Assembly: GCA_963788645.1 (NCBI GenBank)
Contig: CAWBHF010000021.1
Location: forward strand, 3,410 to 67,409
Reading direction: 5' to 3'
DNA: 64,000 nucleotides
From: an uncultured Acidobacteriota bacterium
GTDB taxonomy: Bacteria; Acidobacteriota; Terriglobia; Terriglobales; Acidobacteriaceae
The position numbers and the translations under genes were made by a program. Within the stretch, counting starts at the first letter, position 1; each line of letters begins with the position of its first letter. Shown here piece by piece: positions 1 to 64,000 of this stretch. The notes under the pieces are model-generated. The model searched no databases, was not told the DNA's origin, and worked only from the letters and a program-made list of their open reading frames with translations.

Positions 1-1071
1 AACGCTTCCCTGCTTTGGTGCCAGCAGCGGTGCCAGTTTAGAAACCACCAAACGCTCCACGGCCTCGGCCTGATGAGCCGGTGCAAGATGTGCATAGCGC
101 ATGGTGGTGGTGATCGTGCGGTGTCCCATCAACTCCTGCACCGTGCGCAAATCGACCCCAGCCATGACCAGACGGCTGGCAAAGGTGTGACGCAAAGAAT
201 GCCACGTGAAATTCTTGATCTCGACTTCCTTGCAGGCAGCGGTGAACCAACGGCTGGGAATCTCGCCAGGAAAAACATGGTCTGAAGCGGCGCTCTTTCT
301 GAGACCGGCGAGCGTGCTGCGCAGGACGCTGTTCATCGGGAGATGACGGACGCCGCCGTGCTTGCTGCGTGGAATAGTCAATAGTCCATTGCGGAAATCG
401 ACGTTGCCCCACTTGAGTCCACCCTCGGGACATTCCGACGTCAGGTACTGCTCGGAGCGGCGCATGCCGGAATGCAAAGCTACCAGCACCTCAGGCTCTC
501 GCTCGGGGAAGTTGGCCTGGAGATAAGCGAATAGTCGCTTTTCCTCCTCTTCGCTCAGAAAGCCCACCCGCGCATTGTTCTCGATACGGTGGCGGACGCC
601 ACGCACTGGATTGTCAGCGGCCTTCCCGTTGCGGATGGCCAGCGAAAGGGTGGCCGATGCCAAGGCGCGATAGCGGTTGTAGGTGGCTGGCAGCCACTTC
701 TCGTCAATCGCGGCCTGCCCCAAATCGCGCTCGATGCGGCCCGCATTCAGCTCAGTGACCAGACACTCGCGCCAGAGTCGTAGCAACAGAATCATGCGCG
801 CAGCATCATGTCCGTAGCTGCGCTTGTTACGTTTCGAGTAGTCAAGGAAATCTTTCGAGAGCTCGCCGAAAACGATGGGACGCTGTCGCTCGCCAGGCGA
901 GAAGAACTTCCCTTCGTAGATTTCGGACTTGCGCTTGTTATAGGCCGCCATCGCCTTTTTCAGAAAAGGTCCGACCTTTTCGCGGTGCATGCGCCCAGCC
1001 AGGTCGGCGTAGCGTATCCAATACGCGTTGTCTCTCCAGAAAATGCCTCTGGGTAGCTTCTGCGGAATCAT
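1..1071 (-). CDS. Tyrosine recombinase / phage-type integrase; its 3' end runs off the left window edge, so it is absent from the supplied ORF track
   Basis: An uninterrupted minus-strand frame runs from ATG (1071-1069) to position 1. My translation is MIPQKLPRGIFWRDNAYWIRY...ALHSGMRRSEQ...FTWHSLRHTFASRLVMAGVDLRTVQELMGHRTITTTMRYAHLAPAHQAEAVERL. This gives the R, H-x-x-R, H and Y catalytic signature. The start overlaps the stop of the upstream gene (ATGA). Confidence 0.9.
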   Translation of the reverse strand, partial: MIPQKLPRGIFWRDNAYWIRYADLAGRMHREKVGPFLKKAMAAYNKRKSEIYEGKFFSPGERQRPIVFGELSKDFLDYSKRNKRSYGHDAARMILLLRLWRECLVTELNAGRIERDLGQAAIDEKWLPATYNRYRALASATLSLAIRNGKAADNPVRGVRHRIENNARVGFLSEEEEKRLFAYLQANFPEREPEVLVALHSGMRRSEQYLTSECPEGGLKWGNVDFRNGLLTIPRSKHGGVRHLPMNSVLRSTLAGLRKSAASDHVFPGEIPSRWFTAACKEVEIKNFTWHSLRHTFASRLVMAGVDLRTVQELMGHRTITTTMRYAHLAPAHQAEAVERLVVSKLAPLLAPKQGSV

Positions 1072-1997
1072 TGTCGCTTCCTCCTTGTACGATCTCGTTT
1101 TTGCTTTGCTCTGATGGCGCGCTTGTACTCGCGGGAGCTGACACGATTTGCACACTTCGTCCCGCAGTAACGTCGGCGATGGCGTGTTTCCGACCGGAAC
1201 AGACGTCCACACTCGTCGCACTGATGCAATGAGTTGCCGCTCCAGGCATCCAAAAGGATCAGGTATTCCATGGCCCTTTCGAGCTGATCCGCCTTGGGTC
1301 GAGGAATGATGGTCCGTCGCTGCCCCGATCGCTTCGGACGTATCGGCTGTGGAAAGGTAGTCACTTCAAAACAGTGCGAAATGGTGACATCCATCAGTCG
1401 ACGGACGTAGGCAAGATGTGCGGTTTCCAGGATCTTTGTAATTTGTCCTTCTTCACGGGTTCGCACGCCAATCCAGTCCGTCTCTTTCGGTAAACCATGG
1501 ACTGCCTCGACGAACCCGCTCAACCAAACCAGGTATTCCCGGTCTTCGGGGATCTGCCAGCTCTGAATCTTGGCCGAGATTTCAAGGAAGCCGAGCCGAT
1601 CGGTTTTGAGCTCCAGATATCCCCCGATGCCTTCCACCTCGCGCGACCCGGATTGAAAACTGGAAAGCAAATCGACGATTCGTCGCAAGTACCGATGTGT
1701 GAGCCAATACCGGCTAAGCGCGAGAATCGATTTCCCCGCCGCTATGTGCTCTGGAGTTAGGAAAATCGGACCCCAGCGTCTGACAAATCCCACCAACCCT
1801 TTATCATCTTCTACCTTCAGGAACTGCAGATGAGGCCGTCCTGAGTCAAAAGGGGATTCGAGGAAGCCCGCTGATTCTCTGACTAGCGGGTACGCATGTT
1901 CGAAATCCAGCAGGCAGACGATCGCGCCGTCTTGGATAATGACGTCTTTGCCTGGAGCCCACATTCCCAGCTCGAGTATGCGTCCATGTGGTTTCAT
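1068..1997 (-). CDS. Hypothetical protein with a C-terminal CGNR-type zinc finger and a basic tail
   Basis: 309-aa ORF. The C-terminus CDECGRLFRSETRHRRRYCGTKCANRVSSREYKRAIRAK fits the C-x2-C...(W/Y)C...C-x-NR pattern of zf-CGNR domains. The N-terminal ~250 aa are unrecognised. The stop overlaps the integrase start. Confidence 0.7.
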   Translation of the reverse strand: MKPHGRILELGMWAPGKDVIIQDGAIVCLLDFEHAYPLVRESAGFLESPFDSGRPHLQFLKVEDDKGLVGFVRRWGPIFLTPEHIAAGKSILALSRYWLTHRYLRRIVDLLSSFQSGSREVEGIGGYLELKTDRLGFLEISAKIQSWQIPEDREYLVWLSGFVEAVHGLPKETDWIGVRTREEGQITKILETAHLAYVRRLMDVTISHCFEVTTFPQPIRPKRSGQRRTIIPRPKADQLERAMEYLILLDAWSGNSLHQCDECGRLFRSETRHRRRYCGTKCANRVSSREYKRAIRAKQKRDRTRRKRQ

Positions 1998-2054
1998 AGT
2001 TTCACATGGACGTCAGTTTAGGCCAGAATTGGCTGATTAGTCAAGGGCGTTCCC

Positions 2055-2258
2055 ATGTATCCACCCAAACTGAGTTACACCCTCAAAGAAGCCGCCCAGG
2101 CGACCGGCTTGTCACAGCGATTCCTGTGCTACGCGATTGCAGACGGCCGATTGAAGAGCGTAAAGGTTGGCGGCCGCCGTCTCATTCTCGCCCGTCACCT
2201 TGAAAATTTCATCATTCACGGGGGTAAGAGCGCCGAAGATCCTATGCCGGTCCGCTGA
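2055..2258 (+). CDS. Small excisionase/AlpA-like helix-turn-helix DNA-binding protein
   Basis: 67 aa. YTLKEAAQATGLSQRFLCYAIADGRLKSVKVGGRRLI is typical of excisionase-family (MerR-like) HTH proteins. The gene is divergent from the CGNR/integrase pair. Confidence 0.65.
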   Translation: MYPPKLSYTLKEAAQATGLSQRFLCYAIADGRLKSVKVGGRRLILARHLENFIIHGGKSAEDPMPVR

Positions 2259-2497
2259 ATCAGGAGCGGTGACTGTGTTCACTCTCAAATCTCAAACCGA
2301 TCTTTCACGATTCTCGCGCGTAGTTTGGACAGTTTCTGGTCGATTTTCACGGGTGCTTGATGGATCTTTAACGGTCCGGAAACGATTTGGCGAACTTGGA
2401 ACGATCTCGGTGCAATACGCAGCCAAAGTTCTCCCGAGCCTTCCTTGGGCAACTCGTTCGGGTGGGCAGCCAAGCGATTTGCTGAGTGGAGGATGAC

Positions 2498-3757
2498 ATG
2501 CCCCAGATCTATTACAGAATCGGACAAGCCGCAGCCCGACTCAGGAGATCGAAATATCACCTGCGCCGGCTCGCCAAAGAAGGTTTGATCCACTACAAAA
2601 CCACAAGCAGCGGACAATTGCTGTTCCCCGCCTCAGAGATCGACCGACTGGAAGAGGAAGGCGTTCCTCCAGTCCCGGCAACCGCGGAGCCTGAAGACGC
2701 AGCGGAAGAGGTTGACGACGAACCCACGGCTTACCGCGCACATTCTGTGAAGGGTCAGTTGGTCCCCGCTTCTTCCCGAGGCATGATCTCCCCCGCCGAG
2801 AGGGTTCTATCCAGTTGGCACGAAACCGCCGCCCTGAAAGCCGCCCAGCAAGCTGAACGACGGCGGATTATAAAAACCCAAAGAGAGTTGTGGGCTAGGG
2901 CTGACGGAGAACGAGAACGCCAGGAATGGGTGGATTCGTGGGTCCAGTCTGCAATCAATTGGCTGCCTTACGGGGTTCCCCAACAATATCAGCTGGAGGT
3001 TCGACGGCAGGTTGAGGGGGTCCTTCAGGAACTACACCCCTCTCAGAGTTACTCTCTGGTGTCATCCCTCGTCAACGCTGCGTCCGCCAGGGCTCTTGAA
3101 CCGTTGGAGCGCCAACGGGAAACGGAAAAGGCCGTGGAAAAGGCACTCGCGAACCTAGACATCTCCGCGAAAGATTTTTATAAGCCTACAGAATGGCAGA
3201 TTAGAAGCGAACACGATGCCAGGGCAGCACTGCGCGCTCTGCCCCAAGGCGCCTCATTTCACGAAAAGAAAGCCGCGGCTAGATCCGCCGTGCACAAGAT
3301 CAATGCTGAACTTGAACACGCGCGCACCTTCAACCGACTGGTCGAACAGGTCAGTTTGTGGAGTGGAAGCGACGAAGAGAGACGACGGGCCAAACTATCA
3401 GTTGAGAAAGCACTGAAAGCTTTGCCAGTGGGTTCATCTTTGACAGAGATGGAAGAGGTCAAGAACCGTATCGTGAAGCCCTTTGAGGAAGCAATCGAGA
3501 AACGAAAAAAACAAAAGGAAAAACAGGCGCGAATAGAAGAACGTCTCGCTCAGGCTCAAGGGTACGTAGAAACTTATCTAAAAGAGTTGGAGTCCGAAGA
3601 TGAGTTTGAGTTTGACGACGTGCAGGACCTGAGAAATTTCTCGTCTGAGCTGCGGGATTCAATCGCACCGAAGCTGCGTGAAGAACTGGCGGACGGAGAT
3701 CTGACCGATGCGCAATTTAAGCGGCTCGTCGAAGAGTTAGTCGATGAAGAAATCTAG
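2498..3757 (+). CDS. HTH (excisionase/MerR-like) N-terminal domain fused to a long acidic coiled-coil region; function unknown
   Basis: ORF 2486-3757. I prefer the ATG at 2498, which is preceded by GGAGG. The N-terminus IYYRIGQAAARLRRSKYHLRRLAKEGLIHY...FPASEIDRL is HTH-like. The rest is E/K/R/A-rich with an internal duplicated motif (ALRALPQGASF / ALKALPVGSSL). Confidence 0.65.
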   Translation: MPQIYYRIGQAAARLRRSKYHLRRLAKEGLIHYKTTSSGQLLFPASEIDRLEEEGVPPVPATAEPEDAAEEVDDEPTAYRAHSVKGQLVPASSRGMISPAERVLSSWHETAALKAAQQAERRRIIKTQRELWARADGERERQEWVDSWVQSAINWLPYGVPQQYQLEVRRQVEGVLQELHPSQSYSLVSSLVNAASARALEPLERQRETEKAVEKALANLDISAKDFYKPTEWQIRSEHDARAALRALPQGASFHEKKAAARSAVHKINAELEHARTFNRLVEQVSLWSGSDEERRRAKLSVEKALKALPVGSSLTEMEEVKNRIVKPFEEAIEKRKKQKEKQARIEERLAQAQGYVETYLKELESEDEFEFDDVQDLRNFSSELRDSIAPKLREELADGDLTDAQFKRLVEELVDEEI

Positions 3758-4549
3758 AACTGATCCCTCGAGGATTCTACTGACATCCCCAGGAGTTGAA
3801 CCTAATGTCTGCGATCCCAACTGGAAACTCAATTTGTCAACGGCGCGGGCCCCTCGCGAACCGAGAACCAAGAGCGAATCGGCGACCAATGTTGCCCGGC
3901 GACGCCGGTGGCCATCGTTTCCCCGAAACGAGGCCGGATCGGCCTGACGCATGTTTGCCACCAACAACGAGCGGCATTTATGTGACCACAAATGCAACGC
4001 CGAAGATGCCAGCCAAGCCGCTATGGAGACTGTGCAAAGAAGCTGCCAGGGATTGAGAAATAAACATTAGCGAATTTTCCGCCTGCATTGCATTGTCACG
4101 TTTCGTGCGCCCTCCTGCTCAGGTGTAGGATTCTGCACATGGCCCGCCGCAAAGAAACTACCATCGAACGCATCTACCGGGAAGTCACCGGCGGCAAAAT
4201 GCCCGCTGCAGTGAAACGCGTTCTTCTACCCGAGCGAAAGGTCAAGCGACATTGATGCTCTCGCGCGTGGAGGAACCTGAGGAGCGCCAAGCGAGTGGAT
4301 TAAAACACCTAGAGATCGCAGAGAAGTGAAATTCAAGTACCGGGAACTGCGGGACGAACAAGCGCTCATCACCGCTCGGGCTGGGTGCAAAGTCGTCTAT
4401 TCGATTCGTATTGAACGACGCGAGAAACCCGCTTAGTGGTGAAGAAGTTGCAAGTCGTTTCGAGGGCGCGACTTCTAAAGAAGGAGCAAGCCAGCCAGGA
4501 CACTACCCAAGAGTTCGGATTCGTCCATCTAACCTAGACATTGTGAAGT

Positions 4550-4578
4550 TTGACAATCGTAGGGCACAAGCCTAGCAT
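4550..4578 (+). promoter_or_regulatory. Sigma70-like promoter candidate upstream of the Hsp20 gene
   Basis: TTGACA (4550-4555), a 17-nt spacer, then TAGCAT (4573-4578), about 105 nt upstream of the start codon. Confidence 0.3.
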
Positions 4579-4683
4579 TGGAATTGAGCAAGCTACCTCT
4601 TCTTACTCTTTCAGGTCCCCTGAACTAAGTCAGCCAATCTGAAGTTCTCCCTCTTAGCTTCCCTCTGAAGGAGGAATCACGTT

Positions 4684-5175
4684 ATGACAATATTGACCCG
4701 TTGGGATCCTGCCCGCGAGTACTCGACCCTTCAAGACCGTATGAACCGTCTTTTCCGTGAGTCGTACAGCCCCGAAGCCCCGGAGGAGGCGTTAACCACC
4801 ACTGGTTTTGCCCCGCCGGTAGACATCTATGAAGATGAGCACACCATTACTCTGAAGCTTGAAATCCCCGGCATCGATGAAAAAGACATTGATGTCCGTA
4901 TCCAGAACAACACTCTTACCGTTCATGGCGAGCGCAAAATTGAGAAGGAAGAGAAGGAGGAGAACTTCCGTCGTGTCGAGAGGCAATATGGAAGCTTTAC
5001 CCGTTCGTTCACTCTGCCGAGCTCCGTGGATCCGGGGCAAGTGAGCGCCGACTATGCCAAGGGCGTGCTGAACATCAAGCTCGCCAAGAAGGCCGAAGCC
5101 AAGCCCAAGCAGATCAAGATTAATGTTGGCGCCGAGAAGATCCTCGAAGCCAAGCCTGTCGCCAAGGCCGCGTAG
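4684..5175 (+). CDS. Hsp20/alpha-crystallin family small heat-shock protein
   Basis: 163 aa. PPVDIYEDEHTITLKLEIPGIDEKDIDVRIQNNTLTVHGERK...RVERQYGSFTRSFTLP...ADYAKGVLNIKL is the canonical ACD. A strong RBS GAAGGAGG sits 8 nt upstream. Confidence 0.95.
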   Translation: MTILTRWDPAREYSTLQDRMNRLFRESYSPEAPEEALTTTGFAPPVDIYEDEHTITLKLEIPGIDEKDIDVRIQNNTLTVHGERKIEKEEKEENFRRVERQYGSFTRSFTLPSSVDPGQVSADYAKGVLNIKLAKKAEAKPKQIKINVGAEKILEAKPVAKAA

Positions 5176-5261
5176 AACCAGCAGGCGCAGGGAAACGGGA
5201 GGCGGTTTATGTCGCCTCTCCCTCATCGTAGTTTGGACTGCTTCTTTGTCCAGGAGTGGTT

Positions 5262-5516
5262 ATGATCACTGGCAAAGTTTGGCCGCAACTCTACAAGGCT
5301 GCGCTCTTTGAGTTGGACGCGGACAAAGTTTCAGAACGAATTGCTGAGGCGGAAACGGCACTGGTGACCCGTGCGCGCGAACTGTTTCACTCCGCGGGAG
5401 ACAATATCGAGGAAGAGCAGGATGTAGATGACGCGATGTATGCCTTGCACGCCCTTCGGAGCGCGTTGAAGTGCGGGCCAAATGCGAAAGACGCCTCCCA
5501 AGAACTGGCTGCTTGA
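5262..5516 (+). CDS. Small conserved hypothetical protein; paralogue of 10522-10734
   Basis: ORF 5256-5516. The ATG at 5262 follows AGGAG. The motif LFELDADKVSERIAEAETALVTRARELF...DDAMYALHALRSAL is shared with the 10522-10734 product. Confidence 0.5.
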   Translation: MITGKVWPQLYKAALFELDADKVSERIAEAETALVTRARELFHSAGDNIEEEQDVDDAMYALHALRSALKCGPNAKDASQELAA

Positions 5517-5538
5517 AAATCAACTGGAGGTCAGGCTG

Positions 5539-5733
5539 ATGATGGATGCGAATTACATTTCGGAACGTCTCGGCAGCATGAGACAAGAAATAAGCGATCT
5601 AAGAATCACAACCGCGCGGTATTGGAGCAAGGACCAGCACACTGCGCTGGAGAAATCCGCTTTCGCCTTACGAAAGGGACGTTTGTTGGAGATCAAACGA
5701 GAAGTGTCGGACATGATGAAACGCTGTGCCTGA
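5539..5733 (+). CDS. Small hypothetical protein
   Basis: Internal ATG of ORF 5482-5733, preceded by GGAGG (MMDANYISERLGSMRQEISDLR...). No recognisable domain. Confidence 0.45.
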   Translation: MMDANYISERLGSMRQEISDLRITTARYWSKDQHTALEKSAFALRKGRLLEIKREVSDMMKRCA

Positions 5734-5841
5734 AGCTCGGTTGACTTCCGAAGTTACAACGTCAGATCAACCCAGCGGTATGGAGGGTCCGAGCGGCAAA
5801 AAAATGCCGCCCACAACAATACCCTCAAAGAATGAGCCAAT

Positions 5842-5985
5842 ATGGTTCGTGACCCCCGGAAAACATGGCAGTACTTTGCTCAAGCCGTCATTCAGGAAGA
5901 AGACCCGGAAAAGCTTACCTACCTGATGCGACAACTTTACCGCGCGCTGAAAGATACTGAGGAACGGCCCACTCGAAACATCTGA
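5842..5985 (+). CDS. Possible 47-aa small protein (below the ORF-track size cutoff)
   Basis: My translation is MVRDPRKTWQYFAQAVIQEEDPEKLTYLMRQLYRALKDTEERPTRNI. The RBS is weak. The call is based only on the open frame and a helical, protein-like sequence. Confidence 0.3.
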   Translation: MVRDPRKTWQYFAQAVIQEEDPEKLTYLMRQLYRALKDTEERPTRNI

Positions 5986-6068
5986 GGTTCAAAAGCGCGG
6001 CGTGGGAAAGACTGCCATCTGAGTCGATACGCCAGACTTGCCGCAGGGGGAGCACACTCGGGCCGAAA

Positions 6069-7025
6069 CTATTGCTGCATAGCTTCAGGAGCGGTATGCA
6101 GAGTCTCAGGAGCTGCGATTGGCATGATTCGGGAACTTGTGAGCTGGTTCGCCTGCGAGAGGCTGAGATTATCGGGAACCGCGCGGAAGTCTGACCGGAT
6201 CTCGTATTCCTGTTTGCTGATGGTTTTGAATAGAACGAGACGCCCTGACAATTGAACGTCAATCAGTGCGGTTTTCCATTGGGAAGGTCCGACCTCCACG
6301 CGCCCAATCTCAACTGTACCGCCGTTGTCGATGTGCCCCAGGAGTCCATAGCCAAATTCCACGGGGCTGATGATTCGTCCTGAGATCCTGGCAAGGCGTT
6401 TCTGGCGCGAGTCGATCAGAATAGTGCCAGCAAGGCTATGTACCACTCGGGCTTCGTAAGTCGGAGGATTGTAGTTTTCCTTGGGGCGGAATTTGACCCT
6501 CACTAGATTTCCCTCGAGGCCATCGTAGTCGTAGAGAAAGGCTTTCGCCATCAGGTGCATGAGCGTCTCAAGTTTCTGTTCGTCTTCGTCGTGGGCACGC
6601 TTGACCTTCAACTGCTCACTGGGGTTAGTCAAAAGACGGTCGATGCGCGCCTCGTCCTGCTGGCGCTGGTCCGGCGGAAGCGGCCGGCCGTCAATAGCGA
6701 CCAGCCGATAAAGTGGGCCATTTCTGGTTTCCACCTGCTCCTCCGTGAGAATCTGCTTTCCGTCTTGTTTTTTGATCGTGTACATCCATTTCCGCTGCTC
6801 TGCGCGGTCTGCCAGTTCGTTGGCTACGACCACATTGACGAGGTCAGCGGCCAGCGGCGGGAAGCTCTGTGCTGCCACTGGTGCTATACAGGAGACCGTC
6901 AAAAGAAATGCCCCCGCGAAGCGCTGCGCCTCCGTCAGTCTTGCCAGAGTACCGTTGCACATAGTTCGCCACCGTTCCGCCAGGCGCCTTCCATTCATCC
7001 CCGCAAAAGAGTGGGCATCGATCAC
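6069..7025 (-). CDS. Exported hypothetical protein
   Basis: 318-aa ORF with a signal-like segment AGAFLLTVSCIAPVAAQS. The true start may be an internal Met (6998 or 6962). No recognisable domain. Confidence 0.65.
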   Translation of the reverse strand: MIDAHSFAGMNGRRLAERWRTMCNGTLARLTEAQRFAGAFLLTVSCIAPVAAQSFPPLAADLVNVVVANELADRAEQRKWMYTIKKQDGKQILTEEQVETRNGPLYRLVAIDGRPLPPDQRQQDEARIDRLLTNPSEQLKVKRAHDEDEQKLETLMHLMAKAFLYDYDGLEGNLVRVKFRPKENYNPPTYEARVVHSLAGTILIDSRQKRLARISGRIISPVEFGYGLLGHIDNGGTVEIGRVEVGPSQWKTALIDVQLSGRLVLFKTISKQEYEIRSDFRAVPDNLSLSQANQLTSSRIMPIAAPETLHTAPEAMQQ

Positions 7026-7717
7026 GGATTTGAACCCGAATTTGGCGCTCCGTGCGCATTGTTCAGATGCATGCGAGAGAGCAAGGAGTGAGGCCCGCCA
7101 AAGAAAAACTCCAGGGCGATGTTCCCGCCCAAATATCCCAGCAAGCTGTAGTTGCCAATTCGGAAGGCATCCTTGTAGTTGTAACGGTCCGGATACCAGG
7201 CATAGACGGCGGTCATCGATCCGGCATACGGAGCGACGAGATCGGGAACTGAAAAGACGCGGCGGCCATCATCGCCACGCCGTGCTGTGATGGTCGAAAT
7301 CACGGCGTGGCCCAGCCGAGGGAAAAGGCCCCTGCACTCACACCGGTAATACAGAGTGTCTTCTTTGAAAGCCTCCGCAAGCGCATAGCGCGCGGTCGTA
7401 CTTACGGCCGCGATGCCGAAGTCGGACGCGAATCGCTTGCCATAGCCCTCCGCCCCTTGTTTCCACTCCGGCACGGTGTTGTCGGCTTGGCCAATGCCAG
7501 CCGCGAGCGCCGCGCCGACGATCGGATAAGGACCGACCGTCTCGAAGAAGTAGTTGCGAAGCTTCATTTCATGGGTGGGGCGCGTGTATGTCAGATCTGG
7601 CAGCTCGCGTCTTGCCCCTCCTGTGGCGGTACTGGAGGAGTCTCCAGAATCAACCACGGTTTGCGCCTTTGCCAGGGGTGACCCCGCGACGCACATAAGC
7701 AACGACAGCAAAATCAT
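7022..7717 (-). CDS. Exported hypothetical protein
   Basis: ORF 7022-7930. I prefer the Met at 7717, which begins the signal peptide MILLSLLMCVAGSPLAKAQ. Upstream of that point the frame overlaps another small gene. Confidence 0.65.
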   Translation of the reverse strand: MILLSLLMCVAGSPLAKAQTVVDSGDSSSTATGGARRELPDLTYTRPTHEMKLRNYFFETVGPYPIVGAALAAGIGQADNTVPEWKQGAEGYGKRFASDFGIAAVSTTARYALAEAFKEDTLYYRCECRGLFPRLGHAVISTITARRGDDGRRVFSVPDLVAPYAGSMTAVYAWYPDRYNYKDAFRIGNYSLLGYLGGNIALEFFFGGPHSLLSRMHLNNAHGAPNSGSNP

Positions 7718-7796
7718 AATCCGACGTATGTTCAAGTCACGAGTCTCCTGGTCCAATCTCAGATGCACCTGCAGTTCAAGGGTTGGTTTCGATTCG

Positions 7797-7958
7797 TCAT
7801 ACGGTGAGCGGGCAAGATCCGTGGTCGCACTGGCACGCAATCTCCACCTCCTTGGATCCTGCTTCGCCACAGGCTTGACCGCAGTATTTGTCGCCACTTT
7901 GCACCAGGCACCGGCAGGGCAGATGCGCACAGTTGTTTTTTTGATTTGTCGTCATCAT
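7797..7958 (-). CDS. Metallothionein-like Cys/His-rich 53-aa protein (not in the ORF track)
   Basis: Codon-by-codon translation gives MMTTNQKNNCAHLPCRCLVQSGDKYCGQACGEAGSKEVEIACQCDHGSCPLTV (8 Cys, 2 His). The RBS AAAGGAGAAA lies directly upstream. The pattern CAH-x2-C-x-C...YC-x3-C...C-x-C-x-H-x2-C resembles bacterial (BmtA/SmtA-like) metallothioneins. Confidence 0.55.
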   Translation of the reverse strand: MMTTNQKNNCAHLPCRCLVQSGDKYCGQACGEAGSKEVEIACQCDHGSCPLTV

Positions 7959-8020
7959 TTTCTCCTTTTGTGGTATGTATTTTGTGAATAGATCCGGGGG
8001 CTTGCTGTTCCGTCGACGTC

Positions 8021-8893
8021 CTATTGGGAAACAGGTTTTTGACCGACCGGAATCGCTTTTGCTTCTGAGGGCGTGAGGCGAGACCGATCACAATAACCGT
8101 AGCCCTTTAGGCAGGCCGTGTAGTTCCGTTGTTGCTCAGCCTCGGCCAGCATTTTGGATTCGGTCGCCGTCAGTTTTGAGTAGTCGCAGGTTTCCTGACC
8201 GCTCCTGCACTCGGAGATGTTACGCCGGTGGTCGGCGACGGTTGCTTGATTGGCTTCCAACGGCGTGAGCTTGGAGCGGTCGCACTCGTCCCAGCCATTC
8301 ACACAATTCTGCGCGTTGCGTTGGTGTTCCGCCGCGACCACCTCACTTGTTTCCGAATCAGTGAGTTTGGAATGGTCGCAAAGTCCGACTCCGTTCTTGC
8401 AGTCGGATACATTGAGTTGGCGCCTGGCTATATCCACAGCCCCGGCTTCCGATGCGCTCAGGTTGGAGCGATCGCAGGCACCTACTCCATCCTTGCAGTC
8501 GACGAGGTTGCGCTGATGTGCCGCGACCGAGGATTCACGAGCCTCGGACTGAGTCAATCGTGAAGGGTCACACGAAGCTATGCCGTCTTTGCAATCGGTC
8601 ACGTTACGCTGGTGATCGGCTACGGCCAGCGCATTCGCTTGCGGTTGCGTGAGTTTCGAATGGTCACAGGGATCGAAGCCGTTTCTGCAATTCGAAACGT
8701 TGCGCTCGCGATTGGTGACGTCCACTTCGGCCATTTGCGACGGGCTCAACTTCGAGCGATCGCAAGCCTCTCGGCCAGCCTGGCAGGCCGCCAGGTTTTG
8801 CGCGAGATCGGACGACTGTGCCAATGAAAAAGCTGGCCAGAAAACCAGACAGGCTAATAGCACCCGAAGACACCTACGTAATTTGACTGACAT
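8021..8893 (-). CDS. Secreted Cys-rich protein built from eight tandem ~32-aa repeats
   Basis: ORF 8021-8983. The Met at 8893 starts the signal peptide MSVKLRRCLRVLLACLVFWPAFSLAQS. The repeat motif is C-x2-G-x3-CD-x-S-(K/R/N)-L-(T/S)-x2-(E/Q)-x10-(Q/R)RN-x3-C. Confidence 0.8.
   Translation of the reverse strand: MSVKLRRCLRVLLACLVFWPAFSLAQSSDLAQNLAACQAGREACDRSKLSPSQMAEVDVTNRERNVSNCRNGFDPCDHSKLTQPQANALAVADHQRNVTDCKDGIASCDPSRLTQSEARESSVAAHQRNLVDCKDGVGACDRSNLSASEAGAVDIARRQLNVSDCKNGVGLCDHSKLTDSETSEVVAAEHQRNAQNCVNGWDECDRSKLTPLEANQATVADHRRNISECRSGQETCDYSKLTATESKMLAEAEQQRNYTACLKGYGYCDRSRLTPSEAKAIPVGQKPVSQ
8045..8785 (-). repeat. Diverged ~96-bp tandem coding repeats (x8) inside the Cys-rich protein gene
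   Basis: The period is visible in the translated product: CQAGREACDRSKLS, CRNGFDPCDHSKLT, CKDGIASCDPSRLT, CKDGVGACDRSNLS, CKNGVGLCDHSKLT, CVNGWDECDRSKLT, CRSGQETCDYSKLT, CLKGYGYCDRSRLT. Confidence 0.8.
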
Positions 8894-8990
8894 ATGAACT
8901 TCACCTTTCAGGAGCTTTGCAATGCCGACCGAGACCGCGTCAGAGTCCCGGTCAGCCTGAAAACAACTTTCCCCCAAGCTCACAACCCTC

Positions 8991-9716
8991 TTACTTCTTG
9001 TCTGCTTTGTCTTCCTTAGCTTCGGCGATACGTGCCTGTTGGCCCGCTTCAGACACGGCCTTCAAGAAGGCTTCCACACTTTTCGGAGTTGGCCCCTTGC
9101 CTGAAAGGATGGTTCGAAATTCAACATGCTTGCCGTAAATCGCGCGAGTCGAGTCGTTGTCCTGCTCCACAACAGCACCTTCCAGCGTCAAGCCGGCGAA
9201 TACGCCTTTTGAACGCGAGTAGGTCAGCACTTCCGTGTTCATCTTCCAGTCAGTCCCGGCGGACGCATGACGGCCCACTGGGCCTGCCGCACCCGATGCT
9301 TCACCGGTGAGTTCGAACTTGCTGGACAACAGATGCTGGAAACCCTGCTCATTCATGACCAGCATGATCAGATCCACGCCTTCGACGCCGATCTGCAATC
9401 CCCAGCTACCACCGCCAACGGACACGAAGGCGGGCGCGCTCCAACCGGTCGATGTACGGCACGAGGCCACTCCGCGGCCGTGCTTGGCGCCAAAAATGAA
9501 GCCACCTTTAATCAAGTTCGGCACCACGAGGATGCACTTGGCGTCGTTCAGCACTTCTTCGGGAATACCCTTGTCCGGGGTCGACATAATCTCGCTAATA
9601 ACGTCCACCGACTTTTGCATACGCTCAACCGTATCGTCACGATTCGAGTCTGCAAATGCATAAGTTCCAACCAAACCCATCAAGCTCATCAGCAGCAGTG
9701 AAATTGTCTTTTTCAT
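8991..9716 (-). CDS. Lipid-binding SYLF (Ysc84/DUF500) domain protein, exported
   Basis: 241 aa with a signal peptide. AKCILVVPNLIKGGFIFGAKHGRGVASCR...GWSAPAFVSVGGGSWGLQIG...DLIMLVMN...GVFAGLTLEGAVV is characteristic of SYLF. Confidence 0.85.
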   Translation of the reverse strand: MKKTISLLLMSLMGLVGTYAFADSNRDDTVERMQKSVDVISEIMSTPDKGIPEEVLNDAKCILVVPNLIKGGFIFGAKHGRGVASCRTSTGWSAPAFVSVGGGSWGLQIGVEGVDLIMLVMNEQGFQHLLSSKFELTGEASGAAGPVGRHASAGTDWKMNTEVLTYSRSKGVFAGLTLEGAVVEQDNDSTRAIYGKHVEFRTILSGKGPTPKSVEAFLKAVSEAGQQARIAEAKEDKADKK

Positions 9717-10123
9717 GAATTCATTCCTTTAAGAGTTGCGGATCTAAGAAAGAGAACTTCAGATGGGCTGACTTAGCTCAGAGAACCTGAAAGAGAGAGA
9801 GAAAGTGCTCGTCTCTGGTTTTATGATCGCCCAGGTCCGAAACAATAGCTGATCTGAATTGCTCACTTTGGATTTTGCAGCCCAATCCCAAGATCGGCTT
9901 GACTGTCACCTTGCGGACGGACAGCTTTGGTGTAAGTTGAGCAATCTTGCACAGAATCGCTGCCCTGGATGTGTCATCGTGAGCCTGTCGAAAACGCGAA
10001 AGAGAAGGCCCCATCTTGCATGCTTTTCTGGTCCATCTTCGTACCTTGCGAGCCTTCCTTGCTGACTCGCTGGAGAACCTCTTGTCGACGAAAACATCCC
10101 GCGGCGAAGTCGGACCCGCGAGG

Positions 10124-10234
10124 ATGTGCCCGTTCTGCGGGTTAATCACTCCACGGTCCAAGCCATTCTGTTTGGAGTGCGGAAAGTCGTTCAGGGGAGC
10201 TCAACTGGCGCGGAGAGACGCAAGGCAAGGATAA
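10124..10234 (+). CDS. Possible 36-aa zinc-ribbon peptide
   Basis: Internal ATG of ORF 10016-10234: MCPFCGLITPRSKPFCLECGKSFRG... (two CxxC pairs). There is no clear RBS. Confidence 0.3.
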   Translation: MCPFCGLITPRSKPFCLECGKSFRGAQLARRDARQG

Positions 10235-10263
10235 ATTCGACAAATGAACCGAGGGAGATAAAT

Positions 10264-10410
10264 ATGCTTTGGACGATTTTCGTAGTGATTCTGATTCTAT
10301 GGCTTCTAGGTTTCAGCCTACACGTGGCCGGTGGTCTGATTCACCTGCTACTGGTTGTGGCATTGGTGGTCTTAGTCATTAACCTGATGAGCGGCCGCCG
10401 TATAGCGTGA
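10264..10410 (+). CDS. lmo0937-family small membrane protein
   Basis: MLWTIFVVILILWLLGFSLHVAGGLIHLLLVVALVVLVINLMSGRRIA. The RBS GAGGGAG lies upstream. This is the 3' part of ORF 10126-10410. Confidence 0.85.
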   Translation: MLWTIFVVILILWLLGFSLHVAGGLIHLLLVVALVVLVINLMSGRRIA

Positions 10411-10521
10411 AGACGGCTCGTAGCATCTGCGAGGAGCCGCGTTCACGTGGAAGGTGCTTCTTCTGAGTTTGAAGTCCTTTTCTTGTGGGACCGATCTCGT
10501 TCCAGCGGCAATCTCGTGAGG

Positions 10522-10734
10522 CTACTGCTTTTGCCCAGCCTCACGTAGCAAGCTCAAGATGTGCCGCGCCCGAGCGATAGCGTCCCGCTCTCTTCCATGA
10601 TTGCTAGGCGGCTTTGACAAAATTCGCGATCGAATGAGAATCGCGGCCTCTGCTTCCTCAATTCGCTGCAGCGACCTGCTCCGGTCACTCGAGGACGGCA
10701 GCCCGGTACAGCTTTTCCCAATCTTGCCTGACAT
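10522..10734 (-). CDS. Small hypothetical protein; paralogue of 5262-5516
   Basis: 70 aa. SLQRIEEAEAAILIRSRIL...RERDAIARARHILSLL parallels SERIAEAETALVTRAREL...VDDAMYALHALRSAL. Confidence 0.45.
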   Translation of the reverse strand: MSGKIGKSCTGLPSSSDRSRSLQRIEEAEAAILIRSRILSKPPSNHGRERDAIARARHILSLLREAGQKQ

Positions 10735-10821
10735 AACGCGAAGACTGGGCGTGATCGGCGTGGTCCCAATGAACCGGGTGCATAATTTAACCTCCGCGCT
10801 GGGCCGGTACGACAGAATGAA

Positions 10822-11037
10822 TTACTTAGCGTCTTTGCTCTTCGTGCTCTCGCCTCTTGGGTGATGGGCGCAAACATGCGATTTAAATTCCCGGTCGCGC
10901 CGCAGCTCAAAGTTCCGGATCATTTCACCGAAAGACGCGCCGGGGGCAGGGCCAGAAGGGTTGAAGACCCAGGCGCATTCGGAGCAACCCCAACCTCGAA
11001 AATGCTCTTGTTCAATCCATACCAGCTCCCGATTCAT
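10822..11037 (-). CDS. Small conserved hypothetical protein with GWGCSEC motif
   Basis: 71 aa: MNRELVWIEQEHFRGWGCSECAWVFNPSGP...FELRRDREFKSHVCAHHP. It is protein-like and has Cys/His ligands. No RBS is seen. Confidence 0.5.
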   Translation of the reverse strand: MNRELVWIEQEHFRGWGCSECAWVFNPSGPAPGASFGEMIRNFELRRDREFKSHVCAHHPRGESTKSKDAK

Positions 11038-11508
11038 GGGCCGCAGTTTCGCTGCGCCACAGCGTTGCCTGGCCGCATGCCGAGTAGGCGCTTGCGGTCA
11101 AAGGACGCAGCGTTCTCCTTTCGCGTGGCGTACTGCCTCACTGCAGAAGAAAACCGTCACCCAGTCCGGGCGCGGCAGAAGCATAAAGGCACGGATTGTA
11201 CATGCGCCGAGTAGGATGGTCTGTCGGGCAGACTACACATCGATTGAAGATTTTCGTTATTGCGGCGCGCCGGATTTCAGGGATTCGTTCGAAGCAGCGG
11301 AACCGCTTAACTGTTGGTTCAGGTCTGGTACATCTTGAAGCGGTCCGTATTGCTCAGTATCAGGGTCGTATCCTGAGTAGTCTTTATAAGTCTTCGAAAG
11401 GGGTTTCACCATGCCCTGCGAGAGTCCTACCCGGTTTTGTGCAGCATGACAGGCGAGTTCATCCCGCACTGGAGGGCGGTTCTGATCCTCGTCTCTTAAG
11501 GACGGCTT

Positions 11509-12258
11509 ATGGAAAACAAAGGGCTCCAAGTCGTGCAGTCTGGCGAGCGGACGAATAGCGAAGGAAAACCAGTCAGCAATCTGATTCTTCTATCGCTCTC
11601 CGATAGTGACTACAGCTCACTGCGTCCTCATCTCGAATACGTCAGTTTGCCTAACCATCTGGTTCTTCACGAGGGGAGTGGAAAGGTGGAATTCGCGTAT
11701 TTCCCGAATCGAGGTTTGATTTCTCTTGTTGTCGTAATGAAAGACGGGAGGACCGCCGAAGCCGGCATAGTCGGCAATGAGGGCTTTATCGGAACCCCGG
11801 CGGCTGTTGGCTTGAGCAGGAGCCCGCTTCAAGCGGTGGTACAAATCACGGGGGACGGGTTTCGGGTAGAGGTTGCAGCTTTGCAAGACACGTTGGAATC
11901 CACTCCACCCCTGCAATTGATGTTGAGCCGCTATGCAGTGGTTCAGGGAATGCAGGTTGCACAAACAGCCGCGTGTAATCGGCTGCACGATATTCAGCAA
12001 CGCCTTGCACGGTGGTTGCTAATGACACAAGACAGAGTGGATTCAGAGTCGCTGCCGATTACCCATGACTTTCTCGCAACCATGCTAGGGACAGATAGGC
12101 CTACCGTGAGCTTGGCAGCTGGTGCTTTGCAGAAGAAGAAGCTCATCGCGTACGCCCGTGGCGCGGTGAAGATCGTGAACCGCAAGAAACTTGAAGACTC
12201 CGCCTGCGAGTGCTACGGGATTACCCAACAGTACAACGGCGAGCTGGGATTGAAATAA
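11509..12258 (+). CDS. Crp/Fnr-family transcriptional regulator
   Basis: 249 aa. It has a cNMP-binding-like beta-barrel (VLHEGSGKVEFAYFPNRGLISLVVVMKDGRTAEAGIVGNEGFIG) and a C-terminal HTH (ITHDFLATMLGTDRPTVSLAAGALQKKKLI). Confidence 0.9.
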   Translation: MENKGLQVVQSGERTNSEGKPVSNLILLSLSDSDYSSLRPHLEYVSLPNHLVLHEGSGKVEFAYFPNRGLISLVVVMKDGRTAEAGIVGNEGFIGTPAAVGLSRSPLQAVVQITGDGFRVEVAALQDTLESTPPLQLMLSRYAVVQGMQVAQTAACNRLHDIQQRLARWLLMTQDRVDSESLPITHDFLATMLGTDRPTVSLAAGALQKKKLIAYARGAVKIVNRKKLEDSACECYGITQQYNGELGLK

Positions 12259-12383
12259 GTCCGCAGCTGAAGCCACCACCAATAAAACTCTACGTGCACC
12301 CTGTGGTTCGGCGGAGTCACAGAGCATCGCTTCTGGTCACGAACCGTGCCACTCTCGACCGCGATTTTCTTCAAAAGCAAAAG

Positions 12384-12399
12384 TGTGCACTTTTGAACA
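12384..12399 (+). promoter_or_regulatory. Box 1 of a 16-bp inverted repeat (TGTGCACTTTTGAACA), a Crp/Fnr-type operator candidate
   Basis: Fits TGT-N10-ACA. Exactly 21 nt later comes TATTAT (12421-12426). The geometry matches a class II activator site centred near -41.5. Confidence 0.5.
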
Positions 12400-12429
12400 G
12401 TCGTTCTGCTTTTGCCAATGTATTATTCG

Positions 12430-12562
12430 ACCCGTTCGACAGAGCAGTCATGGGTTGGTGTCGATTGACAGTGTCGACGTCGGACCCTCACGACGGCTCT
12501 ACTTTCTGTCCCCAAACGCGCGCGTCATCAGGCCGGACTCCCAAAGTCCGGCCCTTTTCTTC
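12430..12562 (+). ncRNA. Candidate small RNA, copy 1 (ends approximate)
   Basis: Lies downstream of the box 1 promoter and ends in the hairpin GGCCGGAC-TCCCAAA-GTCCGGCC (12531-12553) followed by CTTTTCTT. It is homologous to 15338-15474. The only shared ATG is not followed by a conserved ORF. Confidence 0.5.
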
Positions 12563-12714
12563 GGTTTGATGCTGCTTTCAGCTACCTGCTTACAAAACGG
12601 AAATCCTGAATTAGCGAATGTGATCAATACTGCGCAGACCGTGACGTATGCGCTTGTATAGAGTGCCGAGTGAACGTTGCACACTCAGGAATCAAAACGA
12701 AGAAGGGACAATCT

Positions 12715-13470
12715 ATGAAACTGCTTACGATTTCTTTGCTGGCTCTGTCGTTGTCGGGAATCGGCGCTTATGCCCAAACAGATATGGACGCTGTGAAGAT
12801 CACTCTTGGGACCGCGGACAAATTTGCGTTGCTGGGTGGCTCCGGCATCACCAACGTCAGCGCCCACACCTTCATAATCGGCGACGTTGGCAGCGCTCCG
12901 ACGCCCACAGTGAAAGGAATCAAGCCGTCCCAGGTGAAGGGCCAGCTATTCCTCAAGTCCAGTTCGGTAACGGCTGCGGCTCAGAGGGGTCTCACAACGG
13001 CATACAATGAAGCCGCGGGCGCGTCTTGTGGCACAGTCCTTACCGGCGTGAATCTGGGCGGAAAGAAGCTCATTCCCGGGGTTTACTGCTTTGCGACAGC
13101 CGCGCAATTGACTGGCACTCTGAAGCTGGACGCTCAGGGGAATTCCAACGCGCAATGGATCTTCCAGATCGGCACCACGCTGACCACCGCACCGAATTCC
13201 AAAGTTGTCGTGAATCTCGGCGGCAAGGGCGCAAGAGGATGCAATGTGTACTGGCAGGTTGGTTCCTCGGCGACGGTCGGAAAGGGTAGCATTTTCGTAG
13301 GAAAGATGATGGCCCTTACCAGCGTCACGCTGAACGGGGGCGTCCTTCGAGGCAAGGCACTGGCACGCAACGGTGCGATCTCAATTTCTGCCCAGGAGAC
13401 GGTTGACGGTCCTCCGTGTGGTAATGTGAGTGCCGCGGATAATGACGATATGGCTGCCTTAGAGAACTAA
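12715..13470 (+). CDS. Ice-binding-like (DUF3494) family secreted protein
   Basis: ORF 12670-13470; the Met at 12715 starts the signal peptide MKLLTISLLALSLSGIGAYAQ. Diagnostic segments are ADKFALLGGSGITNV...IGDVGS...LTTAYNEA...LGGKKLIPGVYCF...LTGTLKLDAQGNSNAQWIFQIGTTLTT...NVYWQVGSSATVG. Confidence 0.85.
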   Translation: MKLLTISLLALSLSGIGAYAQTDMDAVKITLGTADKFALLGGSGITNVSAHTFIIGDVGSAPTPTVKGIKPSQVKGQLFLKSSSVTAAAQRGLTTAYNEAAGASCGTVLTGVNLGGKKLIPGVYCFATAAQLTGTLKLDAQGNSNAQWIFQIGTTLTTAPNSKVVVNLGGKGARGCNVYWQVGSSATVGKGSIFVGKMMALTSVTLNGGVLRGKALARNGAISISAQETVDGPPCGNVSAADNDDMAALEN

Positions 13471-13519
13471 GGCGATTGATTATCAGTTTGGGCTGCCGCT
13501 CATCGGAGTGGGCTGTCGG

Positions 13520-14047
13520 TCAGAATTGAATAATCCCATCCCTAATGCTACTCCACACTCTCGGGGAATAATGTGCGTTCGTTTTGTCAATTTCGAGTAG
13601 AGGAGCATTGGCCGACGGCCGCCCATTCCCTGCCCGTGATCTGCCGTTGCGACGGAAGTGCACCGGAGCGCGCAGCTTTTCTGGTTGGCTCAGGGATGGC
13701 TTTACGTTCAGCACGAAGTGTAGGGTCGCCAGCAGGAAGTGAGCCCCATCTGACTTGGTCACGAGCGCGTCAACTGACCTGAAGGCATCATCCGGAACAT
13801 CACTATTCTCGGCAAGCATCACGATCGGGACCTGGGGGTTGACCTGCTTGATCTCAGCCGCGACGACCGATCCATCCGAGAGGCCCGGGTGATACTCGAT
13901 CACGATTGCATCCACCGGACGCGACATGAAAAGCTGCAGGCCATCGCGACCGTTGGTCGCGGTTACCAGCTCATACCCATTTTCCCGCAACAAATTGAGT
14001 TGGGCCGGCTCTGGGTGAATGCAGAGGACAGTGTTGTTGCTAGCCAT
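13520..14047 (-). CDS. Receiver-like (pseudo-receiver) domain protein
   Basis: 175 aa with a REC-like fold pattern. The acidic pocket reads CIHPEP instead of DD, and the phospho-acceptor position reads VDAIVIEYHPG (Glu instead of Asp). The conserved Lys is retained (ALVTKSDG). Confidence 0.7.
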   Translation of the reverse strand: MASNNTVLCIHPEPAQLNLLRENGYELVTATNGRDGLQLFMSRPVDAIVIEYHPGLSDGSVVAAEIKQVNPQVPIVMLAENSDVPDDAFRSVDALVTKSDGAHFLLATLHFVLNVKPSLSQPEKLRAPVHFRRNGRSRAGNGRPSANAPLLEIDKTNAHYSPRVWSSIRDGIIQF

Positions 14048-14132
14048 GTCGGTTAGGTATACAGGCCAGGCCGCACGCGGTTCTGTTCACAATTGCTCAT
14101 ATCTCGCAAAGCGATGCTGGTCAGACCTCGCA

Positions 14133-14360
14133 TCAGCCTCTCGACGTTCCCGCACGCGCACCGGCAATGGTAAGCGCAATCCCGCCGGCAATCAGCACCG
14201 CGCTGATGATTGGCGACACGCGTTCACTGTGACTGGTTTGCACGCCGATGTTCACATCGCCAGCTTTGATGCCATGCGTCTCGGTTTGGGGAACGGGCAC
14301 GATCAGGGATGCAATACCTAGGACAACCACGAGCAACCCGGCGAATAGCAGGATTTTCAT
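14133..14360 (-). CDS. Small two-TM membrane protein (DUF3185-like)
   Basis: ORF 14133-14375; the Met at 14360 gives MKILLFAGLLVVVLGIASLIVPVPQTETHGIKAGDVNIGV...ISAVLIAGGIALTIAG. Confidence 0.6.
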   Translation of the reverse strand: MKILLFAGLLVVVLGIASLIVPVPQTETHGIKAGDVNIGVQTSHSERVSPIISAVLIAGGIALTIAGARAGTSRG

Positions 14361-14383
14361 AAATGGTTCCTTCACAGCAGTAA

Positions 14384-15235
14384 TTACGCCGCTGACTTCC
14401 GCATGGCTTTCATGTAGCTGTCCATTGACTGGGTCAACTGGGCGTCCACCTCGTCCGCGATTGTCATGACGTCAGGTAACACCAGGCTGAAGTCCAGAGA
14501 TTCCAGATTGATCTGCAATGTTCCGAAGATCGTCACCTGGAGTATTCGCGATTCATGCACCAGCATCGCTGGAGTGTAGCCTTGCAGATATCGCAGCTTT
14601 CCATGAGCCACGGCCGCGGCGGAAAAGACAGCATCGCTGTCCTTGTCCGTCGCCCGGGGCTTGCCCAGGCGGAGCGCCAGGTCTTCAACCAGCTTGGGAA
14701 GATGTCCCGTGCGATCTTCATCGCTAAGCGAAATGCGGTTGAGTTCACTGCTCTGTTTTGCCCGCTTCAACCAGGTCTGAACGATTCCGGCACTGCACCG
14801 CAGCAGGATCGCGCCCACGCTCTCCTTGTCCACTCGTTTACCGGGTTTGCGATGTACCACCTTCTCTCGGACCAGATCGATGAACCGCCCGATTTCGAAT
14901 GGCTTTACGACGATTTCGTCCGCCTCTAATAGGATGGCTGCCATTGCGCTTTGCACGTCAGGGTAGCCGCTGACCAGCATGGTCAACGCATTCGGTTGGG
15001 AGTGGCGCATGGCTGAGACTACAGTAAATCCGTCGCCCGGGTTGGGCATGTGGAGGTCCGTGATGAGCACGTCAAAACTCTCAGTCGCGATTCTTCTCAG
15101 AGCTTCTGTCACGCTGGAGGCAGCAACTACTTCAAATCCCTTGCGTTCAAGCCCTTGGCTCATCATCGCAAGTACCGCGCTATCGTCATCTACCAGCAGC
15201 ACTCTATGCGCAGTGGGTGGATCGGTCGAAGTCAT
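14384..15235 (-). CDS. Response regulator (REC domain) with an uncharacterised C-terminal domain
   Basis: 283 aa. RVLLVDDDSAVL...FDVLITDLHMPNPGDGF...TMLVSGYPD...IVVKPF is a canonical receiver. The C-terminal ~150 aa have no recognised DNA-binding motif. Confidence 0.9.
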   Translation of the reverse strand: MTSTDPPTAHRVLLVDDDSAVLAMMSQGLERKGFEVVAASSVTEALRRIATESFDVLITDLHMPNPGDGFTVVSAMRHSQPNALTMLVSGYPDVQSAMAAILLEADEIVVKPFEIGRFIDLVREKVVHRKPGKRVDKESVGAILLRCSAGIVQTWLKRAKQSSELNRISLSDEDRTGHLPKLVEDLALRLGKPRATDKDSDAVFSAAAVAHGKLRYLQGYTPAMLVHESRILQVTIFGTLQINLESLDFSLVLPDVMTIADEVDAQLTQSMDSYMKAMRKSAA

Positions 15236-15291
15236 AGAGCACGCCTCTGGTCACGGATAGTGCCAGTCTAAAAGATCTTTGTTTTCAAAAC

Positions 15292-15307
15292 TGTGCAATT
15301 TTGAACA
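15292..15307 (+). promoter_or_regulatory. Box 2 of the 16-bp inverted repeat (TGTGCAATTTTGAACA)
   Basis: The arms TGTGCAA / TTGAACA are near-palindromic. 21 nt later comes TACCAT (15329-15334). Confidence 0.5.
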
Positions 15308-15337
15308 GTCGTCCTATTTTGGGCAACGTACCATTCC

Positions 15338-15474
15338 GCATGTTCGATCGAGCGGTCATGGGTTAGTGTCGGATCAATAGTGGCGACGTTCGGACCCTCA
15401 CGACTGCTCTACTTTCTGTACCCTGAACGCACGTTTGTTGTCAGGCCGGGCCTCCCTCAGGTCCGGCTTTTTTG
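15338..15474 (+). ncRNA. Candidate small RNA, copy 2 (ends approximate)
   Basis: Homologous to 12430-12562. It ends in GCCGGGCC-TCCCTCA-GGTCCGGC (15445-15467) followed by TTTTTT. The next gene is convergent, so this cannot be a 5' leader. Confidence 0.55.
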
Positions 15475-15571
15475 AGAACTCAACGCGACCCCGCCGTCCG
15501 ACACTGACGGCGTCAAGCCGACTTCGCCTCTCGAAGTTCAGATCGTACGTCTCAATGGAAGTATGCGAGAG

Positions 15572-16255
15572 CTAGTCGTGGAGAACAACGTTGAGCAGTG
15601 AACTGTGGACTTGCAATCCGCCTTCAATACCGCCGGCGTATTGAATGAAACCCAGTTTTCTGAATCGATTCATGAAAAAGCTAACCCGCGAACGCGTGGT
15701 TCCAACCATGTCTGCCAGCGTTTCCTGACTTATCTTGGGGACGACGGTCTCGGGCACACCTTCCTTGCCAAAATGAGCCAGCAATAGGAGAACGCGGGCC
15801 AGTCGTTTTTCACTAGAATTGAACAATTGATCAACCAGATCTTCTTCATAGCGGATGTTCCGCGACAGCAAATACGCCACGAACATATCGGAAAACGCAT
15901 GTTCGCGATGGAGGGCTTCCATCATTGCCTTCTTGTCGATACGCAGAAGCGCGCAATCGGTCATTGCAGCCGCGGAACCCATGCGCAGCGCCTGGCCTGC
16001 CAGCGCACCCTCCCCAAAGAAGTTTCCCTCACTCAGCATTCCTATGGTAGCTTCTCGGCCGGTCTGGGATACGACGGTGAGCTTCACCTTGCCGGCCTGG
16101 ATGTAGAAGACGGCGTCCGCCCCATCTCCCTGGGCGAAGATCGTTTGCTTCTTGCCGACAGCCACATTTTTCCTGCCATCGCCAATCGTTGCGAGAAAGG
16201 TGGTGGGATCGAACTCTCGCCTATTCTTGCCGTTCGTTGCTTTAGGAGGGCTCAT
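15572..16255 (-). CDS. Crp/Fnr-family transcriptional regulator
   Basis: 227 aa. IFAQGDGADAVFYIQAGKVKLTVVSQTGREATIGMLSEGNFFGEGAL is the cNMP-binding part. ISQETLADMVGTTRSRVSFFMNRFRKLGFI is the HTH. Confidence 0.9.
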   Translation of the reverse strand: MSPPKATNGKNRREFDPTTFLATIGDGRKNVAVGKKQTIFAQGDGADAVFYIQAGKVKLTVVSQTGREATIGMLSEGNFFGEGALAGQALRMGSAAAMTDCALLRIDKKAMMEALHREHAFSDMFVAYLLSRNIRYEEDLVDQLFNSSEKRLARVLLLLAHFGKEGVPETVVPKISQETLADMVGTTRSRVSFFMNRFRKLGFIQYAGGIEGGLQVHSSLLNVVLHD

Positions 16256-16419
16256 GTTAGTCGTAATTCTAGTCCAAAGGAACCGTTAATTGGCATAAAT
16301 CGTGCCTAAAGCCAGAGGCAATCTCTTTTTGGTCCGGGGTTCCAAAGTGAGCCATTCTGCTCAGTATTTCGCGAACAGATGGACGATTCTCAAGAGTTCG
16401 GGATCAAGTGGAGGCTTCT

Positions 16420-16851
16420 ATGGCACACGAAGTTCAAGTCGGAACGATTCTGATTAAGGAAAATCCGGGCATGGCGCAGGCGATTGGGTTCCAAAGTGAG
16501 CCCTACTCATCCAACTGGGGAGTAGTCAAGACGCTCGATGGCTTGGCTCTCGATCGCGAGATCCATGCCGCGGGATGGAACTTCTTCTTCATGGCTGCAC
16601 AGGTGAAGGTAACGTTCTTCGGTGCAATCGAGACGAAGAGTATCCAGAACGCGGTGGGGCGAATATTGGGAAAACTGAAGCCAATGAATTTTAATTGTCT
16701 TGAGGTCACCGGAATCGTAGCCAAACGATTTCTGGGTGTGCCGTATACAGTCATTTCGGCGCATTCGCGCCATATCCAACAAGGTTGCTGCCTCGACGGC
16801 GTCGATGAACGAGGGCGATTTCACTACGATCCCGAGCAAGCCCGAGGTTGA
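16420..16851 (+). CDS. Hypothetical protein
   Basis: ORF 16408-16851; the ATG at 16420 lies 6 nt after GTGGAGG. No recognisable domain. Confidence 0.55.
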   Translation: MAHEVQVGTILIKENPGMAQAIGFQSEPYSSNWGVVKTLDGLALDREIHAAGWNFFFMAAQVKVTFFGAIETKSIQNAVGRILGKLKPMNFNCLEVTGIVAKRFLGVPYTVISAHSRHIQQGCCLDGVDERGRFHYDPEQARG

Positions 16852-16947
16852 GCGTGTTCTGCGCTCTGGCACTTCCGTTCATGAAACTTAACCGGAATCT
16901 AGACTTCGACCCGACTCCTTGAAGGGCGACCCGGAAGAGAACTCCAG

Positions 16948-17088
16948 TTACTTTTCCGCACGCGCCAGACGCCGATCTCTATGCGGATCTGTGCGGGGTT
17001 GGCCAGTGCTGAGTTCACACTTTTCTCCTGGCTTCGCTCCGCAAGTAGGACAACGAACCGCGAGGGCTCGCTTACATTTGGCTGTCAT
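16948..17088 (-). CDS. Possible 46-aa zinc-ribbon-like basic peptide (not in the ORF track)
   Basis: Codon-by-codon translation gives MTAKCKRALAVRCPTCGAKPGEKCELSTGQPRTDPHRDRRLARAEK. No RBS. Confidence 0.3.
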   Translation of the reverse strand: MTAKCKRALAVRCPTCGAKPGEKCELSTGQPRTDPHRDRRLARAEK

Positions 17089-17121
17089 GGCTACATAATG
17101 CAACCGCGCTCGGCAACAAGA

Positions 17122-17137
17122 TGTGCAATTTTGATCA
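17122..17137 (+). promoter_or_regulatory. Box 3 of the 16-bp inverted repeat (TGTGCAATTTTGATCA)
   Basis: 21 nt later comes TATTCT (17159-17164). It lies upstream of the 17384 gene, with a ~210-nt leader. Confidence 0.45.
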
Positions 17138-17383
17138 GTTCATTCATTTCAGCCTCGCTATTCTTGTAGCTCCGTATCAGTTAAGTCCGTCCGCGAAATC
17201 GTTGTGAGCGTTATTGACCAGACGTGACGAGCCGCGAAGTGAGAATGTCATAGCAGAACTGTTTGCGAGCGAGACAAAACTTGCACTACGTTTCGTTCGG
17301 CAATCGCGCCTCTCCATCCACGCAACCCGCAGCAGCAGAGCATCACCGGGCAAGCCAAGGATGACCAGGCAAAAGGAAGCACA

Positions 17384-18547
17384 ATGCGTTTCATCCCTTC
17401 TATTCGTTCGTTGTTGTTCGCGCTCGTAATGCTAGCCGTCTCGGCTGCGGCGTTCGCGCAAATCGGCATATCCATTACCATCGCCCCTCCAGCGCTGCCC
17501 GTGTATGAGCAGCCACCCCTCCCCGCGCAGGGCTATATCTGGACACCTGGCTACTGGGCCTACAGCCAGGGCGATTATTACTGGGTGCCAGGCACGTGGG
17601 TGATGGCCCCGCAAGTCGGCTTCCTCTGGACTCCGGGCTATTGGGGTTGGAACAATGGCGGATACGCTTTCAATGAAGGCTACTGGGGTCCTCACGTGGG
17701 TTTCTATGGCGGAATCAATTATGGCTACGGCTATACCGGTGAAGGTTACCAGGGCGGGCGCTGGGACCACGGGCAGTTTGCCTACAACCGTTCGGTGAAC
17801 AACGTGAATGTCACCAACATTCACAACACCTATAACACCACAGTGATCAACAATACGACCGTAAACCGGGTGAGCTACAACGGCGGCAACGGGGGACTCA
17901 CTGCCCGTCCCAACTCGGAACAAGAGGCTGCAGCGCACGAGAAACATATCGCGCCGGTCGCGGTTCAGACTCAACATGCCCAGGCTGCACGCGCGAACCC
18001 GCAGCAGCGGGCTTCCGTGAACCAGGGCAAGCCGGCCATCGCAGCTACTCCCAAACCGGGAGCATTTAGCGCCGGCGTACCGGCCAAGGAAGCAGGAGCG
18101 CCGTATAAACCTGAAGGCAAGAGTGCGGTCGCTCAGCCCTCGGCAAAGACGCCACCTGCTCGGTCGGCGAACAACGTTCCTCGACCTGGCACTGCGGAGC
18201 GCAGTACTCCAGAACCGAGCAATGAAGCGCCTCGTCCAACGACTGCACCGGAGAAGGCAACTGCGCCGCGTCCGGAGAACACGCCGCGTCCGGTAGAGAA
18301 CGCCTCTCGGAATGAAAGCAAGCCTCAACCGCAAGGCGCTCCACACCCAGAAGCCGCTCCTCGTCCAGAGACCGCTTCGCGTCCGGAGAATGCTCCTCAT
18401 CCAGAAGCCGCGGCCAAGCCCGAGAATACGCCGCGTGCTGAAGGCCAGGCTCATCCGGAGGCTGCTCCCAGGGCTGAAGCCCGTCCAGAGAATGCTCCTA
18501 AGCCAGAAAAAGAGGCTGCTCCAGAAGAACGGCGACAACAGCAGTAA
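17384..18547 (+). CDS. Secreted YXWGXW-repeat protein with a Pro/Glu/Ala-rich low-complexity C-terminal half
   Basis: 387 aa with a signal peptide. GYIWTPGYWAYSQGDYYWVPGTWVMAP..GFLWTPGYWGWNNGGYAFNEGYWG are WxxGxW-type repeats. The C-terminus carries degenerate PENAPxPEAA repeats. Confidence 0.85.
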   Translation: MRFIPSIRSLLFALVMLAVSAAAFAQIGISITIAPPALPVYEQPPLPAQGYIWTPGYWAYSQGDYYWVPGTWVMAPQVGFLWTPGYWGWNNGGYAFNEGYWGPHVGFYGGINYGYGYTGEGYQGGRWDHGQFAYNRSVNNVNVTNIHNTYNTTVINNTTVNRVSYNGGNGGLTARPNSEQEAAAHEKHIAPVAVQTQHAQAARANPQQRASVNQGKPAIAATPKPGAFSAGVPAKEAGAPYKPEGKSAVAQPSAKTPPARSANNVPRPGTAERSTPEPSNEAPRPTTAPEKATAPRPENTPRPVENASRNESKPQPQGAPHPEAAPRPETASRPENAPHPEAAAKPENTPRAEGQAHPEAAPRAEARPENAPKPEKEAAPEERRQQQ

Positions 18548-18567
18548 ACCCGACTGCTTCCATGAGA

Positions 18568-18593
18568 CGGCTCGCAGCACATGCTGCGAGCCG
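18568..18593. terminator. Perfect 11-bp stem hairpin between convergent genes (bidirectional terminator candidate)
   Basis: CGGCTCGCAGC-ACAT-GCTGCGAGCCG. There is no clean U-run on either side. Confidence 0.45.
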
Positions 18594-18640
18594 CTCTGTT
18601 GCGGATACTGGCGTTTGTTCCTAGACTCAGGTTCCCGCGA

Positions 18641-20212
18641 TTATTGCAATGCCAAGCGCATCGCTTTTCCCTGGCGCTCAAAGTTGATCTGCAGCATTGC
18701 TGGATGATCCCTGGTGAAACTCCCCAAGATAGACGCTGACTGTTCGTACTTGTCAGGTGTGGAACGCACCCGAACAAGGATGCGGTGTTTACCTGAAGGC
18801 AGCCGGACTGTTTCGGTTTCCCGGACATCCATTCGAAATGGATCCCAGTGCTTCTTGATCTGACCGCGCAATGGGCGATCGTAAGTCAACTTGCCGTCGA
18901 TCCATAGCGAAAGGTCTGCCGCAGAGAAGCGATGTTCAATGCGTATGTTCAGCGTGGAATCTGCAACCGCTTTAGAGAGTTCCTTGGAACTGGGCAATTT
19001 TTCTGCGCTGTGGTCGATGGCATTACTCAACATCGGAGCCGGTGTCCCACTCGCGCCCACCATTGCCGATGGACCGGCCTGACTTGAATTTCGCGACAGC
19101 AGATTTTTGTGATACGCAAAGAAGCTGAGAACGATCGTCGCAACCGAGAACACGAGCCCGATGCGTACCGCCGGCCGCCGCCACCAGGACAGGAGCTGCC
19201 GCCGAGTGAATGCTGGTGCTTGTCTCGCCGCGAGCCTCAACACTTGGAAGAGGCCAATTAGTGCAAAGTTCGCTGAGGGAAGGTGAATCGTAACGTCGCC
19301 GGGTGACCGAGCGAGGACTTCTCTCGCTCCCGCGAACCGCGATGCACCAGTGGCACCTTTTGAGATTGTCTGGCCGCGCTCGCGAAGCTCACGCAGATCG
19401 AGAGCAAATTCCAATCCACGCTGGTAACGTTGCGCCGGATCCTTCGCCATAGCTCTAGCGATTACGAAATCCAGTTCAGGGGGAAGGTCGGGGTCAAACG
19501 CGGTTGCCCGGAGGGGCTCGCGGTTGGCGACCTTAAAGCAGACGGTGGTAGCACTGTTACCTTGGAAAGGGCCGTAGCCAGTCACCATGTGGTAGAGAAT
19601 CGCACCTAACGAAAATAGGTCGGAGCGTTTGTCCACTGGCTCACCCTCCAACTGTTCCGGCGACATGTACGCCGGTGTGCCCAGCGCCCGGCCGGGAATC
19701 GTGAGACGCGCGAGGTTCACTTTCGCAATACCGAAATCTGCGATCTTGCCATGGCCGTCGGGCGTCACGAGGATGTTGGCAGGTTTCATGTCACGATGCA
19801 CGACGCCTTGCCCGTGAGCGTGATCCAGCGCCTCCGCAAGTTCTTCCGACAACCGAAGAGCTGTATCGATCGATAGTTTCTTGCTTTTTTCTGAAAGGAG
19901 TCGGTCCAGCGATTGGCCCGGAATGAACTCCATAACAATGAAGGCAATGTGGCTTTCTGGGTCCTCGCCGGTATCGAAGATGGTGACAATGCCGGGATGT
20001 AGCAAACGACCGGCCGCCTGAGCCTCGTGAAAGAACCGCTCCCGGTATTCGCGTTCCTCCTCTGGATTCTGACCGGAGAGCGAGATCGTTTTGACAGCAA
20101 CAAACCGGTCGATTTTGGGATCACGAGCCTTATACACCACTCCCATAGCGCCGCGCCCGACCTCAGCAATGACCTCGTATCGTCCGAAACATCTACCCCA
20201 GCGAGTTTCCAT
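18641..20212 (-). CDS. Ser/Thr protein kinase with a TM segment and an extracytoplasmic C-terminal domain
   Basis: 523 aa. It shows GRGAMGVVYKA, VAVK, HRDMKPANIL, DFGIA and GTPAYMSPE. A hydrophobic segment VRIGLVFSVATIVLSFFAY follows. Confidence 0.95.
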   Translation of the reverse strand: METRWGRCFGRYEVIAEVGRGAMGVVYKARDPKIDRFVAVKTISLSGQNPEEEREYRERFFHEAQAAGRLLHPGIVTIFDTGEDPESHIAFIVMEFIPGQSLDRLLSEKSKKLSIDTALRLSEELAEALDHAHGQGVVHRDMKPANILVTPDGHGKIADFGIAKVNLARLTIPGRALGTPAYMSPEQLEGEPVDKRSDLFSLGAILYHMVTGYGPFQGNSATTVCFKVANREPLRATAFDPDLPPELDFVIARAMAKDPAQRYQRGLEFALDLRELRERGQTISKGATGASRFAGAREVLARSPGDVTIHLPSANFALIGLFQVLRLAARQAPAFTRRQLLSWWRRPAVRIGLVFSVATIVLSFFAYHKNLLSRNSSQAGPSAMVGASGTPAPMLSNAIDHSAEKLPSSKELSKAVADSTLNIRIEHRFSAADLSLWIDGKLTYDRPLRGQIKKHWDPFRMDVRETETVRLPSGKHRILVRVRSTPDKYEQSASILGSFTRDHPAMLQINFERQGKAMRLALQ

Positions 20213-20383
20213 TTGGATCGCAGATTCTTGGTCTGCCAGAAAACACCCGACGCTAGTTTAGGGTTTCGTCCCCAAGAAAGAGTGTTCGTCACAATACCAG
20301 CATGGTTACGGTGGTAATCGTTTCTCGAACCGATGGTCATTGCGGATCCCCAGAGCGCTCGGATTCCCCACTCGAGGCATATG

Positions 20384-20399
20384 TGGTCAATTTTGACCA
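20384..20399 (+). promoter_or_regulatory. Box 4 of the 16-bp inverted repeat (TGGTCAATTTTGACCA; perfect 7-2-7 palindrome)
   Basis: 21 nt later comes GAATAC/AATACT (20421-20427). It lies upstream of the GT4-GH130 operon. Confidence 0.45.
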
Positions 20400-20562
20400 G
20401 TTCTCAACTCCACTTCCGTTGAATACTGAGAGAGGCAAACTCTACTGATGGACGAAATCACGCGCCGGTAACCGATGACGTCCGACCGAGTCGGGTGGCA
20501 CGTCAGGTTTATCGGGACTCTGACGTTATTTCAGCAGCCTTTCTCGGCAGATTTAGGAGCTC

Positions 20563-22968
20563 ATGTCGCTAGCGAACACAGTGCTCCCCAAGGGAATGTT
20601 AGACGTCGTCGGGCCGCGCCCCGTGGTACGGGAGAAAATTTCCGCAACCCGACGGCGATCGCAATCAAAACCATCTTTGCCTAGCCGTATCGCAGTAATT
20701 GGGAACTATCTGCCCCGACAGTGCGGAATTGCTACGTTTACCACCGACTTATGCGCGGCCATATCCGCCGAGTACGGGATCGCTCGATTGTTGGCGCTAC
20801 CCGTAAACGACACCGAACAAGGATATGACTATCCTGCGCGCGTGAGATGGTCGCTCGCCCAGGACGACTTGAAATCGTATGAAGAGGCCGCTGCGTTCCT
20901 AAACTTCAACAATATCGACATGGTCTGCCTACAGCACGAATATGGGATTTTCGGCGGACCCGCGGGCAGCCACATCTTGCAGCTGTTGCGTGGCCTGAAG
21001 ATGCCGGTTGTGACCACTCTGCACACTGTCCTCCGCGAGCCTAATCCTGACCAGCTTGCGGTCATGGAGGAGATCGCAGAGCTTTCGGATCGCCTCATTG
21101 TCATGAGCCAGCTCTCATCCCAGTTCTTGCAAGAAATCTTCAAAGTGCCCGGCAGCAAGATCGACATGGTTCCTCACGGCGTTCCCGACCTGCCATTCCT
21201 CGATCCCAATTTCTACAAGGACCGCTTCGGCGTGGAGGGGAAAGCCGTGCTACTCACATTCGGCCTGCTCTCACCAAACAAGGGAATCGAAAACGTCATT
21301 CAAGCACTGCCGCAAATTTTGTCCAGGCACAAGAATGTTGTGTACGTGGTCGCGGGCGCAACCCACCCTCACATTCTCCGCCGCGAGGGCGACTTGTATC
21401 GAGATCATTTGCGAACCTTGGCGAAGGAAGTGGGAGTGGAGGCGAATGTTATCTTCCACAACCGATTCGTCAGCCCAGATGAGATGGTCGAGTTCATTGG
21501 CGCCGCAGACATTTATATCACTCCCTACCGCCATGAGGCGCAGGTGGTTTCCGGAACGCTTGCTTATGCACTGGGTGCGGGCAAGGCAATCATTTCAACG
21601 CCGTACTGGCACGCGATCGAGTTGCTGGATGACCGCCGCGGCGCGCTGGTTCCCTTCCAGGATCCTGATGCTATCGCAAGGAAAACGGTCGAGCTTTTGG
21701 ATACTCCAGCGATACGCCACGCTATGCGTAAACGTGCTTATTTGTTCGCGCGCGAGATGGTCTGGAAAAGAGTGGCGCAGGGCTACATGGAAAGTTTTAT
21801 ACATGTCCGCAGCGACCGCATGGAGAGTCCACAAGTGCGGTTCTCCGCCCGCATTGCACAAAAAACATTGAATCAGCTGCCGAAGCTGAAGCTGAAGCAC
21901 TTCGACAGGCTGACGGATGACACCGGAATGCTGCAGCACGCAATCTTCACCATCCCCAACTACGCAGAGGGATACACCGCCGACGACAATGCTCGGGCAC
22001 TCATTTTCGCAGTACTGCTCGAGCAACTGGGTAACGGACAGTACCGTAATTCCACCCCAGATCCGTCCTTCCGATATTTGGCGTTTTTGCAACACGCGTT
22101 CGATGCAGAGAGAGGCAGATTCAGAAACTTTCTCGGCTACGATCGCCGGTGGAACGAAGCTGCGGGCTCTGAGGATTGTCATGGGCGCGCTCTATGGGGG
22201 CTGGGAACGGTTCTAGGCCGCTCCAAAAATCAGGGGTTGAGGTGTGCTGCCGGGCGTTTGTTCGAGCTCTCCCTTCCCGCGGTAATGGAATTCAATAGTC
22301 CTCGCGCCTGGGCCTACGCACTGCTCGGGATTCAGGAATATCTCGATTCGTATCCAGGAGATCGGGACGCGCAGAAAATAAGATCGGTTCTCAGCACGCG
22401 GTTGCTTGAAATGTACCGCTCCGTCCAAACATCGGATTGGAAGTGGTTCGAAAACATTCTGGCCTACGGAAACGCGAGATTGCCGCAAGCGCTGCTGCTC
22501 GTGGGCTCTGCCTGCTCAAATGATCGTATGGTATCCGCTGGCCTGGAAGCACTGGATTGGCTCCTGAAAACGCAGCATTGCGAAGCCAACGGCCACTTTG
22601 TGCCAATCGGATCGGACGGCTTCTATCGCTACGACGGTGAAAAGGCCCGTTTCGATCAGCAGCCGCTCGAGGCAGCCGGCGCGGTCTCAGCCTGTTTGCA
22701 AGCCTACCGTGTAACCGGGAATGCGCGCTGGCGCAATGAGGCTTGGTCGGCCTTCAACTGGTTTCTTGGTGACAACGATCTGCAACTTCCTCTTTATGAT
22801 TCCGTCACCGGCGGTTGCCGAGACGGCTTGCACCCTGACCGAGCCAACGAAAACCAGGGAGCAGAATCTACACTATCGTTCCTGATGGCACTGCTCGAAA
22901 TGAGCTCACTGCCAGAACCTGATAGTTCGGGAACAAGCGGTGAGTTACTTGTTGCTTCCACCAAATAG
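20563..22968 (+). CDS. Family 4 glycosyltransferase fused to a ~380-aa C-terminal domain of unknown function
   Basis: 801 aa. The N-terminal half has GT-B/GT4 features (IGNYLPRQCGIATFT..., VVAGATHP..., ADIYITPY..., E-x7-E region). The C-terminal half is unrecognised. The RBS is TAGGAG. Confidence 0.85.
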   Translation: MSLANTVLPKGMLDVVGPRPVVREKISATRRRSQSKPSLPSRIAVIGNYLPRQCGIATFTTDLCAAISAEYGIARLLALPVNDTEQGYDYPARVRWSLAQDDLKSYEEAAAFLNFNNIDMVCLQHEYGIFGGPAGSHILQLLRGLKMPVVTTLHTVLREPNPDQLAVMEEIAELSDRLIVMSQLSSQFLQEIFKVPGSKIDMVPHGVPDLPFLDPNFYKDRFGVEGKAVLLTFGLLSPNKGIENVIQALPQILSRHKNVVYVVAGATHPHILRREGDLYRDHLRTLAKEVGVEANVIFHNRFVSPDEMVEFIGAADIYITPYRHEAQVVSGTLAYALGAGKAIISTPYWHAIELLDDRRGALVPFQDPDAIARKTVELLDTPAIRHAMRKRAYLFAREMVWKRVAQGYMESFIHVRSDRMESPQVRFSARIAQKTLNQLPKLKLKHFDRLTDDTGMLQHAIFTIPNYAEGYTADDNARALIFAVLLEQLGNGQYRNSTPDPSFRYLAFLQHAFDAERGRFRNFLGYDRRWNEAAGSEDCHGRALWGLGTVLGRSKNQGLRCAAGRLFELSLPAVMEFNSPRAWAYALLGIQEYLDSYPGDRDAQKIRSVLSTRLLEMYRSVQTSDWKWFENILAYGNARLPQALLLVGSACSNDRMVSAGLEALDWLLKTQHCEANGHFVPIGSDGFYRYDGEKARFDQQPLEAAGAVSACLQAYRVTGNARWRNEAWSAFNWFLGDNDLQLPLYDSVTGGCRDGLHPDRANENQGAESTLSFLMALLEMSSLPEPDSSGTSGELLVASTK

Positions 22969-22998
22969 GCTTTGATTAGGACCACTGAGCGAACACCT

Positions 22999-23982
22999 AT
23001 GAGCGTTGCCACAACAATTCGTCACGAGCCGCTGCTTCTTCGGCACCCTGCCAACCCAATTTTGACGGCTAAGGACTGGCCATACTCCATTAATAGTGTG
23101 TTCAACGCGGGCGCGACCCTACTGGCCGATGGATCGACCCTCCTACTTTGCCGTGTCGAAGATCGACGGGGCTTGTCCCACCTTTGCGCCGCTCGCTCTC
23201 ACAACGGAGTGGACAATTGGCAAATTGATAAGGAACCGACCTTGATGCCAAGCCCCAAGGAGCATCCCGAAGAAATCTGGGGCATTGAGGATCCGCGTAT
23301 CACTTTCGTACCCGAGTTGCAGCAATACGTAGTCACCTACACCTCGTATTCGCGTGGCGGCCCCGGAGTGTCCCTGGCTCTCACCAAAGACTTCCGCAGT
23401 TTCGAACGGTATGGGGTCATCATGCCACCTGATGATAAAGACTCAGCGTTGCTGCCTCGGAGAATTGATGGATGCTGGGCCCTTATTCATCGGCCGATGA
23501 CGCCGCTGGGTTCGCACATGTGGATTTCCTACTCTCCTGACCTGCGTTATTGGGGCAGGCACAGGCTCATGCTCGAGGCGCGCCGCGGCGCCTGGTGGGA
23601 TGCAAACAAGATTGGTTTGTCGCCGCCGCCCATCGAGACTTCCAGAGGCTGGCTGGTGTTCTATCACGGAGTGCGACACACGCCTTCGGGCTGTCTGTAT
23701 CGATTGGGCTTGGCGCTGTTTGACCTTGAGAATCCGGCAAAGTGCCTATTGCGAGGAGATTCGTGGATCTTTGGGCCAGAAGCTGACTACGAGCGTCACG
23801 GCGACGTCGATGATGTTGTGTTCCCCTGTGGATACACGATCGACGCCGATGGTGACACCATGAATCTTTACTACGGAGCCGCCGACTGCTCGATCGCTCT
23901 CGCACGAACGAGCGTTCGCTCTCTACTCGATTGGCTGGATGCCAATGGAAGTTCCGAGCGGAGACGAGCGCAGGACTTATGA
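22999..23982 (+). CDS. Glycoside hydrolase family 130 (glycosidase/mannoside-phosphorylase-like) protein, cytoplasmic type
   Basis: ORF 22972-23982 has a TTG start; I prefer the ATG at 22999. Diagnostic segments are NPILTAKDWPY..SVFNAGATLL...WGIEDPRITFVPELQQYVVTYTSYS...LALTKDF...DKDSALLPRRIDGCWALIHRP. Confidence 0.85.
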   Translation: MSVATTIRHEPLLLRHPANPILTAKDWPYSINSVFNAGATLLADGSTLLLCRVEDRRGLSHLCAARSHNGVDNWQIDKEPTLMPSPKEHPEEIWGIEDPRITFVPELQQYVVTYTSYSRGGPGVSLALTKDFRSFERYGVIMPPDDKDSALLPRRIDGCWALIHRPMTPLGSHMWISYSPDLRYWGRHRLMLEARRGAWWDANKIGLSPPPIETSRGWLVFYHGVRHTPSGCLYRLGLALFDLENPAKCLLRGDSWIFGPEADYERHGDVDDVVFPCGYTIDADGDTMNLYYGAADCSIALARTSVRSLLDWLDANGSSERRRAQDL

Positions 23983-24200
23983 AACCACTGCTTTGGATCT
24001 TGCACTCGGCGTTTGGGTGCCATCACCAGGAAATGAGTCGCGTGTTCACCATCAAGAAAAGAACCTACCGCGTCTGCTTCCAATGTGGGCAAGAATTCGA
24101 GTATTCCTGGGCTTCGATGCATCCGGTACGGTTGAGTGCTCCCGTCAACCGTTGTGCACTACTAGATCAGGCTGGCCGAGCCGAGGTCGCCGCGACTTGA
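23979..24200 (+). CDS. Small Cys/His-containing hypothetical protein, translationally coupled to the GH130 gene
   Basis: The ATG at 23979 overlaps the GH130 stop (ATGA). The product is MKPLLWILHSAFGCHHQEMSRVFTIKKRTYRVCFQCGQEFEYSW... Confidence 0.5.
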   Translation: MKPLLWILHSAFGCHHQEMSRVFTIKKRTYRVCFQCGQEFEYSWASMHPVRLSAPVNRCALLDQAGRAEVAAT

Positions 24201-24538
24201 GCCCATTGGGCGCAGGTCCCGCACTCCTAATTCTTCACATGTGAGCTATCTTGCTCAGACACGAGGGCCCACACCTGTCATTCTTTATTCTCCTGAGTGT
24301 GTCGAGAGGGCGACGACCGCCAATTCGCAGCTCTCACTCTTAGGCCGCTGTGGGTAAGGTCCCACCTAGTCAAATCGATGCGGCCACATCCAGCCGATTG
24401 GCATTCGTGACCCGTGTGTATGCCGTGGAACCTCCGGCGAACACGATTAGACCCTAAAAGCTTTCGAAGCAGAGATTCAGGCGACACCTCGGCGCGGATG
24501 CGAGGCGCTAGTCCTCGAAATAAGAAAGGTCAAAGATT

Positions 24539-24733
24539 ATGCCGTTAATTCAGCTCCTGGAAGTTCTCATCGTGGTGGGTGTTCTGTTGTGGCTGGTCAA
24601 TCGCTTCATTCCAATGCAGTCGTCCATCAAGTCCATCTTGAATGGTGTGGTGGTCATCGCCGTGGTGCTTTGGCTGCTCAATGTATTCGGACTGTTTAAC
24701 TCCCTTTCCGCTATCCACATCGGCAAAGGATGA
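24539..24733 (+). CDS. Thivi_2564-family small membrane protein
   Basis: MPLIQLLEVLIVVGVLLWLVNRFIPMQSSIKSILNGVVVIAVVLWLLNVFGLF... Confidence 0.8.
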   Translation: MPLIQLLEVLIVVGVLLWLVNRFIPMQSSIKSILNGVVVIAVVLWLLNVFGLFNSLSAIHIGKG

Positions 24734-24823
24734 TGAACTGGAAAGGGACGCCCTAGGAACATTTTGTCACCAGGGCAAGATCGAGACCACGTAACCCGGC
24801 AGAGGTCTGCCCAAGGAGAGACT

Positions 24824-26344
24824 ATGAAGATGAAGCTGTTGTTAGCCGGCGGAATCGCACTGAGCTTGAGTGCATTGGCTCAAACCAATCCTCAAACGAC
24901 AGTCGCCGTCGAGCCCATGGCGCAGACGCCCACGTTTCGGGTGGTCGTAACTAGCCGTACCACGCAGGCGGTCAATTATAAGCATCGCAGCGGCGCGACG
25001 AAGGTGGATTTCGCGGGTACGGACCTTATGCCTGCTGCGAACGGACAAGCCAAAGTAGAAAGCAAGAAGGGATACATCGAAATCGAGGTGGAATTTGGCA
25101 ACCTGCGAAAACCTACGACTTTCGGCGGTGAGTATCTGACCTATGTCCTCTGGGCAGTCTCGCCCGAGGGACGGGCGGTGAACTTGGGAGAAATTCTTGT
25201 GGGCGACAACCATCGCAGCAAGGTGGATGTCACCACTGATCTTCAGGCCTTCGCTTTGGTCGTCACAGCCGAACCCTATTATGCGGTGCGACAGCCCAGT
25301 AATGTGGTCGTGCTCGAAAACGTAATCCGCGCCGATGTCAAAGGGACGACCGAGGTAGTGAATGCGAAATACGAACTCATGGAGCGGGGCGGCTACATTC
25401 CGACTGGCTACAAGTTCGATCCAGTGGTTCTGAATGCCAAGTTGCCGTTGGAATTCTTTGAGGCCCGCAATGCTCTGCGTATCGCGCAATCTGAAGGCGC
25501 TGAGCAGTACGCCCCCGATACCTATCAGCATGCGGTTCAGTTGATGAACAACACGGACGAATACGCGACCAGCAAGAACATCCAGAAAAAGCCGCTGATC
25601 ACGGTCGCCCGAGAGGCTGTCCAAACTGCCGAAGACGCTCGCGCCATCGCAGTGAAGAAGATGGATGACGAACGTCAAGCCAACGAACGCCAAGCTTCGA
25701 CCGACGCGCAGGCACAGTCGCAAGCCCAAGCCGACGATGCGAACCGGCAGAAAGAGCAGGCTCAGTCGGACACTGCTCAGGCCAAGTCAGATATGGCGGC
25801 AAGTCAGGCAGCATCAGCAGCGGCGGTCGCCGCGGCCCAGGCCGATGCCGACCGATCTCGCCTGAGTGCACAGCAAGCGGAAACCGACAAAGTCGCCATG
25901 CGCGCACGTTTGTCTGAACAGTTGAATTCCATTCTCGAGACTCGCGACAGCGCACGGGGACTCATCGTCAGCATGTCCGACGTATTGTTTGATACGGGAC
26001 AGTATTCCTTGAAGCCGGGAGCACGGGAGAAGCTGGCGAAGGTCGCCGGTATTCTGCTTGCCTATCCTGGACTCAACATTGAAGTCGGCGGCTACACGGA
26101 TAACGTCGGCGGCGATGACATGAACCAGAAGCTGTCCGAGAACCGTGCCGGTTCCGTGCGCGACTATCTGGTGCAAGAAGGCGTAACGACGAATTCGGTC
26201 AGCGCAAGAGGTTTCGGCAACACTATGCCTGTGGCCTCAAACGATAGCTCCGCCGGCCGTCAGCAAAACCGGAGAGTTGAACTTCTCGTATCCGGCGACG
26301 CCATCGGCAACCCGGCCAACGTAACGACCGGAAGTTTGCAGTAA
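24824..26344 (+). CDS. OmpA-family (peptidoglycan-binding) exported protein with a Q/A-rich linker
   Basis: ORF 24764-26344. The Met at 24824 follows AAGGAG and starts the signal peptide MKMKLLLAGGIALSLSALAQT. The C-terminal OmpA_C motif is FDTGQYSLKPGAREKL...NIEVGGYTDNVGGDDMNQKLSENRAGSVRDYL...NRRVELLV. Confidence 0.9.
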   Translation: MKMKLLLAGGIALSLSALAQTNPQTTVAVEPMAQTPTFRVVVTSRTTQAVNYKHRSGATKVDFAGTDLMPAANGQAKVESKKGYIEIEVEFGNLRKPTTFGGEYLTYVLWAVSPEGRAVNLGEILVGDNHRSKVDVTTDLQAFALVVTAEPYYAVRQPSNVVVLENVIRADVKGTTEVVNAKYELMERGGYIPTGYKFDPVVLNAKLPLEFFEARNALRIAQSEGAEQYAPDTYQHAVQLMNNTDEYATSKNIQKKPLITVAREAVQTAEDARAIAVKKMDDERQANERQASTDAQAQSQAQADDANRQKEQAQSDTAQAKSDMAASQAASAAAVAAAQADADRSRLSAQQAETDKVAMRARLSEQLNSILETRDSARGLIVSMSDVLFDTGQYSLKPGAREKLAKVAGILLAYPGLNIEVGGYTDNVGGDDMNQKLSENRAGSVRDYLVQEGVTTNSVSARGFGNTMPVASNDSSAGRQQNRRVELLVSGDAIGNPANVTTGSLQ

Positions 26345-26381
26345 AGCAAGAATGTCCAGTTTTGTAATGGAGGCAATATCT

Positions 26382-26921
26382 ATGAAACTAGCAGGAATTA
26401 TCGGCACGGCCGTTCTGTCTTTGACCCTGGGAGCCTCCACAGCTCCCGTTTACGCGCAACAAGAGGAACACGCCCAACAGGAAGATAAAAAGGTGCAGCA
26501 GGACAAGCCTGCCCAACAAGAAGAAAAGCACGCGCAGCAAGAGGAGAAAAAGGCAGAGCAGGCCAAGCCCGCGCAGCAAGAAGAGAAACACGCACAGCAG
26601 GAAGAGAAGAAATCAGAACAGGGAAAGCCTGCCGCGCAACACGAACAGGAGGCACAGCACTCCGATGTCAACCACGGCCGCATTCCTGAGGACCGTTTTC
26701 ACGCCAATTTTGGTCGCGAGCACGTGTTCGTCATTAATCGTCCCGTAATTGTCGAAGGGCAACCTCGCTTCCAATACGGAGGCTATTGGTTTGGATTCCG
26801 TCAGCCGTGGCCAGTGGGCTGGCTTTACACCGACAACGTGTATGTTGACTACGTCGACGGAGGGTACTTTTTGTATAACCCGTTCCATCCCGGCATTCGG
26901 GTCGTGATTATCGTGATCTAG
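26382..26921 (+). CDS. Exported hypothetical protein with ~20-aa tandem Q/E/K repeats
   Basis: ORF 26352-26921; the Met at 26382 follows GGAGG and starts a signal peptide. The repeat is KPAQQEEKHAQQEEKK(A/S)EQ(A/G). The C-terminal domain is rich in aromatic residues. Confidence 0.7.
   Translation: MKLAGIIGTAVLSLTLGASTAPVYAQQEEHAQQEDKKVQQDKPAQQEEKHAQQEEKKAEQAKPAQQEEKHAQQEEKKSEQGKPAAQHEQEAQHSDVNHGRIPEDRFHANFGREHVFVINRPVIVEGQPRFQYGGYWFGFRQPWPVGWLYTDNVYVDYVDGGYFLYNPFHPGIRVVIIVI
26457..26655 (+). repeat. ~60-bp tandem coding repeats (about 3.5 units)
   Basis: Seen in the translation: QQEEHAQQEDKKVQQD / KPAQQEEKHAQQEEKKAEQA / KPAQQEEKHAQQEEKKSEQG / KPAAQHEQEAQH. Confidence 0.7.
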
Positions 26922-26974
26922 CGTTCGACGTTCGGGAAAATATTGAATTTGAACAGAGAACATAAGGAGAAAAC

Positions 26975-27130
26975 ATGCTTGGAACTATACTGATCGTGAT
27001 TTTGGTTTTTGCACTCTTTGGTGCACTACCACGGTGGTCGCACAGCCGGGATTGGGGATATGCCCCGACCGGTGGAGTGGGACTGGTCCTTTTCATCGTG
27101 GTCATTCTCCTGGTCCTTGGCCGCATTTAG
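26975..27130 (+). CDS. DUF3309-family small membrane protein (not in the ORF track)
   Basis: My translation is MLGTILIVILVFALFGALPRWSHSRDWGYAPTGGVGLVLFIVVILLVLGRI. The RBS AAGGAG lies upstream. Confidence 0.8.
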   Translation: MLGTILIVILVFALFGALPRWSHSRDWGYAPTGGVGLVLFIVVILLVLGRI

Positions 27131-27136
27131 GCTGCC

Positions 27137-28459
27137 ATGCACCAGCCCAAAATATCGACGGGCGCCATGACTAAAGGGTGGCGCCTATTTTTTATTCGGC
27201 TTGCGGCATCTCTTCTTGTGGTGCTGATGTGCAGCGGTGGCTCGTCTGCATACTCCGTTTTGACCCACGAGGAGATTGTAGATCTGCTATGGTCGGATGA
27301 AATTCGCCCGCTGCTGCTCAGGCGATATCCGGGATTGTCTGAGGATCAGATCAAAGAGGCACACGCTTACGCCTACGGGGGCGCGGTCATCCAGGATCTG
27401 GGTTACTACCCGTTTGGCAGCACGGAATTCAGCAACCTGGTGCATTACGTTCGCAGCGGAGACTTCGTTCACGAGTTGCTAATCGAGAGTCAGGATGTGA
27501 ATGAGTATGCCTTCGCCCTGGGCGCCTTGGCACATTACGCGTCCGATATCGCCGGGCATCCCGCCGTCAACCAGGCGGTCGCAATCGAGTATCCAAAGCT
27601 ACGAGCGAAGTTTGGCGCTTCGGTCAAGTATGCGCAGGATAAAACGGCACACTTGAAAACCGAGTTCGGCTTCGACATGGTGCAGGTCGCGAAGAATCGA
27701 TACGCGTCGCAGCAGTACCACGATTTCATCGGCTTCAAAGTATCCAAATTTTTGCTGGAGCGGGTCTTCCCCGTTGTGTACGGGGTGGAGTTGAAGGACG
27801 TGCTGGCCCACGAGGATCTCGCGATCGGCTCGTATCGCTACTCGGTTAGTCGAATGATTCCGGAGATGACCCAAGTCGCGCTGCAGACCCATAAGAAAGA
27901 CATGATGCGCGAGCAACCCGACTTCGCGAAACAGAAATTCTTGTACCGTCTTTCCCGCTCGGATTATGAGAAGGATTGGGGAAAAGACTATGTGAGGCCG
28001 GGATTTGGCACGCGGGTTCTGTCAACCCTCTTGCGATGCGTGCCGAAGGTCGGACCTTTCAAGGCGTTGGCCTTCAATAACCCGACTCCGCAAACTGAGG
28101 ATTTGTATTTCAAGAGCATCAATACGACTGTCGATCAATACCGAGTCTTTCTCGAACACGTCCGCACGAGTTCACTCGTGCTTCCGGATCGTGATCTAGA
28201 TAGCGGCAAGTTGACCAAGGCAGGGGAATACTCCCTGACCGACAACACCTATGCAAGGTTGCTGTCGCAATTGTCAGAGCGGAAATTCAACCAGACGCCA
28301 CCGGAGCTGCGCGCCAACATCCTCGGCTTTTATTCCGATCTCACTGCTCCCATCGAGACAAAAAAGGACCCGGCTCGCTGGCACAGCGTATTGACATCAC
28401 TGGACCAATTAAGGCTGGCCACTCCGGCTCCGGTTGTCGCAGGCACCTCTGCATATTGA
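27137..28459 (+). CDS. Zinc-dependent phospholipase C-like family protein, exported
   Basis: 440 aa. AYSVLTHEEIVDLLW...AYAYGGAVIQDLGYYPFG...ALGALAHYASDIAGHPAVN matches the His/Asp-rich motifs of the zinc-dependent PLC superfamily. The start could be the Met at 27167. Confidence 0.75.
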   Translation: MHQPKISTGAMTKGWRLFFIRLAASLLVVLMCSGGSSAYSVLTHEEIVDLLWSDEIRPLLLRRYPGLSEDQIKEAHAYAYGGAVIQDLGYYPFGSTEFSNLVHYVRSGDFVHELLIESQDVNEYAFALGALAHYASDIAGHPAVNQAVAIEYPKLRAKFGASVKYAQDKTAHLKTEFGFDMVQVAKNRYASQQYHDFIGFKVSKFLLERVFPVVYGVELKDVLAHEDLAIGSYRYSVSRMIPEMTQVALQTHKKDMMREQPDFAKQKFLYRLSRSDYEKDWGKDYVRPGFGTRVLSTLLRCVPKVGPFKALAFNNPTPQTEDLYFKSINTTVDQYRVFLEHVRTSSLVLPDRDLDSGKLTKAGEYSLTDNTYARLLSQLSERKFNQTPPELRANILGFYSDLTAPIETKKDPARWHSVLTSLDQLRLATPAPVVAGTSAY

Positions 28460-29205
28460 TCTGCACCCTCAAGACAATTATGCACCGGCTGGACTTGAGT
28501 CGTGTTTGCTGAGACTGCCCGAGCTTGTCCGCCGTACGCCGACGCTGATTCGCTCCCAAATCAGGTCACGTGCTGCCGAATTAGATGGCTATCGAACGAT
28601 TTCCGCCAACACCAAGAAGAAACGGTTCCTGCAGCGATGAAGCGGAGCAAAACGCCACATTCCCCCGAATTGAGAGGGTGGTGCTTTACTGTGCATCCGC
28701 ATATTTCGAATCACTTGTTTTTCCCTGATTAAGGCATATCCCTCTTTCCCGTTTGGGGTTTAGCACAAGCCGCGGCGCACTGATTTCCATCAGCATTTTG
28801 CAGTCTCGGATGGCCCTCGACTGATCGGCCGTGAGTCGGAGCAAAACTCCCACCGACTTGCTACGTTATCGCCGGATGCCCGGGCACAGAAAGCTAGGCT
28901 CGACTCCTATAACTTGGCCGATAGTAAGGCACAGACATCGCCCGTGTCCTGAGTCCGCTGCTGAGGAAACCAGTACCGAAAACACGCGTCAACTTCCACA
29001 TCGGGGCCGACCTTCCACTCAAGAATCCAAGATGGCTAGAGGAAGGCTGGTGCTCGTAGCAGTGCCAGTTGGCGATCCTCAGCGGTGCGCTCCCGTGCGG
29101 CGGCATGCAGAGATACCCAGCGCGACAAGCATTTTGAAATGAGATGATTAGCTTCAAAATGCAGTCCGTTGCAGCTTCCGGCTCCCGGATGCAAAGTACT
29201 CCCAG

Positions 29206-29267
29206 CGGGACTTAAAATCCCGAGTTCCGAAAGGAACGTACCGGTTCGATTCCGGTCCCGGGCACCA
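29206..29267 (+). tRNA. 3' two-thirds of a tRNA-Leu(UAA): anticodon arm, long variable arm, T-arm, acceptor 3' strand and CCA. The 5' acceptor/D-arm is not recognisable, so this is a fragment or pseudogene.
   Basis: Anticodon arm CGGGA-CTTAAAA-TCCCG (anticodon TAA). Variable arm GTTCC-GAAA-GGAAC. T-arm ACCGG-TTCGATT-CCGGT. Then CCCGGGC-A-CCA. The required 5' strand GCCCGGG is absent; the upstream sequence GCTCCCGGATGCAAAGTACTCCCAG cannot form the acceptor or D stems. Confidence 0.55.
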
Positions 29268-29509
29268 CGAACTCTAGCCGTTCCCTAGGTTCACTGCACA
29301 GTCGCGTCGCCGGGTTTAAGATCGGCCCGGATAGGGTAGCGGAGTGAACGGTAAGTCCGATCAACTGTTCTTCACTGCAGGCCTGAACGAATGCCAACGG
29401 TTTGTTCGGCGTGATCAACTTCAAACAGAGATAGTCGGCGTTCCCAAGATTCGGAGTCCGGCCAGATAACGCTGAATCGAATGCGAGATTCGGTTTAGAC
29501 GGCCGGAGC

Positions 29510-30850
29510 TCAAACTTTCTGAAACTGACCCCGGGATGCGGCGTCAGGACGGATCGGTTCGTGCGACTGGGGAAGTTTGTTCAGTTTTCGCCAACGTGGC
29601 GTTTCCCACAAGTATCGGGAACTCGACCCCAGATGAAAATTCAACCTCTGCAATACAAACTGCCATTGCAGACGACTTGCTTTCAGAACGCTCACAGCGG
29701 TCCCGTCGGAAGGAACCGCAATCTGTACCGGCTGCTTCCAGGGAAACAACCTTTGGTGAGTAATTTCTGCCCGAACTTCGGCGTCGGGAATAAACTCCCG
29801 ATGCAGGAAGAAGGCGAGCTTGGCTGGTGAAAACAGACTCAAGTCATGACGCGGATGATCTTGAATCGCCCAGGTCCACGCATAATTCTCGAGCCATATT
29901 CTGGCCGGGGAACGGAGAGACCGCGTCCATTTCTCTACTATTGCTGGCATTGGAGCACCGAAGACCCTTTTAACCAATCCCATGACGACCGCTGCGAATT
30001 CGGCGAGACCAGGAAACTCCTGCATGCGAACATCGAGCCGATCCCAGAATTGGGTGTCGAGCGACTGTGCACGGAGGAAGTACCCGATTTCCAGCAGCCA
30101 GCATAATTTCACCCAGCATTCCAACGCGTGCTGGAATACGTGAAGTATCTGCAGCACAAAAGCATCTTCCGCTCTCAATACAGGAAAGCTCAGCCCCCGC
30201 CACTCGTGACTAACTGTATGGTCCAAGCGAAATTCTGACTCATTTACTGGCACACGATGCGCTTTCTGGTTCCAGAACGCAAGGTGCAGTTCCACCAGCG
30301 GCTCTGTCGCACGCGAGTACTGGTCATCTGAGAGTGTCGGAATTCTGGAGGATGGCTTGAGAAACTTGAATTCGAGGTCAGAGAACCGCTGCAGGCGGTA
30401 ACCCGATTCCTCAAGTACAGCCCGCGCCAGCGGCAAGGACGGTTTGTCCACCAAGTAATCCAAATCGCTCGGCGAGCGCAGAACTGCATCCGGACAGAAT
30501 GACGGCACCAGAGAAAAACCTTTAATCGCAGCATAATTCACGCCCGCCCGTTCAAATCTTTGGTTCAGCGAACCAAACTCGGCGGCAAGATAATCGACAC
30601 GCCGCTGGTTATCGGCAAGATTCTGTTTAAAACGAGCCAATACTTCAAGCGGGATTAGCTCGGCAGCGCCTATACTCTTCTGCCGCTGCAACAAGTAGAG
30701 AGTCAGGCCCGCCCTGTCGAGCCAATTAAACGTACGTTCCCAATCACGAAGGCGAAACTTCTTGAGTCCCTCGCATGTTCCTGCGGACAAACTCAAGCAG
30801 CTGACGATGGCTTCGGCTAGGCTTCGGTTCACGATGTTCTCTCGACACAT
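29510..30850 (-). CDS. Uncharacterised nucleotidyltransferase family (NTP_transf_5-like) protein
   Basis: ORF 29510-30928. I prefer the Met at 30850 (MCRENIVNRS...) because upstream of it the frame overlaps the preceding gene. AAIKGFSLVPSFCPDAVLRSPSDLDYLV is the typical G-S...D-x-D nucleotidyltransferase motif of this family. Confidence 0.75.
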   Translation of the reverse strand: MCRENIVNRSLAEAIVSCLSLSAGTCEGLKKFRLRDWERTFNWLDRAGLTLYLLQRQKSIGAAELIPLEVLARFKQNLADNQRRVDYLAAEFGSLNQRFERAGVNYAAIKGFSLVPSFCPDAVLRSPSDLDYLVDKPSLPLARAVLEESGYRLQRFSDLEFKFLKPSSRIPTLSDDQYSRATEPLVELHLAFWNQKAHRVPVNESEFRLDHTVSHEWRGLSFPVLRAEDAFVLQILHVFQHALECWVKLCWLLEIGYFLRAQSLDTQFWDRLDVRMQEFPGLAEFAAVVMGLVKRVFGAPMPAIVEKWTRSLRSPARIWLENYAWTWAIQDHPRHDLSLFSPAKLAFFLHREFIPDAEVRAEITHQRLFPWKQPVQIAVPSDGTAVSVLKASRLQWQFVLQRLNFHLGSSSRYLWETPRWRKLNKLPQSHEPIRPDAASRGQFQKV

Positions 30851-30861
30851 TCTGTCATTAG

Positions 30862-31242
30862 TCAGATTAGCGCGGGTGTTGGCCAAACTGCTTTTTGTCC
30901 GCTTACCAACTTTTGCGAGATAAAACAAATTTCGGGGCGGGCTTGCCCGTCCCGTGCAACGATACTCCGCCGCCCCAAGTCCATAAAGGGAAGCCCATCG
31001 TGGCTCAGATGATTGATATGCGATCGATGTCTGACTTCGAGGAGGTCTTCGGATTCGGCCACAACTCTTCGAACAAAATCGACAACGTCGGGAGCACCCG
31101 CCACGCGGCTCGCAGCCAGTCGGAATAAGAGGTTCGCGACCGCGTAGCGGTTTGTCCGCACACGAATGCTTACCGCGGAGACTCGCAACCTAGTTTCGAT
31201 CAATGCTTCGGTAAATCTCTTGATGAGATCTGCTGGTGACAT
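30862..31242 (-). CDS. Hypothetical protein, co-directional with and 11 nt upstream of the nucleotidyltransferase gene
   Basis: ORF 30862-31248 has a TTG start. The ATG at 31242 lies 8 nt after GGAG. No recognisable domain. Confidence 0.5.
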   Translation of the reverse strand: MSPADLIKRFTEALIETRLRVSAVSIRVRTNRYAVANLLFRLAASRVAGAPDVVDFVRRVVAESEDLLEVRHRSHINHLSHDGLPFMDLGRRSIVARDGQARPEICFISQKLVSGQKAVWPTPALI

Positions 31243-31323
31243 CCACAACTCCGGCGAAATCGTGGATGTTATAGGAACCGGGGCTTACGATTCGTCACCG
31301 AATCGTAAAATCTTAGTAATTTT

Positions 31324-31656
31324 TTATGCCGAGGGAAGACCGAAAGTCCCGTCCACCACTTCCACAAAATTTCTCTCTTCGCGGAGAATAATGCGCCGCC
31401 TCTGCGCCATGGCAAAATTCTCACGCGCTTCCGGATCTGACTTCAGCCGTGCCCGATAGGCTTCATAGTCGGCGAGACTTTCGAATGCGATCAAGCCCCA
31501 CGCCACATCGTTGGTGCCTTCGTGGGGAAGAAAATATCCGACCAGATGGCCGCCGCAGCGGGGAATGATGCGGCCCCAATTCTCGGCGTACGTCTTAAAC
31601 TCGTCTCGCTGAAACGGATCAATCTGGTAGCGGATAACGCAGGTTATCATTGCCAT
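31324..31656 (-). CDS. NIPSNAP family protein
   Basis: 110 aa: [71 protein letters not shown]. Confidence 0.85.
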
Positions 31657-31733
31657 CCTCCCGTGGAAGTTTGGGGCTCGCGTTATCGAGTTTGCATCTT
31701 GCCCAACATCAACGCTTCGTTTAGTATCAAACT

Positions 31734-32435
31734 ATGAATGTGGGACGCAATGCTGACGCTGCGGTCTCCAGTATTGCGGCAGCCATCGGCGAGCCGGCGC
31801 GAGCTCGCATGCTTTACTCCCTCATGGATGGTCATGCACGAACCGGCATCGAGCTCGCCGTGGTGGCGGGTGTGACTGCGTCAACCGCGAGCGTGCACCT
31901 GCACCGGCTGGAGTCAGCACAACTGGTTAAGGTTCTGGCCCAGGGAAAACATCGTTTCTACAGTTTGGAAGGACCGAACGTGGCCAGTGCGCTGGAAGGA
32001 CTCAGTGTCCTTGCCGGCGGCTCTACCAAATTCATGCCGACCACCCCGAGCAGGCTGCGCTCTGCGCGAACTTGCTACGATCACCTGGCGGGCGCGGTCG
32101 GAGTGTCGCTTCATGACCGTTTCCAGGCATTGGGATGGCTGTCGACTATCTCGGGAGGCCGCGATAATTCCTACGATGTCACCCCATCCGGAACGAAGGC
32201 GTTTGAAGCGCTTGGCATCGACCTTCAGGCAACCCGCGCTCTGCGCCGACGGTTCGCGTACGCATGTCTGGATTGGAGCGAACGGCGGCCTCATCTCGGT
32301 GGGGCGTTGGGAGCAGCAATCCTGAAAGTCGCGCTGAGCAAAAAGTGGGTAGTCAAGGATCTTGATAGTCGAGCATTGGGTGTCACGAGCCTGGGGCGGC
32401 GTGAAATACAGGCGCGACTCGGCATTCCGACGTAA
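31734..32435 (+). CDS. ArsR/SmtB-type winged-helix transcriptional regulator with a C-terminal extension
   Basis: 233 aa. IAAAIGEPARARMLYSLMDGHARTGIELAVVAGVTASTASVHLHRLESAQLVKVLAQGKHRFYSL. The gene is divergent from the NIPSNAP gene. Confidence 0.85.
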   Translation: MNVGRNADAAVSSIAAAIGEPARARMLYSLMDGHARTGIELAVVAGVTASTASVHLHRLESAQLVKVLAQGKHRFYSLEGPNVASALEGLSVLAGGSTKFMPTTPSRLRSARTCYDHLAGAVGVSLHDRFQALGWLSTISGGRDNSYDVTPSGTKAFEALGIDLQATRALRRRFAYACLDWSERRPHLGGALGAAILKVALSKKWVVKDLDSRALGVTSLGRREIQARLGIPT

Positions 32436-32482
32436 GGGAAACCAGCGGGCCCCAGATCGCTGGCCACGCAGCAAAGGTCTTT

Positions 32483-33628
32483 TTACACGGAAGCTACAGC
32501 CTGGGCCGCGAGAGGAGAGGGATTTCTCTGCTTGCGAAGTTCGCTCATGAAGCTTTCAGAAGTAAATTCAGTGCTTCTCTGAAAAAGTTCGAGTAACGGA
32601 TCTTCGATGTCGTCCAAAACTCCCTGCTGAGCTAGTGCAGGTTCGACATCAATCATGCCTTCAGGTTCTACCACCAGTTCGGGTTGAACGCCATGGCTGT
32701 TCTTAAGCGCGTGGATAAATTTTTCCAAGTGTTTGCGTTGCTGATTGGTAGTTCGCGTAAACTCCACTCCCATTCCGATCTCGGGGTGCATCACGCGGAC
32801 TACGCCTTCGGCCCGGCTTTCGAGCTTTGCCATCCTCATGGTCAGTACAATTCTTGTATTTGTGGGAAGGGGCGCAACCATCTCCAGGTAGCAACCACCT
32901 GAACTAAGGTCGGTGAGTTTGCAGGGAGCCGGCGGATCGTCGGGCTCCATCTCCGGTGAATGGCGGGCTAACCACGCCTTGAGCAGGTCACGCTGTTCGG
33001 CAGCCAGATTTACAAAGCGAATACCTGCCTGGGCACCGCCGCTGTCCCACGCCAGTTCTGCCGCGCATTCGAGGTTGTCGTCGGACCCTGGCAGTGTGAA
33101 CTTCACACGCATAGGCTCGGATTCCTTGGCGCGACGCGAGAGTTTGAGAGACATGCCGCCCTGACTGATGTCCGAAGTGACTGCCTTTCTCTGGCCTGCC
33201 CCTTTCTCGCTGATCAAAGCTACCGGAATCTGAACAGGAACACGAGTGTTGCGGCGGCGTTCGCACTTCATCAGAGCGCGAGCTGCGCGAAAACTGGTTC
33301 GGGCACGTTCCGCGGAGATGGGTTTGTAGAGAACAAAATGAGCACCCAGTGCGAAAGCGCTGCGCACGGCTTTTTGACCGTCGATCATTGCTACCGCGAT
33401 GGAACGCTTGTTGCAAGGAGCAGAACGGACACTCTTCAAAGCCTGAGCTGCCATGTCTTCGTCGTTGCAGTCAACGACCACAGCTTCGAATCTTCCCCGA
33501 GTCAGTTTGCGGACAGCCGAATCTGCATCGATGCAAAGTTCCACGCCAATTTCCAGGTCGCTGAGGACACGCCGCAGCACCCGTATGATCTTGTCGTCAG
33601 AACACAGAACCAGAGCTTGCAGATTCAT
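32483..33628 (-). CDS. Receiver-domain protein with two PilZ-like domains
   Basis: 381 aa. The N-terminal REC-like part is LVLCSDDKII...EAVVVDCNDED...FVLYKPI. It is followed by two RRxxxR...D-x-S-x-GG segments (ERRRNTRVPV...TSDISQGGMSL and CKLTDLSSGGCYLE). Confidence 0.8.
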   Translation of the reverse strand: MNLQALVLCSDDKIIRVLRRVLSDLEIGVELCIDADSAVRKLTRGRFEAVVVDCNDEDMAAQALKSVRSAPCNKRSIAVAMIDGQKAVRSAFALGAHFVLYKPISAERARTSFRAARALMKCERRRNTRVPVQIPVALISEKGAGQRKAVTSDISQGGMSLKLSRRAKESEPMRVKFTLPGSDDNLECAAELAWDSGGAQAGIRFVNLAAEQRDLLKAWLARHSPEMEPDDPPAPCKLTDLSSGGCYLEMVAPLPTNTRIVLTMRMAKLESRAEGVVRVMHPEIGMGVEFTRTTNQQRKHLEKFIHALKNSHGVQPELVVEPEGMIDVEPALAQQGVLDDIEDPLLELFQRSTEFTSESFMSELRKQRNPSPLAAQAVASV

Positions 33629-33653
33629 CGCGGACGAACTCCGTTAACCACGT

Positions 33654-33815
33654 TCAGCCACCAATGGCGGCTGCTTCTCCGTGAGCTTCTTCCTCGCTGA
33701 GTAAATGGGCTACGCTGCGAAGCTGTTCCGCGGCGGTTTGCAGGGCTTCGATTTGCTTGCCCAACTGAGCCTGTTCGGCTTGCTTCTTTCGGAGTACTTC
33801 ATAAATATCCTTCAC
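33654..33815 (-). CDS. Possible 53-aa coiled-coil peptide upstream of the PilZ regulator (not in the ORF track)
   Basis: A GTG start lies 6 nt after the strong RBS TAAGGAGG. My translation is VKDIYEVLRKKQAEQAQLGKQIEALQTAAEQLRSVAHLLSEEEAHGEAAAIGG. Confidence 0.45.
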   Translation of the reverse strand: MKDIYEVLRKKQAEQAQLGKQIEALQTAAEQLRSVAHLLSEEEAHGEAAAIGG

Positions 33816-33971
33816 GATTCGGCCTCCTTATTGAAATGTAGGTGCGTCCGGTTTAGCGGTCAATGAATCGGGACCGGGACCGGGTTACGGTAGTAACCTG
33901 CCGGGAGACACCGAGGCCCGAAACGGCAACCTGAAGGAAGCAAGAGCGGGCGACCGAATATACTGTTGCGC

Positions 33972-35084
33972 ATGAGGGCACAAGGAAAGCTCTGGTGGCT
34001 CGCGGCGATTCTGCTTTGTGTTGCCGCCTTGCCAGCCCAAGAACCAGCGAAATGGGAGATCGGCCCTTTCACCCGTCCCCCGAACGGCAATCCGGTCATC
34101 GCTCCCCGGCCCGAATCAATCTTTACTGATCCCATCCTTAAGAAACCGGTGCACTGGGAGATCCTGCACACGTTCAATCCAGCGGCGATCGTGCGCGATG
34201 AAAAGGTCTACGTGCTTTATCGAGCCGAGGACGACTCGGGAGCCATGGAGATCGGAGGACACACCTCGCGTCTTGGGCTGGCCGAGAGCAAGGATGGCAT
34301 CTCCTTCGTGCGCCGCCCTGATCCTGTGTTTTACCCGGCTGACGATGCGCAGCAATCTCGCGAATGGCCGGGCGGGGTCGAAGATCCGCGCATCATCGAA
34401 GCCGAAGATGGTACGTACGTCCTTACCTACACGCAGTGGAACCACAAAACATTTTCGGTAGGAATCGCAACGTCATCCGATCTGACGCACTGGACCAAGC
34501 ATGGCACGGCTTTTGCAGAGGCCAGCGGCGGGAAGTACGCGGAACTGAAGTACAAGTCAGCGGGGATCGTGACCCAGCTTGTCAAAGGCCGCCTGATCGC
34601 GACGAAGATCAATGGGCGATACTGGATGTACTGGGGCGAGGGCGCCATCCACCTGGCCACCTCGAACGATCTGATCCACTGGAACCCGGTTGAGGATGCA
34701 AAAGGCTCGCCGATCGAAGTCTTAAGTCCGCGTCCAGGCCACTTTGACAGTACCTTCCCGGAGACGGGACCGCCCCCGGTTCTGACCTCGGCGGGAATCG
34801 TCGTCCTCTATAACGGCAAGAATGCCGTCAAAGACGGGGATCCGGACTTAGGCCCCAATGCGTATGCCGCCGGGGAAGCTCTTTTCGACACAGGCGATCC
34901 CACCCGGCTCCTACGGCAGACACAGCGTCCGGTTCTCAAGCCCGAAATGCCCTATGAAAAGACTGGCCAATATGCCGCCGGAACCACCTTCGCCGAAGGC
35001 TTGGTCTACTTCCATGGCCAATGGCTGCTTTACTACGGATGTGCCGATTCGCTCGTGGCGTTAGTTGCGGCTTCCGAAAAGTAA
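33972..35084 (+). CDS. Secreted GH130-family (DUF377-type) glycosidase
   Basis: ORF 33966-35084; the ATG at 33972 starts the signal peptide MRAQGKLWWLAAILLCVAALPAQ. Diagnostic segments are HTFNPAAIVRDEKVYVLYRAED...SRLGLAESKDGISF...GGVEDPRIIEAEDGTYVLTYTQW. Confidence 0.85.
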   Translation: MRAQGKLWWLAAILLCVAALPAQEPAKWEIGPFTRPPNGNPVIAPRPESIFTDPILKKPVHWEILHTFNPAAIVRDEKVYVLYRAEDDSGAMEIGGHTSRLGLAESKDGISFVRRPDPVFYPADDAQQSREWPGGVEDPRIIEAEDGTYVLTYTQWNHKTFSVGIATSSDLTHWTKHGTAFAEASGGKYAELKYKSAGIVTQLVKGRLIATKINGRYWMYWGEGAIHLATSNDLIHWNPVEDAKGSPIEVLSPRPGHFDSTFPETGPPPVLTSAGIVVLYNGKNAVKDGDPDLGPNAYAAGEALFDTGDPTRLLRQTQRPVLKPEMPYEKTGQYAAGTTFAEGLVYFHGQWLLYYGCADSLVALVAASEK

Positions 35085-35215
35085 GGCCATCGGATTATTC
35101 CCTTGTTTTCTGTAGGTTGTGAACATTCCATCACGCGATAGCTTAGTCCGCCTTGAGATTCTATGATCCCGTGGACCTAACTGCCTATAGTTTTTGGAAT
35201 ATTTCGACGATTTCT

Positions 35216-35244
35216 GTTGACTTTTCCACAGAAAACCCATAGAA
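35216..35244 (+). promoter_or_regulatory. Sigma70-like promoter candidate
   Basis: TTGACT (35216-35221), a 17-nt spacer, then TAGAAT (35239-35244). It lies ~140 nt upstream of the 35387 gene. Confidence 0.4.
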
Positions 35245-35386
35245 TCAGAGCCTTCCGGTTAGCCTAACGGTTCAGCTGTACGGGCCGAAGTGCTATATGT
35301 ACGCCAACAGGGTGAACCCTCTTGGCACGGAACGAATCTAACTTTCTACCGGTGTAAGTTTATCTCACGCACGAGGCGTTATATTT

Positions 35387-35614
35387 ATGGCAAAACGACG
35401 CGGCAATCCTAACTGGGGCAAGCCCGAACCCATCGGACCCATTACTCCCACCGTCACCGAGTTCGAGCAAGTGGTCCGCGAATACAAGCTTTCTCCGGAT
35501 CAGTATCTGCGCTCCACCCGGCTACGCGAATGGGCTCGACGCAACAAGAACTCGAAGTACATTCCCGAACCTTTGCTTGAAGCCTGGGGATTCGAGATCG
35601 AATCCACTCTTTAA
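35387..35614 (+). CDS. Small conserved hypothetical protein
   Basis: 75 aa: MAKRRGNPNWGKPEPIGPITPTVTEFEQVVREYKLSPDQYLRSTRLREWARRNKNSKYIPEPLLEAWGF. It is followed by a terminator hairpin. Confidence 0.6.
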   Translation: MAKRRGNPNWGKPEPIGPITPTVTEFEQVVREYKLSPDQYLRSTRLREWARRNKNSKYIPEPLLEAWGFEIESTL

Positions 35615-35637
35615 CGAAACATGGAATAACAACTGAG

Positions 35638-35667
35638 GGTCGCCCGAGCGGCGGCCCTTTATTCTTG
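35638..35667 (+). terminator. Rho-independent terminator candidate
   Basis: GGGTCGCC-CGAGC-GGCGGCCC followed by TTTATTCTT. Confidence 0.55.
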
Positions 35668-35695
35668 CCCGGAACTTTCCGGACCAAGGTCGCAA

Positions 35696-36319
35696 GTGTT
35701 AGCCCTCACCATCACGAGCATTCCGCGCAGTGAACTCGTGGCGCTGCTGATAGCCACCAGCTTCGCCGCCGGACTCAATGTTTATGCTACGGTGGCCACG
35801 CTTGGATTACTGGCGCACGCCGGGGTTCTCCCGATGCCACCCACGCTACAACTTCTATCGAGCTGGTACGTCATCGGGGCCAGCGGCGTGATGTTCTCCA
35901 TCGAGTTCTTCGCCGACAAGATTCCCGCCTTCGACTTGATCTGGAACGCGCTGCATACTTTTATTCGGATCCCGGTCGCCGCTCTGCTCGCCTACCGAGC
36001 TACCGCGACACTCTCGCCCTGGGAGCAACTGGCGGCCACGGTTGCCGGCGGCGCCATCGCCCTCGCTGCCCACGGAGGCAAGACCGCACTCCGAGCTGCC
36101 GTCACGCCTTCCCCAGAGCCATTTTCAAACGCGGCCCTAAGCCTCGGCGAAGATGGCCTCGCCATCTTCCTTACCTGGTTCGCTACCCAGCATCCGTACG
36201 GAGCGATCGCCATCGTCGGCCTGTTTCTCATCGTGATCGTGGTACTGACCCGCTGGGTAGTACGCTCCCTCAAGACGCTGTTCCGCGGAGCCGAGCATGA
36301 ACTGGCACCAAGGCATTAA
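35696..36319 (+). CDS. DUF4126-family membrane protein
   Basis: 207 aa with a GTG start: LLIATSFAAGLNVYATVATLGLL...SIEFFADKIPAFDLIWNALHTFIRIPVAALLAY. Confidence 0.8.
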   Translation: MLALTITSIPRSELVALLIATSFAAGLNVYATVATLGLLAHAGVLPMPPTLQLLSSWYVIGASGVMFSIEFFADKIPAFDLIWNALHTFIRIPVAALLAYRATATLSPWEQLAATVAGGAIALAAHGGKTALRAAVTPSPEPFSNAALSLGEDGLAIFLTWFATQHPYGAIAIVGLFLIVIVVLTRWVVRSLKTLFRGAEHELAPRH

Positions 36320-36347
36320 CGTCGAGCGTACTGTCTTTTTAGAGGAC

Positions 36348-36392
36348 GTCATTCCGAAGCCTCGCGTTTTCACCCGCGGCGAGGAATCTGCG
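36348..36392. repeat. REP-like palindromic element (GTCATTCCGA... type)
   Basis: GTCATTCCGAAGCCTCGCGTTTTCACCCGCGGCGAGGAATCTGCG, with an internal CCTCGC/GCGAGG stem. It belongs to the same family as the elements at 37705, 37815, 38165 and 38305. Confidence 0.6.
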
Positions 36393-36487
36393 CGGTCCAT
36401 TTCAAACTGAGCCACCACTACGTCGTCGCAAAGTTGACAATTCTCTGACAATCGCCTTTTAAGCCTCTTTGTTACAATCGTGCTGTT

Positions 36488-37654
36488 ATGGTGCCGCAAT
36501 CGGCCTTCACCGACGTTCCGACCGCCATCGAGGAAATCCGCGCCGGCCGCATGGTCGTTGTCGTCGATGACGAGGATCGCGAGAACGAAGGCGACCTCAC
36601 CCTCGCCGCCGAGAAAGTCACCCCCGAACTCATCAACTTCATGGCCAAGTACGGACGCGGCCTGGTCTGCCTGGCCATGACTGAGGAGCGGCTGGACCAT
36701 TTGCGTATCGGTCCCATGACCACCGAGAACACTTCGAACTACGGCACCGCGTTTTGCGAAGCGATTGACGCCCGCGACGGAGTGACCACCGGAATTTCCG
36801 CTTATGATCGCTCCCGTACCATCAAGGTCGCGATCGATCCCGCCACGCGCCCTTCCGATCTGGCTCGTCCCGGACACGTCTTCCCGCTGCAGGCTCGCAA
36901 AGGCGGCGTGCTGGTCCGCGCCGGCCAGACCGAAGCCTCGGTCGATCTCGCCCGCATGGCCGGACTGATTCCCGCGGGCGTGATCTGCGAAATCATGCGC
37001 GACGACGGAACCATGGCGCGCGTTCCCGACCTCATCGAGTTCTGCAAAACCCACAGCATGAAGATGCTGACCGTCGCCGAACTCATCCGCTATCGCATGC
37101 AGCACGAGCGCTACGTGCACCGCGTTGGCGAAGCGCTGATTGGCACACGTCACGGCGAGTTCCGCCTGATTGCCTACGAGAGCGAAGTGGACGGCGGCGA
37201 ATCCCACGTGGCGTTGGTACGTGGTGACATTGAACACGACGACGAGCCGGTTCTCGTCCGCATGCATTCGCATTGCGTGATGGGCGACGTCTTCGGATCG
37301 ACCGCCTGCGATTGTCACGCGACCATTGAAGGCTCGATGAAAGCCATCGCCCGCGAAGGCCGCGGCGCGCTCATCTATCTGCATCAAACGTCGAAAGGCT
37401 TTTCGGTCGAGAGCATCGGAGAGCGCAAAATGCTCACCTTCCATCGCGACAAGCGCCTTCCGTCGCTACCCGAGAGCGAGCGCAAGACCCAGCGCGAAAT
37501 CGGCATCGGCGCCCAGATTTTGTCGGACTTGAATCTGCGCCGCATTCGTCTGCTCACCAACCATCCAAGAAAAGTTCCAGCCCTCGAAGGCTTCGACATC
37601 GAGATCGTAGAACAAGTCCCGGTGCTGCTGGACAAGGTGAAAACTCGTTCTTGA
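36488..37654 (+). CDS. ribBA: Bifunctional 3,4-dihydroxy-2-butanone-4-phosphate synthase / GTP cyclohydrolase II
   Basis: 388 aa. [16 protein letters not shown]...GRGLVCLAM...HVFPL...[22 protein letters not shown] is the DHBPS part. [21 protein letters not shown] and RDYGIGAQIL-like [14 protein letters not shown] are the GCHII part. Confidence 0.95.
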
Positions 37655-37704
37655 AGTTATGCTCGGATTCCCCAGCGAGACGTCACGTCATAAAAAATTC
37701 AACT

Positions 37705-37735
37705 GTCATCCTGAGCGAAGCGAAGGATCTATGCA
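37705..37735. repeat. REP-like element (GTCATCCTGAGCGAAGCGAAGGATC type)
   Basis: Sequence seen directly. Related copies are embedded in the two 289-bp direct repeats. Confidence 0.6.
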
Positions 37736-37761
37736 TTGTCTTTGCAGCGTATATCCAGCGT

Positions 37762-38050
37762 GGGTGCCCCATCCTGACGTCGCAGAATAGCCCGATCCAA
37801 CCCGAAAAGGTCAGTCATCCTGAGCGGAGGCGTCGTTCGCGAAGCGAATGACGCCGCAGTCGAAGGATCCCGCTGCGGCCAGTTCAATCGACAGGCCTCA
37901 GGGAATTCTCACAGTCAGAGCTAGCGGCAATCTGGTGGGAACGCCTTTTCACATCATCGCGCGCGGGTGCCCCATCCTAACGTCGCGGAAATAGTCCGAT
38001 CTTAACCTCACTCTAGTTCTGCGACGTTTAGGGTGGGGATTTTGACCTTC
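37762..38050 (+). repeat. Composite ~289-bp repeat, unit 1 (MITE-like, with internal inverted repeats)
   Basis: Near-identical to 38255-38540. It contains GGGTGCCCCATCCT(G/A)ACGTCGC twice in forward orientation and once inverted (GCGACGTTTAGGGTGGGGATTTT), plus a GTCATCCTGAGCGGAGGCGTCGTTCGCGAAGCGAATGACGCC hairpin. Confidence 0.8.
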
Positions 38051-38070
38051 TGATCGCTGGAGGTACTCCG

Positions 38071-38113
38071 CCGGGTGCCCCGCTCCTTGCGTTTTTTGCA
38101 AGGGGCGGGTGAC
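38071..38113. repeat. REP-like hairpin
   Basis: CCCGCTCCTTGC-GTTTTTT-GCAAGGGGCGGG. Confidence 0.55.
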
Positions 38114-38164
38114 CCACTTAAGCCCGGTTTTGGCTCACCGCGATATTCAGCTCTCCCCAACTCT

Positions 38165-38220
38165 GTCATCCCGACCGAAACAGATCATCGCAAAGCGATG
38201 ATCTGTGGAGTGGAGGGACC
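38165..38220. repeat. REP-like element (GTCATCCCGA... type) with an internal hairpin
   Basis: GTCATCCCGACCGAAACAGATCATCGCAAAGCGATGATCTGTGGAGTGGAGGGACC. Confidence 0.55.
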
Positions 38221-38254
38221 TTGTGTTGAAATGTGCATCGGACAGCGGCCATCC

Positions 38255-38540
38255 GGGTGCCCCATCCTAACGTCACAGAATAGTCCGATCCAACCCGAAA
38301 AGGTCAGTCATCCTGAGCGGAGGCGTCGTTCGCGAAGCGAATGACGCCGCAGTCGAAGGACCCCGCTGCGGCCAGTTCAACCGACAGGCCTCAGGGAATT
38401 CTCACAGTCAGAGCGAGCGGCAATCTGGCGGGAACGCCTTTCACATCATCGCGCGGGTGCGCCATCCTAACGTCGCCGGAAATAATCCGATGCCAATCTC
38501 ACTCTGGTTCTGCGACGTTAGGGTGGGGATTTTGACCTTC
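38255..38540 (+). repeat. Composite ~286-bp repeat, unit 2
   Basis: Direct repeat of 37762-38050 with a 493-bp period and only scattered substitutions and 1-3-nt indels by eye. Confidence 0.8.
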
Positions 38541-38554
38541 CCCTTTTTGGCATG

Positions 38555-38700
38555 TGACCGTGGCTGGCCCACCTTTGCGGGTTTTGAAAAAAGCGGGACG
38601 AATGCAGCCTGCGTCCCGATTTTCCACCCGTGACTGCCGACCTCATCGTTCCCACCCTCACAACGAACGTAAAGGTGAGCCAGCCCCCGAAAGGCCAACG
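38555..38700 (+). repeat. ~145-bp interspersed repeat, copy E1
   Basis: GGCTGGCCCACCTTTGCGGGTTTTG...GCAGCCTGCGTCCCGATTTTCCACCCGTGACTGCCGACCTCATCGTTCCCACC... aligns with 39300-39445. Confidence 0.7.
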
Positions 38701-38820
38701 AACGGACGGAAGGCTTCGTCCAGGTGTAGAACCGCCCACCCAAGCAGAACGAGCTTGAGTGGGCCACCGGCCTAATTTCGGTGTACGATATCCGCGTGTA
38801 GAGCATTAGAGGATACCTTC

Positions 38821-39294
38821 ATGAGTCAAGCGGAGATCACGTTCGCGGTTATCGTCGGCATAATCTCGGCGCTGGGCGTCGTGGGAGGCGCTATCCTTAC
38901 CGCATACGCGGGCGATAGGGCAGCGAGGCTCGCGCTTAAGGGCGTGGAACGGCAGATCGCATTGAATTATGCGGTCAAGATGTCTGAATTGCGACAGCTC
39001 TGGATCAACGATCTTCGTGACGCAATGGCTGGGTTTCACTCAGTCGCGATCCTGCCCGGGTCGCTCGATAAGCGCGAGTTCTTTAGGCTTGGTACGAAGA
39101 TCGAATTGCTGATGAATCGCAAGGACCCACGCTATTCGGAGCTAAACGAATGCATGTATGAATTCCTGGCGGCCGAGTCGAGAGAGGAAAAGTGGTCATG
39201 CAACGCCCCGTTTGTAACGATTTGCCAAGACATCTTGAAGACTGAATGGGGGCTTCTAAAAACGGAACTTGCAAGCGCCAACCTCCCACGCTGA
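38821..39294 (+). CDS. Hypothetical single-TM protein
   Basis: 157 aa. The N-terminal TM is ITFAVIVGIISALGVVGGAILTAYAG. The remainder is soluble with no recognisable domain. The gene is flanked by direct repeats E1 and E2. Confidence 0.55.
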   Translation: MSQAEITFAVIVGIISALGVVGGAILTAYAGDRAARLALKGVERQIALNYAVKMSELRQLWINDLRDAMAGFHSVAILPGSLDKREFFRLGTKIELLMNRKDPRYSELNECMYEFLAAESREEKWSCNAPFVTICQDILKTEWGLLKTELASANLPR

Positions 39295-39299
39295 AGACT

Positions 39300-39445
39300 G
39301 ACACGGCCGGCCCACCTTTGCGGGTTTTGCAAAGCCGGGGACTAACGCAGCCTGCGTCCCAGTTTTCCATCCGTGACGCCGACCTCATCGTTCTCACCTT
39401 TACAAAGAACTTAAAGGCTAGCCAGCACCCCATCAACAGAGCCAG
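39300..39445 (+). repeat. ~145-bp interspersed repeat, copy E2
   Basis: GGCCGGCCCACCTTTGCGGGTTTTGCAAAGCCGGGG...GCAGCCTGCGTCCCAGTTTTCCATCCGTGACGCCGACCTCATCGTTCTCACC... It has the same orientation as E1. Confidence 0.7.
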
Positions 39446-39472
39446 CCACAAGGTGTATCATTTCAGCCGTCT

Positions 39473-40258
39473 ATGGACTGGTCGAAGTATCCTCTAGAGA
39501 AACTCAGCTACTATGTCGCGGGAGTGATCCCCGGCTTCGTGGCGCTGCTGATATACCACCTCGCCGCCCCAGGTTCTTTCGCTTGGTTCTTCTCGCTCTG
39601 TTTTCTCGGGTATCGGATGAAGCTCACTCTCATCATCTTGGCGGCCTTTGTGATTGGGAACAGCATGACGAGGTTCTTGTACGGAGGCTTTGCGATGGTG
39701 GGTGGCGTGATCGGTTCTGTCGTCGGAAGGCGTCCGTACAAACCGCCGCACACAGTCTCAGGCGCTCCCTGGCGAGACACTCGATGGCGCGTCGCTCTCA
39801 AGAAGTACCTGGGAGATGACGCACCCAAAGACACTATTCTCATCTCACAAGACCTTTACAATCTCAAGCTACAGATGGCGAATCAGCAACCACCCGCGCA
39901 GATTCAGCGAGCAATCGCGGAGGCCGAGAACGAGAAACTGAGTGCCGAAATAGATGACTTGAACTGGTCTCGATGGTACGACCATTTCCATTGGCTCGTT
40001 CTGACCTCGATGGAGCGAGACTTTGCCTTCTACGTAGAGAGAGGTCTTCATTACAATCTGCAAACCGCTTCGGTATACATTCTCATCAGCGCCTGTTTCG
40101 TTCCCGCCCTCCGCCACTGGTGGGTTTTGGCGCCCACATCACTGTGGACCCTCTTTTTGCTGGCGGAAGAGTATGCCGGTCTCATGCAATGGCTCAACAA
40201 GTACTCGACTACCTCCAAACAGATCACCTATCTATCCAAACTTAGTTCTAAGGGTTGA
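39473..40258 (+). CDS. Hypothetical multi-TM membrane protein
   Basis: 261 aa. There are about 3 N-terminal and 2 C-terminal hydrophobic helices around a ~110-aa hydrophilic, partly coiled-coil segment. No recognisable domain. Confidence 0.6.
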   Translation: MDWSKYPLEKLSYYVAGVIPGFVALLIYHLAAPGSFAWFFSLCFLGYRMKLTLIILAAFVIGNSMTRFLYGGFAMVGGVIGSVVGRRPYKPPHTVSGAPWRDTRWRVALKKYLGDDAPKDTILISQDLYNLKLQMANQQPPAQIQRAIAEAENEKLSAEIDDLNWSRWYDHFHWLVLTSMERDFAFYVERGLHYNLQTASVYILISACFVPALRHWWVLAPTSLWTLFLLAEEYAGLMQWLNKYSTTSKQITYLSKLSSKG

Positions 40259-40689
40259 TCCTCTTCCCCGACCGGGCCCGGTGCCCCAGGTTCGCGCACT
40301 TTACGTTTCCCATTTCGGGAATCGTCTTCAGCCCCCATCCACTTTTTTCTTGATCTCATTCCCTTGCCATCGATATAATAGAACAACACAGGTTATCTAC
40401 AAGATAACCGCGTTCTTTGACAACTTGACAAGGCGATTGCCAAAGGCTGAATCCGACGAACAAGGCAGACACGCTAACCCCAATGTTTAGAATATTTTGC
40501 CTGTAACTGCCTTTAGAACCATAGATCTACAAGGCAAGAAAAATTCCGGCTCTTTGTTTTCTAGATTTTGGGCGAAATTGAGTGTTTTTTTTGAGAGCGA
40601 TTCTGCACCAGAATAGGTGCAGTCTGCGAACTAAGTCGAAGGACGCGCAGGGACCACATCCAGTCGGCAGCATCCGCATGCTGGCGGCG

Positions 40690-40953
40690 TCAGAACGGCT
40701 TTCGACTCACCACCTGGCTGTCGTTGATGAAGAACTGCGCCGGGCACTGGTTGGAGCCGCAGATGACGGGCAGCAGTCCGGCGAGCTGCTTGCGCGTGAT
40801 CAGGCCCAGAGTCCCGCATTCCGGGCAGGAGAGCACGGCCCAGTAGGGGTCGTCTTTTTCTCCGACGCGGCCGGCGTTCTCCAGCACAAAAATCGTGCCG
40901 GGCAGCATCTGTTCAGGGATCCATTGGCTTAGGACGTCGAGTTCTCCAACCAT
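40690..40953 (-). CDS. Small hypothetical protein with a CPEC...C-x5-C motif
   Basis: 87 aa. A strong RBS AAGGAGG lies 5 nt upstream of the ATG. The gene is downstream of the MerR-type gene and co-directional with it. Confidence 0.6.
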   Translation of the reverse strand: MVGELDVLSQWIPEQMLPGTIFVLENAGRVGEKDDPYWAVLSCPECGTLGLITRKQLAGLLPVICGSNQCPAQFFINDSQVVSRKPF

Positions 40954-41015
40954 TTCGCCTCCTTGAATTCACTCAAACAAATTTGGGGCCGCTATGTGGA
41001 ACTGAACTTCCCTGC

Positions 41016-41486
41016 TTATGAAGCCTGCCTTACTTTGCGCGATGAACGAGATGGATTCGCCGCGCTGCTGTTCTTGGCGCGTATGTCGGCTCGCACCTGC
41101 CGTACGGCGTCGGTCAGACACACCGTCAACATGGGCTGGCGCGCGTTTTTCAAGATGTCCACAATCTGCCGGGGCGACGTTTCGAGATACAGAGTCTTGC
41201 CGTCGGTCAGCAGATGGTATTCAGAAGCGCCGCTGACAGTCTCGGCCAGCCGCTTACCAAATTCCCGCTGCAGGAAGCGCATAACTTTACGCACCCGCTG
41301 CAGAGAGAATCCGCGGCGCCGCAACTGGCAAATCACGGCGACCTCGGCGAGGTCTTCCATGGAATACAAGCGGCGACGGCCTTCGCGAGCCGGAACCACG
41401 ATGCGGCGCTCATCCCACCACTGCAGTTGCCGGGGCGTGATGCCGGTGAGCGAAACCACGTCGCGAGATGTAAAAGGTTGCTGCAT
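41016..41486 (-). CDS. MerR-family transcriptional regulator
   Basis: 156 aa: FTSRDVVSLTGITPRQLQWWDERRIVVPAREGRRRLYSMEDLAEVAVICQLRRRGFSLQRVRKVMRFL. Confidence 0.85.
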   Translation of the reverse strand: MQQPFTSRDVVSLTGITPRQLQWWDERRIVVPAREGRRRLYSMEDLAEVAVICQLRRRGFSLQRVRKVMRFLQREFGKRLAETVSGASEYHLLTDGKTLYLETSPRQIVDILKNARQPMLTVCLTDAVRQVRADIRAKNSSAANPSRSSRKVRQAS

Positions 41487-41603
41487 GCAAAGCCAGAAAA
41501 TGTTTCAAACAATTACGGAGCCAAATGTTTGGAACATTTTAGGCGCGGATGGGCAGGTGTCAACTGTGGATTTCACCAAAGAGGGGTTGACTAGGCGAGT
41601 TCC

Positions 41604-41822
41604 TCAAGAAGGTTGGGGGTCGCGGCCGCCGCCTACGAAGTGAACAATCTCTAAGCGGTCACCGTCGGCGAGATTAGTTCCCTGCCATTGCTCGCGGGGA
41701 ACGATGCTGCGATTCAGCTCCACGGCGACGCGATCCGCTTTCATGTCCAATTGTTCGACAAGGCCGGCAAGAGTGAGGGGAGGGTTGAAATCGCAGGCTT
41801 CGCCATTGATCTGCAGCTTCAT
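41604..41822 (-). CDS. thiS: ThiS/MoaD-like sulfur-carrier (beta-grasp) protein with 6 residues after the Gly-Gly motif
   Basis: 72 aa: MKLQINGEACDF...LAGLVEQLDMKADRVAVELNRSIVPREQW..TNLADGDRLEIVHFVGGG then RDPQPS before the stop. Confidence 0.7.
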   Translation of the reverse strand: MKLQINGEACDFNPPLTLAGLVEQLDMKADRVAVELNRSIVPREQWQGTNLADGDRLEIVHFVGGGRDPQPS

Positions 41823-41905
41823 ATGATTTGGATTTTCGCAGCTCGCGGAAAAACTGTCGAGCTTTGCTCGGCCGGGCAGTCCGGGGCTTGCCGCTTCCGC
41901 CCGAT

Positions 41906-42496
41906 TTACGCTTCTACTTTGCGGAGGTGGAATTTGCGGGTCGCAGTGCGGCCGGAGTAACTGGCCTGAACGAGAACGGCAGAGTCCGGCAGCGCGGATT
42001 CGTCGACGTCGATTTTCATCTCGGCGTCGCCGCCCGCGCCGGTGACCACCTGGGTGTAGAACGGGGCTGCGTTGGGGCGAGCGAAGCGAACCGTCAGCCG
42101 GGCTCCCTCGACAGCCGCGCCTCCTTCAGTGACGCGCAAGCGCAAGAGCAGATTGCGATCCGAATGCACCGAGCCGGCATTGAGCCAGTGCACATCGAGT
42201 TCCTTGATCGCGGCCAGCACTTCCGGGGAAACGCTTTTATCGAGAACGTTGTCCACACGGCCGTCGCGGATGGAGTCAAGCACGAGACGATGCTGGTCGC
42301 GCAGGATTTGCTCTTTCTGCTGGTCGGTGAAGCCGGACTCGGCGGCCTTGTCCGCATAGGAAGTGGCCCGCTTGCCGATGCAACGTCCGCGCACGAAGAC
42401 CTGAGTCTGCAGCAGCAACTCGTTTTCGCGCGCTTCGCTTTGCACGTGATAAACCGTGTCGTCGTGCTTCACGTCGGTGTTGAATCCAAAGATCAT
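41906..42496 (-). CDS. Hypothetical protein
   Basis: 196-aa ORF with a protein-like sequence. No recognisable domain and no clear RBS. Confidence 0.6.
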   Translation of the reverse strand: MIFGFNTDVKHDDTVYHVQSEARENELLLQTQVFVRGRCIGKRATSYADKAAESGFTDQQKEQILRDQHRLVLDSIRDGRVDNVLDKSVSPEVLAAIKELDVHWLNAGSVHSDRNLLLRLRVTEGGAAVEGARLTVRFARPNAAPFYTQVVTGAGGDAEMKIDVDESALPDSAVLVQASYSGRTATRKFHLRKVEA

Positions 42497-42656
42497 GCCG
42501 TTTTATTCAATCGATCCTACCCAACCATTGCCGCAAGTTCCCAAACATGTTAAAAGCTCGTCACAAAATGGCTCTGTCGCTTGACACTCGCATCCCGCGA
42601 AATCTACTCTAGAATGTTTAGTTAATACTTGGCTGCGAATTATATATAGCTCCCCT

Positions 42657-43052
42657 ATGCCGGACAATTACTTCGCTCGCTACCTGCCTTTATTGATTCA
42701 CCTCATCGTAGCAGGTGGGTTGGCATCTGCCATTGTGCTGCTTTCCTGGTTTGTTGGCTACCGGCGGCCCACGCGAGCCAAACTCTCTCCTTACGAATGC
42801 GGCATGACCCCAGTCGGAGATGCTCGGCAGCGCTTCTCAGTGAAGTTCTACCTGGTGGCCATGCTCTTTATTCTGTTCGACGTGGAAGCGATATTCCTGT
42901 ATCCCTGGGCAGTGATTCTGCGTGAACTTAAGATGTTTGGTTTCTGGGAGATGCTGGTTTATATCGGCATCGTTTTAGTGGGCTTCTTCTATGTCTGGAA
43001 GAAGGGTGTTCTTGACTGGGGCACGGTGTCGACGAGAAGGGGCGAAGTCTAA
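42657..43052 (+). CDS. nuoA: NADH-quinone oxidoreductase subunit A
   Basis: 131 aa: KLSPYECGMTPVGDARQRFSVKFYLVAMLFILFDVEAIFLYPWAV. Confidence 0.95.
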   Translation: MPDNYFARYLPLLIHLIVAGGLASAIVLLSWFVGYRRPTRAKLSPYECGMTPVGDARQRFSVKFYLVAMLFILFDVEAIFLYPWAVILRELKMFGFWEMLVYIGIVLVGFFYVWKKGVLDWGTVSTRRGEV

Positions 43053-43549
43053 TGCCTTTGATCCCGGCCATTACCGACCTTGAAGCGCTGAAGGATCACC
43101 CGGCGGTGGCGAGGCTGCGGTCCTGGAATTCGGCGGCGGTCGAAGGCGCGAAGTATGATCGCGACGAGATGACGATTTACATCGAGCGCTCCTGCATACG
43201 CGAAGCCTGCGTGATTTTGCGAGACGATCCGGGCTGTCCCTTTAACTATCTTTCAGATGTGACCTGCGTCGACTGGTATCCTTCGCAGCCGCGATTCGAA
43301 GTCGTGTACGAACTGCTGTCGATTCCGAAGAAGGAACGAGTGCGGCTGAAAGTGCGTTTAGACAACGATAGTCCGGCGCTGGAATCAGTGACCTCGGTTT
43401 GGCCGTCGGCGAATTATTTTGAACGAGAAGTTTTCGATCTGTTCGGGATCCGCTTTGTGGGTCATCCCTATTTGCGGCGAATCCAGATGCCGGAAGATTG
43501 GGAAGGCCATCCGCTGCGCAAAGACTACCCCGTGGAGGGCTATCGCTAG
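43052..43549 (+). CDS. nuoC: NADH-quinone oxidoreductase subunit C
   Basis: 165 aa: FNYLSDVTCVDWYP..PRFEVVYELLS...VTSVWPSANYFEREVFDLFGIRFVGHPYLRRI..PEDWEGHPLRKDYP. The ATG overlaps the nuoA TAA. Confidence 0.95.
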   Translation: MPLIPAITDLEALKDHPAVARLRSWNSAAVEGAKYDRDEMTIYIERSCIREACVILRDDPGCPFNYLSDVTCVDWYPSQPRFEVVYELLSIPKKERVRLKVRLDNDSPALESVTSVWPSANYFEREVFDLFGIRFVGHPYLRRIQMPEDWEGHPLRKDYPVEGYR

Positions 43550-43557
43550 ACTTCGCT

Positions 43558-44763
43558 ATGGCCCACATGACATCCACGCCCGTGTTGGAACCCGGTCAGG
43601 ATCGGACGATGATCCTGAATATGGGACCGCAGCATCCCTCCACTCACGGCGTGTTGCGGCTGATTCTCGAAATCGACGGCGAGACCGTGGTGCGGCTTAT
43701 GCCCGACATCGGGTATCTGCATACCGGGATCGAAAAGACTTGTGAAGCAAAGTTTTACCAGCAGGTAGTGCCGCTCACTGACCGCATCGATTACCTCTGC
43801 CCGATGACCAACAACCTTTGCTACGTGTTGGCGGTCGAGAAGTTGCTGGGGCTGGAGATTCCTCCCAAGGCGCAGTGGCTGCGCGTGATGATGAATGAGT
43901 TGACGCGCATCAACTCGCATCTGGTGTGGCTGGGAACGCATGCCATGGATATTGGCGCCCTCACGGTTTTCCTTTATTGCTTCCGCGAGCGTGAGGATGT
44001 TCTGCGTTTGTTTGAGGCGGTGAGCGGACAGCGCATGATGACTTCGTATTTTCGCATCGGGGGTGTGGCTCTGGAGCCGCCGCTTGGGTTCTTCGACCGA
44101 GTGCGGGATTTCGCCAATCGCTTCCCTTCCAAAGTGGATGAGTATGAAAACCTGCTGACGGGGAATCCGATCTGGGCGATGCGGACGAAGGGCGTGGCGC
44201 GGCTCACGGCTGAAGATGCGATCGCATTGGGCGCCAGTGGACCGACGCTGCGAGGAAGCGGGGTTGATTTCGATTTGCGGCGGGATATGCCTTACTCGGG
44301 TTATGAGAATTTCAAGTTCAAAGTTCCGGTAGCGCAGGAGGGCGATGTGTTCGCGCGGTACATTTGCCGCGTGCAGGAATTACGCGAATCGATTGCCATG
44401 GTGCAGCAAGCACTCGACGGCATGCCTGAAGGGCCGATCAAAGCGGATGCGCCGAAAGTTGTGTTGCCGGACCGGGAAAAGATGAAGACGCAGATGGAAG
44501 CGCTCATCTATCACTTCAAGATCATCACCGAGGGCTTTGCGGTTCCGGCTGGCGAAGTTTATCAGGCAGTCGAGTCGCCGCGCGGCGAAATGGGATACTA
44601 CGTCGTTAGTGACGGAACGGCGAAGCCATATCGCGTGCACATGCGGGCGGCTTGCCTCGCGAATCTGCAGTTGCTGCCGAAGATGTGCGAGGGGCGATTG
44701 CTGGCCGATGTGGTCGCGGCAATTGGATCGATCGACATCGTTCTCGGAGAAATCGATCGGTAG
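43558..44763 (+). CDS. nuoD: NADH-quinone oxidoreductase subunit D
   Basis: Internal Met of ORF 43498-44763: MILNMGPQHPSTHGVLRLILEIDGETV....IGYLHTGIEK...SPRGEMGYYVVSDG. Confidence 0.95.
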   Translation: MAHMTSTPVLEPGQDRTMILNMGPQHPSTHGVLRLILEIDGETVVRLMPDIGYLHTGIEKTCEAKFYQQVVPLTDRIDYLCPMTNNLCYVLAVEKLLGLEIPPKAQWLRVMMNELTRINSHLVWLGTHAMDIGALTVFLYCFREREDVLRLFEAVSGQRMMTSYFRIGGVALEPPLGFFDRVRDFANRFPSKVDEYENLLTGNPIWAMRTKGVARLTAEDAIALGASGPTLRGSGVDFDLRRDMPYSGYENFKFKVPVAQEGDVFARYICRVQELRESIAMVQQALDGMPEGPIKADAPKVVLPDREKMKTQMEALIYHFKIITEGFAVPAGEVYQAVESPRGEMGYYVVSDGTAKPYRVHMRAACLANLQLLPKMCEGRLLADVVAAIGSIDIVLGEIDR

Positions 44764-44766
44764 ACA

Positions 44767-45252
44767 ATGAAATTTTCGGAACAGTTCGAATCTCGCTTCT
44801 CGGAGATGCTGACCCATTATCCGACGAAGCGGTCTGTGCTGGTGCCGACGCTGCTTTATGCGCAGGATGAGGTTGGGTATTTGAGCCACGAAGTGATTCA
44901 CGAGATCGCCCAGCGGCTGGATTTGGCTGATCTCGATGTGAGCAACGTGATCAGCTACTACTCCATGCTCACGACCAAGCCTCACGGCAGGTTCAACGTG
45001 CAGGTTTGCACCAACATTGCGTGCATGTTGCGCGGCGGCGAAGAGCTTCTGGATCACTGCAAGACGAAGTTGGGCATTGGACACAAAGGCACGACTCCGG
45101 ATGGGGCTTTCTCGCTGGAAGAAGTCGAGTGCATAGGCGCGTGCAGTTGGGCTCCGGCGGCACAAGTGAATTATGACTTCCACGAGAACTTGACCGTGGA
45201 AAAGATGGACAAGGTTCTGGACGAATACAAGAGAAATTTAGCAATTGAGTAA
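44767..45252 (+). CDS. nuoE: NADH-quinone oxidoreductase subunit E
   Basis: 161 aa: YPTKRSVLVPTLLYAQDEVGYLS..., VQVCTNIACMLRGGEEL, EEVECIGACSWAP. Confidence 0.95.
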   Translation: MKFSEQFESRFSEMLTHYPTKRSVLVPTLLYAQDEVGYLSHEVIHEIAQRLDLADLDVSNVISYYSMLTTKPHGRFNVQVCTNIACMLRGGEELLDHCKTKLGIGHKGTTPDGAFSLEEVECIGACSWAPAAQVNYDFHENLTVEKMDKVLDEYKRNLAIE

Positions 45253-45299
45253 TCGGGTAATGTTCTACCTACCCGATTTCCCAATTACCCATTCACGAA

Positions 45300-46613
45300 A
45301 TGGCTGACTTGGTTTCCCATCCCGACGAAGTAAAGCTTGTCTCCAAGCGCTTTGGCAAGGGCGCGACGGATATCGATCGCTACCTGGAGCTCGACGGCTA
45401 TAAGGCCGTCCAAAAAGCACTGGGGATGCAGCCAGATGCTATCGTAAATCTGGTGAAGGATTCTGGTTTGCGCGGGCGCGGCGGGGCGGGATTCAACACT
45501 GGGATGAAGTGGTCGTTCGTTCCCAAGCAGTCGTCGAAACCAAAATATATTTTGTGCAACGGCGATGAGAGCGAACCTGGCACCTGCAAGGACCGTCTGA
45601 TTTTCGAACACGATCCACACGCGGTGATTGAAGGAGTCGTGATCGCTGGTATTGCCACGGGCGCGCATGCGGGATACATCTACATCCGCGGCGAGTACCG
45701 ATACTTGCTGGAGATCATGCAAAAGGCGATCAAGGACGCCTACGCGCGTGGATTTCTGGGCAAGAACATTTTCGGCAGCGGCTACGACTTCGAGGCGTAC
45801 TGGCATGGCGGTGCGGGTGCGTATGAAGTCGGCGAAGAGTCGGCGCTGATGGAATCGCTCGAGGGCAAGCGCGGGATTCCACGAATCCGGCCTCCCTTCC
45901 CAGCCGTTGTCGGGCTGTGGGGCGGGCCGACGGTCATCAATAATGCGGAAACGCTGGCCAGCGTGCCACATATTTTGCTCGGTGGGGCGGAGTGGTTTGC
46001 GAAGCTCGGGCCACCCAAGAATGGCGGCACTCGCCTGTTTTGTTTGAGCGGGCACTTGAATCGTCCTGGGGTTTACGAACTGCCCATGGGCTACAACCTC
46101 AAGAAGATGATTTACGAGGTAGGCGGCGGCATCCCGAATGGCCACAAGTTGAAAGCTGTAGTGCCGGGGGGATCAAGCTGTCCGCTGTTGACTGCGGATG
46201 AGATTGACGTCGCGATGGATTTCGATTCGATGATGAAAGCGGGATCGATGCTAGGCTCGGGCGGTCTGGTGGTTGTCGATGACACGACCTGCATGGTGAA
46301 ATTTGCCTTGCGGATCATGAAGTTTTATCAACATGAGAGTTGCGGGTGGTGCATCCCATGCCGCGAGGGAACGGACTGGCTAAAGAAGACTTTGACTCGA
46401 TTTCACGCTAGTGGCGGGGTAAAGAAGGACATCGACAACATCCAGTACCTCTCGGAAAACATGCTGGGACGCACATTCTGTCCACTCGGCGACGCAGCGG
46501 CGATGCCGACGATCTCCATCGTAAAGAAATTCCGGAAAGAATTTGAAGATCATTTGGAAGGCAGGCCGTGTCCGTTCGAGAAGGCTGCCGAGCGCGTAGC
46601 AGTTTTGGCTTAA
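45300..46613 (+). CDS. nuoF: NADH-quinone oxidoreductase subunit F
   Basis: 437 aa: GLRGRGGAGFNTGMKW, CNGDESEPGTCKDR, ESCGWCIPCREG, FCPLGDAA. Confidence 0.95.
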   Translation: MADLVSHPDEVKLVSKRFGKGATDIDRYLELDGYKAVQKALGMQPDAIVNLVKDSGLRGRGGAGFNTGMKWSFVPKQSSKPKYILCNGDESEPGTCKDRLIFEHDPHAVIEGVVIAGIATGAHAGYIYIRGEYRYLLEIMQKAIKDAYARGFLGKNIFGSGYDFEAYWHGGAGAYEVGEESALMESLEGKRGIPRIRPPFPAVVGLWGGPTVINNAETLASVPHILLGGAEWFAKLGPPKNGGTRLFCLSGHLNRPGVYELPMGYNLKKMIYEVGGGIPNGHKLKAVVPGGSSCPLLTADEIDVAMDFDSMMKAGSMLGSGGLVVVDDTTCMVKFALRIMKFYQHESCGWCIPCREGTDWLKKTLTRFHASGGVKKDIDNIQYLSENMLGRTFCPLGDAAAMPTISIVKKFRKEFEDHLEGRPCPFEKAAERVAVLA

Positions 46614-46663
46614 AAGAGCGTCGTTGGTCATTGTCCAGGCTTTCCGGCATCGACGATTTGCGA

Positions 46664-46696
46664 ACGACTAACGACTAACGACGGACGACCAACGAC
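46664..46696 (+). repeat. Heptamer tandem repeat (ACGACNN x ~4.7) in the nuoF-nuoG spacer
   Basis: ACGACTA ACGACTA ACGACGG ACGACCA ACGAC. Its 3' end (GACCAACGAC, 46687-46696) is the inverted repeat of GTCGTTGGTC (46620-46629). Confidence 0.6.
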
Positions 46697-46700
46697 ATTT

Positions 46701-49064
46701 ATGGCTGACGTAAACATCACGGTGGACGGCAAGAAGGTCACGGCTCCGGCTGGGACGTTGCTCATCGAGGCCTGCAAGAGCGCGGGCATCGAGGTGCCCT
46801 CATTTTGTTACTACCCCAATCTGTCTCTGCAGGGCGCTTGCCGGATGTGCCTGGTCAAAGTCGAGAAAATGCCCAAGCTGCAAACGGCTTGCACGACGGT
46901 GATCAGCGAAGGCATGGCGGTCACGACGGAGAGCGATGAGATTCGGCAGGCGCGCAAGAGCATGGTCGAGATGCTACTCGGAAATCATCCACTCGACTGC
47001 CCGGTTTGCGATGCGGGTGGTGAATGTGAACTGCAGGACATGACTTTCTCCTACGGCGCCGCGGAATCCAAATACATCGACGCCAAAAATCATAAGGAAG
47101 AGCAGCAGTGGTCTCCGGTAGTTTTCTTCGATCGTCCGCGCTGCATTCTCTGCTATCGCTGCGTGCGGGTTTGCGGCGAGGGCATGGATGTTTGGGCTTT
47201 GGGAGTCCAGAACCGGGGTGTGAGTTCGCTTATTGCGCCCAATCAAAGCGACCATCTCGAATGCGAAGAGTGCGGCATGTGCATCGACATCTGCCCGGTG
47301 GGGGCGCTGACTTCGGGCGCATATCGCTACAAGACGCGACCCTGGGAAATGAAGCACGTGGGCACAACTTGCACGCACTGCGCCGATGGTTGCAAAACGA
47401 CGCTGGGCGTGCGCCGATCTGATACCGGCATGGAGATTGTGCGCGGAGACAATCGCGACAAAAGCGGCATCAACGGTGATTTTCTTTGCATCAAGGGGCG
47501 TTATGCTTTCGATTTCGCGCATCATGAAGACCGACTGACGCAGCCATTGATTCGGAAGGATGGCAGGCTTACGCCATCGACGTGGGAAGAGGCGTTTGAG
47601 TTGATTGGGAAACGCTTCCGGGAAATTTGCGACCATGCCGGTGGACGGGCGATCGGAGTTTTCGGTTCGAACCGAACCACCAACGAAGAAACTTACCTGC
47701 TGCAGAAGTTTGCCCGCGTCGTGCTCGGGACCAATAACATCGATCACCATCGCACCGCCGACTTCCCTGCCCTGGCGGCGGCGCTCACAGGAAAACCCGA
47801 GGCAACGGCCAGCATGCGGGACGTATTCAGCGCGTCGGCGATTCTGCTGATCGGCAACGATCCCACCGAGCAGCATCCGCTACTGGCGTGGCAGATTCGG
47901 AACAACGTTCGACTGCACCGATCGCGCTTGTACGTGGTCAATTCGCAACCCATCAAGCTGCGCCGGCAAGCGGCGAGTTTCGCGCAGATTCCGGCGGGAT
48001 CGGAAGGCAAAGTGGCTGAGTTTCTGGCCGGCGATAACGCTGCTGTCGATGCGCTCACTAGTGAAGGCGTCAACCGTGATGCCTGGATCGCTTTGCGCGA
48101 AAAACTGCGCGCGGAAACAAACTTGGTGATTATTTTTGGATCGGAGATTCGGGGTGAGGATGTCGCCTCGATGGTGAAGTTTGCGACGGGCATGCAAGGC
48201 GCCAAGCTCGTCTGCCTGAGCGACTACGCCAACTCGCGAGGCGCGGCGGACATGGGACTTTATCCCGACTTGCTTCCCGGTTATCGGCAAGCTGCGGATC
48301 CGGTCGAGTTTCACGAAGAATGGGGCAGCGCACCGCCTCCTCCCGGCTTGAGTTTTCCGGAGATGGTCGAGAGTGCCAAGGCTGGCAATTTGAAGGCGCT
48401 ATACGTGGTCGGGTCGAATCCCATCGACCAGTTTGCTATCGATCCCTTCGCATTTTCGAACACCTTTGTGGTGGTGCAGGACATGTTCCTGACGGAGACG
48501 GCGGTGATTGCGGATGTGGTCTTGCCGGCAGCAAACGCGTATGAGAAGTCCGGTACATTCACCAACACCTGCGGTGACCTGCAACTGGTGAAGAAAGCGG
48601 GCGAGGTTACGGGCACGAAATCGGACTTCGAAGTGATTGTGCGAATCGCGAGCGCTATGGGCTTCGATGTTCGGGGACTGGTGCCGTTTGGGCGAGGAGT
48701 TGGCACGGACATGGGACAATCGCGCGGGGCTCAATCCGGCGAAGCCGATCGCCATGCGGTGTGGCTTGAGGCTCACGGGCTCGAGCCGAAGATGAACCCG
48801 TTCGATCCGATGGCGATTCTGGATGAAATTCAGCGGCTGGTGCCAGGCTACGATGTCCCGCGGATGAATATCCTGGCTGGCAACGATCAGCACACGACTT
48901 TGTCCGGGAGCGGGCCAGGAGCTTTGCAAAATCCAGAATTGATTGTTCCCGCGCAGGATAATCTTTTCAGCTCGGGCACATTGGGCCGTTATTCCCGCAC
49001 GTTGAATTCGGTGATTGAGAACCGTCACAAACAACCGGCGGAGGCGGAAGTCGCCGCCGACTAG
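46701..49064 (+). CDS. nuoG: NADH-quinone oxidoreductase subunit G
   Basis: 787 aa with N-terminal 2Fe-2S and 4Fe-4S motifs (SFCYYPNLSLQGACRMCLV, HPLDCPVCDAGGECELQ, RCILCYRCVRVC, CEECGMCIDICPVGAL) and a molybdopterin-oxidoreductase-like domain. Confidence 0.95.
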   Translation: MADVNITVDGKKVTAPAGTLLIEACKSAGIEVPSFCYYPNLSLQGACRMCLVKVEKMPKLQTACTTVISEGMAVTTESDEIRQARKSMVEMLLGNHPLDCPVCDAGGECELQDMTFSYGAAESKYIDAKNHKEEQQWSPVVFFDRPRCILCYRCVRVCGEGMDVWALGVQNRGVSSLIAPNQSDHLECEECGMCIDICPVGALTSGAYRYKTRPWEMKHVGTTCTHCADGCKTTLGVRRSDTGMEIVRGDNRDKSGINGDFLCIKGRYAFDFAHHEDRLTQPLIRKDGRLTPSTWEEAFELIGKRFREICDHAGGRAIGVFGSNRTTNEETYLLQKFARVVLGTNNIDHHRTADFPALAAALTGKPEATASMRDVFSASAILLIGNDPTEQHPLLAWQIRNNVRLHRSRLYVVNSQPIKLRRQAASFAQIPAGSEGKVAEFLAGDNAAVDALTSEGVNRDAWIALREKLRAETNLVIIFGSEIRGEDVASMVKFATGMQGAKLVCLSDYANSRGAADMGLYPDLLPGYRQAADPVEFHEEWGSAPPPPGLSFPEMVESAKAGNLKALYVVGSNPIDQFAIDPFAFSNTFVVVQDMFLTETAVIADVVLPAANAYEKSGTFTNTCGDLQLVKKAGEVTGTKSDFEVIVRIASAMGFDVRGLVPFGRGVGTDMGQSRGAQSGEADRHAVWLEAHGLEPKMNPFDPMAILDEIQRLVPGYDVPRMNILAGNDQHTTLSGSGPGALQNPELIVPAQDNLFSSGTLGRYSRTLNSVIENRHKQPAEAEVAAD

Positions 49065-49181
49065 ATTTTGTTAGACCGTTCTTTCGGGAGTTAAGTCCGG
49101 ACGAGATGTTCGCGCCAACCGAGGGACGCTAACGCTGCAGCCGTAAAATCAGATTTCTAAAGAGTCAGGAAACCTACTTCG

Positions 49182-50222
49182 TTGAGCCTGGGCGTATTCA
49201 TTCTCGTTTCCGTTATTAAGATCGTCCTCGCGTTAGTCGTGTTGCTGACTGCAGTCGCGTATACGGTCTGGCTGGAGCGCAAGGTTGTGGGCCATATCCA
49301 GAATCGTTGGGGACCCACCCGAGTGGGCCCGTTCGGGCTGCTGCAGCCGCTGGCGGACGGGATGAAGTTTATCTTCAAAGAAGACTTGATACCGCCGCAC
49401 GTTTACAAGCCTCTGTATATTGCGGCGCCGATGATCGCATTGATTTTTGCTCTCACCTCGATCGCGGTAATTCCTGTCGGAAACTGGATTACGGTCTTCG
49501 GAATCCATACGCCACTCGAGATTACCGACGTCAACATCGGCTTGTTAATTGTGCTGGGCATCACTTCGCTGGGCGTGTACGGAGTTGCGCTGGCAGGCTG
49601 GTCGTCGAACAGCAAATATTCCCTGCTGGGCGGATTACGCGCCAGCGCTCAGATGGTGAGCTATGAGATTTCCCTAGGTCTTTCGATAGTGGGCGTGCTG
49701 ATTATGGCAGGCAGTTTCAGTTTGCGGGACATCGTCGATGCGCAAGCGGGAACGTTCTGGGGATTCATCCCACGCTGGAACATTTTCCAAGGGCAATTCG
49801 TCGCCTTCTTTATTTATCTGATGGCGGCTTACGCGGAAACCAATCGAATTCCGTTCGATTTGCCGGAGGCAGAAACGGAACTGGTGGCTGGATACCATAC
49901 TGAGTACAGCGCCATGAAATTCGCCATGTTCTTCATGGCGGAATACGCCAACATGATCACGGTGGCGTGTTTGGCGACCTTGCTGTTTCTCGGCGGATGG
50001 CATGGGCCGCACCGCTTTGGACCGCCGATTGTGCAGGCGATTCTTCCAGTGTTCTGGTTTGTGATTAAGATATTTGCCTTTCTGTTTCTTTATATATGGG
50101 TGCGCGGGACGTTACCGCGCTTTCGCTATGACCAGTTGATGGCATTCGGATGGAAGTTTCTGCTGCCGCTGGCGATTGCGAATCTTGTGATCACAGCCTT
50201 GATCGTGGCGTTGAGAGCATAG
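49182..50222 (+). CDS. nuoH: NADH-quinone oxidoreductase subunit H
   Basis: 346 aa with a TTG start: WLERKVVGHIQNRWGPTRVGPFGLLQPLADGMKF...AETNRIPFDLPEAETELVAGYHTEYS. Confidence 0.95.
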   Translation: MSLGVFILVSVIKIVLALVVLLTAVAYTVWLERKVVGHIQNRWGPTRVGPFGLLQPLADGMKFIFKEDLIPPHVYKPLYIAAPMIALIFALTSIAVIPVGNWITVFGIHTPLEITDVNIGLLIVLGITSLGVYGVALAGWSSNSKYSLLGGLRASAQMVSYEISLGLSIVGVLIMAGSFSLRDIVDAQAGTFWGFIPRWNIFQGQFVAFFIYLMAAYAETNRIPFDLPEAETELVAGYHTEYSAMKFAMFFMAEYANMITVACLATLLFLGGWHGPHRFGPPIVQAILPVFWFVIKIFAFLFLYIWVRGTLPRFRYDQLMAFGWKFLLPLAIANLVITALIVALRA

Positions 50223-50236
50223 CGCAACATAACAAG

Positions 50237-50758
50237 ATGCTTCATCTGCTCGTATTTTCGGTGTTTGGGTTGGTGTGCGTGGCCGGCGCGGTGAATCTGC
50301 TGGTGCAGCGGCACCCGATCAACAGCGCGTTGTCGCTGGTCGTCGTGATGGGTTCGCTCGCCGTTGAATATTTGCTCCTGGGTGCAGAGTTTGTGGCCGC
50401 TGTGCAGGTGATCGTCTACGCTGGCGCGATTATGGTGCTTTTCGTCTTCGTCATTATGCTTCTGAACGCCGGAGAGGAAGAGCGCAGCAAAGGCAGCAGA
50501 GTGGCAATGCTGTTTGGAATTCCCGGCATGTTGATTGGCAGCGTGCTCGTGGCCTGGGTTCTGCTTACGCGGTCGGGTACGGGAAACGTCGCGACCGGTG
50601 CGCTTCCCGGCCCCCCGAAGGTCATCGGATGGCTTCTCTTTCACGATTTTCTGCTGCCGTTTGAAGTTACGTCAGTGCTGGTGTTGATCGCCATCATGGG
50701 CGCCGTAGTATTGGCCAGCCATCCTGGATCAAATCAGCCAGACAAGAGGGGGGGCTGA
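50237..50758 (+). CDS. nuoJ: NADH-quinone oxidoreductase subunit J
   Basis: Internal Met of ORF 50150-50758, 14 nt after the nuoH stop: [36 protein letters not shown]...[23 protein letters not shown]. Confidence 0.9.
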
Positions 50759-51060
50759 TGGTACCGCTTTCCTATTACCTGGTGCTGAGCGGAATTCTGT
50801 TCGCCTGCGGCGTGACTGGCTTTCTGATCAAACGCAACATCATCACCATTTTTATGTCGATTGAGCTGATGCTCAACGGCGTCAATTTGTCTTTTGTCGC
50901 GTTCGCGGCTCAGTGGCATGCGCTCAGTGGGCAGGTATTTGTGTTCTTTGTGATGGTCGTGGCAGCCGCGGAATCCGCTGTGGGACTGGCCATCATTATC
51001 GCGGTATACCGGACGCGAGAGACGCTCAATGTGGACCGGATAAACCTACTCAAATTATGA
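50758..51060 (+). CDS. nuoK: NADH-quinone oxidoreductase subunit K
   Basis: 100 aa: [38 protein letters not shown]...[17 protein letters not shown]. The start is an ATGA overlap with nuoJ. Confidence 0.95.
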
Positions 51061-53066
51061 CGCCGAACCTTTATCTTTGGGTGATTCCGGTGCTGCCGCT
51101 CGTCGGCGCTGCCATCAACGGTCTGTTCGGGAAGCGCTTTTCCCGGCGGACGGTTTCGGCGACCGCGCTTGGATTCTGCGGGGCAGCGTTTCTCATGGTC
51201 CTGTGGATCTTGGCTCAGTTTTCTACGTTGACTTTGCCACACTTGGAAAGCCTGGCACCGTGGATTCGCGCCGGCGATTTCCAGGTGGACTTTGGCTTTT
51301 ACGTTGATCAACTCTCTCTGGTGATGCTGCTAGTCGTTACCGGGGTCGGCTTCCTTATTCACATTTACTCGGTTGGCTACATGTGGGAGGAGGACGGATT
51401 CTACCGGTTCTTCGCATACCTCAACCTCTTCATGTTCTTCATGCTGACGCTGGTGCTGGCCAGCAATTATCTGTTGATGTTTGTCGGATGGGAAGGTGTG
51501 GGGCTAGCGTCTTATCTGCTGATCGGATTCTGGTTCACCAAAGATTCCGCCGCTTCTGCGGGCAAGAAGGCGTTCATCGTTAATCGCATTGGCGACTTCG
51601 GATTCCTGATCGCGTTGTTTTTGATGATCAAGCATTTTGGCTCGCTCAACTTTGCGCAGGTCTTTCGGATCGTTGACGCAATGCCCGTGGAAACTGCTGG
51701 GGCTGGTTTGTTGACCGCGATCGGATTGCTGCTGATGGTGGGCGCTGCCGGAAAATCCGCCCAGCTTCCGCTTTATGTCTGGCTGCCGGACGCGATGGAA
51801 GGTCCGACGCCGGTTTCCGCGCTGATCCACGCGGCGACCATGGTGACCGCGGGGGTCTACATGGTCGCGCGCTCGCACATGGTTTTCGATCGCGCGCCGC
51901 AGGCTCTGATGGTGGTCGCAATCGTCGGGACATTGACTGCGTTATTTGCAGCGACGATTGGCGTTTGCCAGACTGACATTAAGAAAGTTCTCGCGTACTC
52001 TACGATTTCGCAGTTGGGCTACATGTTTATGGCTTGTGGCGTGGCCGCGTATTCGGCGGGAATTTTTCACTTGATGACTCACGCGTTCTTCAAAGGATTG
52101 TTGTTTTTGGCGGCTGGTTCAGTAATCCATGCGATTGGCGGCGAGCAGGACATGCGCCGCATGGGCGGTTTGCGGCGTTACATTCCATGGACATTCTGGA
52201 CCATGACGACAGCGACGTTTGCGATCTCCGGATTTCCGCCATTCGCGGGCTTCTTCAGCAAAGACAGAATTCTGTGGAAGGCGTTCTCAAGTCCATACGG
52301 AAGCTGGGTTTTCTGGGCGATCGGTGTGTTCACAGCTTTCTTAACTTCCTTCTATATGTTTCGGCTCTGGTTCCTGACATTTTTTGGTGAATACCGCGGT
52401 GAAGACGCTGGTCATGGCGACGAGCATGTTCATGCACTTGGCAGTTCGCGTGCGGGAGCGCCCGCGTCACACGGGCATGGCGGTATTCACGAGAGCCCGC
52501 GAATCATGCTTGTCCCTCTTGTGATTCTGGCATTGCTTTCGATTTGCGGTGGCTGGGCCGGAGGCGAGCGCTTCGACAGGTTCCTTTCGCCGGTGCTTCA
52601 TGCTGGCGTGACCGCTTCTTCGCAAGAGGAGGCGACTGGGACTCCCGCACCGGAACAGAAGGAGCATGGCGGTTTGGAAACCTTGTTGGAGGGCATTTCG
52701 GTCCTTGCTGCTGCCTCGGGATTCGCTCTTGCTTGGCTCCTATATTACCTGCGGCCTCAGTTGCCGCATGAAATTGCTCACGCGTTAGGTGGTTTCTACG
52801 AAACGGTGGTCCACAAGTATTACGTGGATGAGATTTATGCAGCAGTCTTTGTGAAGCCTCTCATCGATGGTTCGACGCGGATTCTCTGGCACGGCATCGA
52901 TCAGGATGTGATCGACGCGACGCTCGATAACAGCGCCGAAGGGGCTCGCGAGGTCTCTGATGCCGTGCGACACATGCAGTCTGGCAATCTTCGTTCTTAC
53001 GCGGGATGGATCGCTGCGGGCGCGGCCGTGGTGATCGCGTACATGGTCTGGATGGGAACACGATGA
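51057..53066 (+). CDS. nuoL: NADH-quinone oxidoreductase subunit L
   Basis: Internal Met of ORF 50913-53066 (ATGA overlap with nuoK): [22 protein letters not shown]... It has antiporter-like motifs ([51 protein letters not shown]). Confidence 0.95.
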
Positions 53067-54577
53067 ACTCCGCTCTGGATAACTCAATACTGACGCTGGT
53101 CACGTTTATTCCGTTGGCCGGTGCACTTTTGCTGTTGCTGTTTCCACGGCGTGACCGCGATATCCGTTTGTTTGCTCTTGTAGTCTCATTGCTGGATTTT
53201 GTTCTTTCTTTGCACTTGCCAGTTCATTTCCAGCGAGGACAGCCCGGCTTTCAGTACGAAGTCAACAATCAATGGATTTCGAATCCCAATATTCATTACC
53301 ACATGGGGCTGGATGGGGTCTCGATGTGGCTGGTGGTCTTGACCACATTTCTTACACCCCTTTGCGTGCTCATCTCGTGGAAGTCGATTCATGAGCGGGT
53401 GAAAGAGTTCTTCATCTTGTTGTTGGTTCTACAGACTGCTCTAATCGGCGTTTTCGTTGCGCTCGACCTATTCCTGTTTTATTTTTTCTGGGAAGCCACG
53501 TTGATCCCGATGGCTTTGCTGATTGGCATTTACGGGCACGGACGACGCGTCTATGCGGCGGTGAAATTCTTTCTGTACACCATGGTCGCGTCCATGTTCA
53601 TGCTGGCAGCAATTCTGTGGCTTTACGCGAAGACCGGGACGTTTGATTTCGTCAGCATTCAGAATGCGATTCACAGCGGTCAGGTCGATAATTTCGCTGG
53701 CGCTGCGATCTGGCTTTTTCTGGGATTCTTCGTCGCGTTTGCCGTAAAAGTCCCCGTCTTCCCTTTTCATACCTGGCTGCCGGACGCCCACGTAGAAGCG
53801 CCAACTGCGGGTTCGGTTCTGCTGGCCGGCGTCCTGCTCAAGATGGGCACTTACGGTATGTTCCGCTTCAATCTCGGACTGTTTCCCGAGCAGTCGCGGA
53901 GCAACGCTTCGTGGATCATGGTGCTGGCGCTGATTGGCATTGTGTACGGTGCGCTAGTCGCGATGGTGCAGCCGAATATGAAGAAGCTGATCGCGTACTC
54001 TTCGATCAGCCACCTTGGATTCGTGGTGCTGGGGATTTTCAGCTTCACGCAGGCCGGGCTTGATGGCGCGACTTTCGTCATGCTGGCCCATGGCGTTTCC
54101 ACGGGCGCGCTGTTCATGCTGGCGGGTATTCTCTATGAGCGACGCCACACCTATGAGATCGCCGAGTTCGGCGGCCTCGCCACTCCGATGCCGGTCTATG
54201 CGACTTTTTTTCTGTTCATTGTGCTTGCCTCCGTGGGATTGCCTCTGCTGAATGGCTTTGTCGGTGAGTTTCTAGTGTTGAGCGGTGCATTCCGCGATCG
54301 CGCCGTTTATGGAATCCTGGGGGCAACCGGCGTGATCTGGAGCGCCTGTTATTTGCTCTGGATGTACCAGCGAGTCTTCTACGGAAAAGTGACGCACCCG
54401 GTGAATCAGACATTGCCCGACCTGAGCGGACGCGAACGGGCGGCTCTGTGGCCGGCCGCGGCTGCTGCTTTGGTGATGGGCGCTGCACCTCTGCTCTGGC
54501 TGAACTCCATTGATCCCGCTGTGCAGAACGCGTTGGCTCCGTTTGCGCAAGTTGCCAGCAAGGTGGTGGGCCGTTGA
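53063..54577 (+). CDS. nuoM: NADH-quinone oxidoreductase subunit M
   Basis: Internal Met of ORF 53006-54577 (ATGA overlap with nuoL): [21 protein letters not shown]...FFWEATLIPMALLIG...KVPVFPFHTWLPDAHVEAPTAGSVLLAG. Confidence 0.95.
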   Translation: MNSALDNSILTLVTFIPLAGALLLLLFPRRDRDIRLFALVVSLLDFVLSLHLPVHFQRGQPGFQYEVNNQWISNPNIHYHMGLDGVSMWLVVLTTFLTPLCVLISWKSIHERVKEFFILLLVLQTALIGVFVALDLFLFYFFWEATLIPMALLIGIYGHGRRVYAAVKFFLYTMVASMFMLAAILWLYAKTGTFDFVSIQNAIHSGQVDNFAGAAIWLFLGFFVAFAVKVPVFPFHTWLPDAHVEAPTAGSVLLAGVLLKMGTYGMFRFNLGLFPEQSRSNASWIMVLALIGIVYGALVAMVQPNMKKLIAYSSISHLGFVVLGIFSFTQAGLDGATFVMLAHGVSTGALFMLAGILYERRHTYEIAEFGGLATPMPVYATFFLFIVLASVGLPLLNGFVGEFLVLSGAFRDRAVYGILGATGVIWSACYLLWMYQRVFYGKVTHPVNQTLPDLSGRERAALWPAAAAALVMGAAPLLWLNSIDPAVQNALAPFAQVASKVVGR

Positions 54578-56040
54578 GCGGCGCCAACGAGTTGACGCAA
54601 GCGATTCCCCAGGCGGCTGATTACATCCGCATTCTGCCTGAAATTGTGCTGGCGATCTTTGGCATGATCGTGATGGTGCTCGATCCCCTGATGGACGAGC
54701 GCCGCAGTCAAAAGACATTCGGAATGATTGCGCTGATTGGATCACTGGCAGCGGTGGCCGCGACTTTGTTTCAGTCGCAATATCCGGGGCTGGGCTTCTG
54801 GAACATGGTTCGAGTCGACAGCTTCAGCGTCTTTTTCCATTTTCTGGTCACAGCCGTAACCGCGGTTGTAATACTCAGTTCTTTCGAGTACATGGAAGTG
54901 CAGGGGATTCGCGCTGGAGAATATTATGCGCTGGTCTTGTTTGGCGCGCTCGGGATGAGCCTGATGTCCTCGGCAGTGGAGCTGGTGCTAATCTTTATTG
55001 CGCTCGAAATCTCCTCGATCTCCACGTACATCCTGGCGGGGTTTCGCCGCCGTGCCGCCATCAGCAGTGAATCCTCGGTCAAGTACTTCCTGCTCGGCTC
55101 GTTCGCGACGGCATTCTTTCTTTATGGTGTCGCGTTGATGTTCGGCGCCACGGGTTCGACCAGCATCAGCGTAATTGGCGATGCCCTCCACCTGGGAGCC
55201 GCCCCCATCCTCGCCTATGTGGGGGTTGCGTTGATGTTCGTGGGGCTCGGTTTCAAAGTGGCAGCGGCCCCGTTCCACATATGGACTCCTGACGTATATG
55301 AAGGCGCACCTGCGCCGGTGGTTGGATTCATGTCTACCGCTCCCAAGGCGGCGGTGTTTGCTGTGCTGTTGCGAATTATGTTCGAGGCGAACGCCCCGGG
55401 GCGGCTGTGGTTGATTTGGGTCGCGGCGGCGCTGTCGATGACCATCGGTAACCTTGGGGCTCTGGTTCAAGATAACGTCAAGCGGCTGTTGGCCTATTCT
55501 TCCATCGCTCACGCCGGGTATCTGCTGGTTGCCTTCGCGGCTTTGCCGAACAACGGGATTCCGGCAGCCATGTTTTATGCCGCCTCTTATGCCGCGATGA
55601 ACCTAGGAGCCTTTGCCGTGATCAGCCACATCGGCGGCGAGGGCGAACGTTATGTGACGTTCGAAGATTACGAGGGCCTGGGGCGCCGCAGTCCGCTACT
55701 GGCGGCAATTCTGACAATTTTTCTTTTATCCCTGATCGGCATTCCGATTACAGGTGGGTTTTTCGCCAAGTTCTATGTATTCAGCGCGGCGTTGCAGGCG
55801 AATCTTGTTGGCCTTGTGATTATCGGCGTCCTCAATAGTGCGGTTGCGTCTTATTATTACTTGCGGTTGATTGTCGTGATGTATATGCGCGAAGCGCGAG
55901 AGGAAGTGCCGGTCTCGCCGGTTCCACTTGGGCTCGGAGCGGCTCTAGCAATCAGCCTGGTGGCAACAATCTATCTCGGTGTGCTCCCCGGACGGGTGCT
56001 GGACTATGCCGCCCGCACCGCGGCTGAATGGTCACGTTAG
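54574..56040 (+). CDS. nuoN: NADH-quinone oxidoreductase subunit N
   Basis: 488 aa with a TTG start overlapping the nuoM TGA: FKVAAAPFHIWTPDVYEGAPAPVVGFMSTAPKAA...LLAYSSIAHAGY. Confidence 0.9.
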   Translation: MSGANELTQAIPQAADYIRILPEIVLAIFGMIVMVLDPLMDERRSQKTFGMIALIGSLAAVAATLFQSQYPGLGFWNMVRVDSFSVFFHFLVTAVTAVVILSSFEYMEVQGIRAGEYYALVLFGALGMSLMSSAVELVLIFIALEISSISTYILAGFRRRAAISSESSVKYFLLGSFATAFFLYGVALMFGATGSTSISVIGDALHLGAAPILAYVGVALMFVGLGFKVAAAPFHIWTPDVYEGAPAPVVGFMSTAPKAAVFAVLLRIMFEANAPGRLWLIWVAAALSMTIGNLGALVQDNVKRLLAYSSIAHAGYLLVAFAALPNNGIPAAMFYAASYAAMNLGAFAVISHIGGEGERYVTFEDYEGLGRRSPLLAAILTIFLLSLIGIPITGGFFAKFYVFSAALQANLVGLVIIGVLNSAVASYYYLRLIVVMYMREAREEVPVSPVPLGLGAALAISLVATIYLGVLPGRVLDYAARTAAEWSR

Positions 56041-56053
56041 CCGGACCAGCCAT

Positions 56054-56764
56054 TCATTCCACGGCGACCGCGATATCCACGTGCGCGAAAATGCGGGCTG
56101 AGAGCAGCCAGAATGCCAGCGTTTCTGCCCCCGCCAATAAGATAGGAAACCAGGAGACCGCTCCTGGGGAATCAAAAGAAGAATTCACCACGGTCGCTCC
56201 GAGTTGCCAGACTGGAATTACATATCCCCACCGCGGTCCAAGAATTTGGCCAGCGAGAGCTGGAATGCCCAAGACCATCGCGGTGGCGCCGGCGGCAAAG
56301 AAAGGGTTGAGGAACGTGGAAAACATCAGAGCGACCGTGCCGGCCAACGCGCAGGCGGCAACCAGGCAAGTCATGAGGAACCAGACGTGCGAGATGGGAA
56401 AGCCCGCCTCCCCTAATGTCCAGCTTCCGGTCATGCCGAGAGCGAAACAATAGACCACGCACGCAATGGTTACCCCTAACACCAGCCCCGAAAGATATTG
56501 TTGGCGTCCCACAGCCTTCGAGAGTACGGCTAGAATCCGGCGGGACCTGCGCTCGTTGTAGATGGCGGAACCGCCAAAGAATATACTGAACGCGGAGACG
56601 TACACCGCATCGAGTTTGAAAACGAACAGCAAGTCCTCGCGCTGGCGATGAATATCGGAAATCAGCCCGAGAAACGCCAGCAGCAAAACCCACAGCAGCA
56701 GAGTAAGCATGGGCCAGCGCTGTTCGCGGGCGAAATTGATTGCGATCAACAGAACTGGCTTCAC
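56054..56764 (-). CDS. Multi-TM membrane protein; putative ABC-2-type permease partner of the adjacent ATPase
   Basis: 236 aa with about 6 hydrophobic helices. The GTG start overlaps the stop of the ATPase gene (GTGA). Confidence 0.7.
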   Translation of the reverse strand: MKPVLLIAINFAREQRWPMLTLLLWVLLLAFLGLISDIHRQREDLLFVFKLDAVYVSAFSIFFGGSAIYNERRSRRILAVLSKAVGRQQYLSGLVLGVTIACVVYCFALGMTGSWTLGEAGFPISHVWFLMTCLVAACALAGTVALMFSTFLNPFFAAGATAMVLGIPALAGQILGPRWGYVIPVWQLGATVVNSSFDSPGAVSWFPILLAGAETLAFWLLSARIFAHVDIAVAVE

Positions 56765-57684
56765 TGAATGCCTTTCGGGACGCCAGGTTGCGGATCAGCC
56801 GTTACTTCCAGAAAAATCTCTTCCAGCGTGCGTCGCACCGGATTAACGCTGACCACTTCACCGCCCAGGTTCCAGACTCTTTCGAGGGCTGCGCGTTGGT
56901 CGTTAATGGGCACGGAAAAGCTCACAACTCCATCCCGGGCCACTCCACCTTGAAATTGCGATGCGGCAATGGCGCGCACCACAATTTTAGTTTGCTCACC
57001 AGCTTGAAGAAGATCCGATGTCCGCCCGATGCGCGCCAGTCTACCCCGATGCAGCACTGCGACTCGATCACACACCAACTCCACTTCAGAAAGCAAATGG
57101 GAGCTCAAAAATACGGTTTTGCCAGCATTGCGTGCGCCCAGTAGCAACTCACGGACCATCACACGCGACAAGGGATCGAGGGCTGAAGTGGGCTCGTCCA
57201 GAATCAATAAGTCGGGATCATTGACTATAGCCTGTGCTAACCCAATGCGTTGGAGCATGCCGCGGGAAAACTTGCCGGCGTTGCGATTCGCATGATCCTG
57301 CAGACCTACAATTTCCAGGACCTGCCGGGCCCGGTTCTCGAGATGAGTTCCGCTCATCCCGTTGAGGGCACCGTAGAACCGGATCAAGCGTTCAGCACGG
57401 CGGTGGTAGAGGGCGACGTTCTCGGCGAGAAAGCCCACGCGCCGGCGGGTGCCCGCGTGACCAAAAGGTTGTCCGAGCAAGCGACCACTGCCGCTCGTGG
57501 GCCGCATAAAGCCCATGGCCAGGTGAATCGCGGTGCTCTTGCCCGCACCGTTGGGTCCTAGGAACCCGAAAATTTCTCCTGCCTCCACGGTAAGGCTGAA
57601 ACTCTCCAAAGCGCGAAGGCGACGCTTACTGGCAAAGCTGCGATACTCTTTCGTAATATTGTCGAACTCGAGCACAAACTGCAT
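56761..57684 (-). CDS. ABC transporter ATP-binding protein
   Basis: 307 aa. Walker A is GPNGAGKST, the signature is FSRGMLQRIGLAQA, and Walker B is LLILDEPTSALD. Confidence 0.95.
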   Translation of the reverse strand: MQFVLEFDNITKEYRSFASKRRLRALESFSLTVEAGEIFGFLGPNGAGKSTAIHLAMGFMRPTSGSGRLLGQPFGHAGTRRRVGFLAENVALYHRRAERLIRFYGALNGMSGTHLENRARQVLEIVGLQDHANRNAGKFSRGMLQRIGLAQAIVNDPDLLILDEPTSALDPLSRVMVRELLLGARNAGKTVFLSSHLLSEVELVCDRVAVLHRGRLARIGRTSDLLQAGEQTKIVVRAIAASQFQGGVARDGVVSFSVPINDQRAALERVWNLGGEVVSVNPVRRTLEEIFLEVTADPQPGVPKGIQ

Positions 57685-57826
57685 CGCCGTTTATTCTAAA
57701 TGGCTTGCGGGACCAACGCTGGCCGGATACCATGAATTCAGGGCGGGGATACAAGTTGGAATTGACAATCGGGTCTCCCCCCTGCATGATAGTCGCGCGC
57801 AACAACACTAACAGTGGAGGGGCAAT

Positions 57827-57994
57827 ATGTCGAAGTGGATGAAACGGCTGTGGTTTGACGACGAGGGCCAGGATATTGCGGAGTATGCGGTCATGTTGGC
57901 AGTGATTCTGGTTCTGGTAGTCGGAACGGTGAGGTTAATCGGCAGCAGTTCGAATAACGTTTTCTCTTCAGTCGCGAGCTCGATCGGTCAGTAG
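57827..57994 (+). CDS. flp: Flp/Fap-family type IVb pilin (not in the ORF track)
   Basis: My translation is MSKWMKRLWFDDEGQDIAEYAVMLAVILVLVVGTVRLIGSSSNNVFSSVASSIGQ. It carries the G-x4-EY Flp motif followed by a hydrophobic helix. The RBS GGAGGGG lies upstream. Confidence 0.8.
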   Translation: MSKWMKRLWFDDEGQDIAEYAVMLAVILVLVVGTVRLIGSSSNNVFSSVASSIGQ

Positions 57995-58067
57995 GCCGCG
58001 CGGGAAGGTCGGCAGCCGATGACCTTCACCGCTTGGAGTTCCGACGCAAGTTCCGGATCGAAGTGGG

Positions 58068-59528
58068 TCAGGAAACCGATTGGAGCCCGGACTGGTCTGC
58101 CCTGTACTGCTTTAGCTTGTGATAAAGAGAACTGCGCGGAATGCCAAGCTTCCTCGCAGCCAATTGGACCCGCCCACGCTCTTTGCGCAGCACCTGCTGA
58201 ATGTAATTACGCTCCATCTCTTCTAAGGTCTTGAACTGGCCAATGCCCGATAGGTATTGCTCGATCTGGGCGTCAAAACGAAAGTCCAGATCGGTCGAGA
58301 CATCTTTTCCAGCAACAAGGACAACACGTTCCAAAACATTTCTGAGTTCCCTAATGTTTCCCGGCCAGGAGTACCCTTGCAAGGCTCGTAGTGCCACTCC
58401 ACTCAGTTCCAAAGATCCGATTGCGATATCGGCCGTCAATTCGCCAAGGATGTGGGCGCTTAGCATGGGTATGTCCTCGGCTCGCTCCCGCAGAGGTGGT
58501 ACGGAAAGAGAAATCCAGCTGATGCGATCATACAAATCGCCGCGAAATTGTTTGCGGAGTACCGCAGATGCGATGGCCTGTTGAGTGGCTGCGATCAATC
58601 GAATGTCCACTCGTCGATCAGAAACTTCTCCGAGCCTGCGAAATTGTTTCTCCTCCACGACCTTCACCAGTTTCGACTGAACGGGGAGTTCCACGTTTTC
58701 AATCTCGTCGAGGAAAATCGTTCCCCTGTGGGCGATTTCCAGCAGCCCGGCTCTACTCGGCAACACCTCTCCGAGAGCATCGTGATCGCCGCCAAACAGA
58801 TTCGTTTCCAGAAGGTTATCGTCTAATTTGCTACAATTCAGATTCACAAAAGGCTCGGAAGCTCTTGGACCATTTCGATGCAGCCAAGATGCGATCGTCC
58901 CCTTGCCGGTACCGGTTTCGCCCTGGACTAAGGCAGGAGTGTCACTCAATGCAACCTTATGGGCGAGATCTGCGAGTCTTTTTATGCTGTCGCTCTTCCC
59001 CAGGAAGGGATCAGTAGTTCGGCGACCGTTGATGTCTTCCGCCAATTGCTGACGACGATTTCGCTGATTCTCCAAACTGCGCTGGATGAGCACATGGAGA
59101 GTGGACAATACCGCGGGTTTCGGCAAAAAGAGTTCTGCTCCCAGCTTGACTGCTTCAACCGCGAGATCAATCGAGCCATATCCGGTCAGAATAATGATGG
59201 GAATGGACGCATCGATCGCCTTTAGACGAGGTACGAGCGCAAGCGCGTCTCCGTCGGACAGAGAGTAGTCGAGGATAGCGACATCGGGCCGGGTTGTCCG
59301 CCAGATTTGCTCCGCAAGAGTGCAGGTCCCAGCCACCGCAATCTCGTAGCCTTTGTCCTCGAGATAGTCCCGCAATATTCCGCGAGTCTGTTTATCCTCT
59401 TCAACGATCAATATCCTTTGTCTGGGTGCTTTACTTCCTCGAGGGAAGGCCGATATTGTTCGTGAAGCGGAACTCGGTGTGAGCATGCCCAAGTCGTTCC
59501 TCCCTTCGCGTATGTTCTTTGCGGACAC
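58068..59528 (-). CDS. NtrC-family response regulator (REC + AAA+ + Fis-type HTH) with a degenerate GAFTGA loop
   Basis: 486 aa: ILIVEEDKQT...DVAILDYSLSDGD (REC), GETGTGKG (Walker A), GTIFLDEI (Walker B), C-terminal VQLAARKLGIPRSSLYHKLK. The expected ELFGHEKGAFTGA position reads NLFGGDHDALGEV. Confidence 0.9.
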   Translation of the reverse strand: MSAKNIREGRNDLGMLTPSSASRTISAFPRGSKAPRQRILIVEEDKQTRGILRDYLEDKGYEIAVAGTCTLAEQIWRTTRPDVAILDYSLSDGDALALVPRLKAIDASIPIIILTGYGSIDLAVEAVKLGAELFLPKPAVLSTLHVLIQRSLENQRNRRQQLAEDINGRRTTDPFLGKSDSIKRLADLAHKVALSDTPALVQGETGTGKGTIASWLHRNGPRASEPFVNLNCSKLDDNLLETNLFGGDHDALGEVLPSRAGLLEIAHRGTIFLDEIENVELPVQSKLVKVVEEKQFRRLGEVSDRRVDIRLIAATQQAIASAVLRKQFRGDLYDRISWISLSVPPLRERAEDIPMLSAHILGELTADIAIGSLELSGVALRALQGYSWPGNIRELRNVLERVVLVAGKDVSTDLDFRFDAQIEQYLSGIGQFKTLEEMERNYIQQVLRKERGRVQLAARKLGIPRSSLYHKLKQYRADQSGLQSVS

Positions 59529-59926
59529 ATGCTGAGCGGCCTGAGGGAGTGCCCCCGGCCGCGATGCGAAATCGCAACCCCTTCATAACACGCTGCGAGC
59601 AGATTACGAGCCAGTCTGCTCCGCTGTTACAAAAACGGAACAAGTACGAAGACAGTGGCGTCCCGGCGGTTCTGGCTTGTTCTGTTCGCATGGAACCTGC
59701 GGACGAATCAAATGTGGGAATAAGAGTCACCCAAACAAGGGTCCTTTGCCCGGTCAGGAATTTCGGGTTCTCGGGATTTCGGATTCTTGGGCGTAAAGAT
59801 TTCAAATTCACAAATCTTTAACAACCGCGTCACGCGGACGACATATGAACCGTCTAGCCTTTTGATTCCTCGGCAACGAACTCTTGCAGAATAGTAGTGA
59901 CAGTGGCCGGAGGATGGAGGAGAAAT

Positions 59927-61516
59927 ATGTTCAACCGTATCAGAGCATCAGCCACCCCCAGGAAAATGCTAGCTTTGCTGACAGCATTGACCACTGCCCT
60001 GGGACCGAGTGTTGTCCCCGCCTATGGAGCTTCACCGGCGCATAGGGAGAAAATGCCTATCCAGCACCTCGTAGTGATTTTCAACGAGAATGTTTCGTTC
60101 GACCATTATTTTGGAACCTACCCGGTCGCGCTGAACCCTAAGGGAGAACCGCCGTTCCATGCGAGACGTGGAACACCCACGGTAAACGGCCTCAATAATG
60201 CCTTGCTGAATTTCAATCCCAATCTAAATCCAGCCAACGGCAATGCGGCCTCGAACCCGTTCCGTCTCGATCGGTCTCAAGCGGTAACCAGCGATCAGGA
60301 TCACGATTACACGGCGGAACAGCAAGCTTTCGACGCCGGCCTGATGGATCTGTTCCCTGCCAATACCGGGGGAGGCAGCAACGAGGAAATGGGCTATTTC
60401 GACGGGAACACAGTGACCGCTCTGTGGCACTACGCCCAGTCTTTCGCGATGAGCGACAATTCCTTCGGCACAACCTTCGGTCCTTCGACCCCGGGAGTGC
60501 TTAACCTGGTATCGGGCCAGACCAATGGCGTTACCAGTACGTTGAACGGCACCGGCGATGAAGTGAACGGGGGCAGCGACGGATCACTCACCATGATCGG
60601 CGATGCGGACCCCATCGGGGATGTTTGCTCCAACCCGACTCGAGCCCAGGGACAAATGGGAGGAACCAACATTGGTGACCTATTGAGCGCCGCAGGTGTC
60701 ACTTGGGGAGGGTTCATGGGTGGTTTCAATCTGTCCATTGTCAACTCCAACGGCACTACTGGTTGCGCGAGAAGCTCGGCTGGACTCGCGGGGACAACGG
60801 CCGATTACATTCCGCATCACTCGCTTTTCGGCTACTACGCGTCGACCGGCAATCCGCAACACACGCGGCCAAAATCAATCGTTGAAATCGGACACGATGG
60901 TCCCGCTAATCATCAGTACGATACCGATGACTTTTTCGCTGCTGTCAAGGAAGGCAATTTCCCTGCCGTCAGCTTCTTGAAACCACCCGCTTATCAGGAC
61001 GGCCACGCTGGTTACTCGGACCCGATCGATGAGCAGAACTTCCTGGTCAGAGTCATCAACTTCCTGCAGGACCAGAGAGAATGGGACAGCACCGCCGTAG
61101 TCATTATGTATGACGATTCCGACGGATGGTATGACCACCAGATGGGGCCCATCGTCAACACCTCCACCGGGCCAGCCGATGCTCTTACCGGACCTAACGC
61201 TTGCGGTACGGCCGCCACTTCTCTCCCCGGCATTAACTCAAGTAACACGCATGCGCTTGGTCGTTGCGGTTACGGTCCACGGTTGCCCCTCGTGGTCATC
61301 TCCCCGTGGGCGAAGGAAAATTTCGTGGATCACACCGTAACCGACCAAACTTCGATCATTCGCTTTATCGAGGATAACTGGCTGGGTGGGCAGCGCATCG
61401 GTCAGGGATCTTTCGATGGGATCGCAAGCTCGATCGATCAAATGTTCGACTTCCGCGACAAGCGGAACGATGGTCGCTTGTTTCTCGATCCAAACACGGG
61501 TCAGCCGGCTCGATAG
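59927..61516 (+). CDS. Phosphoesterase-family protein (AcpA / phospholipase C-like), exported
   Basis: ORF 59897-61516; the ATG at 59927 follows GGAGGAG. The signal peptide is followed by IQHLVVIFNENVSFDHYFGTYP, which is typical of the phosphoesterase (PF04185-type) family. Confidence 0.85.
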   Translation: MFNRIRASATPRKMLALLTALTTALGPSVVPAYGASPAHREKMPIQHLVVIFNENVSFDHYFGTYPVALNPKGEPPFHARRGTPTVNGLNNALLNFNPNLNPANGNAASNPFRLDRSQAVTSDQDHDYTAEQQAFDAGLMDLFPANTGGGSNEEMGYFDGNTVTALWHYAQSFAMSDNSFGTTFGPSTPGVLNLVSGQTNGVTSTLNGTGDEVNGGSDGSLTMIGDADPIGDVCSNPTRAQGQMGGTNIGDLLSAAGVTWGGFMGGFNLSIVNSNGTTGCARSSAGLAGTTADYIPHHSLFGYYASTGNPQHTRPKSIVEIGHDGPANHQYDTDDFFAAVKEGNFPAVSFLKPPAYQDGHAGYSDPIDEQNFLVRVINFLQDQREWDSTAVVIMYDDSDGWYDHQMGPIVNTSTGPADALTGPNACGTAATSLPGINSSNTHALGRCGYGPRLPLVVISPWAKENFVDHTVTDQTSIIRFIEDNWLGGQRIGQGSFDGIASSIDQMFDFRDKRNDGRLFLDPNTGQPAR

Positions 61517-61648
61517 AGTTGGCAGTCTGCATCACCCACCGAATTTCGTGGGCGAAGCCAAACGGGCATGCGAGCCTACTCCTCACATGCCCGTTGCTTT
61601 TTATGAGCTAGTCGTCGTGCAAAACCTCGCAGCGGCCGGCGGTAGGAC

Positions 61649-62251
61649 TTATGCGAGGGCTCCGCAAGGTATATTCTTCAACTCTTCGGCGAGCTGCGCG
61701 ACTGTCACAATGCGAGCGAAGCGGCGGCGGAGAACATACTCAGTCCGATCACGAATGGCATCGACGCCCAGCTCTTCTGTTGGGTTATCCCAGTTCGGAA
61801 TCGGAAAGGTCATGGTCGCTTCCGTGACGAAATCCACGGCATAACCTAGATCCGCCGCAACTCTGGTGGTTGTTTCGCAGCACTGCTCCATTTGGATGCC
61901 GGTAATCGTTACCCGTCGGACCGCCTTTTCCAGCAAGTAAGGTTGCAGCGGGGTGCTGGTGAAACAATTGCGCGTGTTCTTGATCAAGACGACCTCACCG
62001 GGACGCGGCTTGATGAAGTCCATCAGCTTGAAGAAGGGGCTGTCCGTGGCAAAGCCCTCATCACTGTCGGTATGAAGAAAGAAAATGACTGGTAACTGCG
62101 CGGCCCGATATGCTTCGATCAATGCGGTAACATTTTGTTCAAACGCAAGATTGTTGCGGCGCTCCCAGCTTGGCCTCGCTTTGAAAGAATCCTGGACATC
62201 AATTACGAGCAGAGCGGATTGCGCGATCGGTACATGGTTGGAATCGAGCAT
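61649..62251 (-). CDS. Isochorismatase-family cysteine hydrolase
   Basis: ORF 61649-62284; the ATG at 62251 lies 6 nt after AAGGAGG. Diagnostic segments are ALLVIDVQDSF...KNTRNCFTST.L..YL....V..VTITGIQMEQCCETT. Confidence 0.85.
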   Translation of the reverse strand: MLDSNHVPIAQSALLVIDVQDSFKARPSWERRNNLAFEQNVTALIEAYRAAQLPVIFFLHTDSDEGFATDSPFFKLMDFIKPRPGEVVLIKNTRNCFTSTPLQPYLLEKAVRRVTITGIQMEQCCETTTRVAADLGYAVDFVTEATMTFPIPNWDNPTEELGVDAIRDRTEYVLRRRFARIVTVAQLAEELKNIPCGALA

Positions 62252-62311
62252 GAGTCCTCCTTCGCTAAATATGATGCTACACAATAAATAGACAAATGAT
62301 GAGCAGGAGGG

Positions 62312-63880
62312 TTAACGCGAAGCAAGTAATTGCAGCGCGATTCTGGCCTCGCGATTTCTGTGAGCTGCTGCTTTGCGCAGCCATTTCTCGGACTCATGCA
62401 GATCGGCGGTGACACCGTCGCCATCCCGGTAGCGCAGCCCGAGGTTGTATTGCGCAGCTGGATTCCCAGCTTCCGCCGCCATTCTAACCCAACGCGCGGC
62501 TTCGGCGCAGCTCTGACGAACGTGGCGTCCTATCTCGTAGACCATCCCTAGAGTGAAAGCCGCGGAGTCATCCCCGTATTTGGCCTGGCGGCGCAGGCCG
62601 TTAATTTCATAGCGGCTTAATTGCTGCACGATGGACTGGGTTCCCGGGTCAGTGATCTCCTCATGGGTTGCGCGCAGGGGAATCGGTGAAGTCCGCTGGG
62701 GCACGGTCTGTTCGATCCTTTTGGCGGGCTGGGATGAAGATTGATTCGACGCTGTTGTCACCGGCGCATTGACGGTTACCGCAGCTTCCGCGGTAGAAGG
62801 ACTCGGTGCTGACATTGCCTGCCCGCCTTGAAAGGGCTGATGAAGCCAGGTTTCGAGAAGCAGCAAGTTGGCGATCACCACCAGCAGCCAAACGGGAGTT
62901 GCGATCGCCACAGCGCGAAGAGATCGCAGGGTGAAATTGATGTGGAAGTTCGAGGCATGCCGGGTGGTAGCACTGCTGAGACGCTTAAGAGTGGTTGCAA
63001 GATTGAATGACGAGGCGCGTGCAGCGAGCTTTTTTCCAGTTCGATTGCGGAAGGCAAGCCGATAACCGGCGAGGGCGTCCTGAGTACGTTTGAGGGTCGT
63101 TTGAAAATGCCTAGAAGTCACAGCCGCGGCAGACCGGAGCGCTTGCGTGGATTTGGCGCCAAGGGCCGACGCGTTCTTGCTGAGAGCTGTACTGAAACCA
63201 TCCAGTCTGATTCCGATATTGAACGACGATGACTGCGTCGCGGAGTCTTGGTTATTGAGCGGCTTCTGCAAGGTCGGGGACGGCTTGAGGCTTGGTGCCT
63301 TGGCTATAGATGGCGCCGGCTGTATCGGAACGAGTTCAGCCGGCGGCGTGTATGACGTTCCGTCGTGGGCCGTTAGTTCAGGAGCGAGTTTGGGTGAGAG
63401 CGATACCAAGCGCCTCATGGTGGCGTCCAAACCCAAGATGCCACTCTCGATTGCCTCTTGCGTTTTGACCAGTTCAGCGACGGTCTCATCGTCAGCAGAG
63501 TGAGCGCTCAACGAGTCAAGTTTTTTTGCAGCCTCGATCACCATGGATGAGAGCTGGATCGCCGGCATAGCGATCTCCGGCTCACGGATCTTCGTGTAAC
63601 TGCTCTCCGAGTGATTGATCTCCGGTTTACAGGTCTCCGCGATGGGAATCTCAAACTTGATCGTCTCTTGCGAGATCGAACTAGCGGTCTCCATTTTCCT
63701 TAGGGATGAGGCCGGTTGAGCAATGGCTTCGCCGTTGACGACCTGAGGATGCAATTGGTCGTGAAGGCATTGGAGCACCCAGGCGGCTGCCAGCAATTTC
63801 TCGAAAGAGGGGTCATCAAGCGTGAGTCGCTGGTCTGTACCAGAGCTCGCAGCCGGAGCCATCGGGGAGAAACCTCTCAC
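62312..63880 (-). CDS. Membrane-anchored protein with C-terminal Sel1-like (TPR-type) repeats
   Basis: 522 aa. There is a central TM (AIATPVWLLVVIANLLLL). The C-terminus is AAFTLGMVYEIGRHVRQSCAEAARWVRMAAEAGNPAAQYNLGLRYRDGDGVTADLHESEKWLRKAA. The start is uncertain (63880 GTG or 63862 ATG). Confidence 0.7.
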   Translation of the reverse strand: MRGFSPMAPAASSGTDQRLTLDDPSFEKLLAAAWVLQCLHDQLHPQVVNGEAIAQPASSLRKMETASSISQETIKFEIPIAETCKPEINHSESSYTKIREPEIAMPAIQLSSMVIEAAKKLDSLSAHSADDETVAELVKTQEAIESGILGLDATMRRLVSLSPKLAPELTAHDGTSYTPPAELVPIQPAPSIAKAPSLKPSPTLQKPLNNQDSATQSSSFNIGIRLDGFSTALSKNASALGAKSTQALRSAAAVTSRHFQTTLKRTQDALAGYRLAFRNRTGKKLAARASSFNLATTLKRLSSATTRHASNFHINFTLRSLRAVAIATPVWLLVVIANLLLLETWLHQPFQGGQAMSAPSPSTAEAAVTVNAPVTTASNQSSSQPAKRIEQTVPQRTSPIPLRATHEEITDPGTQSIVQQLSRYEINGLRRQAKYGDDSAAFTLGMVYEIGRHVRQSCAEAARWVRMAAEAGNPAAQYNLGLRYRDGDGVTADLHESEKWLRKAAAHRNREARIALQLLASR

Positions 63881-64000
63881 AAAAGGTAATTACTAACTGG
63901 GAGCGGAATCCTCGCGCCGCTACCCACCGAGCGATCATACACCCGTTTGGTCATCCTCGAACTGCGGAATTGGCGGTCAGCGGCTCGCAGCGGACAAAAA

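Follow-up and report, generated by a model that had tools for sequence, protein, structure and literature searches.

We analysed a stretch of 64,000 nucleotides, called the window below, from an uncultured acidobacterium of the order Terriglobales; coordinates are positions in the window. On its + strand lie two paralogous stretches, copy 1 (12320-12566) and copy 2 (15228-15476). Copy 1 is situated between a gene for a Crp/Fnr-family regulator and one for an ice-binding-like protein, and copy 2 between a response-regulator gene and a second Crp/Fnr gene:

11509-12258, + strand, Crp/Fnr-family regulator gene 1, a candidate activator (HTH_Crp_2 at 3.5e-16)
12715-13470, + strand, ice-binding-like gene (Ice_binding/DUF3494), 3' of copy 1
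14384-15235, - strand, response-regulator gene, divergent from copy 2 (REC plus an RsbRD_N-like domain)
15572-16255, - strand, Crp/Fnr-family regulator gene 2, a candidate activator, convergent with copy 2 (cNMP_binding plus HTH_Crp_2)

The two Crp/Fnr proteins share only 21% identity. Copy 1 is located about 150 nt upstream of the same-strand ice-binding-like gene; an earlier, sequence-only reading of this DNA had stated correctly how far it lies from the Crp/Fnr stop (12258) and from the DUF3494/Ice_binding start (12715). The C-terminal half of the response regulator matched RsbRD_N only, and neither a sequence relative in the PDB nor an RNA-binding domain was found for it. On these sequence matches, an RNA-binding (ANTAR-like) response regulator was rejected.

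The sequence-only reading had aligned two same-strand regions end to end by eye. Indeed, they align over their whole length with a mean column identity of 82%, repeat families D5 and D10 concur, and the four sequence blocks that had been quoted all lie where they were placed. TGTGCAnTTTTGAACAGTCGT and TCGGACCCTCACGACnGCTCTACTTTCTGT each occur twice in the 64-kb window, against an expectation of 0.00 (100 shuffles), and searches with blocks and motifs returned these two copies only. The two-copy repeat therefore stands as described, but its start does not: the similarity begins about 60 nt farther upstream, at 12320 and 15228, which adds the palindrome GTCAC-N5-GTGCC to the unit. Likewise, the first of the supposed conserved blocks is conserved, but it is a 16-bp palindrome in promoter DNA and lies outside the RNA.

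Both copies open with the same predicted promoter: the 16-bp palindrome TGnnCA-N4-TGnnCA, exactly 21 bp, a -10 box and no -35. The elements around the two copies are these:

12336-12350, + strand, copy 1 upstream palindrome GTCAC-N5-GTGCC, about -90 from the predicted start
12384-12399, + strand, copy 1 palindrome TGTGCACTTTTGAACA, predicted Crp/Fnr-family dimer site, centred at about -41.5
12421-12426, + strand, copy 1 -10 box TATTAT, with no -35 at 17 bp; inferred start about 12433
12621-12636, + strand, palindrome TGATCAATACTGCGCA, followed after 20 nt by TATAGA: separate predicted promoter of the ice-binding-like gene, past the copy 1 terminator
15251-15270, - strand, copy 2 side, GTCAC-N5-GTGCC plus TAGACT, read from the sequence
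15292-15307, + strand, copy 2 palindrome TGTGCAATTTTGAACA, midway between two divergent -10 boxes, 21 bp from each
15329-15334, + strand, copy 2 -10 box TACCAT; predicted start about 15341

The two -10-like hexamers, pointed out earlier, do occupy identical alignment columns, and the -10 columns G-T-A..A-T were invariant across 12 homologues. In the wider family described below, TAnnnT was found 21-22 nt past the palindrome in 61 of 65 distinct promoters (exactly 21 nt in 55, 22 nt in 6). Judged from its sequence and from the inferred start site, this layout matches that of class II (-41.5) Crp/Fnr-dependent promoters. Both Crp/Fnr regulators are encoded alongside these class II-like promoters, making them the obvious candidate activators, and one of the two probably binds the palindrome. 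Each copy, as is expected of a stand-alone sRNA, has its own predicted promoter directly upstream.

The GTCAC-N5-GTGCC palindrome is present in both window copies and kept in the 12 homologues. At copy 2, it overlaps the predicted start of the divergent response-regulator transcript, for which TAGACT (15265-15270, minus strand) is the predicted -10 box, 21 bp from the common palindrome; AGTCTAGA is kept in those members of the 12-homologue alignment that have the divergent response-regulator gene. At copy 1, the same element is a candidate second regulator site or a relic of a divergent promoter.

TGnnCA-N4-TGnnCA occurs eight times in the window, where 1.19 occurrences are expected. Seven of the eight fall within 9.3-20.4 kb of the window, and six of those precede genes or RNAs. 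Besides the three listed above, the occurrences are:

9346, inside the Ysc84 gene
9938, ahead of the lmo0937-family gene region
14084, ahead of a small receiver-domain gene
17122, ahead of a WXXGXW-repeat gene
20384, ahead of a glycosyltransferase gene

Six neighbouring genes have the palindrome ahead of them. In 8 of 10 related units that have the ice-binding-like gene downstream, the motif recurs between that gene and the RNA, as it does at copy 1. Other members of the family have a second type of promoter: TACGG-N6-CCGTA, then TTGnCn, 17 nt and TAnnnT.

Several other promoter assignments were tried and rejected. A sigma-54 promoter for TGGTCAC-N-GTGCC would need a GG-to-GC spacing one base shorter, and this element is palindromic. 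An ECF-type promoter (GAAC ... CGT) fails on its spacing, which is 3 nt, or 21 nt when measured to the -10 box. CAGTCG, the hexamer located 17 bp ahead of the -10 box, is not an ordinary -35, and a consensus scan of the + strand returned no sigma-70 promoter.

From the predicted starts to the terminators, the transcripts would span 12433-12562 and 15341-15473, about 130 nt each. In the consensus fold, a long 5' hairpin is followed by an unpaired C/U-rich linker and then by a terminator hairpin:

12441-12500, + strand, copy 1 three-helix hairpin (fold, covariation; covariance-model match at 12437-12504, 63.9 bits)
12501-12530, + strand, copy 1 C/U-rich linker (ACUUUCUGUCCCC...), unpaired in the consensus fold
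12531-12562, + strand, copy 1 intrinsic terminator, stem-loop 12531-12553 and then CUUUUCUU (terminator scan)
15349-15410, + strand, copy 2 three-helix hairpin (covariance-model match at 15345-15414, 71.8 bits; fold, covariation)
15411-15444, + strand, copy 2 C/U-rich linker (ACUUUCUGUACCC...), from the fold
15445-15473, + strand, copy 2 intrinsic terminator, GCCGGGCCU / AGGUCCGGC and then UUUUUU (sequence, fold)

Read 5' to 3', the hairpin comprises P1 (in copy 1, 12441-12449 paired with 12492-12500), a loop AU / UCAC, the helix GGGUU / GACCC, a loop (A/G)G / UC(N) (also given as AG / UUCN) and the apical P2. Taken singly, the two sequences fold with energies that are modestly better than those of shuffled sequences (z = -2.1 and -1.5). 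A pseudoknot between the apical loop (GACAG) and the linker (CUGU) was set aside; only some members of the subfamily have it.

Both copies close, as had been noted, with a GC-rich hairpin and a T-run (12531-12553 from the terminator scan; 15445-15467 by eye); each has an intrinsic terminator of its own. The further claim that the two stems differ in sequence and yet keep their pairing did not survive: they are nearly one stem, distinguished by one extra pair and one G.U. Judging by aligned sequences, true terminator compensation is visible only across the wider family, in which 55 terminators show compensatory changes at 7 of 8 stem pairs.

That the unit should be sought in related genomes had been proposed with the sequence-only reading, and many of them carry it. 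With part of the 3' block as query, a genome scan detected 10 copies, spread over 9 metagenome-assembled genomes of Acidobacteriota/Terriglobales, and nhmmer added 3 divergent copies in those loci; one locus, L003, holds three copies within 4 kb. A pattern for the hairpin only, run against metagenomes, returned at least 120 contigs with at least 135 distinct units, and the covariance model gave at least 143 matches in 130 sources. As a control that was blind to the RNA, four loci were fetched through protein homologues of the response regulator alone. Three of the four carry the RNA divergently upstream of that gene, with departures from the consensus helices that are wobble-compatible; the fourth keeps the promoter, which is followed by unrelated sequence. 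This control was drawn from the best 120 protein matches, all at least 84% identical, and its sampling is shallow.

Gene order recurs with the RNA. Among the matches listed, 32 units have the 283-aa response regulator encoded divergently upstream, at about 121-152 nt from the hairpin. Crp/Fnr genes are near the RNA in 37 related units among the same matches, convergent downstream in 20 units and upstream on the same strand in 5; in 12 related units among them, the ice-binding-like gene is next on the same strand. The 3' ends are more varied: among the matches listed, about 74 units have a second hairpin terminator 22-62 nt past the hairpin, about 24 have a U-run directly after P1, and about 30 have neither, so that the second terminator is absent in about 40% of the members. 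The U-run adjoining P1 in the roughly 24 units means that their hairpin may itself terminate. Some of the units with neither element stand 60-160 nt before same-strand genes. The genes 3' of terminator-less members encode a small secreted protein, a 72-aa hydrophilic protein, an ABC-like protein and RecO, and have good ribosome-binding sites.

Covariation was assessed in 99 non-redundant hairpins under a structure that we specified. Of all cells assigned to pairs, 89.4% were paired, and the covariation score was 0.232, vs. 0.143 +/- 0.007 for shuffled alignments; none of 500 shuffles scored as high. Controls in which the pairing partners were slid by 1-3 columns gave values of at most 0.097. 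Both-sided changes were found at 10 of 20 hairpin pairs: outer P1 pairs swap among GC, AU and CG, and P2 pairs among UA/GC and GC/AU/CG. The first P2 pair is U.G in 49 hairpins, C.A in 34, U-A in 13 and C-G in 3; in sequence terms, the U.G / C.A exchange is an isosteric one between wobble pairs, of the sort that marks functionally important pairs. Base pairs thus covary, as a check proposed earlier had required. The frequent and invariant U.G pairs would turn into A.C mismatches if the opposite strand were the RNA; with the one-sided U-run, this identifies + as the RNA strand.

The inner helices behave differently from P1 and P2. GUC/GAC and GGGUU/GACCC showed no covariation in the 99 hairpins and are, with their loops, essentially invariant, which makes these helices uninformative as to compensation. 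This invariance was imposed in part by the search patterns; the 5' block, which was free in the first scan, was still invariant. The pairing of the inner helices accordingly rests on single changes that are wobble-compatible. Copies that depart from the pattern show one-sided changes, and several carry unpaired mismatches.

The hairpin and, where present, the terminator are the only parts conserved throughout the family. The linker is conserved in the subfamily of the window copies, not in the whole family, and the sequence of the copy 1 linker makes it a candidate anti-Shine-Dalgarno-like seed. Many family members have CUUUC-type tails directly 3' of P1 (also CUUUCU, CCUUUU, CCCUCC and similar).

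We then considered coding capacity. The ATG at 12450 does open 39 codons in copy 1, in a frame shared with the ORF 12210-12569, and its equivalent in copy 2 reads ATG GGT TAG, both as described in the sequence-only reading; in most members the shared ATG is likewise followed by GGT TAG or GGT TAA. The spacer between the invariant blocks varies from 22 to 32 nt without preference for any class modulo 3 (45/42/36). Since the variable length of the hairpin ignores the reading frame, a peptide is excluded. No open reading frame is conserved among the homologues, as one would be for a small-protein gene, and the earlier dismissal of a conserved peptide as the cause of the similarity was sound. With compensated pairs and no frame that is kept, the unit has the marks of a structured non-coding RNA.

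Comparison with Rfam 15, whose families cover FnrS, CyaR, riboswitches and ribozymes among others, returned no match at the gathering score in the whole window. At E <= 10, the region 12250-15600 yielded only two chance snoRNA matches, located elsewhere than in the copies, and 20 diverse family loci yielded none at E <= 1. Acido-1 (RF01686) and Acido-Lenti-1 (RF01687), orphan candidate non-coding RNAs of Acidobacteria from comparative genomics (PMC2864571), had been singled out as families to compare. Both are Rfam families, so that membership was tested by these searches and failed: their models match neither the window copies (E <= 10) nor the 20 diverse members (E <= 1). In the literature on sRNAs or motifs of Acidobacteria we found nothing that corresponds to the family; our searches found no characterised regulatory RNA for the Acidobacteriota, for which Rfam holds orphan motifs only.

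From these data, we conclude that the two stretches very probably represent two genes for a non-coding RNA of about 130 bases, not described before, from soil Acidobacteria of the order Terriglobales. Comparison of sequences defines the boundaries of the unit, its promoter geometry and its synteny, and establishes both structure at the level of RNA and a non-coding nature. The earlier suggestion of a novel non-coding RNA family is hence favoured by the Rfam, homologue, covariation and frame comparisons alike. We consider it likely that each copy is an independent, regulated small-RNA gene of a previously undescribed family of the Terriglobales (Acidobacteriota).

Does the repeat require an RNA at all? 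Its first 60-110 nt are promoter/operator DNA common to the divergent gene, and copy 1 has its open frame of 39 codons; on these grounds one might propose that promoter or regulatory DNA was merely duplicated, or that the repeat is what is left of a gene start or is a small peptide gene, with no functional RNA. Such an origin is highly improbable, as the conservation runs 130 nt beyond the -10 box, base pairs covary (strand-specific G.U pairs included), the terminators covary, indels ignore the reading frame, and the shared ATG meets a stop two codons on in most members. The copies are not remnants of a duplicated gene 5' region, an origin that the sequence-only reading had named as one that would overturn it. 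That reading had also left the choice between a free sRNA and a terminator-controlled leader. Of these, the free sRNA is the better fit to the window copies. If the unit were a leader or attenuator acting in cis, whether riboswitch-like or protein-controlled, it would gate read-through into the downstream gene, which for copy 1 is the ice-binding-like gene. We regard this as quite improbable. Although copy 1 does stand 150 nt ahead of that same-strand gene, and the same gene follows in 12 units among the matches listed, it has a palindrome and a -10 box of its own past the sRNA terminator, both in the window and in 8 of 10 related units; downstream of copy 2, and of 19 further units among the matches listed, the next gene is convergent. 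Neither window copy is a leader, given the convergent gene beyond copy 2 and the separate promoter of the ice-binding-like gene. The hairpin does occur without a second terminator ahead of same-strand genes with good ribosome-binding sites in other members, it could terminate by itself in the roughly 24 listed units with a U-run at the end of P1, and its invariant internal loops are typical of aptamers. However, the genes that follow terminator-less members share no function, unlike a metabolite riboswitch regulon, and the same-strand genes downstream are too heterogeneous for an RNA that is consistently co-oriented upstream of functionally related genes. Since some terminator-less members stand 60-160 nt before a same-strand gene, part of the family nevertheless has, or once had, a role in cis.

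The near-invariant hairpin is found in terminated sRNAs and in the 5' leaders of unrelated genes alike, and it could be the site for one RNA-binding protein, with the stand-alone RNAs as decoys and the copies in mRNA leaders as direct targets. Conservation concentrated in the internal loops and closing pairs, including the U.G / C.A isosteric exchange, is consistent with this idea, as are the absence of any linear seed kept family-wide and the several copies per locus (two in the window, three in L003). A protein-binding module best explains both the conservation of the hairpin alone and its occurrence in two formats, free RNA and leader. As a complete account, with decoys and direct targets, it is nonetheless unlikely: no candidate protein was found, the adjoining response regulator being RsbRD_N-like only and without a PDB relative, and there is one hairpin per RNA rather than the many sites typical of sponge RNAs.

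Returning to the independent, regulated small-RNA genes, we propose the following mechanism. A Crp/Fnr-family dimer, probably from one of the adjoining genes, would bind TGnnCA-N4-TGnnCA about 41.5 bp before the start and activate the promoter, which has a -10 box and lacks a -35; at copy 2, the palindrome would also serve the divergent response-regulator gene. Transcription would start near 12433 and 15341 and end at the intrinsic terminators, giving RNAs of about 130 nt. Each RNA would present a three-helix hairpin of 60 nt, whose two internal loops are asymmetric and almost invariant, then a C/U-rich single strand and the terminator hairpin, and would act in trans within a local stress-type regulon. 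The invariant hairpin would be the functional core and would most likely be recognised by a partner, more probably a protein than a small ligand. Directly behind the hairpin, the C/U-rich tail may pair with purine-rich ribosome-binding sites. We infer from the comparisons that the units are transcribed at all, which regulator controls them, that they act in trans, and that they have a partner or targets.

The hairpin alone is conserved family-wide, and it is present also without a second terminator ahead of assorted genes. The mode of action could therefore be that of a base-pairing sRNA, a protein-binding module or a ligand-sensing domain, none of which commands a majority. As a base-pairing sRNA, the RNA would mask ribosome-binding sites with its C/U-rich tail, and the hairpin would stabilise it or bind a chaperone. 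When the linker was scanned for duplexes with both strands of the window, the best non-self energy was -21.6 kcal/mol, which falls within the range of 20 shuffled seeds (-20.1 to -29.6); the target scan is thus uninformative. Tentatively, the hairpin may instead be a dedicated recognition domain, either a ligand aptamer or the site of an RNA-binding regulator, that the Terriglobales would use both in Crp/Fnr-controlled stand-alone RNAs, as decoys or sensors, and in the leaders or attenuators of stress-type genes; this is a possibility, not our expectation.

How does the family compare with known systems? FnrS and CyaR of enterobacteria are sRNAs whose activator, FNR or CRP, acts from a site at -41.5. 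The present RNAs resemble them as predicted stand-alone RNAs of roughly 90-130 nt that have an intrinsic terminator, a -10 box without a -35 and a putative Crp/Fnr-type palindrome at class II distance, and that belong, putatively here, to the wider regulon of the regulator. They differ in forming a new family without a sequence or structure match in Rfam, in the palindrome TGnnCA-N4-TGnnCA, and in conserving a structured hairpin rather than a linear seed. AbcR1/2, GlmY/GlmZ and CcsR1-4 are paralogous or tandem sets of sRNAs, and GlmY and GlmZ share a protein-bound structured domain. Like these, the new family has homologous copies separated by a few kb, each of which has a predicted promoter and a terminator to itself; its C/U-rich strand recalls anti-Shine-Dalgarno seeds, but there is no homology.

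RNAs that act as decoys include CsrB, GlmY and EutX. In EutX/Rli55 and the ANTAR leaders, one protein-binding RNA motif is present in mRNA leaders and in a decoy sRNA. The present family is similar in that one RNA module occurs in terminated small RNAs and in the leaders of various genes, and a response-regulator gene adjoins. In contrast, the adjoining regulator has neither an ANTAR nor another RNA-binding domain, and the hairpin is not the dual hexaloop substrate of ANTAR proteins.

The Acidobacteriota are among the most abundant bacteria of soil. Judged by its sequences, the family is real and novel: putatively transcription-factor-controlled sRNAs with an unusually conserved structured core, in a phylum for which we found no characterised examples. 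It is abundant (at least 143 copies) and has sharp boundaries, and its RNAs share their promoter type with a stress-type cluster that encodes the ice-binding-like protein, an lmo0937-type membrane protein, a WXXGXW-repeat protein, glycosyltransferases and two response regulators. It thus offers a predicted operator for an uncharacterised Crp/Fnr regulon and a testable entry into the sRNA biology of the Acidobacteriota. The extreme conservation of the structured RNA domain calls for a partner yet to be found, and the interest of the family would be greater still if the hairpin were a dedicated domain for the recognition of a protein or ligand. We know of no post-transcriptional regulatory system in the Acidobacteriota, and our literature searches returned none; a hairpin used in both formats would, if that reading is true, constitute a new one in the phylum.

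The predicted Crp/Fnr-family site that precedes the RNA family, the 16-bp palindrome TGnnCA-N4-TGnnCA, occurs far more often in the 64-kb window than would be expected: eight sites were observed, compared to an expectation of 1.19, and they are grouped inside 11 kb.

Window 9346, 9938, 12384, 12621, 14084, 15292, 17122 and 20384: TGnnCA-N4-TGnnCA palindromes

Most of these sites are followed, after approximately 21 nt, by a -10-like box. The genes that lie downstream are of a stress type; they encode an lmo0937-family membrane protein, an ice-binding-like protein, a small receiver protein, a WXXGXW-repeat protein and a GT4 glycosyltransferase. The cluster looks like a compact regulon island of the Crp/Fnr type.

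Repeats of other kinds were also found in the window.

Window 18260-18443: in-frame tandem repeat, four copies of 37 nt, within the WXXGXW-repeat gene
Window 26466-26622: in-frame tandem repeat, five copies of ~37 nt, rich in AAG/CAG/GAA codons
Window 37655-39470: repeat-filled stretch (~1.8 kb) without long ORFs

The two tandem arrays are probably low-complexity coding repeats. The longer stretch contains two 187-nt copies (96% identity), a further 127-nt pair (85% identity), four copies of a 35-mer resembling GGGTGCCCCATCCTAACGTCGCAGAA, and inverted arms spaced 227 nt; it may be MITE-like, or it may represent some other repeat or non-coding RNA family.

A different palindrome, also conserved, lies ~90 bp ahead of the point where the RNA is predicted to begin.

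Window 12336-12350 (copy 1) and 15251-15265 (copy 2): palindrome GTCAC-N5-GTG(A/C)C

The start predicted for the divergent response-regulator transcript overlaps with this element at copy 2. The element is also kept at copy 1, although no divergent gene lies there.

Among the related loci, a second type of promoter precedes the same conserved hairpin, mostly in family members that have no second terminator (the one that follows the C/U-rich linker). It consists of a perfect palindrome that abuts a TTGnCn -35 element, followed by 17 nt and TAnnnT.

L021, L043, L089, L112, L016, L105 and other loci, ~45-70 nt upstream of the hairpin: TACGG-N6-CCGTA promoter

At two other loci, what follows the promoter next to a response-regulator gene is a divergent copy or an unrelated sequence.

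L003:4815-4884: third, divergent RNA copy, adjoining the response-regulator gene
L134:2243-2500, minus strand: promoter kept, followed by a sequence unrelated to the RNA family, at a response-regulator homologue locus

The L003 copy has an intact promoter, a weakened terminator and mismatches (GAGUU / GAACC, UAAC) in an otherwise invariant helix; this could be a paralogue that is decaying or has acquired a new function. L134 retains the palindromes, a perfect TGTTCAATTCTGAACA site and the -10 box, and its predicted transcribed part past that box is unrelated to the RNA family and has different hairpins. It looks as though the small-RNA “cargo” of this response-regulator locus is exchanged.

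Follow-up and report, generated by a model that had tools for sequence, protein, structure and literature searches.

The window, i.e. the whole 64,000-nt stretch of DNA analysed here, comes from a Terriglobales MAG (phylum Acidobacteriota) and carries repeated 16-bp palindromes (boxes) that are most likely the operators of a dimeric Crp/Fnr-family activator acting in class II position, with CrpA, encoded in their midst, as the best candidate. Sequence statistics document the motif together with its enrichment, fixed geometry, conservation and clustering around crpA; CrpA would be the binder, and activation the effect. A CrpA dimer seated on a box centred at -41.5 would recruit or activate RNA polymerase, in the manner of CRP and FNR at class II promoters. 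This would provide a first testable regulon for soil Acidobacteria (Terriglobales), a little-studied group, with a motif and a recognition helix (TRSRVSF) that differ from those of CRP, FNR and Clr.

Based on a cross-species position weight matrix (PWM) with a cut-off of at least 14 bits, the window contained at least ten boxes (starting at 9850, 9938, 12384, 12621, 14084, 15292, 16348, 17122, 20384 and 24242), all within 14.5 kb (9850-24257), against a mean of 0.47 expected from first-order Markov simulations. No box reaching 14 bits was found in the remaining 49.5 kb of the window. A preliminary description of this DNA had listed four copies, at 12384, 15292, 17122 and 20384; all four are real and lie on the plus strand at these coordinates, but they do not make up the total. 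The pattern it had derived from them, searched with at most two mismatches, matched six times in the window (0.63 expected), a number reached by none of 100 shuffled sequences. The GT following each of the four boxes and the perfect 7-2-7 palindrome of the last one were found as described, whereas the constant distance of 21 nt to a -10-like hexamer held for TATTAT, TACCAT and TATTCT, the fourth box having AATACT at 22 nt (GAATAC at 21 nt). Boxes 1 and 2 both sit in a segmental duplication of ~330 bp (81% identical), and are therefore not independent. The boxes and neighbouring genes are as follows.

8991-9716, minus strand: Ysc84-domain gene, predicted target of the box at 9850 (orthologous box-gene pair in 41 loci)
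9850-9865, minus strand: box TGAGCAATTCAGATCA, 17.5 bits, 21 nt to the -10 GATCAT (9823-9828)
9938-9953, plus strand: box TGAGCAATCTTGCACA, 21.1 bits, 21 nt to the -10 CATCGT (9975-9980)
10016-10234, plus strand: 72-aa zinc-ribbon gene, predicted target of the box at 9938 (same box and tgtCATCGT -10 in 23 loci)
11341-11356, plus strand: tentative weak half-box CGGTCCGTATTGCTCA, 12.8 bits, 21 nt to TAGTCT (11378-11383), upstream of crpB
11509-12258, plus strand: crpB, 249-aa Crp/Fnr-family gene
12384-12399, plus strand: box 1 TGTGCACTTTTGAACA, 21 nt to the -10 TATTAT (12421-12426), predicted promoter of sRNA-like gene 1
12433-12560, plus strand: sRNA-like transcript 1, with a long 5' hairpin and an intrinsic terminator (12531-12553)
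12621-12636, plus strand: box TGATCAATACTGCGCA, 20.1 bits, -10 TAGAGT (12659-12664), orthologous targets in 8 loci
12670 (GTG) or 12714 (ATG) to 13470, plus strand: Ice_binding-like gene, predicted target of the box at 12621
13520-14047, minus strand: REC-only gene, predicted leaderless, putative target of the box at 14084 (box-TATACC-ATG layout recurring in other loci)
14084-14099, minus strand: box TGAGCAATTGTGAACA, 22 nt to the -10 TATACC (14056-14061) and 8 nt more to the ATG at 14047
14384-15235, minus strand: REC+RsbRD_N response-regulator gene, predicted target of box 2 (response-regulator cluster of 18 sites)
15292-15307, both strands: box 2 TGTGCAATTTTGAACA, -10 TACCAT (15329-15334, plus, 21 nt) and -10 TAGACT (15265-15270, minus)
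15341-15472, plus strand: sRNA-like gene 2, predicted target of box 2
15572-16255, minus strand: crpA, Crp/Fnr-family gene (227 aa; cNMP_binding and HTH_Crp_2), proposed regulator
16348-16363, both strands, divergent intergenic region: box TGAGCCATTCTGCTCA, 16.6 bits, GAGATT (16320-16325, minus) before crpA and GATTCT (16385-16390, plus)
16408-16851, plus strand: hypothetical gene behind GATTCT of the box at 16348 (hyp144 target in 22 loci)
16948-17088, minus strand: zn46, 46-aa zinc-ribbon gene, predicted leaderless, its ATG (17088) 6 nt past CATTAT
17122-17137, both strands: box 3 TGTGCAATTTTGATCA, -10 CATTAT (17095-17100, minus, 21 nt) and TATTCT (17159-17164, plus, 21 nt)
17384-18547, plus strand: WXXGXW gene, faced by TATTCT of box 3, plausible second target
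20384-20399, plus strand: box 4 TGGTCAATTTTGACCA, -10 AATACT (20422-20427)
20563-22968 (GT4) and 22972-23982 (GH130), plus strand: GT4-GH130 operon, predicted target of box 4 (box with GAATACT in 22 loci)
24242-24257, plus strand: box TGAGCTATCTTGCTCA, 17.1 bits, 21 nt to CATTCT (24279-24284)
24539-24733, plus strand: 64-aa membrane protein gene, next after the box at 24242 (same target in 3 loci)

The distribution of the boxes was further verified in 80 orthologous loci of other Terriglobales species (1.4 Mb in total). The seed TG..CA....TG..CA matched 241 times, compared to ~24 times in shuffled sequences, and the PWM built from it detected 384 sites of at least 14 bits against 5-8 in shuffles, a ~50-fold enrichment. 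The positional and intergenic bias anticipated in the preliminary description was recovered in these loci, with a fixed spacing and 78% of the seed matches in intergenic regions, which make up ~20% of the sequence under the same gene calls. The consensus is symmetric, TGnKCAAW|WTTGMnCA, its invariant positions being partly imposed by the seed, and the left and right halves of the dyad hold equal information. An AATTTT core, as initially described for the motif, proved to be the commonest of several A/T-rich cores and not the sole one. G2 is conserved in 100% of the boxes, position 4 accepts either G or T, and a C is always found at position 5. The repeated palindromes are thus confirmed as real and conserved.

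Downstream of the boxes, a -10-like hexamer nANNNT, mostly CATnnT, starts exactly 21 nt (289) or 22 nt (114) past the box among 766 site-orientations, against ~40 at other offsets. A -10 at 20-22 nt was present on both sides of 76 sites, on one side of 279 and on neither side of 36 out of 391, and several boxes of the window also possess a minus-strand promoter, forming divergent pairs. Start codons of ORFs of at least 40 aa cluster at 6 nt (49 ORFs) and 7 nt (13 ORFs) past the hexamer, yielding 62 predicted leaderless genes, and this clustering is absent from box orientations without a -10. These codons probably coincide with the transcription start, as their position is that expected for leaderless mRNAs; with the codon as +1, the dyad centre falls at -41.5, so that the box would span -49 to -34. 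In phylogenetic footprints of three target promoters, conservation was concentrated in the box and the -10. A -35 at sigma-70 spacing (16-18 nt) was not found, the best match to TTGACA reaching at most 2/6 in 329 of 433 promoters, and a generic sigma-70 scan detected none of the box promoters. Both class II features, a site near -41.5 over the -35 position and a weak or absent -35, are thereby seen relative to the predicted start.

The fixed distance to the -10, together with the resemblance of the right half-box (TTGACC/TTGAAC) to TTGACA (spacer 22-24), could also suggest a core promoter element, -35-like or UP-like and read by an alternative or unusual housekeeping sigma factor, instead of a transcription-factor site. 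This is extremely improbable, as the 22-24 nt spacing exceeds the range of the sigma-70 family, both dyad halves are equally conserved, the sites gather around one regulator gene rather than across all promoters, and an asymmetric sigma element cannot explain the 76 sites apparently acting in both directions. Repression by CrpA or another factor, with the box as an operator blocking RNA polymerase at the -35 region, appears quite improbable. The box does cover the would-be -35 location, Crp/Fnr proteins can repress, and the sign of regulation is a reading of the sequence; however, the box promoters offer no -35 to occlude, and should therefore be weak unless helped. Furthermore, occlusion would not need the strict 21-22 nt spacing, which is maintained in over 10 unrelated operons and in 80 species and argues for RNA polymerase being contacted stereospecifically. 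Divergent promoters with a common site, each at -41.5, also fit activation: the symmetry of the site allows a single dimer to act on both, an arrangement apparently used by many boxes.

At least 12 target families recur across the loci, including zn46 (48 loci), Ysc84 (41), crpA (28), zn77 (23), GT4 (22) and hyp144 (22). One operator thus stands before several unrelated operons and is kept at orthologous promoters, as expected of a regulon. Across Terriglobales, its predicted members would be crpA, a multi-copy sRNA-like gene, zn46, a second zinc-ribbon protein, a Ysc84 protein, the GT4-GH130 operon, REC-domain proteins and an Ice-binding-like protein. The zn46 target comprises 51 sites, with the start codon 6-7 nt past the hexamer in all; box 3, first assigned to the WXXGXW gene, has the minus-strand zn46 as its best-conserved target. 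Similarly, box 2 retains sRNA-like gene 2 as predicted target, and would also serve the divergent response-regulator gene. In 8 copies of the sRNA-like gene, the predicted 5' end of the RNA follows the box 1 sequence at a distance of 33 nt, and an Rfam search with transcript 1 returned no match. The crpA cluster includes 31 sites, and the box in the crpA promoter suggests autoregulation. In a metagenome scan, the box and its -10 adjoined crpA, Ysc84, GT4, zn46, REC genes and other Crp-like paralogues.

Within 500 nt upstream of crpA, a highly conserved gene, site density reaches 1.6 per kb; it falls to ~0.03-0.26 per kb at 7-10 kb. A box at most 400 nt upstream of crpA was found in 44 of 79 loci. 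As the loci were picked for carrying crpA, the co-occurrence of box and gene is partly built in; what suggests a specific link is this gradient within loci and the box-free 49.5 kb of the window. Overall, the ~50-fold enrichment, the 21-22 nt spacing, the dyad at -41.5, the lack of a -35 and the density peak at crpA support the class II Crp/Fnr-type regulon put forward in the preliminary description.

The predicted CrpA protein combines an N-terminal PF00027 cNMP_binding domain (E = 3.6e-19, 69 bits, cut-off 27.5) and a C-terminal PF13545 HTH_Crp_2 domain (E = 3.5e-11, 43 bits, cut-off 27), the two domains expected in the Crp/Fnr superfamily. Its recognition helix GTTRSRVSFFMNRFR (TRSRVSF) is invariant in 81 of 81 sequences. 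CrpA departs from the CRP subfamily in this helix (RETVGR in CRP) and in the proposed site (TGnKCAAWWTTGMnCA, not TGTGA-N6-TCACA), the NCBIfam CRP equivalog scoring 51 bits for a cut-off of 266. It likewise departs from the FNR subfamily, with no N-terminal Cys cluster (a single Cys, residue 101), the TRSRVSF helix and a different motif (34 bits against the NCBIfam Fnr model, cut-off 228). CrpA falls far under every named NCBIfam equivalog, so that its specificity is not transferable by homology. In the phosphate-binding cassette, FGE and the Arg are kept, followed by Met-Gly-Ser-Ala instead of Ser/Thr-Ala, and the loop, by our count, lacks one residue relative to that of CAP; cAMP or cGMP binding is uncertain. 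In CAP, R180 reads G2 while E181 and R185 read G4 (PMC10187061). CrpA keeps the Arg equivalent to R180 and has Ser/Phe in place of E181/R185, and by the CAP rules these kept and lost contacts would fit the conserved G2 and the degenerate position 4 of the boxes.

Binding of CrpA to the boxes is deduced from sequence, and a different dimeric transcription factor could bind them instead (CrpB, a paralogue like those of metagenome locus L156, or an unrelated regulator), with CrpA merely among the targets. Lying downstream of a box, crpA would be a target whichever protein binds, and its position fits any binder. In L156, three Crp-like paralogues (~24% identical to CrpA) occur among four boxes, and two of the three are the first ORF downstream of a box. 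Moreover, some metagenome contigs carry box clusters with no crpA within reach, so the regulon is not limited to the crpA neighbourhood, and the motif could be common to CrpA and another paralogue. Even zn46, the most conserved target, matches a putative DNA-binding zinc-finger family (PF24623, 2.8e-10), although a 16-bp dyad is unlikely to be read by a monomeric 46-aa zinc ribbon. Such a different binder is nevertheless rather unlikely. Two Crp/Fnr-family genes are indeed encoded near the boxes, as first described, but no HTH protein other than CrpA is conserved in the neighbourhood; the 249-aa CrpB is not conserved there and is missing from most loci having boxes. The CrpA helix is as invariant as the motif, box density is maximal at its gene, and its predicted base contacts are retained or lost in step with the corresponding positions of a CRP-type site.

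With CrpA as the preferred binder, the system resembles class II activation by E. coli CRP and FNR, where the site is centred at -41.5 in the Busby & Ebright model and a distance of 22 bp from the core site to the second -10 base is exclusive to class II (PMC10187061). Shared with these are the dimeric protein family, the cNMP-type domain and C-terminal HTH, the 22-bp distance, the site in place of the -35 and a regulator gene that is autoregulated (predicted here), as well as, with CRP, a 16-bp dyad with outer TG...CA at the same positions. In contrast, CRP and FNR recognize TGTGA-N6-TCACA and TTGAT-N4-ATCAA with the helices RETVGR and E--SR, FNR has the Cys cluster that CrpA lacks, and many box targets are predicted to be leaderless. 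The GT-N10-AC core, highly conserved among CRP proteins (PMC10187061), is absent from the boxes.

A similar divergence is known for the Crp-family Clr of Sinorhizobium meliloti (consensus HGTYHC-N4-GRWACA, helix RPKVNR; PMC10187061, PMC10127613). Clr sites likewise keep the outer G...C, have lost conservation at position 4 and gained an inner C/G around a 4-bp spacer, along with a changed helix. The inner conserved bases occupy positions 6 and 11 in Clr sites, against 5-6 and 11-12 (CA...TG) in the boxes. T3 and A14, which Clr sites conserve, are variable here, and the helix sequences differ; no orthology is claimed.

The solved structure closest to CrpA by sequence is Mycobacterium tuberculosis CRP (Rv3676; 3h3u, 3mzh, 3d0s; E = 3e-16), which aligns with residues 31-208 at only remote similarity (63 bits). 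It keeps an RE-type helix and binds a CAP-like TGTGA site, unlike CrpA and the boxes. Leaderless transcripts are common in M. tuberculosis, a GC-rich bacterium of a soil lineage. Class II activation has its structural model in Thermus thermophilus TAP (TTHB099), a Crp-family activator that acts at a class II position, as predicted for CrpA, and likewise comes from a non-proteobacterial phylum. CrpA differs from TAP in having a cNMP-type domain of full length (69 bits). Two related Crp-family chains from Thermus, 5i2d and 3b02, match CrpA at ~1e-11.

All four 16-bp palindromes (hereafter boxes, named by their start coordinate) that the preliminary description had read as class II-like Crp/Fnr sites were recovered at the claimed positions: TGTGCACTTTTGAACA (12384, box 1), TGTGCAATTTTGAACA (15292, box 2), TGTGCAATTTTGATCA (17122, box 3) and TGGTCAATTTTGACCA (20384, box 4). 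Its degenerate pattern, allowing up to two mismatches, matched 6 times against 0.63 expected, and no shuffle attained 6. GT directly followed each of the four boxes, with a -10-like hexamer at 21 nt (for box 4, AATACT at 22 nt), and both Crp/Fnr-family genes reported in this stretch were found, namely crpB (249 aa, 11509-12258, +) and its paralogue crpA (227 aa, 15572-16255, -), the proposed regulator gene. Using a cross-species weight matrix (described below), the number of sites in the window rose to ten, against 0.47 expected, while the remaining 49.5 kb scanned with the same matrix had none. The boxes themselves are real.

Boxes of the window and the genes downstream of them. Target families were obtained by clustering, for every oriented promoter, the ORF next downstream, and counts refer to the comparison loci in Terriglobales.
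9850, minus strand: Ysc84-domain protein (41 loci)
9938: zinc-ribbon protein of ~75 aa, 72 aa in the window copy (23 loci)
12384 (box 1), plus strand: sRNA-like gene, 12433-12560
12621: Ice_binding-like protein (8 loci)
14084: response-regulator receiver (REC)-only gene
15292 (box 2), plus strand: sRNA-like gene, 15341-15472
15292 (box 2), minus strand: REC-domain proteins (18 sites)
16348, minus strand: crpA (31 sites in 28 loci)
16348, plus strand: 144-aa protein divergent from crpA (22 loci)
17122 (box 3), minus strand: 46-aa zinc-ribbon protein zn46, ATG at 17088 (51 sites in 48 loci)
20384 (box 4): GT4 glycosyltransferase, then GH130 (22 loci)
24242: box

Boxes 1 and 2 both lie within a ~330-bp segmental duplication (81% identical), and therefore represent one invention copied once rather than two independent observations. 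The duplicated unit comprised the box, its -10, an sRNA-like gene of ~125 nt and the decayed 5' end of a neighbouring gene. In the window, this remnant of a response-regulator gene 5' end was located at 12290-12360, where the ATG has become GTG and the minus-strand -10 is gone; it came along in the duplication that made the second sRNA-like copy. A TGGCAC-N5-GTGACC element conserved upstream of both sites looked sigma-54-like, but was discarded because it belongs to the 5' UTR or 5' end of the response-regulator gene and was copied with the duplication.

The window belongs to a metagenome-assembled genome (MAG) of Terriglobales (Acidobacteriota); an origin in Planctomycetes, suggested by base composition and the WXXGXW protein, was dropped because homologues pointed to Terriglobales. 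The motif was compared across 80 crpA loci of Terriglobales (L004-L083; 1.4 Mb), obtained from one scan of species-representative genomes, with up to 10 kb on each side of a CrpA orthologue and one species each. The skeleton TG..CA....TG..CA occurred 241 times in these loci against ~24 in shuffles, and 78% of its occurrences were intergenic, compared with ~20% of the sequence by the same crude gene calls. An iterated symmetric weight matrix gave the consensus TGnKCAAW|WTTGMnCA, with 384 sites at or above 14 bits against 5-8 in shuffles; at least one site was present in 75 of the 80 loci, with a median of 5 per locus. The AATTTT core put forward earlier was the commonest version but not the sole one, as the central four bases varied across loci (ATTT, CAAT, CTTT, ATCT, ATAT and others).

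Promoter geometry was read from 70 nt on either side of every site. Of 766 site-orientations, 289 had a hexamer nANNNT exactly 21 nt past the box and 114 had one at 22 nt, compared with ~40 at other offsets. At 20-22 nt, a hexamer was found on at least one side of 355 of 391 sites, and on both sides of 76. These -10 hexamers, mostly CATnnT, included CATTCT, GATCAT, AATACT, CATCAT and CATTAT. Start codons of ORFs of at least 40 aa clustered past the hexamer, 49 of them at 6 nt and 13 at 7 nt, and no such peak appeared among site-orientations without a -10. A leaderless mRNA would begin at this peak, which serves as the sequence's own estimate of the transcription start. With the start codon as +1, the hexamer extends from -12 to -7 and the box from -49 to -34, which puts the dyad centre at -41.5, in agreement with the class II position first proposed. 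The site lies 22 bp from the second base of the -10, a distance exclusive to class II promoters according to a review of CRP (PMC10187061).

At sigma-70 spacing, the best match to a TTGACA -35 reached two positions out of six at most in 329 of 433 promoters. A generic sigma-70 promoter scan detected none of the box promoters, as is expected if they have no -35. The box could instead be an element read by a sigma factor, or a simple repressor site. The symmetry of the site, its fixed stereospecific distance to the hexamer, the lack of a -35 and the two-sided use argue against both of these, and a dimeric activator is therefore favoured. The reading of the boxes as class II activator sites is thus supported, the mode of working being that of CRP and FNR at class II promoters, with the classical geometry inferred here from sequence.

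The most conserved box target was zn46, found in 48 of the 80 loci, with its start codon 6-7 nt past the hexamer in every case. It matched PF24623 (Phage_zn_bind_8, a putative DNA-binding zinc finger) at 2.8e-10. The window copy (16948-17088, -; MTAKCKRALAVRCPTCGAKPGEKCELSTG...) is predicted to be leaderless and fell below the 60-aa limit of the ORF listing. The REC-only gene of box 14084 is likewise predicted to be leaderless, and its box-TATACC-ATG layout recurred in other loci. In many genomes, one box was common to divergent zn46 and GT4 promoters, whereas in the window these genes are separated by a WXXGXW gene and a Ser/Thr kinase gene, with a box of its own on each side. Box 3 had been assigned to the WXXGXW gene; its plus-strand hexamer (TATTCT/CATTCT) is indeed conserved, but the conserved target lies on the other strand, which leaves that assignment as a secondary reading. 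When the GT4, zn46 and Ysc84 promoters were aligned on the box, their consensus sequences had the box and the -10 as conserved blocks.

Several smaller features were noted around these targets. Within the 5' region of the WXXGXW gene, a box-like element (TGAGCGTTATTGACCA, 17205-17220; 12.0 bits), with a matching stretch kept in locus L016, could be an additional promoter proximal to the gene or one more regulatory site. In L003 (13180-15586), from the same species as the window, GT4 was called in two pieces (653 and 162 aa) in one strain, suggesting a frameshift or an assembly error. An ORF at 9778-10161 (-), called as a 123-127-aa gene in metagenome records, had no family match and covers the divergent promoter region with boxes 9850 and 9938 as well as the beginning of the 72-aa zinc-ribbon gene; this call is probably spurious. 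The possibility that box 9938 is intragenic was accordingly set aside, the overlapping ORF having no family and the box and its -10 being conserved in 23 loci. Genes free of boxes in the window included a second GH130 (33966-35084, +), a REC-PilZ protein (32483-33628, -) and an Hsp20 (4684-5175, +).

The ~125-nt units preceded by boxes 1 and 2 each consist of a long 5' hairpin and an intrinsic terminator. A profile search retrieved 14 copies in 9 loci, with up to three per locus (L016, L046 with 3 copies, L007, L078, L083, L028, L073, L045 and L006). All 8 close copies had a box 33 nt ahead of the predicted 5' end, while 4 of the 6 distant ones had a variant box, TGTATAAAAGTGAACA, followed by ATACTT-like hexamers at 21 nt. 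The core of the 5' hairpin (GGUCAUGGGU...ACCCUCACGACC) was conserved, the CUACUUUCUGU segment was single-stranded, and a few pairs of the outer helix had changed on both sides (compensatory changes). Rfam gave no match to these units, either at the gathering threshold over the whole window or at E <=10 over 12380-12620, and a search for tRNA genes found none.

Sites were densest near crpA, with 1.6 per kb within 500 nt upstream of the gene and 0.4-0.7 per kb within 1-2.5 kb, decreasing to ~0.03-0.26 per kb at 7-10 kb. A box was located within 400 nt upstream of crpA in 44 of 79 loci; in the window, box 16348 is flanked by a -10 hexamer on either side and separates crpA from a 147-aa gene that diverges from it. 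CrpA was the sole helix-turn-helix protein conserved in these neighbourhoods. CrpB was rejected as the main regulator candidate, its orthologue being absent from most box-carrying loci. Upstream of crpB, a degenerate half-box (CGGTCCGTATTGCTCA; 12.8 bits) with TAGTCT 21 nt on (11341-11383 for both) could mean a CrpA-to-CrpB cascade.

CrpA belongs to the Crp/Fnr superfamily by domain content, and was 85-94% identical to more than 100 database clusters, those with a source name being Terriglobales. Its recognition helix, GTTRSRVSFFMNRFR, was invariant in 81 of 81 sequences, as is the motif. The closest solved relative was M. tuberculosis CRP (E = 3e-16), through whose alignment the helix residues were compared with RETVGR of CAP. 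CrpA retains the Arg that recognizes G2, a base with 100% conservation among the boxes. In place of the Glu and Arg that recognize G4 it has Ser and Phe, and the box has either G or T at position 4. The T182 position holds a new Arg, and the box gains invariant C5 and A6. From this consistent picture, we infer that the helix residues fit the box. The best NCBIfam equivalog score was 62 bits against a cut-off of 300, and on its sequence CrpA is not CRP, FNR, NtcA or any other named equivalog. Its single Cys leaves no FNR-type cluster, its phosphate-binding cassette is atypical (R-M-G-S-A), and no adenylate cyclase gene was present among the neighbouring genes scanned. CrpA thus differs from the CRP and FNR subfamilies in the features that define them, from the recognition helix and the site to the Cys cluster and the equivalog scores. 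Among described regulators, its shifted specificity is most closely paralleled by that of Clr from S. meliloti, which has the site HGTYHC-N4-GRWACA and the helix RPKVNR (PMC10187061, PMC10127613); the inner conserved bases of the Clr site sit one position off those of the CrpA box.

On these grounds, we consider it quite likely that the boxes serve CrpA as class II activator sites. More tentatively, and with somewhat less than an even chance, CrpA might define an undescribed Crp/Fnr DNA-specificity class that recognizes TG-N2-CAA-N2-TTG-N2-CA through an invariant R-S-R helix. In that case, CrpA would control its own gene and act as the master switch of a compact island found across Terriglobales, firing divergent class II promoters from single symmetric sites towards multi-copy sRNAs, leaderless zinc-ribbon micro-proteins, REC-only regulators and envelope/glycan genes. 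If so, the targets driven by CrpA could jointly make up a programme for stress or dormancy in Acidobacteria that abound in soil.

The order Terriglobales is among the most abundant soil bacteria. Literature searches on Acidobacteria and Terriglobales returned no described regulon of Crp or another transcription factor, promoter architecture, transcription start map or sRNA, and Acidobacteria were absent from two CRP/FNR survey papers. CrpA would be a Crp-family regulator with a distinct operator and a classical class II geometry in an understudied phylum. For Terriglobales, the analysis provides an operator motif of high confidence, a promoter model (CATnnT -10, no -35, frequent predicted leaderless starts), a candidate for the master regulator whose recognition helix is distinct, and a list of conserved targets, among them micro-proteins that lack annotation and an sRNA-like family. 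Annotation of MAGs benefits as well: one probably spurious gene was flagged, and small genes and start codons were found that gene callers had missed. The mechanism comes as no surprise; it varies CRP/FNR class II activation in an expected way, which extends a known principle without overturning it. What gives the regulon its value is that it is well supported, can be tested directly and includes sRNA and micro-protein targets, in a group for which none was found described.

A metagenome scan for the ATTT-core box with a -10 at 21 nt yielded 120 loci, about one fifth of which were low-GC chance matches; many of the others contained crpA, Ysc84, GT4 or zn46. Some long contigs carried 3-5 clustered boxes beside genes for REC, Ice_binding-like and other Crp-like paralogue proteins, with no crpA in reach, so that the regulon probably extends outside the crpA neighbourhood. 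The motif may be common to a paralogue family. On one metagenome contig (L156, Ga0070681_10008620; 3400-7400), three tandem Crp-like paralogues, ~24% identical to CrpA, were found among four boxes together with a REC gene and an Ice_binding-like gene, and two of the three paralogues were the first ORF past a box.

Follow-up and report, generated by a model that had tools for sequence, protein, structure and literature searches.

Regulators of the CRP/FNR family drive the small RNAs (sRNAs) CyaR, FnrS, and NsiR4 from sites at −41.5, which is also the position of the site in class II CRP- and NtcA-activated promoters (PMC6166021). These RNAs, CyaR (activated by CRP) and FnrS (activated by FNR) of Enterobacteria and NsiR4 (activated by NtcA) of cyanobacteria, are free-standing sRNAs that end at intrinsic terminators and act as post-transcriptional arms of their regulons (PMC6166021). 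The locus described here is copy 2 of a unit present twice in the window (the whole 64,000-nucleotide stretch of DNA analyzed). It resembles these systems in that its Crp/Fnr-type box is centered at a predicted −41.5, a −35 hexamer is lacking, and its terminator carries a U-run. In contrast to them, the family to which it belongs has no sequence or structural homology to CyaR, FnrS, or NsiR4 and no Rfam match; conservation in it is strongest in a structured 5′ domain of 60 nt and not in a seed, and this domain also occurs behind two other types of promoter. The symmetrized consensus of the family box, TGTTCAA-N2-TTGAACA (that is, TGTT-N8-AACA), differs from the consensus sites of CRP, FNR, and NtcA.

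The box of Clr, the cAMP/cGMP-dependent Crp-like regulator of Sinorhizobium meliloti, is the palindrome TGTT-N8-AACA (PMC5498481). The family box fits this outline, and the regulator encoded next to copy 2 (15572–16255) has a good cNMP-binding domain and lacks an N-terminal Cys cluster of the FNR type. However, the family box has A at position 6 and T at position 11, unlike the relaxed Clr consensus (HGTYHCNNNNGRWACA), and the neighboring protein is no Clr ortholog: its best NCBIfam matches fall far below the cut-offs.

Two acidobacterial noncoding RNA motifs, Acido-1 (RF01686) and Acido-Lenti-1 (RF01687), were found by comparative genomics and are presumed to be free-standing (PMC2864571). 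The family described here shares the phylum, the presumed free-standing nature, and the manner of discovery, but neither model matches the copy 2 unit, even at E-values up to 10. In one related locus (L066), Acido-Lenti-1 is detected at 2727–2773, away from the core.

Sibling sRNA families such as Qrr1–5, the cia-dependent csRNAs, and the alpha-proteobacterial CcsR/cuckoo RNAs have several paralogs per genome under a common regulator. They carry C/U-rich unpaired stretches that are able to pair with ribosome-binding sites, and their conserved block is the pairing region. The family examined here likewise has several copies per genome, sometimes in tandem (L037). Its conserved block, in contrast, is a closed domain of three helices, and the putative pairing region varies by subfamily.

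Anatomy of copy 2 and its promoter

Copy 2 (15292–15473) and its two neighbors consist of the following features.

15292–15307, no strand: Crp/Fnr-type palindromic box TGTGCAATTTTGAACA, imperfect in that six of its eight half-site pairs are complementary
15329–15334, + strand: −10-like hexamer TACCAT of the sRNA promoter, separated from the box by a spacer of exactly 21 nt (15308–15328)
15265–15270, − strand: mirrored −10-like hexamer TAGACT of the predicted response-regulator promoter, 21 nt off the other box edge
15341–15473, + strand: predicted sRNA transcript of ∼133 nt, with a putative start 7 nt past the −10 hexamer and a putative end at the U-tract
15350–15409, + strand: conserved structured core (covariance model R1, 67.9 bits)
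15350–15357 pairing with 15402–15409, + strand: core helix P1
15360–15364 pairing with 15393–15397, + strand: core helix P2
15367–15371 pairing with 15384–15388, + strand: core helix P3
15410–15444, + strand: C/U-rich linker UACUUUCUGUACCC...CGCACGUUU, unpaired in the consensus fold, a candidate seed or protein-binding stretch
15445–15473, + strand: intrinsic terminator with a GC-rich 9-bp stem, a 5-nt loop, and U6, taken from the minimum-free-energy fold and the consensus fold
14384–15235, − strand: divergent response-regulator gene with REC and RsbRD_N-like domains, the conserved syntenic partner
15572–16255, − strand: convergent Crp/Fnr-family gene with cNMP_binding and HTH_Crp_2 domains, candidate activator of the box

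The elements that the first-pass annotation had described for copy 2 (a 16-bp repeat, 21 nt, TACCAT, a body, a GC stem, and TTTTTT) were all found in place. Its view that the unit stands free, and is no cis-acting 5′ leader, also holds: the downstream gene converges on the unit in the window, in L002, L004, and L007, and in many other loci. Copy 2 is a free-standing gene with promoter-like and intrinsic-terminator signals, the promoter being a prediction from sequence.

In the terminator, 15445–15453 pairs with 15459–15467 (nine pairs, including one G.U) around the loop CCCTC, and the tail TTTTTT occupies 15468–15473. A simple terminator scan listed the terminator of copy 1 and did not flag the copy 2 hairpin, the call for which is based on the minimum-free-energy fold together with the consensus fold of an alignment of 23 homologs. 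The stem covaries among homologs (for example, CCGAAC/GUUCGG and CCAGAC/GUCUGG).

The unit is noncoding, since 1-nt indels in the alignment of copies 1 and 2 break all reading frames and since the frame that opens at the sole conserved ATG of copy 2 (ATG-GGT-TAG) meets a stop after two codons. A coding reading was rejected on the same frame shifts between the copies and because the AUG of the conserved AUG-GGU-UAG is UGG in copy 1 and in several homologs. No tRNA or tmRNA genes were detected by ARAGORN in the 64-kb window.

The box is a palindromic dimer site of the TGT-N10-ACA type, and family members are preceded by 45 different versions of the box. Among the matches listed, a box followed after 20–22 nt by TAnnnT lies upstream of 110 of 203 members, versus 1.4 in shuffled sequences. 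The end of the −10 hexamer lies 20–29 nt ahead of the GUCAU of the core, which leaves no more than a short 5′ leader ahead of P1. The box center of copy 2 (15299.5) lies 41.5 bp away from each of the two predicted transcription starts (∼15341 and ∼15258); a box at −41.5 would fit the class II geometry of CRP/FNR promoters, given a predicted start 7 nt after the hexamer. A sigma-70 scan found no canonical promoter at copy 2 and no −35 hexamer at a spacing of 16–18 nt.

The copy 2 promoter looks bidirectional, since the box lies 21 nt from both TACCAT and the mirrored TAGACT; the simplest reading would be one regulator dimer serving two divergent promoters. The mirrored hexamer is kept in the aligned loci as TAGACT, TAAACT, or TAATCT at 20–22 nt, and it is found in 13 of the 38 box promoters with enough upstream sequence, versus a chance fraction of 0.065. 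We rejected a sigma-54 reading of the conserved upstream TGGTCAC..GTGCCA, which has a poor −12 and falls within the response-regulator gene's 5′ UTR.

The box is one of several ways in which family members are preceded by promoter-like sequence. Approximately 49 other members among the matches listed have a sigma-70-like promoter (−35 TTGCC or TTGTC with a 17-nt spacer), of which shuffles give two, and these promoters sit inside a conserved CTACGGnATTCGCTGTATTGCC element. The family as a whole has three or more classes of promoter, and its members also differ in their 3′ parts.

The RNA family and its conserved core

We searched the GTDB species-representative genomes with a degenerate pattern taken from the conserved center and found 76 stretches, all in Acidobacteriota MAGs (Terriglobales, Acidobacteriaceae, Candidatus Sulfotelmatobacter, and Candidatus Acidiferrales), often with several copies per genome. 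A purine/pyrimidine-degenerate pattern found at least 120 stretches in JGI soil metagenomes and none in IMG/VR viral contigs. After removal of duplicates, the GTDB and JGI matches listed comprise at least 201 cores in at least 193 loci; the search patterns fixed part of the core sequence, a constraint that the family counts and the conservation values carry. The family numbers at least 190 copies and, within reach of pattern searches, is confined to uncultured soil Terriglobia. The first-pass annotation had named a lack of conservation outside this genome as grounds for giving up its proposal. Homologs were found in both GTDB and JGI data, and because the family extends far beyond this genome, that objection falls away.

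No Rfam 15 family matches the window at the gathering threshold. With E-values up to 10, the region 15150–15650 yields snoRNA noise only, and in 18 related loci no Rfam match overlaps a core. We found no description of this RNA family in the literature searched, and on regulatory RNAs of Acidobacteria or Terriglobia nothing relevant beyond the computationally predicted Acido-1 and Acido-Lenti-1 of a 2010 motif survey. Genes of this kind, in which a transcription factor drives a small RNA, are already known; the family itself is absent from Rfam 15. Judged from sequence, copy 2 appears to be a real gene for a structured small RNA of ∼133 bases, with transcription itself predicted.

In the window, the R1 covariance model finds exactly two sites, copy 2 (67.9 bits) and copy 1 (58.1 bits). 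No other site in the window exceeds 16 bits, and the opposite strand of copy 2 reaches 8.9 bits. The core has ∼60 nt and in all members takes the form GCGGUC-AU-GGGUU-AG-[P3 hairpin]-RUUC(N)-GACCC-UCAC-GACCGC. The internal loops AU, AG, UUC(N) (UUCG in copy 2), and UCAC are >95% invariant. The same is true of most of P1 and P2, the sequence of which is conserved beyond the needs of pairing. P3 is variable in sequence and in length (12 to ∼40 nt), with GNRA-like loops frequent at its tip. This pattern of a conserved center with a variable peripheral helix resembles that of an aptamer, and a modular, nearly invariant core of this kind is unusual among sRNA families.

The helices are supported by covariation. 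In an alignment of 106 metagenome sequences, 94% of cells are in standard pairs, versus 27–44% when the partners are slid, the covariation alignments having been fitted to the covariance model. Eight pairs show double-sided changes in the same alignment among the matches listed. Variation in P1 and P2 is visible because the second search pattern permitted transitions there: among the matches listed, nearly all variants keep the pairing, for example GGGUU/GGCCC, GGGUC/GACCC, and AGGUU/GGCCU in P2 and GUA...UAC in P1. The main exception is GGGCU/GACCC, with a C.A mismatch, in four of 120 matches listed. At the basal pair of P3, the matches listed have U.G (n = 49), C.A (n = 42), U-A (n = 9), and C-G (n = 4); the swap between U.G and C.A is the pattern that would be expected if wobble geometry is preserved.

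The consensus fold of 23 full-length members consists of the core with an 8-bp P1, then an unpaired linker of ∼35 nt, and then a 10-bp GC-rich terminator with a U-run. Among members of the window's own subfamily (type i), the first 10 nt of the linker (UACUUUCUGU), which are unpaired, are 81% conserved, compared with 34% for the terminator loop and 94–99% for the invariant core segments. Over the family as a whole, conservation is highest in the 5′ core, and the linker changes from one subfamily to another.

The core is a module used in several contexts, as its varying surroundings indicate: it stands behind different promoter types, two cores are adjacent in L038 and L042, two whole units lie in tandem in L037, and 33 of 206 members among the matches listed have a U-run immediately after the core, so that in these members the core itself looks like a terminator. 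We also considered an antiterminator, in which CGGACC of the core would be able to base-pair with the terminator's 3′ arm, and dropped it because the match is lost in members with UUCAGACCC or UUCGACCC.

Neighboring genes and the origin of the two copies

The tightest syntenic partner of the sRNA is the divergent response-regulator gene, with which it shares the box. An ortholog of that gene is divergent from the sRNA in every locus fetched by way of the protein and in 16 aligned loci, at an offset of about −113 nt in loci of the window type and of −83 or −121 nt in loci of the TGTATAAAAGTGAACA type. Each of the contigs encoding orthologs 86–94% identical to it has an sRNA homolog divergently upstream, and proteins 93–95% identical to it belong to MAGs that NCBI names Terriglobales bacterium.

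In box-type subfamilies, a Crp gene 54–94% identical to that of 15572–16255 is usually nearby. A Crp-family ORF lies within 2.5 kb in 33 of 101 box-type loci versus seven of 88 others (P = 3e-5, Fisher's test, on loci that are phylogenetically non-independent). The suggestion that sRNA and Crp/Fnr gene are syntenic in relatives is borne out to this extent, as an enrichment of Crp genes beside box-type copies, and it is the response regulator rather than Crp that forms the tightest partner. Immediate downstream neighbors vary, with a GerE-type regulator in L002, an integrase in L004, and Crp genes in L006 and L007. L030 has a second box between the sRNA terminator and crp, a position that suggests autoregulation of crp.

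The other copy in the window, and a gene fragment beside it, have the following layout.

12384–12558, + strand: copy 1 of the sRNA unit, with box 12384–12399, TATTAT 12421–12426, core 12440–12502, and terminator 12531–12553
12277–12327, − strand: relic of the 5′ end of a response-regulator gene, ∼50 nt, upstream of copy 1, with its start ATG changed to GTG

Copy 1 (12378–12558) and copy 2 are 78% identical across 188 nt (BLAST E = 4e-34), and the spacer from box to TATTAT is 21 nt, as in copy 2. The similarity between the two copies spans ∼12277–12560 and stops short of the Crp gene of 11509–12258. The duplicated segment contains the sRNA, its promoter, and the response-regulator stub of ∼50 nt and no Crp gene, and the window's two Crp proteins share no more than 21% identity (E = 0.057). 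The proposal that regulator and sRNA were duplicated together as modules is contradicted by these data: since the similarity takes in the stub and ends before the Crp gene, what was copied along with the RNA unit was a fragment of the response-regulator gene and not Crp. The order Crp1, copy 1, ice-binding-like gene is found again in L007, L018, and L028, which indicates that the duplication is old.

Boxes are concentrated in this part of the window. There are six with three or fewer mismatches in the window versus 0.62 expected, and a weight matrix derived from the boxes gives 14 matches versus 3.9 for shuffled sequence; nine of the 14 fall in the stretch from 9.8 to 20.4 kb. The following matches lie ahead of other genes.

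12621: ahead of the ice-binding-like gene, beyond the copy 1 terminator
14084: ahead of a REC-like gene
17122: followed by TATTCT at exactly 21 nt, ∼210 nt before a WXXGXW-repeat gene
20384: ahead of a glycosyltransferase gene

The position of the box at 12621, past the copy 1 terminator, implies that the ice-binding-like gene has its own promoter. Families that recur around the RNA in other genomes are REC, Crp, ice-binding-like, Ysc84, WXXGXW, Ser/Thr kinase, and ECF sigma. Two loci, L004 and L050, share an alternative 3′ extension of ∼370 nt, and an integrase adjoins one of them; integration of a mobile element into the 3′ end of the sRNA was considered for these loci, and no attR-like copy of the terminator was found.

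Proposed function and competing explanations

The explanation that we think best, and consider probable by a modest measure, is that copy 2 is an independently transcribed sRNA gene of ∼133 nt in a Terriglobales (Acidobacteriota) genome, activated by a Crp/Fnr regulator, the product of which acts in trans by base-pairing. A dimeric regulator of the Crp/Fnr family, most likely the neighboring cNMP-binding type, would bind the box at 15292–15307 and from this class II site (−41.5) would switch on both divergent promoters together. Transcription from the TACCAT promoter would give the sRNA, and that from the TAGACT promoter would express the REC/RsbRD_N response-regulator gene. The sRNA transcript would end at the intrinsic terminator ahead of the convergent crp, and the RNA would be the trans-acting post-transcriptional arm of the regulon. 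Its linker (UACUUUCUGUACC) would most likely pair with purine-rich ribosome-binding regions of mRNAs, and the 5′ domain would be a reusable module that binds a partner or stabilizes the RNA. The observed anatomy, conservation, covarying secondary structure, promoter geometry, and synteny are best read as those of a trans-acting regulatory RNA, and it is from these that we infer action in trans. Pairing through the C/U-rich linker is favored by analogy with CyaR, FnrS, and NsiR4, as a presumptive mechanism.

A search of the 64-kb window for complementarity to the seed found chance-level 9–11-mers only. RNAduplex energies of the linker against neighboring translation starts in 17 loci were noisy, with a weak and inconsistent hint for the ice-binding-like gene, which ranks first or second in approximately five small loci and 16th and eighth of 59 in the window. 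Given this poor rank in the window and the noisy energies, we make no claim for the ice-binding-like gene as a target.

One observation counts against base-pairing: a core that is most conserved together with a linker that is variable is the reverse of what is seen in most base-pairing sRNA families. Because it is the core, and not the linker, that is most conserved family-wide, the core is indicated as the functional heart of the RNA, and the pattern of conservation favors the core itself as the putative functional part. The strongest competing explanation, which we judge rather unlikely, goes further and takes the invariant core of ∼60 nt as the functional unit, a protein-binding or protein-sequestering RNA or a ligand-sensing, aptamer-like one, with base-pairing secondary if it occurs. 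The core alone is common to all of the ∼200 members, with their three or more promoter classes and differing 3′ parts, and its internal loops and helix sequences are kept as described above. The isosteric U.G/C.A covariation implies a precise three-dimensional geometry, P3 with its variable length and GNRA-like loops behaves like the peripheral helices of aptamers, and the side-by-side cores and direct U-runs are also in keeping with a self-sufficient core. However, the neighborhood (response regulators, Crp, ice-binding-like, Ysc84, WXXGXW) offers no candidate ligand or protein, there is no single class of downstream gene as would be expected of a riboswitch, the GGA motif of CsrA-type sponges is not conserved, and the linker is moderately conserved in the window's subfamily. 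A riboswitch or cis leader in the strict sense was set aside, as copy 2 is followed by a gene of the opposite strand and downstream genes are heterogeneous across the family.

A wider formulation, which we put forward tentatively as a possibility, is that the core is a new, self-contained RNA domain specific to Terriglobia, an aptamer or a protein handle, and that the family consists of modular riboregulators, each joining this sensor or handle to an effector. The core would then be fused to Crp-box promoters or to sigma-70-like ones (the CTACGG..CTGTATTG element), to varied seeds or tails, and in some cases to another core.

Both antisense control of crp in cis and a pure DNA repeat are less likely than an RNA in which the core is the functional unit. 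Action in cis could take the form of read-through antisense to crp, of overlap with the crp 3′ UTR, or, where crp lies downstream on the same strand, of a leader or attenuator. The Crp gene does converge on the unit, ending ∼145–240 nt past the core, in the window and in L007, L018, L071, L078, and L043, and it lies on the same strand 149 nt past the core in L030, L035, L039, and L076; read on the minus strand, the terminator hairpin lacks a U-run, and crp transcripts might thus enter the sRNA gene. We nevertheless consider action in cis improbable. About half of the family has no such neighbors, and the gene downstream is variously the GerE-type regulator (L002), the integrase (L004), or, for copy 1, the ice-binding-like gene. 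The terminator is strong (9–10 bp and a U-run) and is conserved with covariation. Moreover, the crp gene of L030 has its own box between terminator and start codon, as has, at 12621, the ice-binding gene beyond copy 1.

Least credible is a DNA repeat without RNA function (a duplication relic, a REP/MITE-like repeat, or a recombination site), to which the several copies per genome, the local duplication carrying a gene stub, and the two members with an alternative 3′ end, one adjoined by an integrase, might point, but the compensatory and wobble-preserving changes fit an RNA fold of one strand (8.9 bits in reverse versus 67.9), a −10 hexamer at fixed distance lies upstream and same-strand terminators lie downstream, no terminal inverted repeats or target-site duplications were seen, and viral contigs gave zero matches.

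Terriglobia are among the most abundant soil bacteria, and the trans-acting sRNA proposed here provides them with a widespread and well-defined noncoding RNA family, the members of which are found cleanly by a covariance model. The predicted circuit is a concrete one, in which a Crp-type box and two divergent promoters would lead to a response regulator and an sRNA. Around it the outline of a regulon island emerges (ice-binding-like, Ysc84, WXXGXW, and DUF5670 genes), which could be traced in metatranscriptomes, and the structured RNA domain, unusually invariant as it is, invites biochemical study. Should the RNA prove to be an ordinary base-pairing sRNA, the catalogue gains a solid entry; an RNA whose core binds a ligand or a dedicated protein would represent a new class of RNA.

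Boxes and repeats in the window

Scanning with a weight matrix for the box, the Crp/Fnr-type 16-bp palindrome that precedes a TAnnnT hexamer, gave 14 matches across the window, compared with 3.9 in shuffled sequence. Besides a third strong box, we find further intergenic matches, clustered within 9.8-24.3 kb:

17122-17164: third strong box, TGTGCAATTTTGATCA, with TATTCT after a spacer of exactly 21 nt
9850, 9938, 12621, 14084, 20384 and 24242: additional intergenic weight-matrix matches

Given this excess over shuffles and the clustering, the matches suggest a regulon island. The box at 17122 lies ~210 nt upstream of a gene encoding WXXGXW repeats (17384-18547), a distance that would imply either a long leader or a separate transcript. 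Through the box at 12621, the ice-binding-like gene has a predicted promoter of its own, distinct from copy 1 of the small RNA.

Three further features of the window involve repeated or relic sequence:

12277-12327, minus strand: relic of the response-regulator gene (its first ~50 nt), upstream of copy 1
16337-16358 and 16486-16507: direct repeat of 22 nt, its copies 91% identical
37824-37859 and 38317-38352, minus strand: repeated hairpin CUGCGGCGUCAU...ACGACGCCUCCGC, two identical weak matches to the covariance model

The relic, in which the start codon ATG has become GTG, is found just beyond the end of the Crp gene (stop at 12258), and is contained in a spurious 80-aa ORF (12085-12327) that overlaps this gene. 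The direct repeat surrounds the point where a conserved 143-aa ORF adjoining the other Crp gene begins; within the first copy of the repeat is TGAGC-N6-GCTCA (16347-16362), a perfect inverted repeat similar to a box variant. The two hairpin copies, 493 nt apart, each score 12 bits with the model and have no relation to the small RNA family.

The base of P3

One pair of the three-helix core varies in an unusual way among family members:

15367 and 15388 (columns 21 and 70 of core alignment A6): pair at the base of P3

The pair switches between U.G, present in 49 sequences, and C.A, present in 42; Watson-Crick combinations are few. Such isosteric wobble covariation implies that a particular three-dimensional geometry is required.

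Arrangement of family members in related loci

Tandem arrangements and alternative 3′ ends occur in related loci, and two known RNAs lie several kilobases from cores:

L038 3918-3980 and ~55 nt following: pair of complete cores, directly adjacent
L042 7127-7189 and ~55 nt following: pair of complete cores, directly adjacent
L037 3006-3186: two whole small RNA units in tandem
L004 5448-5823 and L050 3234-3609: ~370-nt extension in place of the canonical GGCCGGAC terminator
L066 2727-2773: Acido-Lenti-1 RNA (RF01687), 45.5 bits
L047 639-1008: tmRNA gene

The paired cores of L038 and L042 begin 13 nt past a same-strand ice-binding-like ORF, and would be tandem elements in a 3′ UTR or a 3′-derived RNA. 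In L037, the second unit lacks its own box, and no terminator separates it from the first. The ~370-nt extensions of L004 and L050 are 78% identical; in L004, a phage-type integrase gene adjoins the family member and the seed-like CUACUUU is duplicated.

A second promoter type

Upstream of cores that lack a Crp-type box, about 49 related loci carry a conserved promoter element, CTACGGnATTCGCTGTATTGCC, an inverted TACAG..CTGTA overlapping a -35 TTGCC:

L020 3060-3140 and L022 990-1060: examples of the CTACGGnATTCGCTGTATTGCC element

Its presence at these cores points to their probable control by a different regulator.
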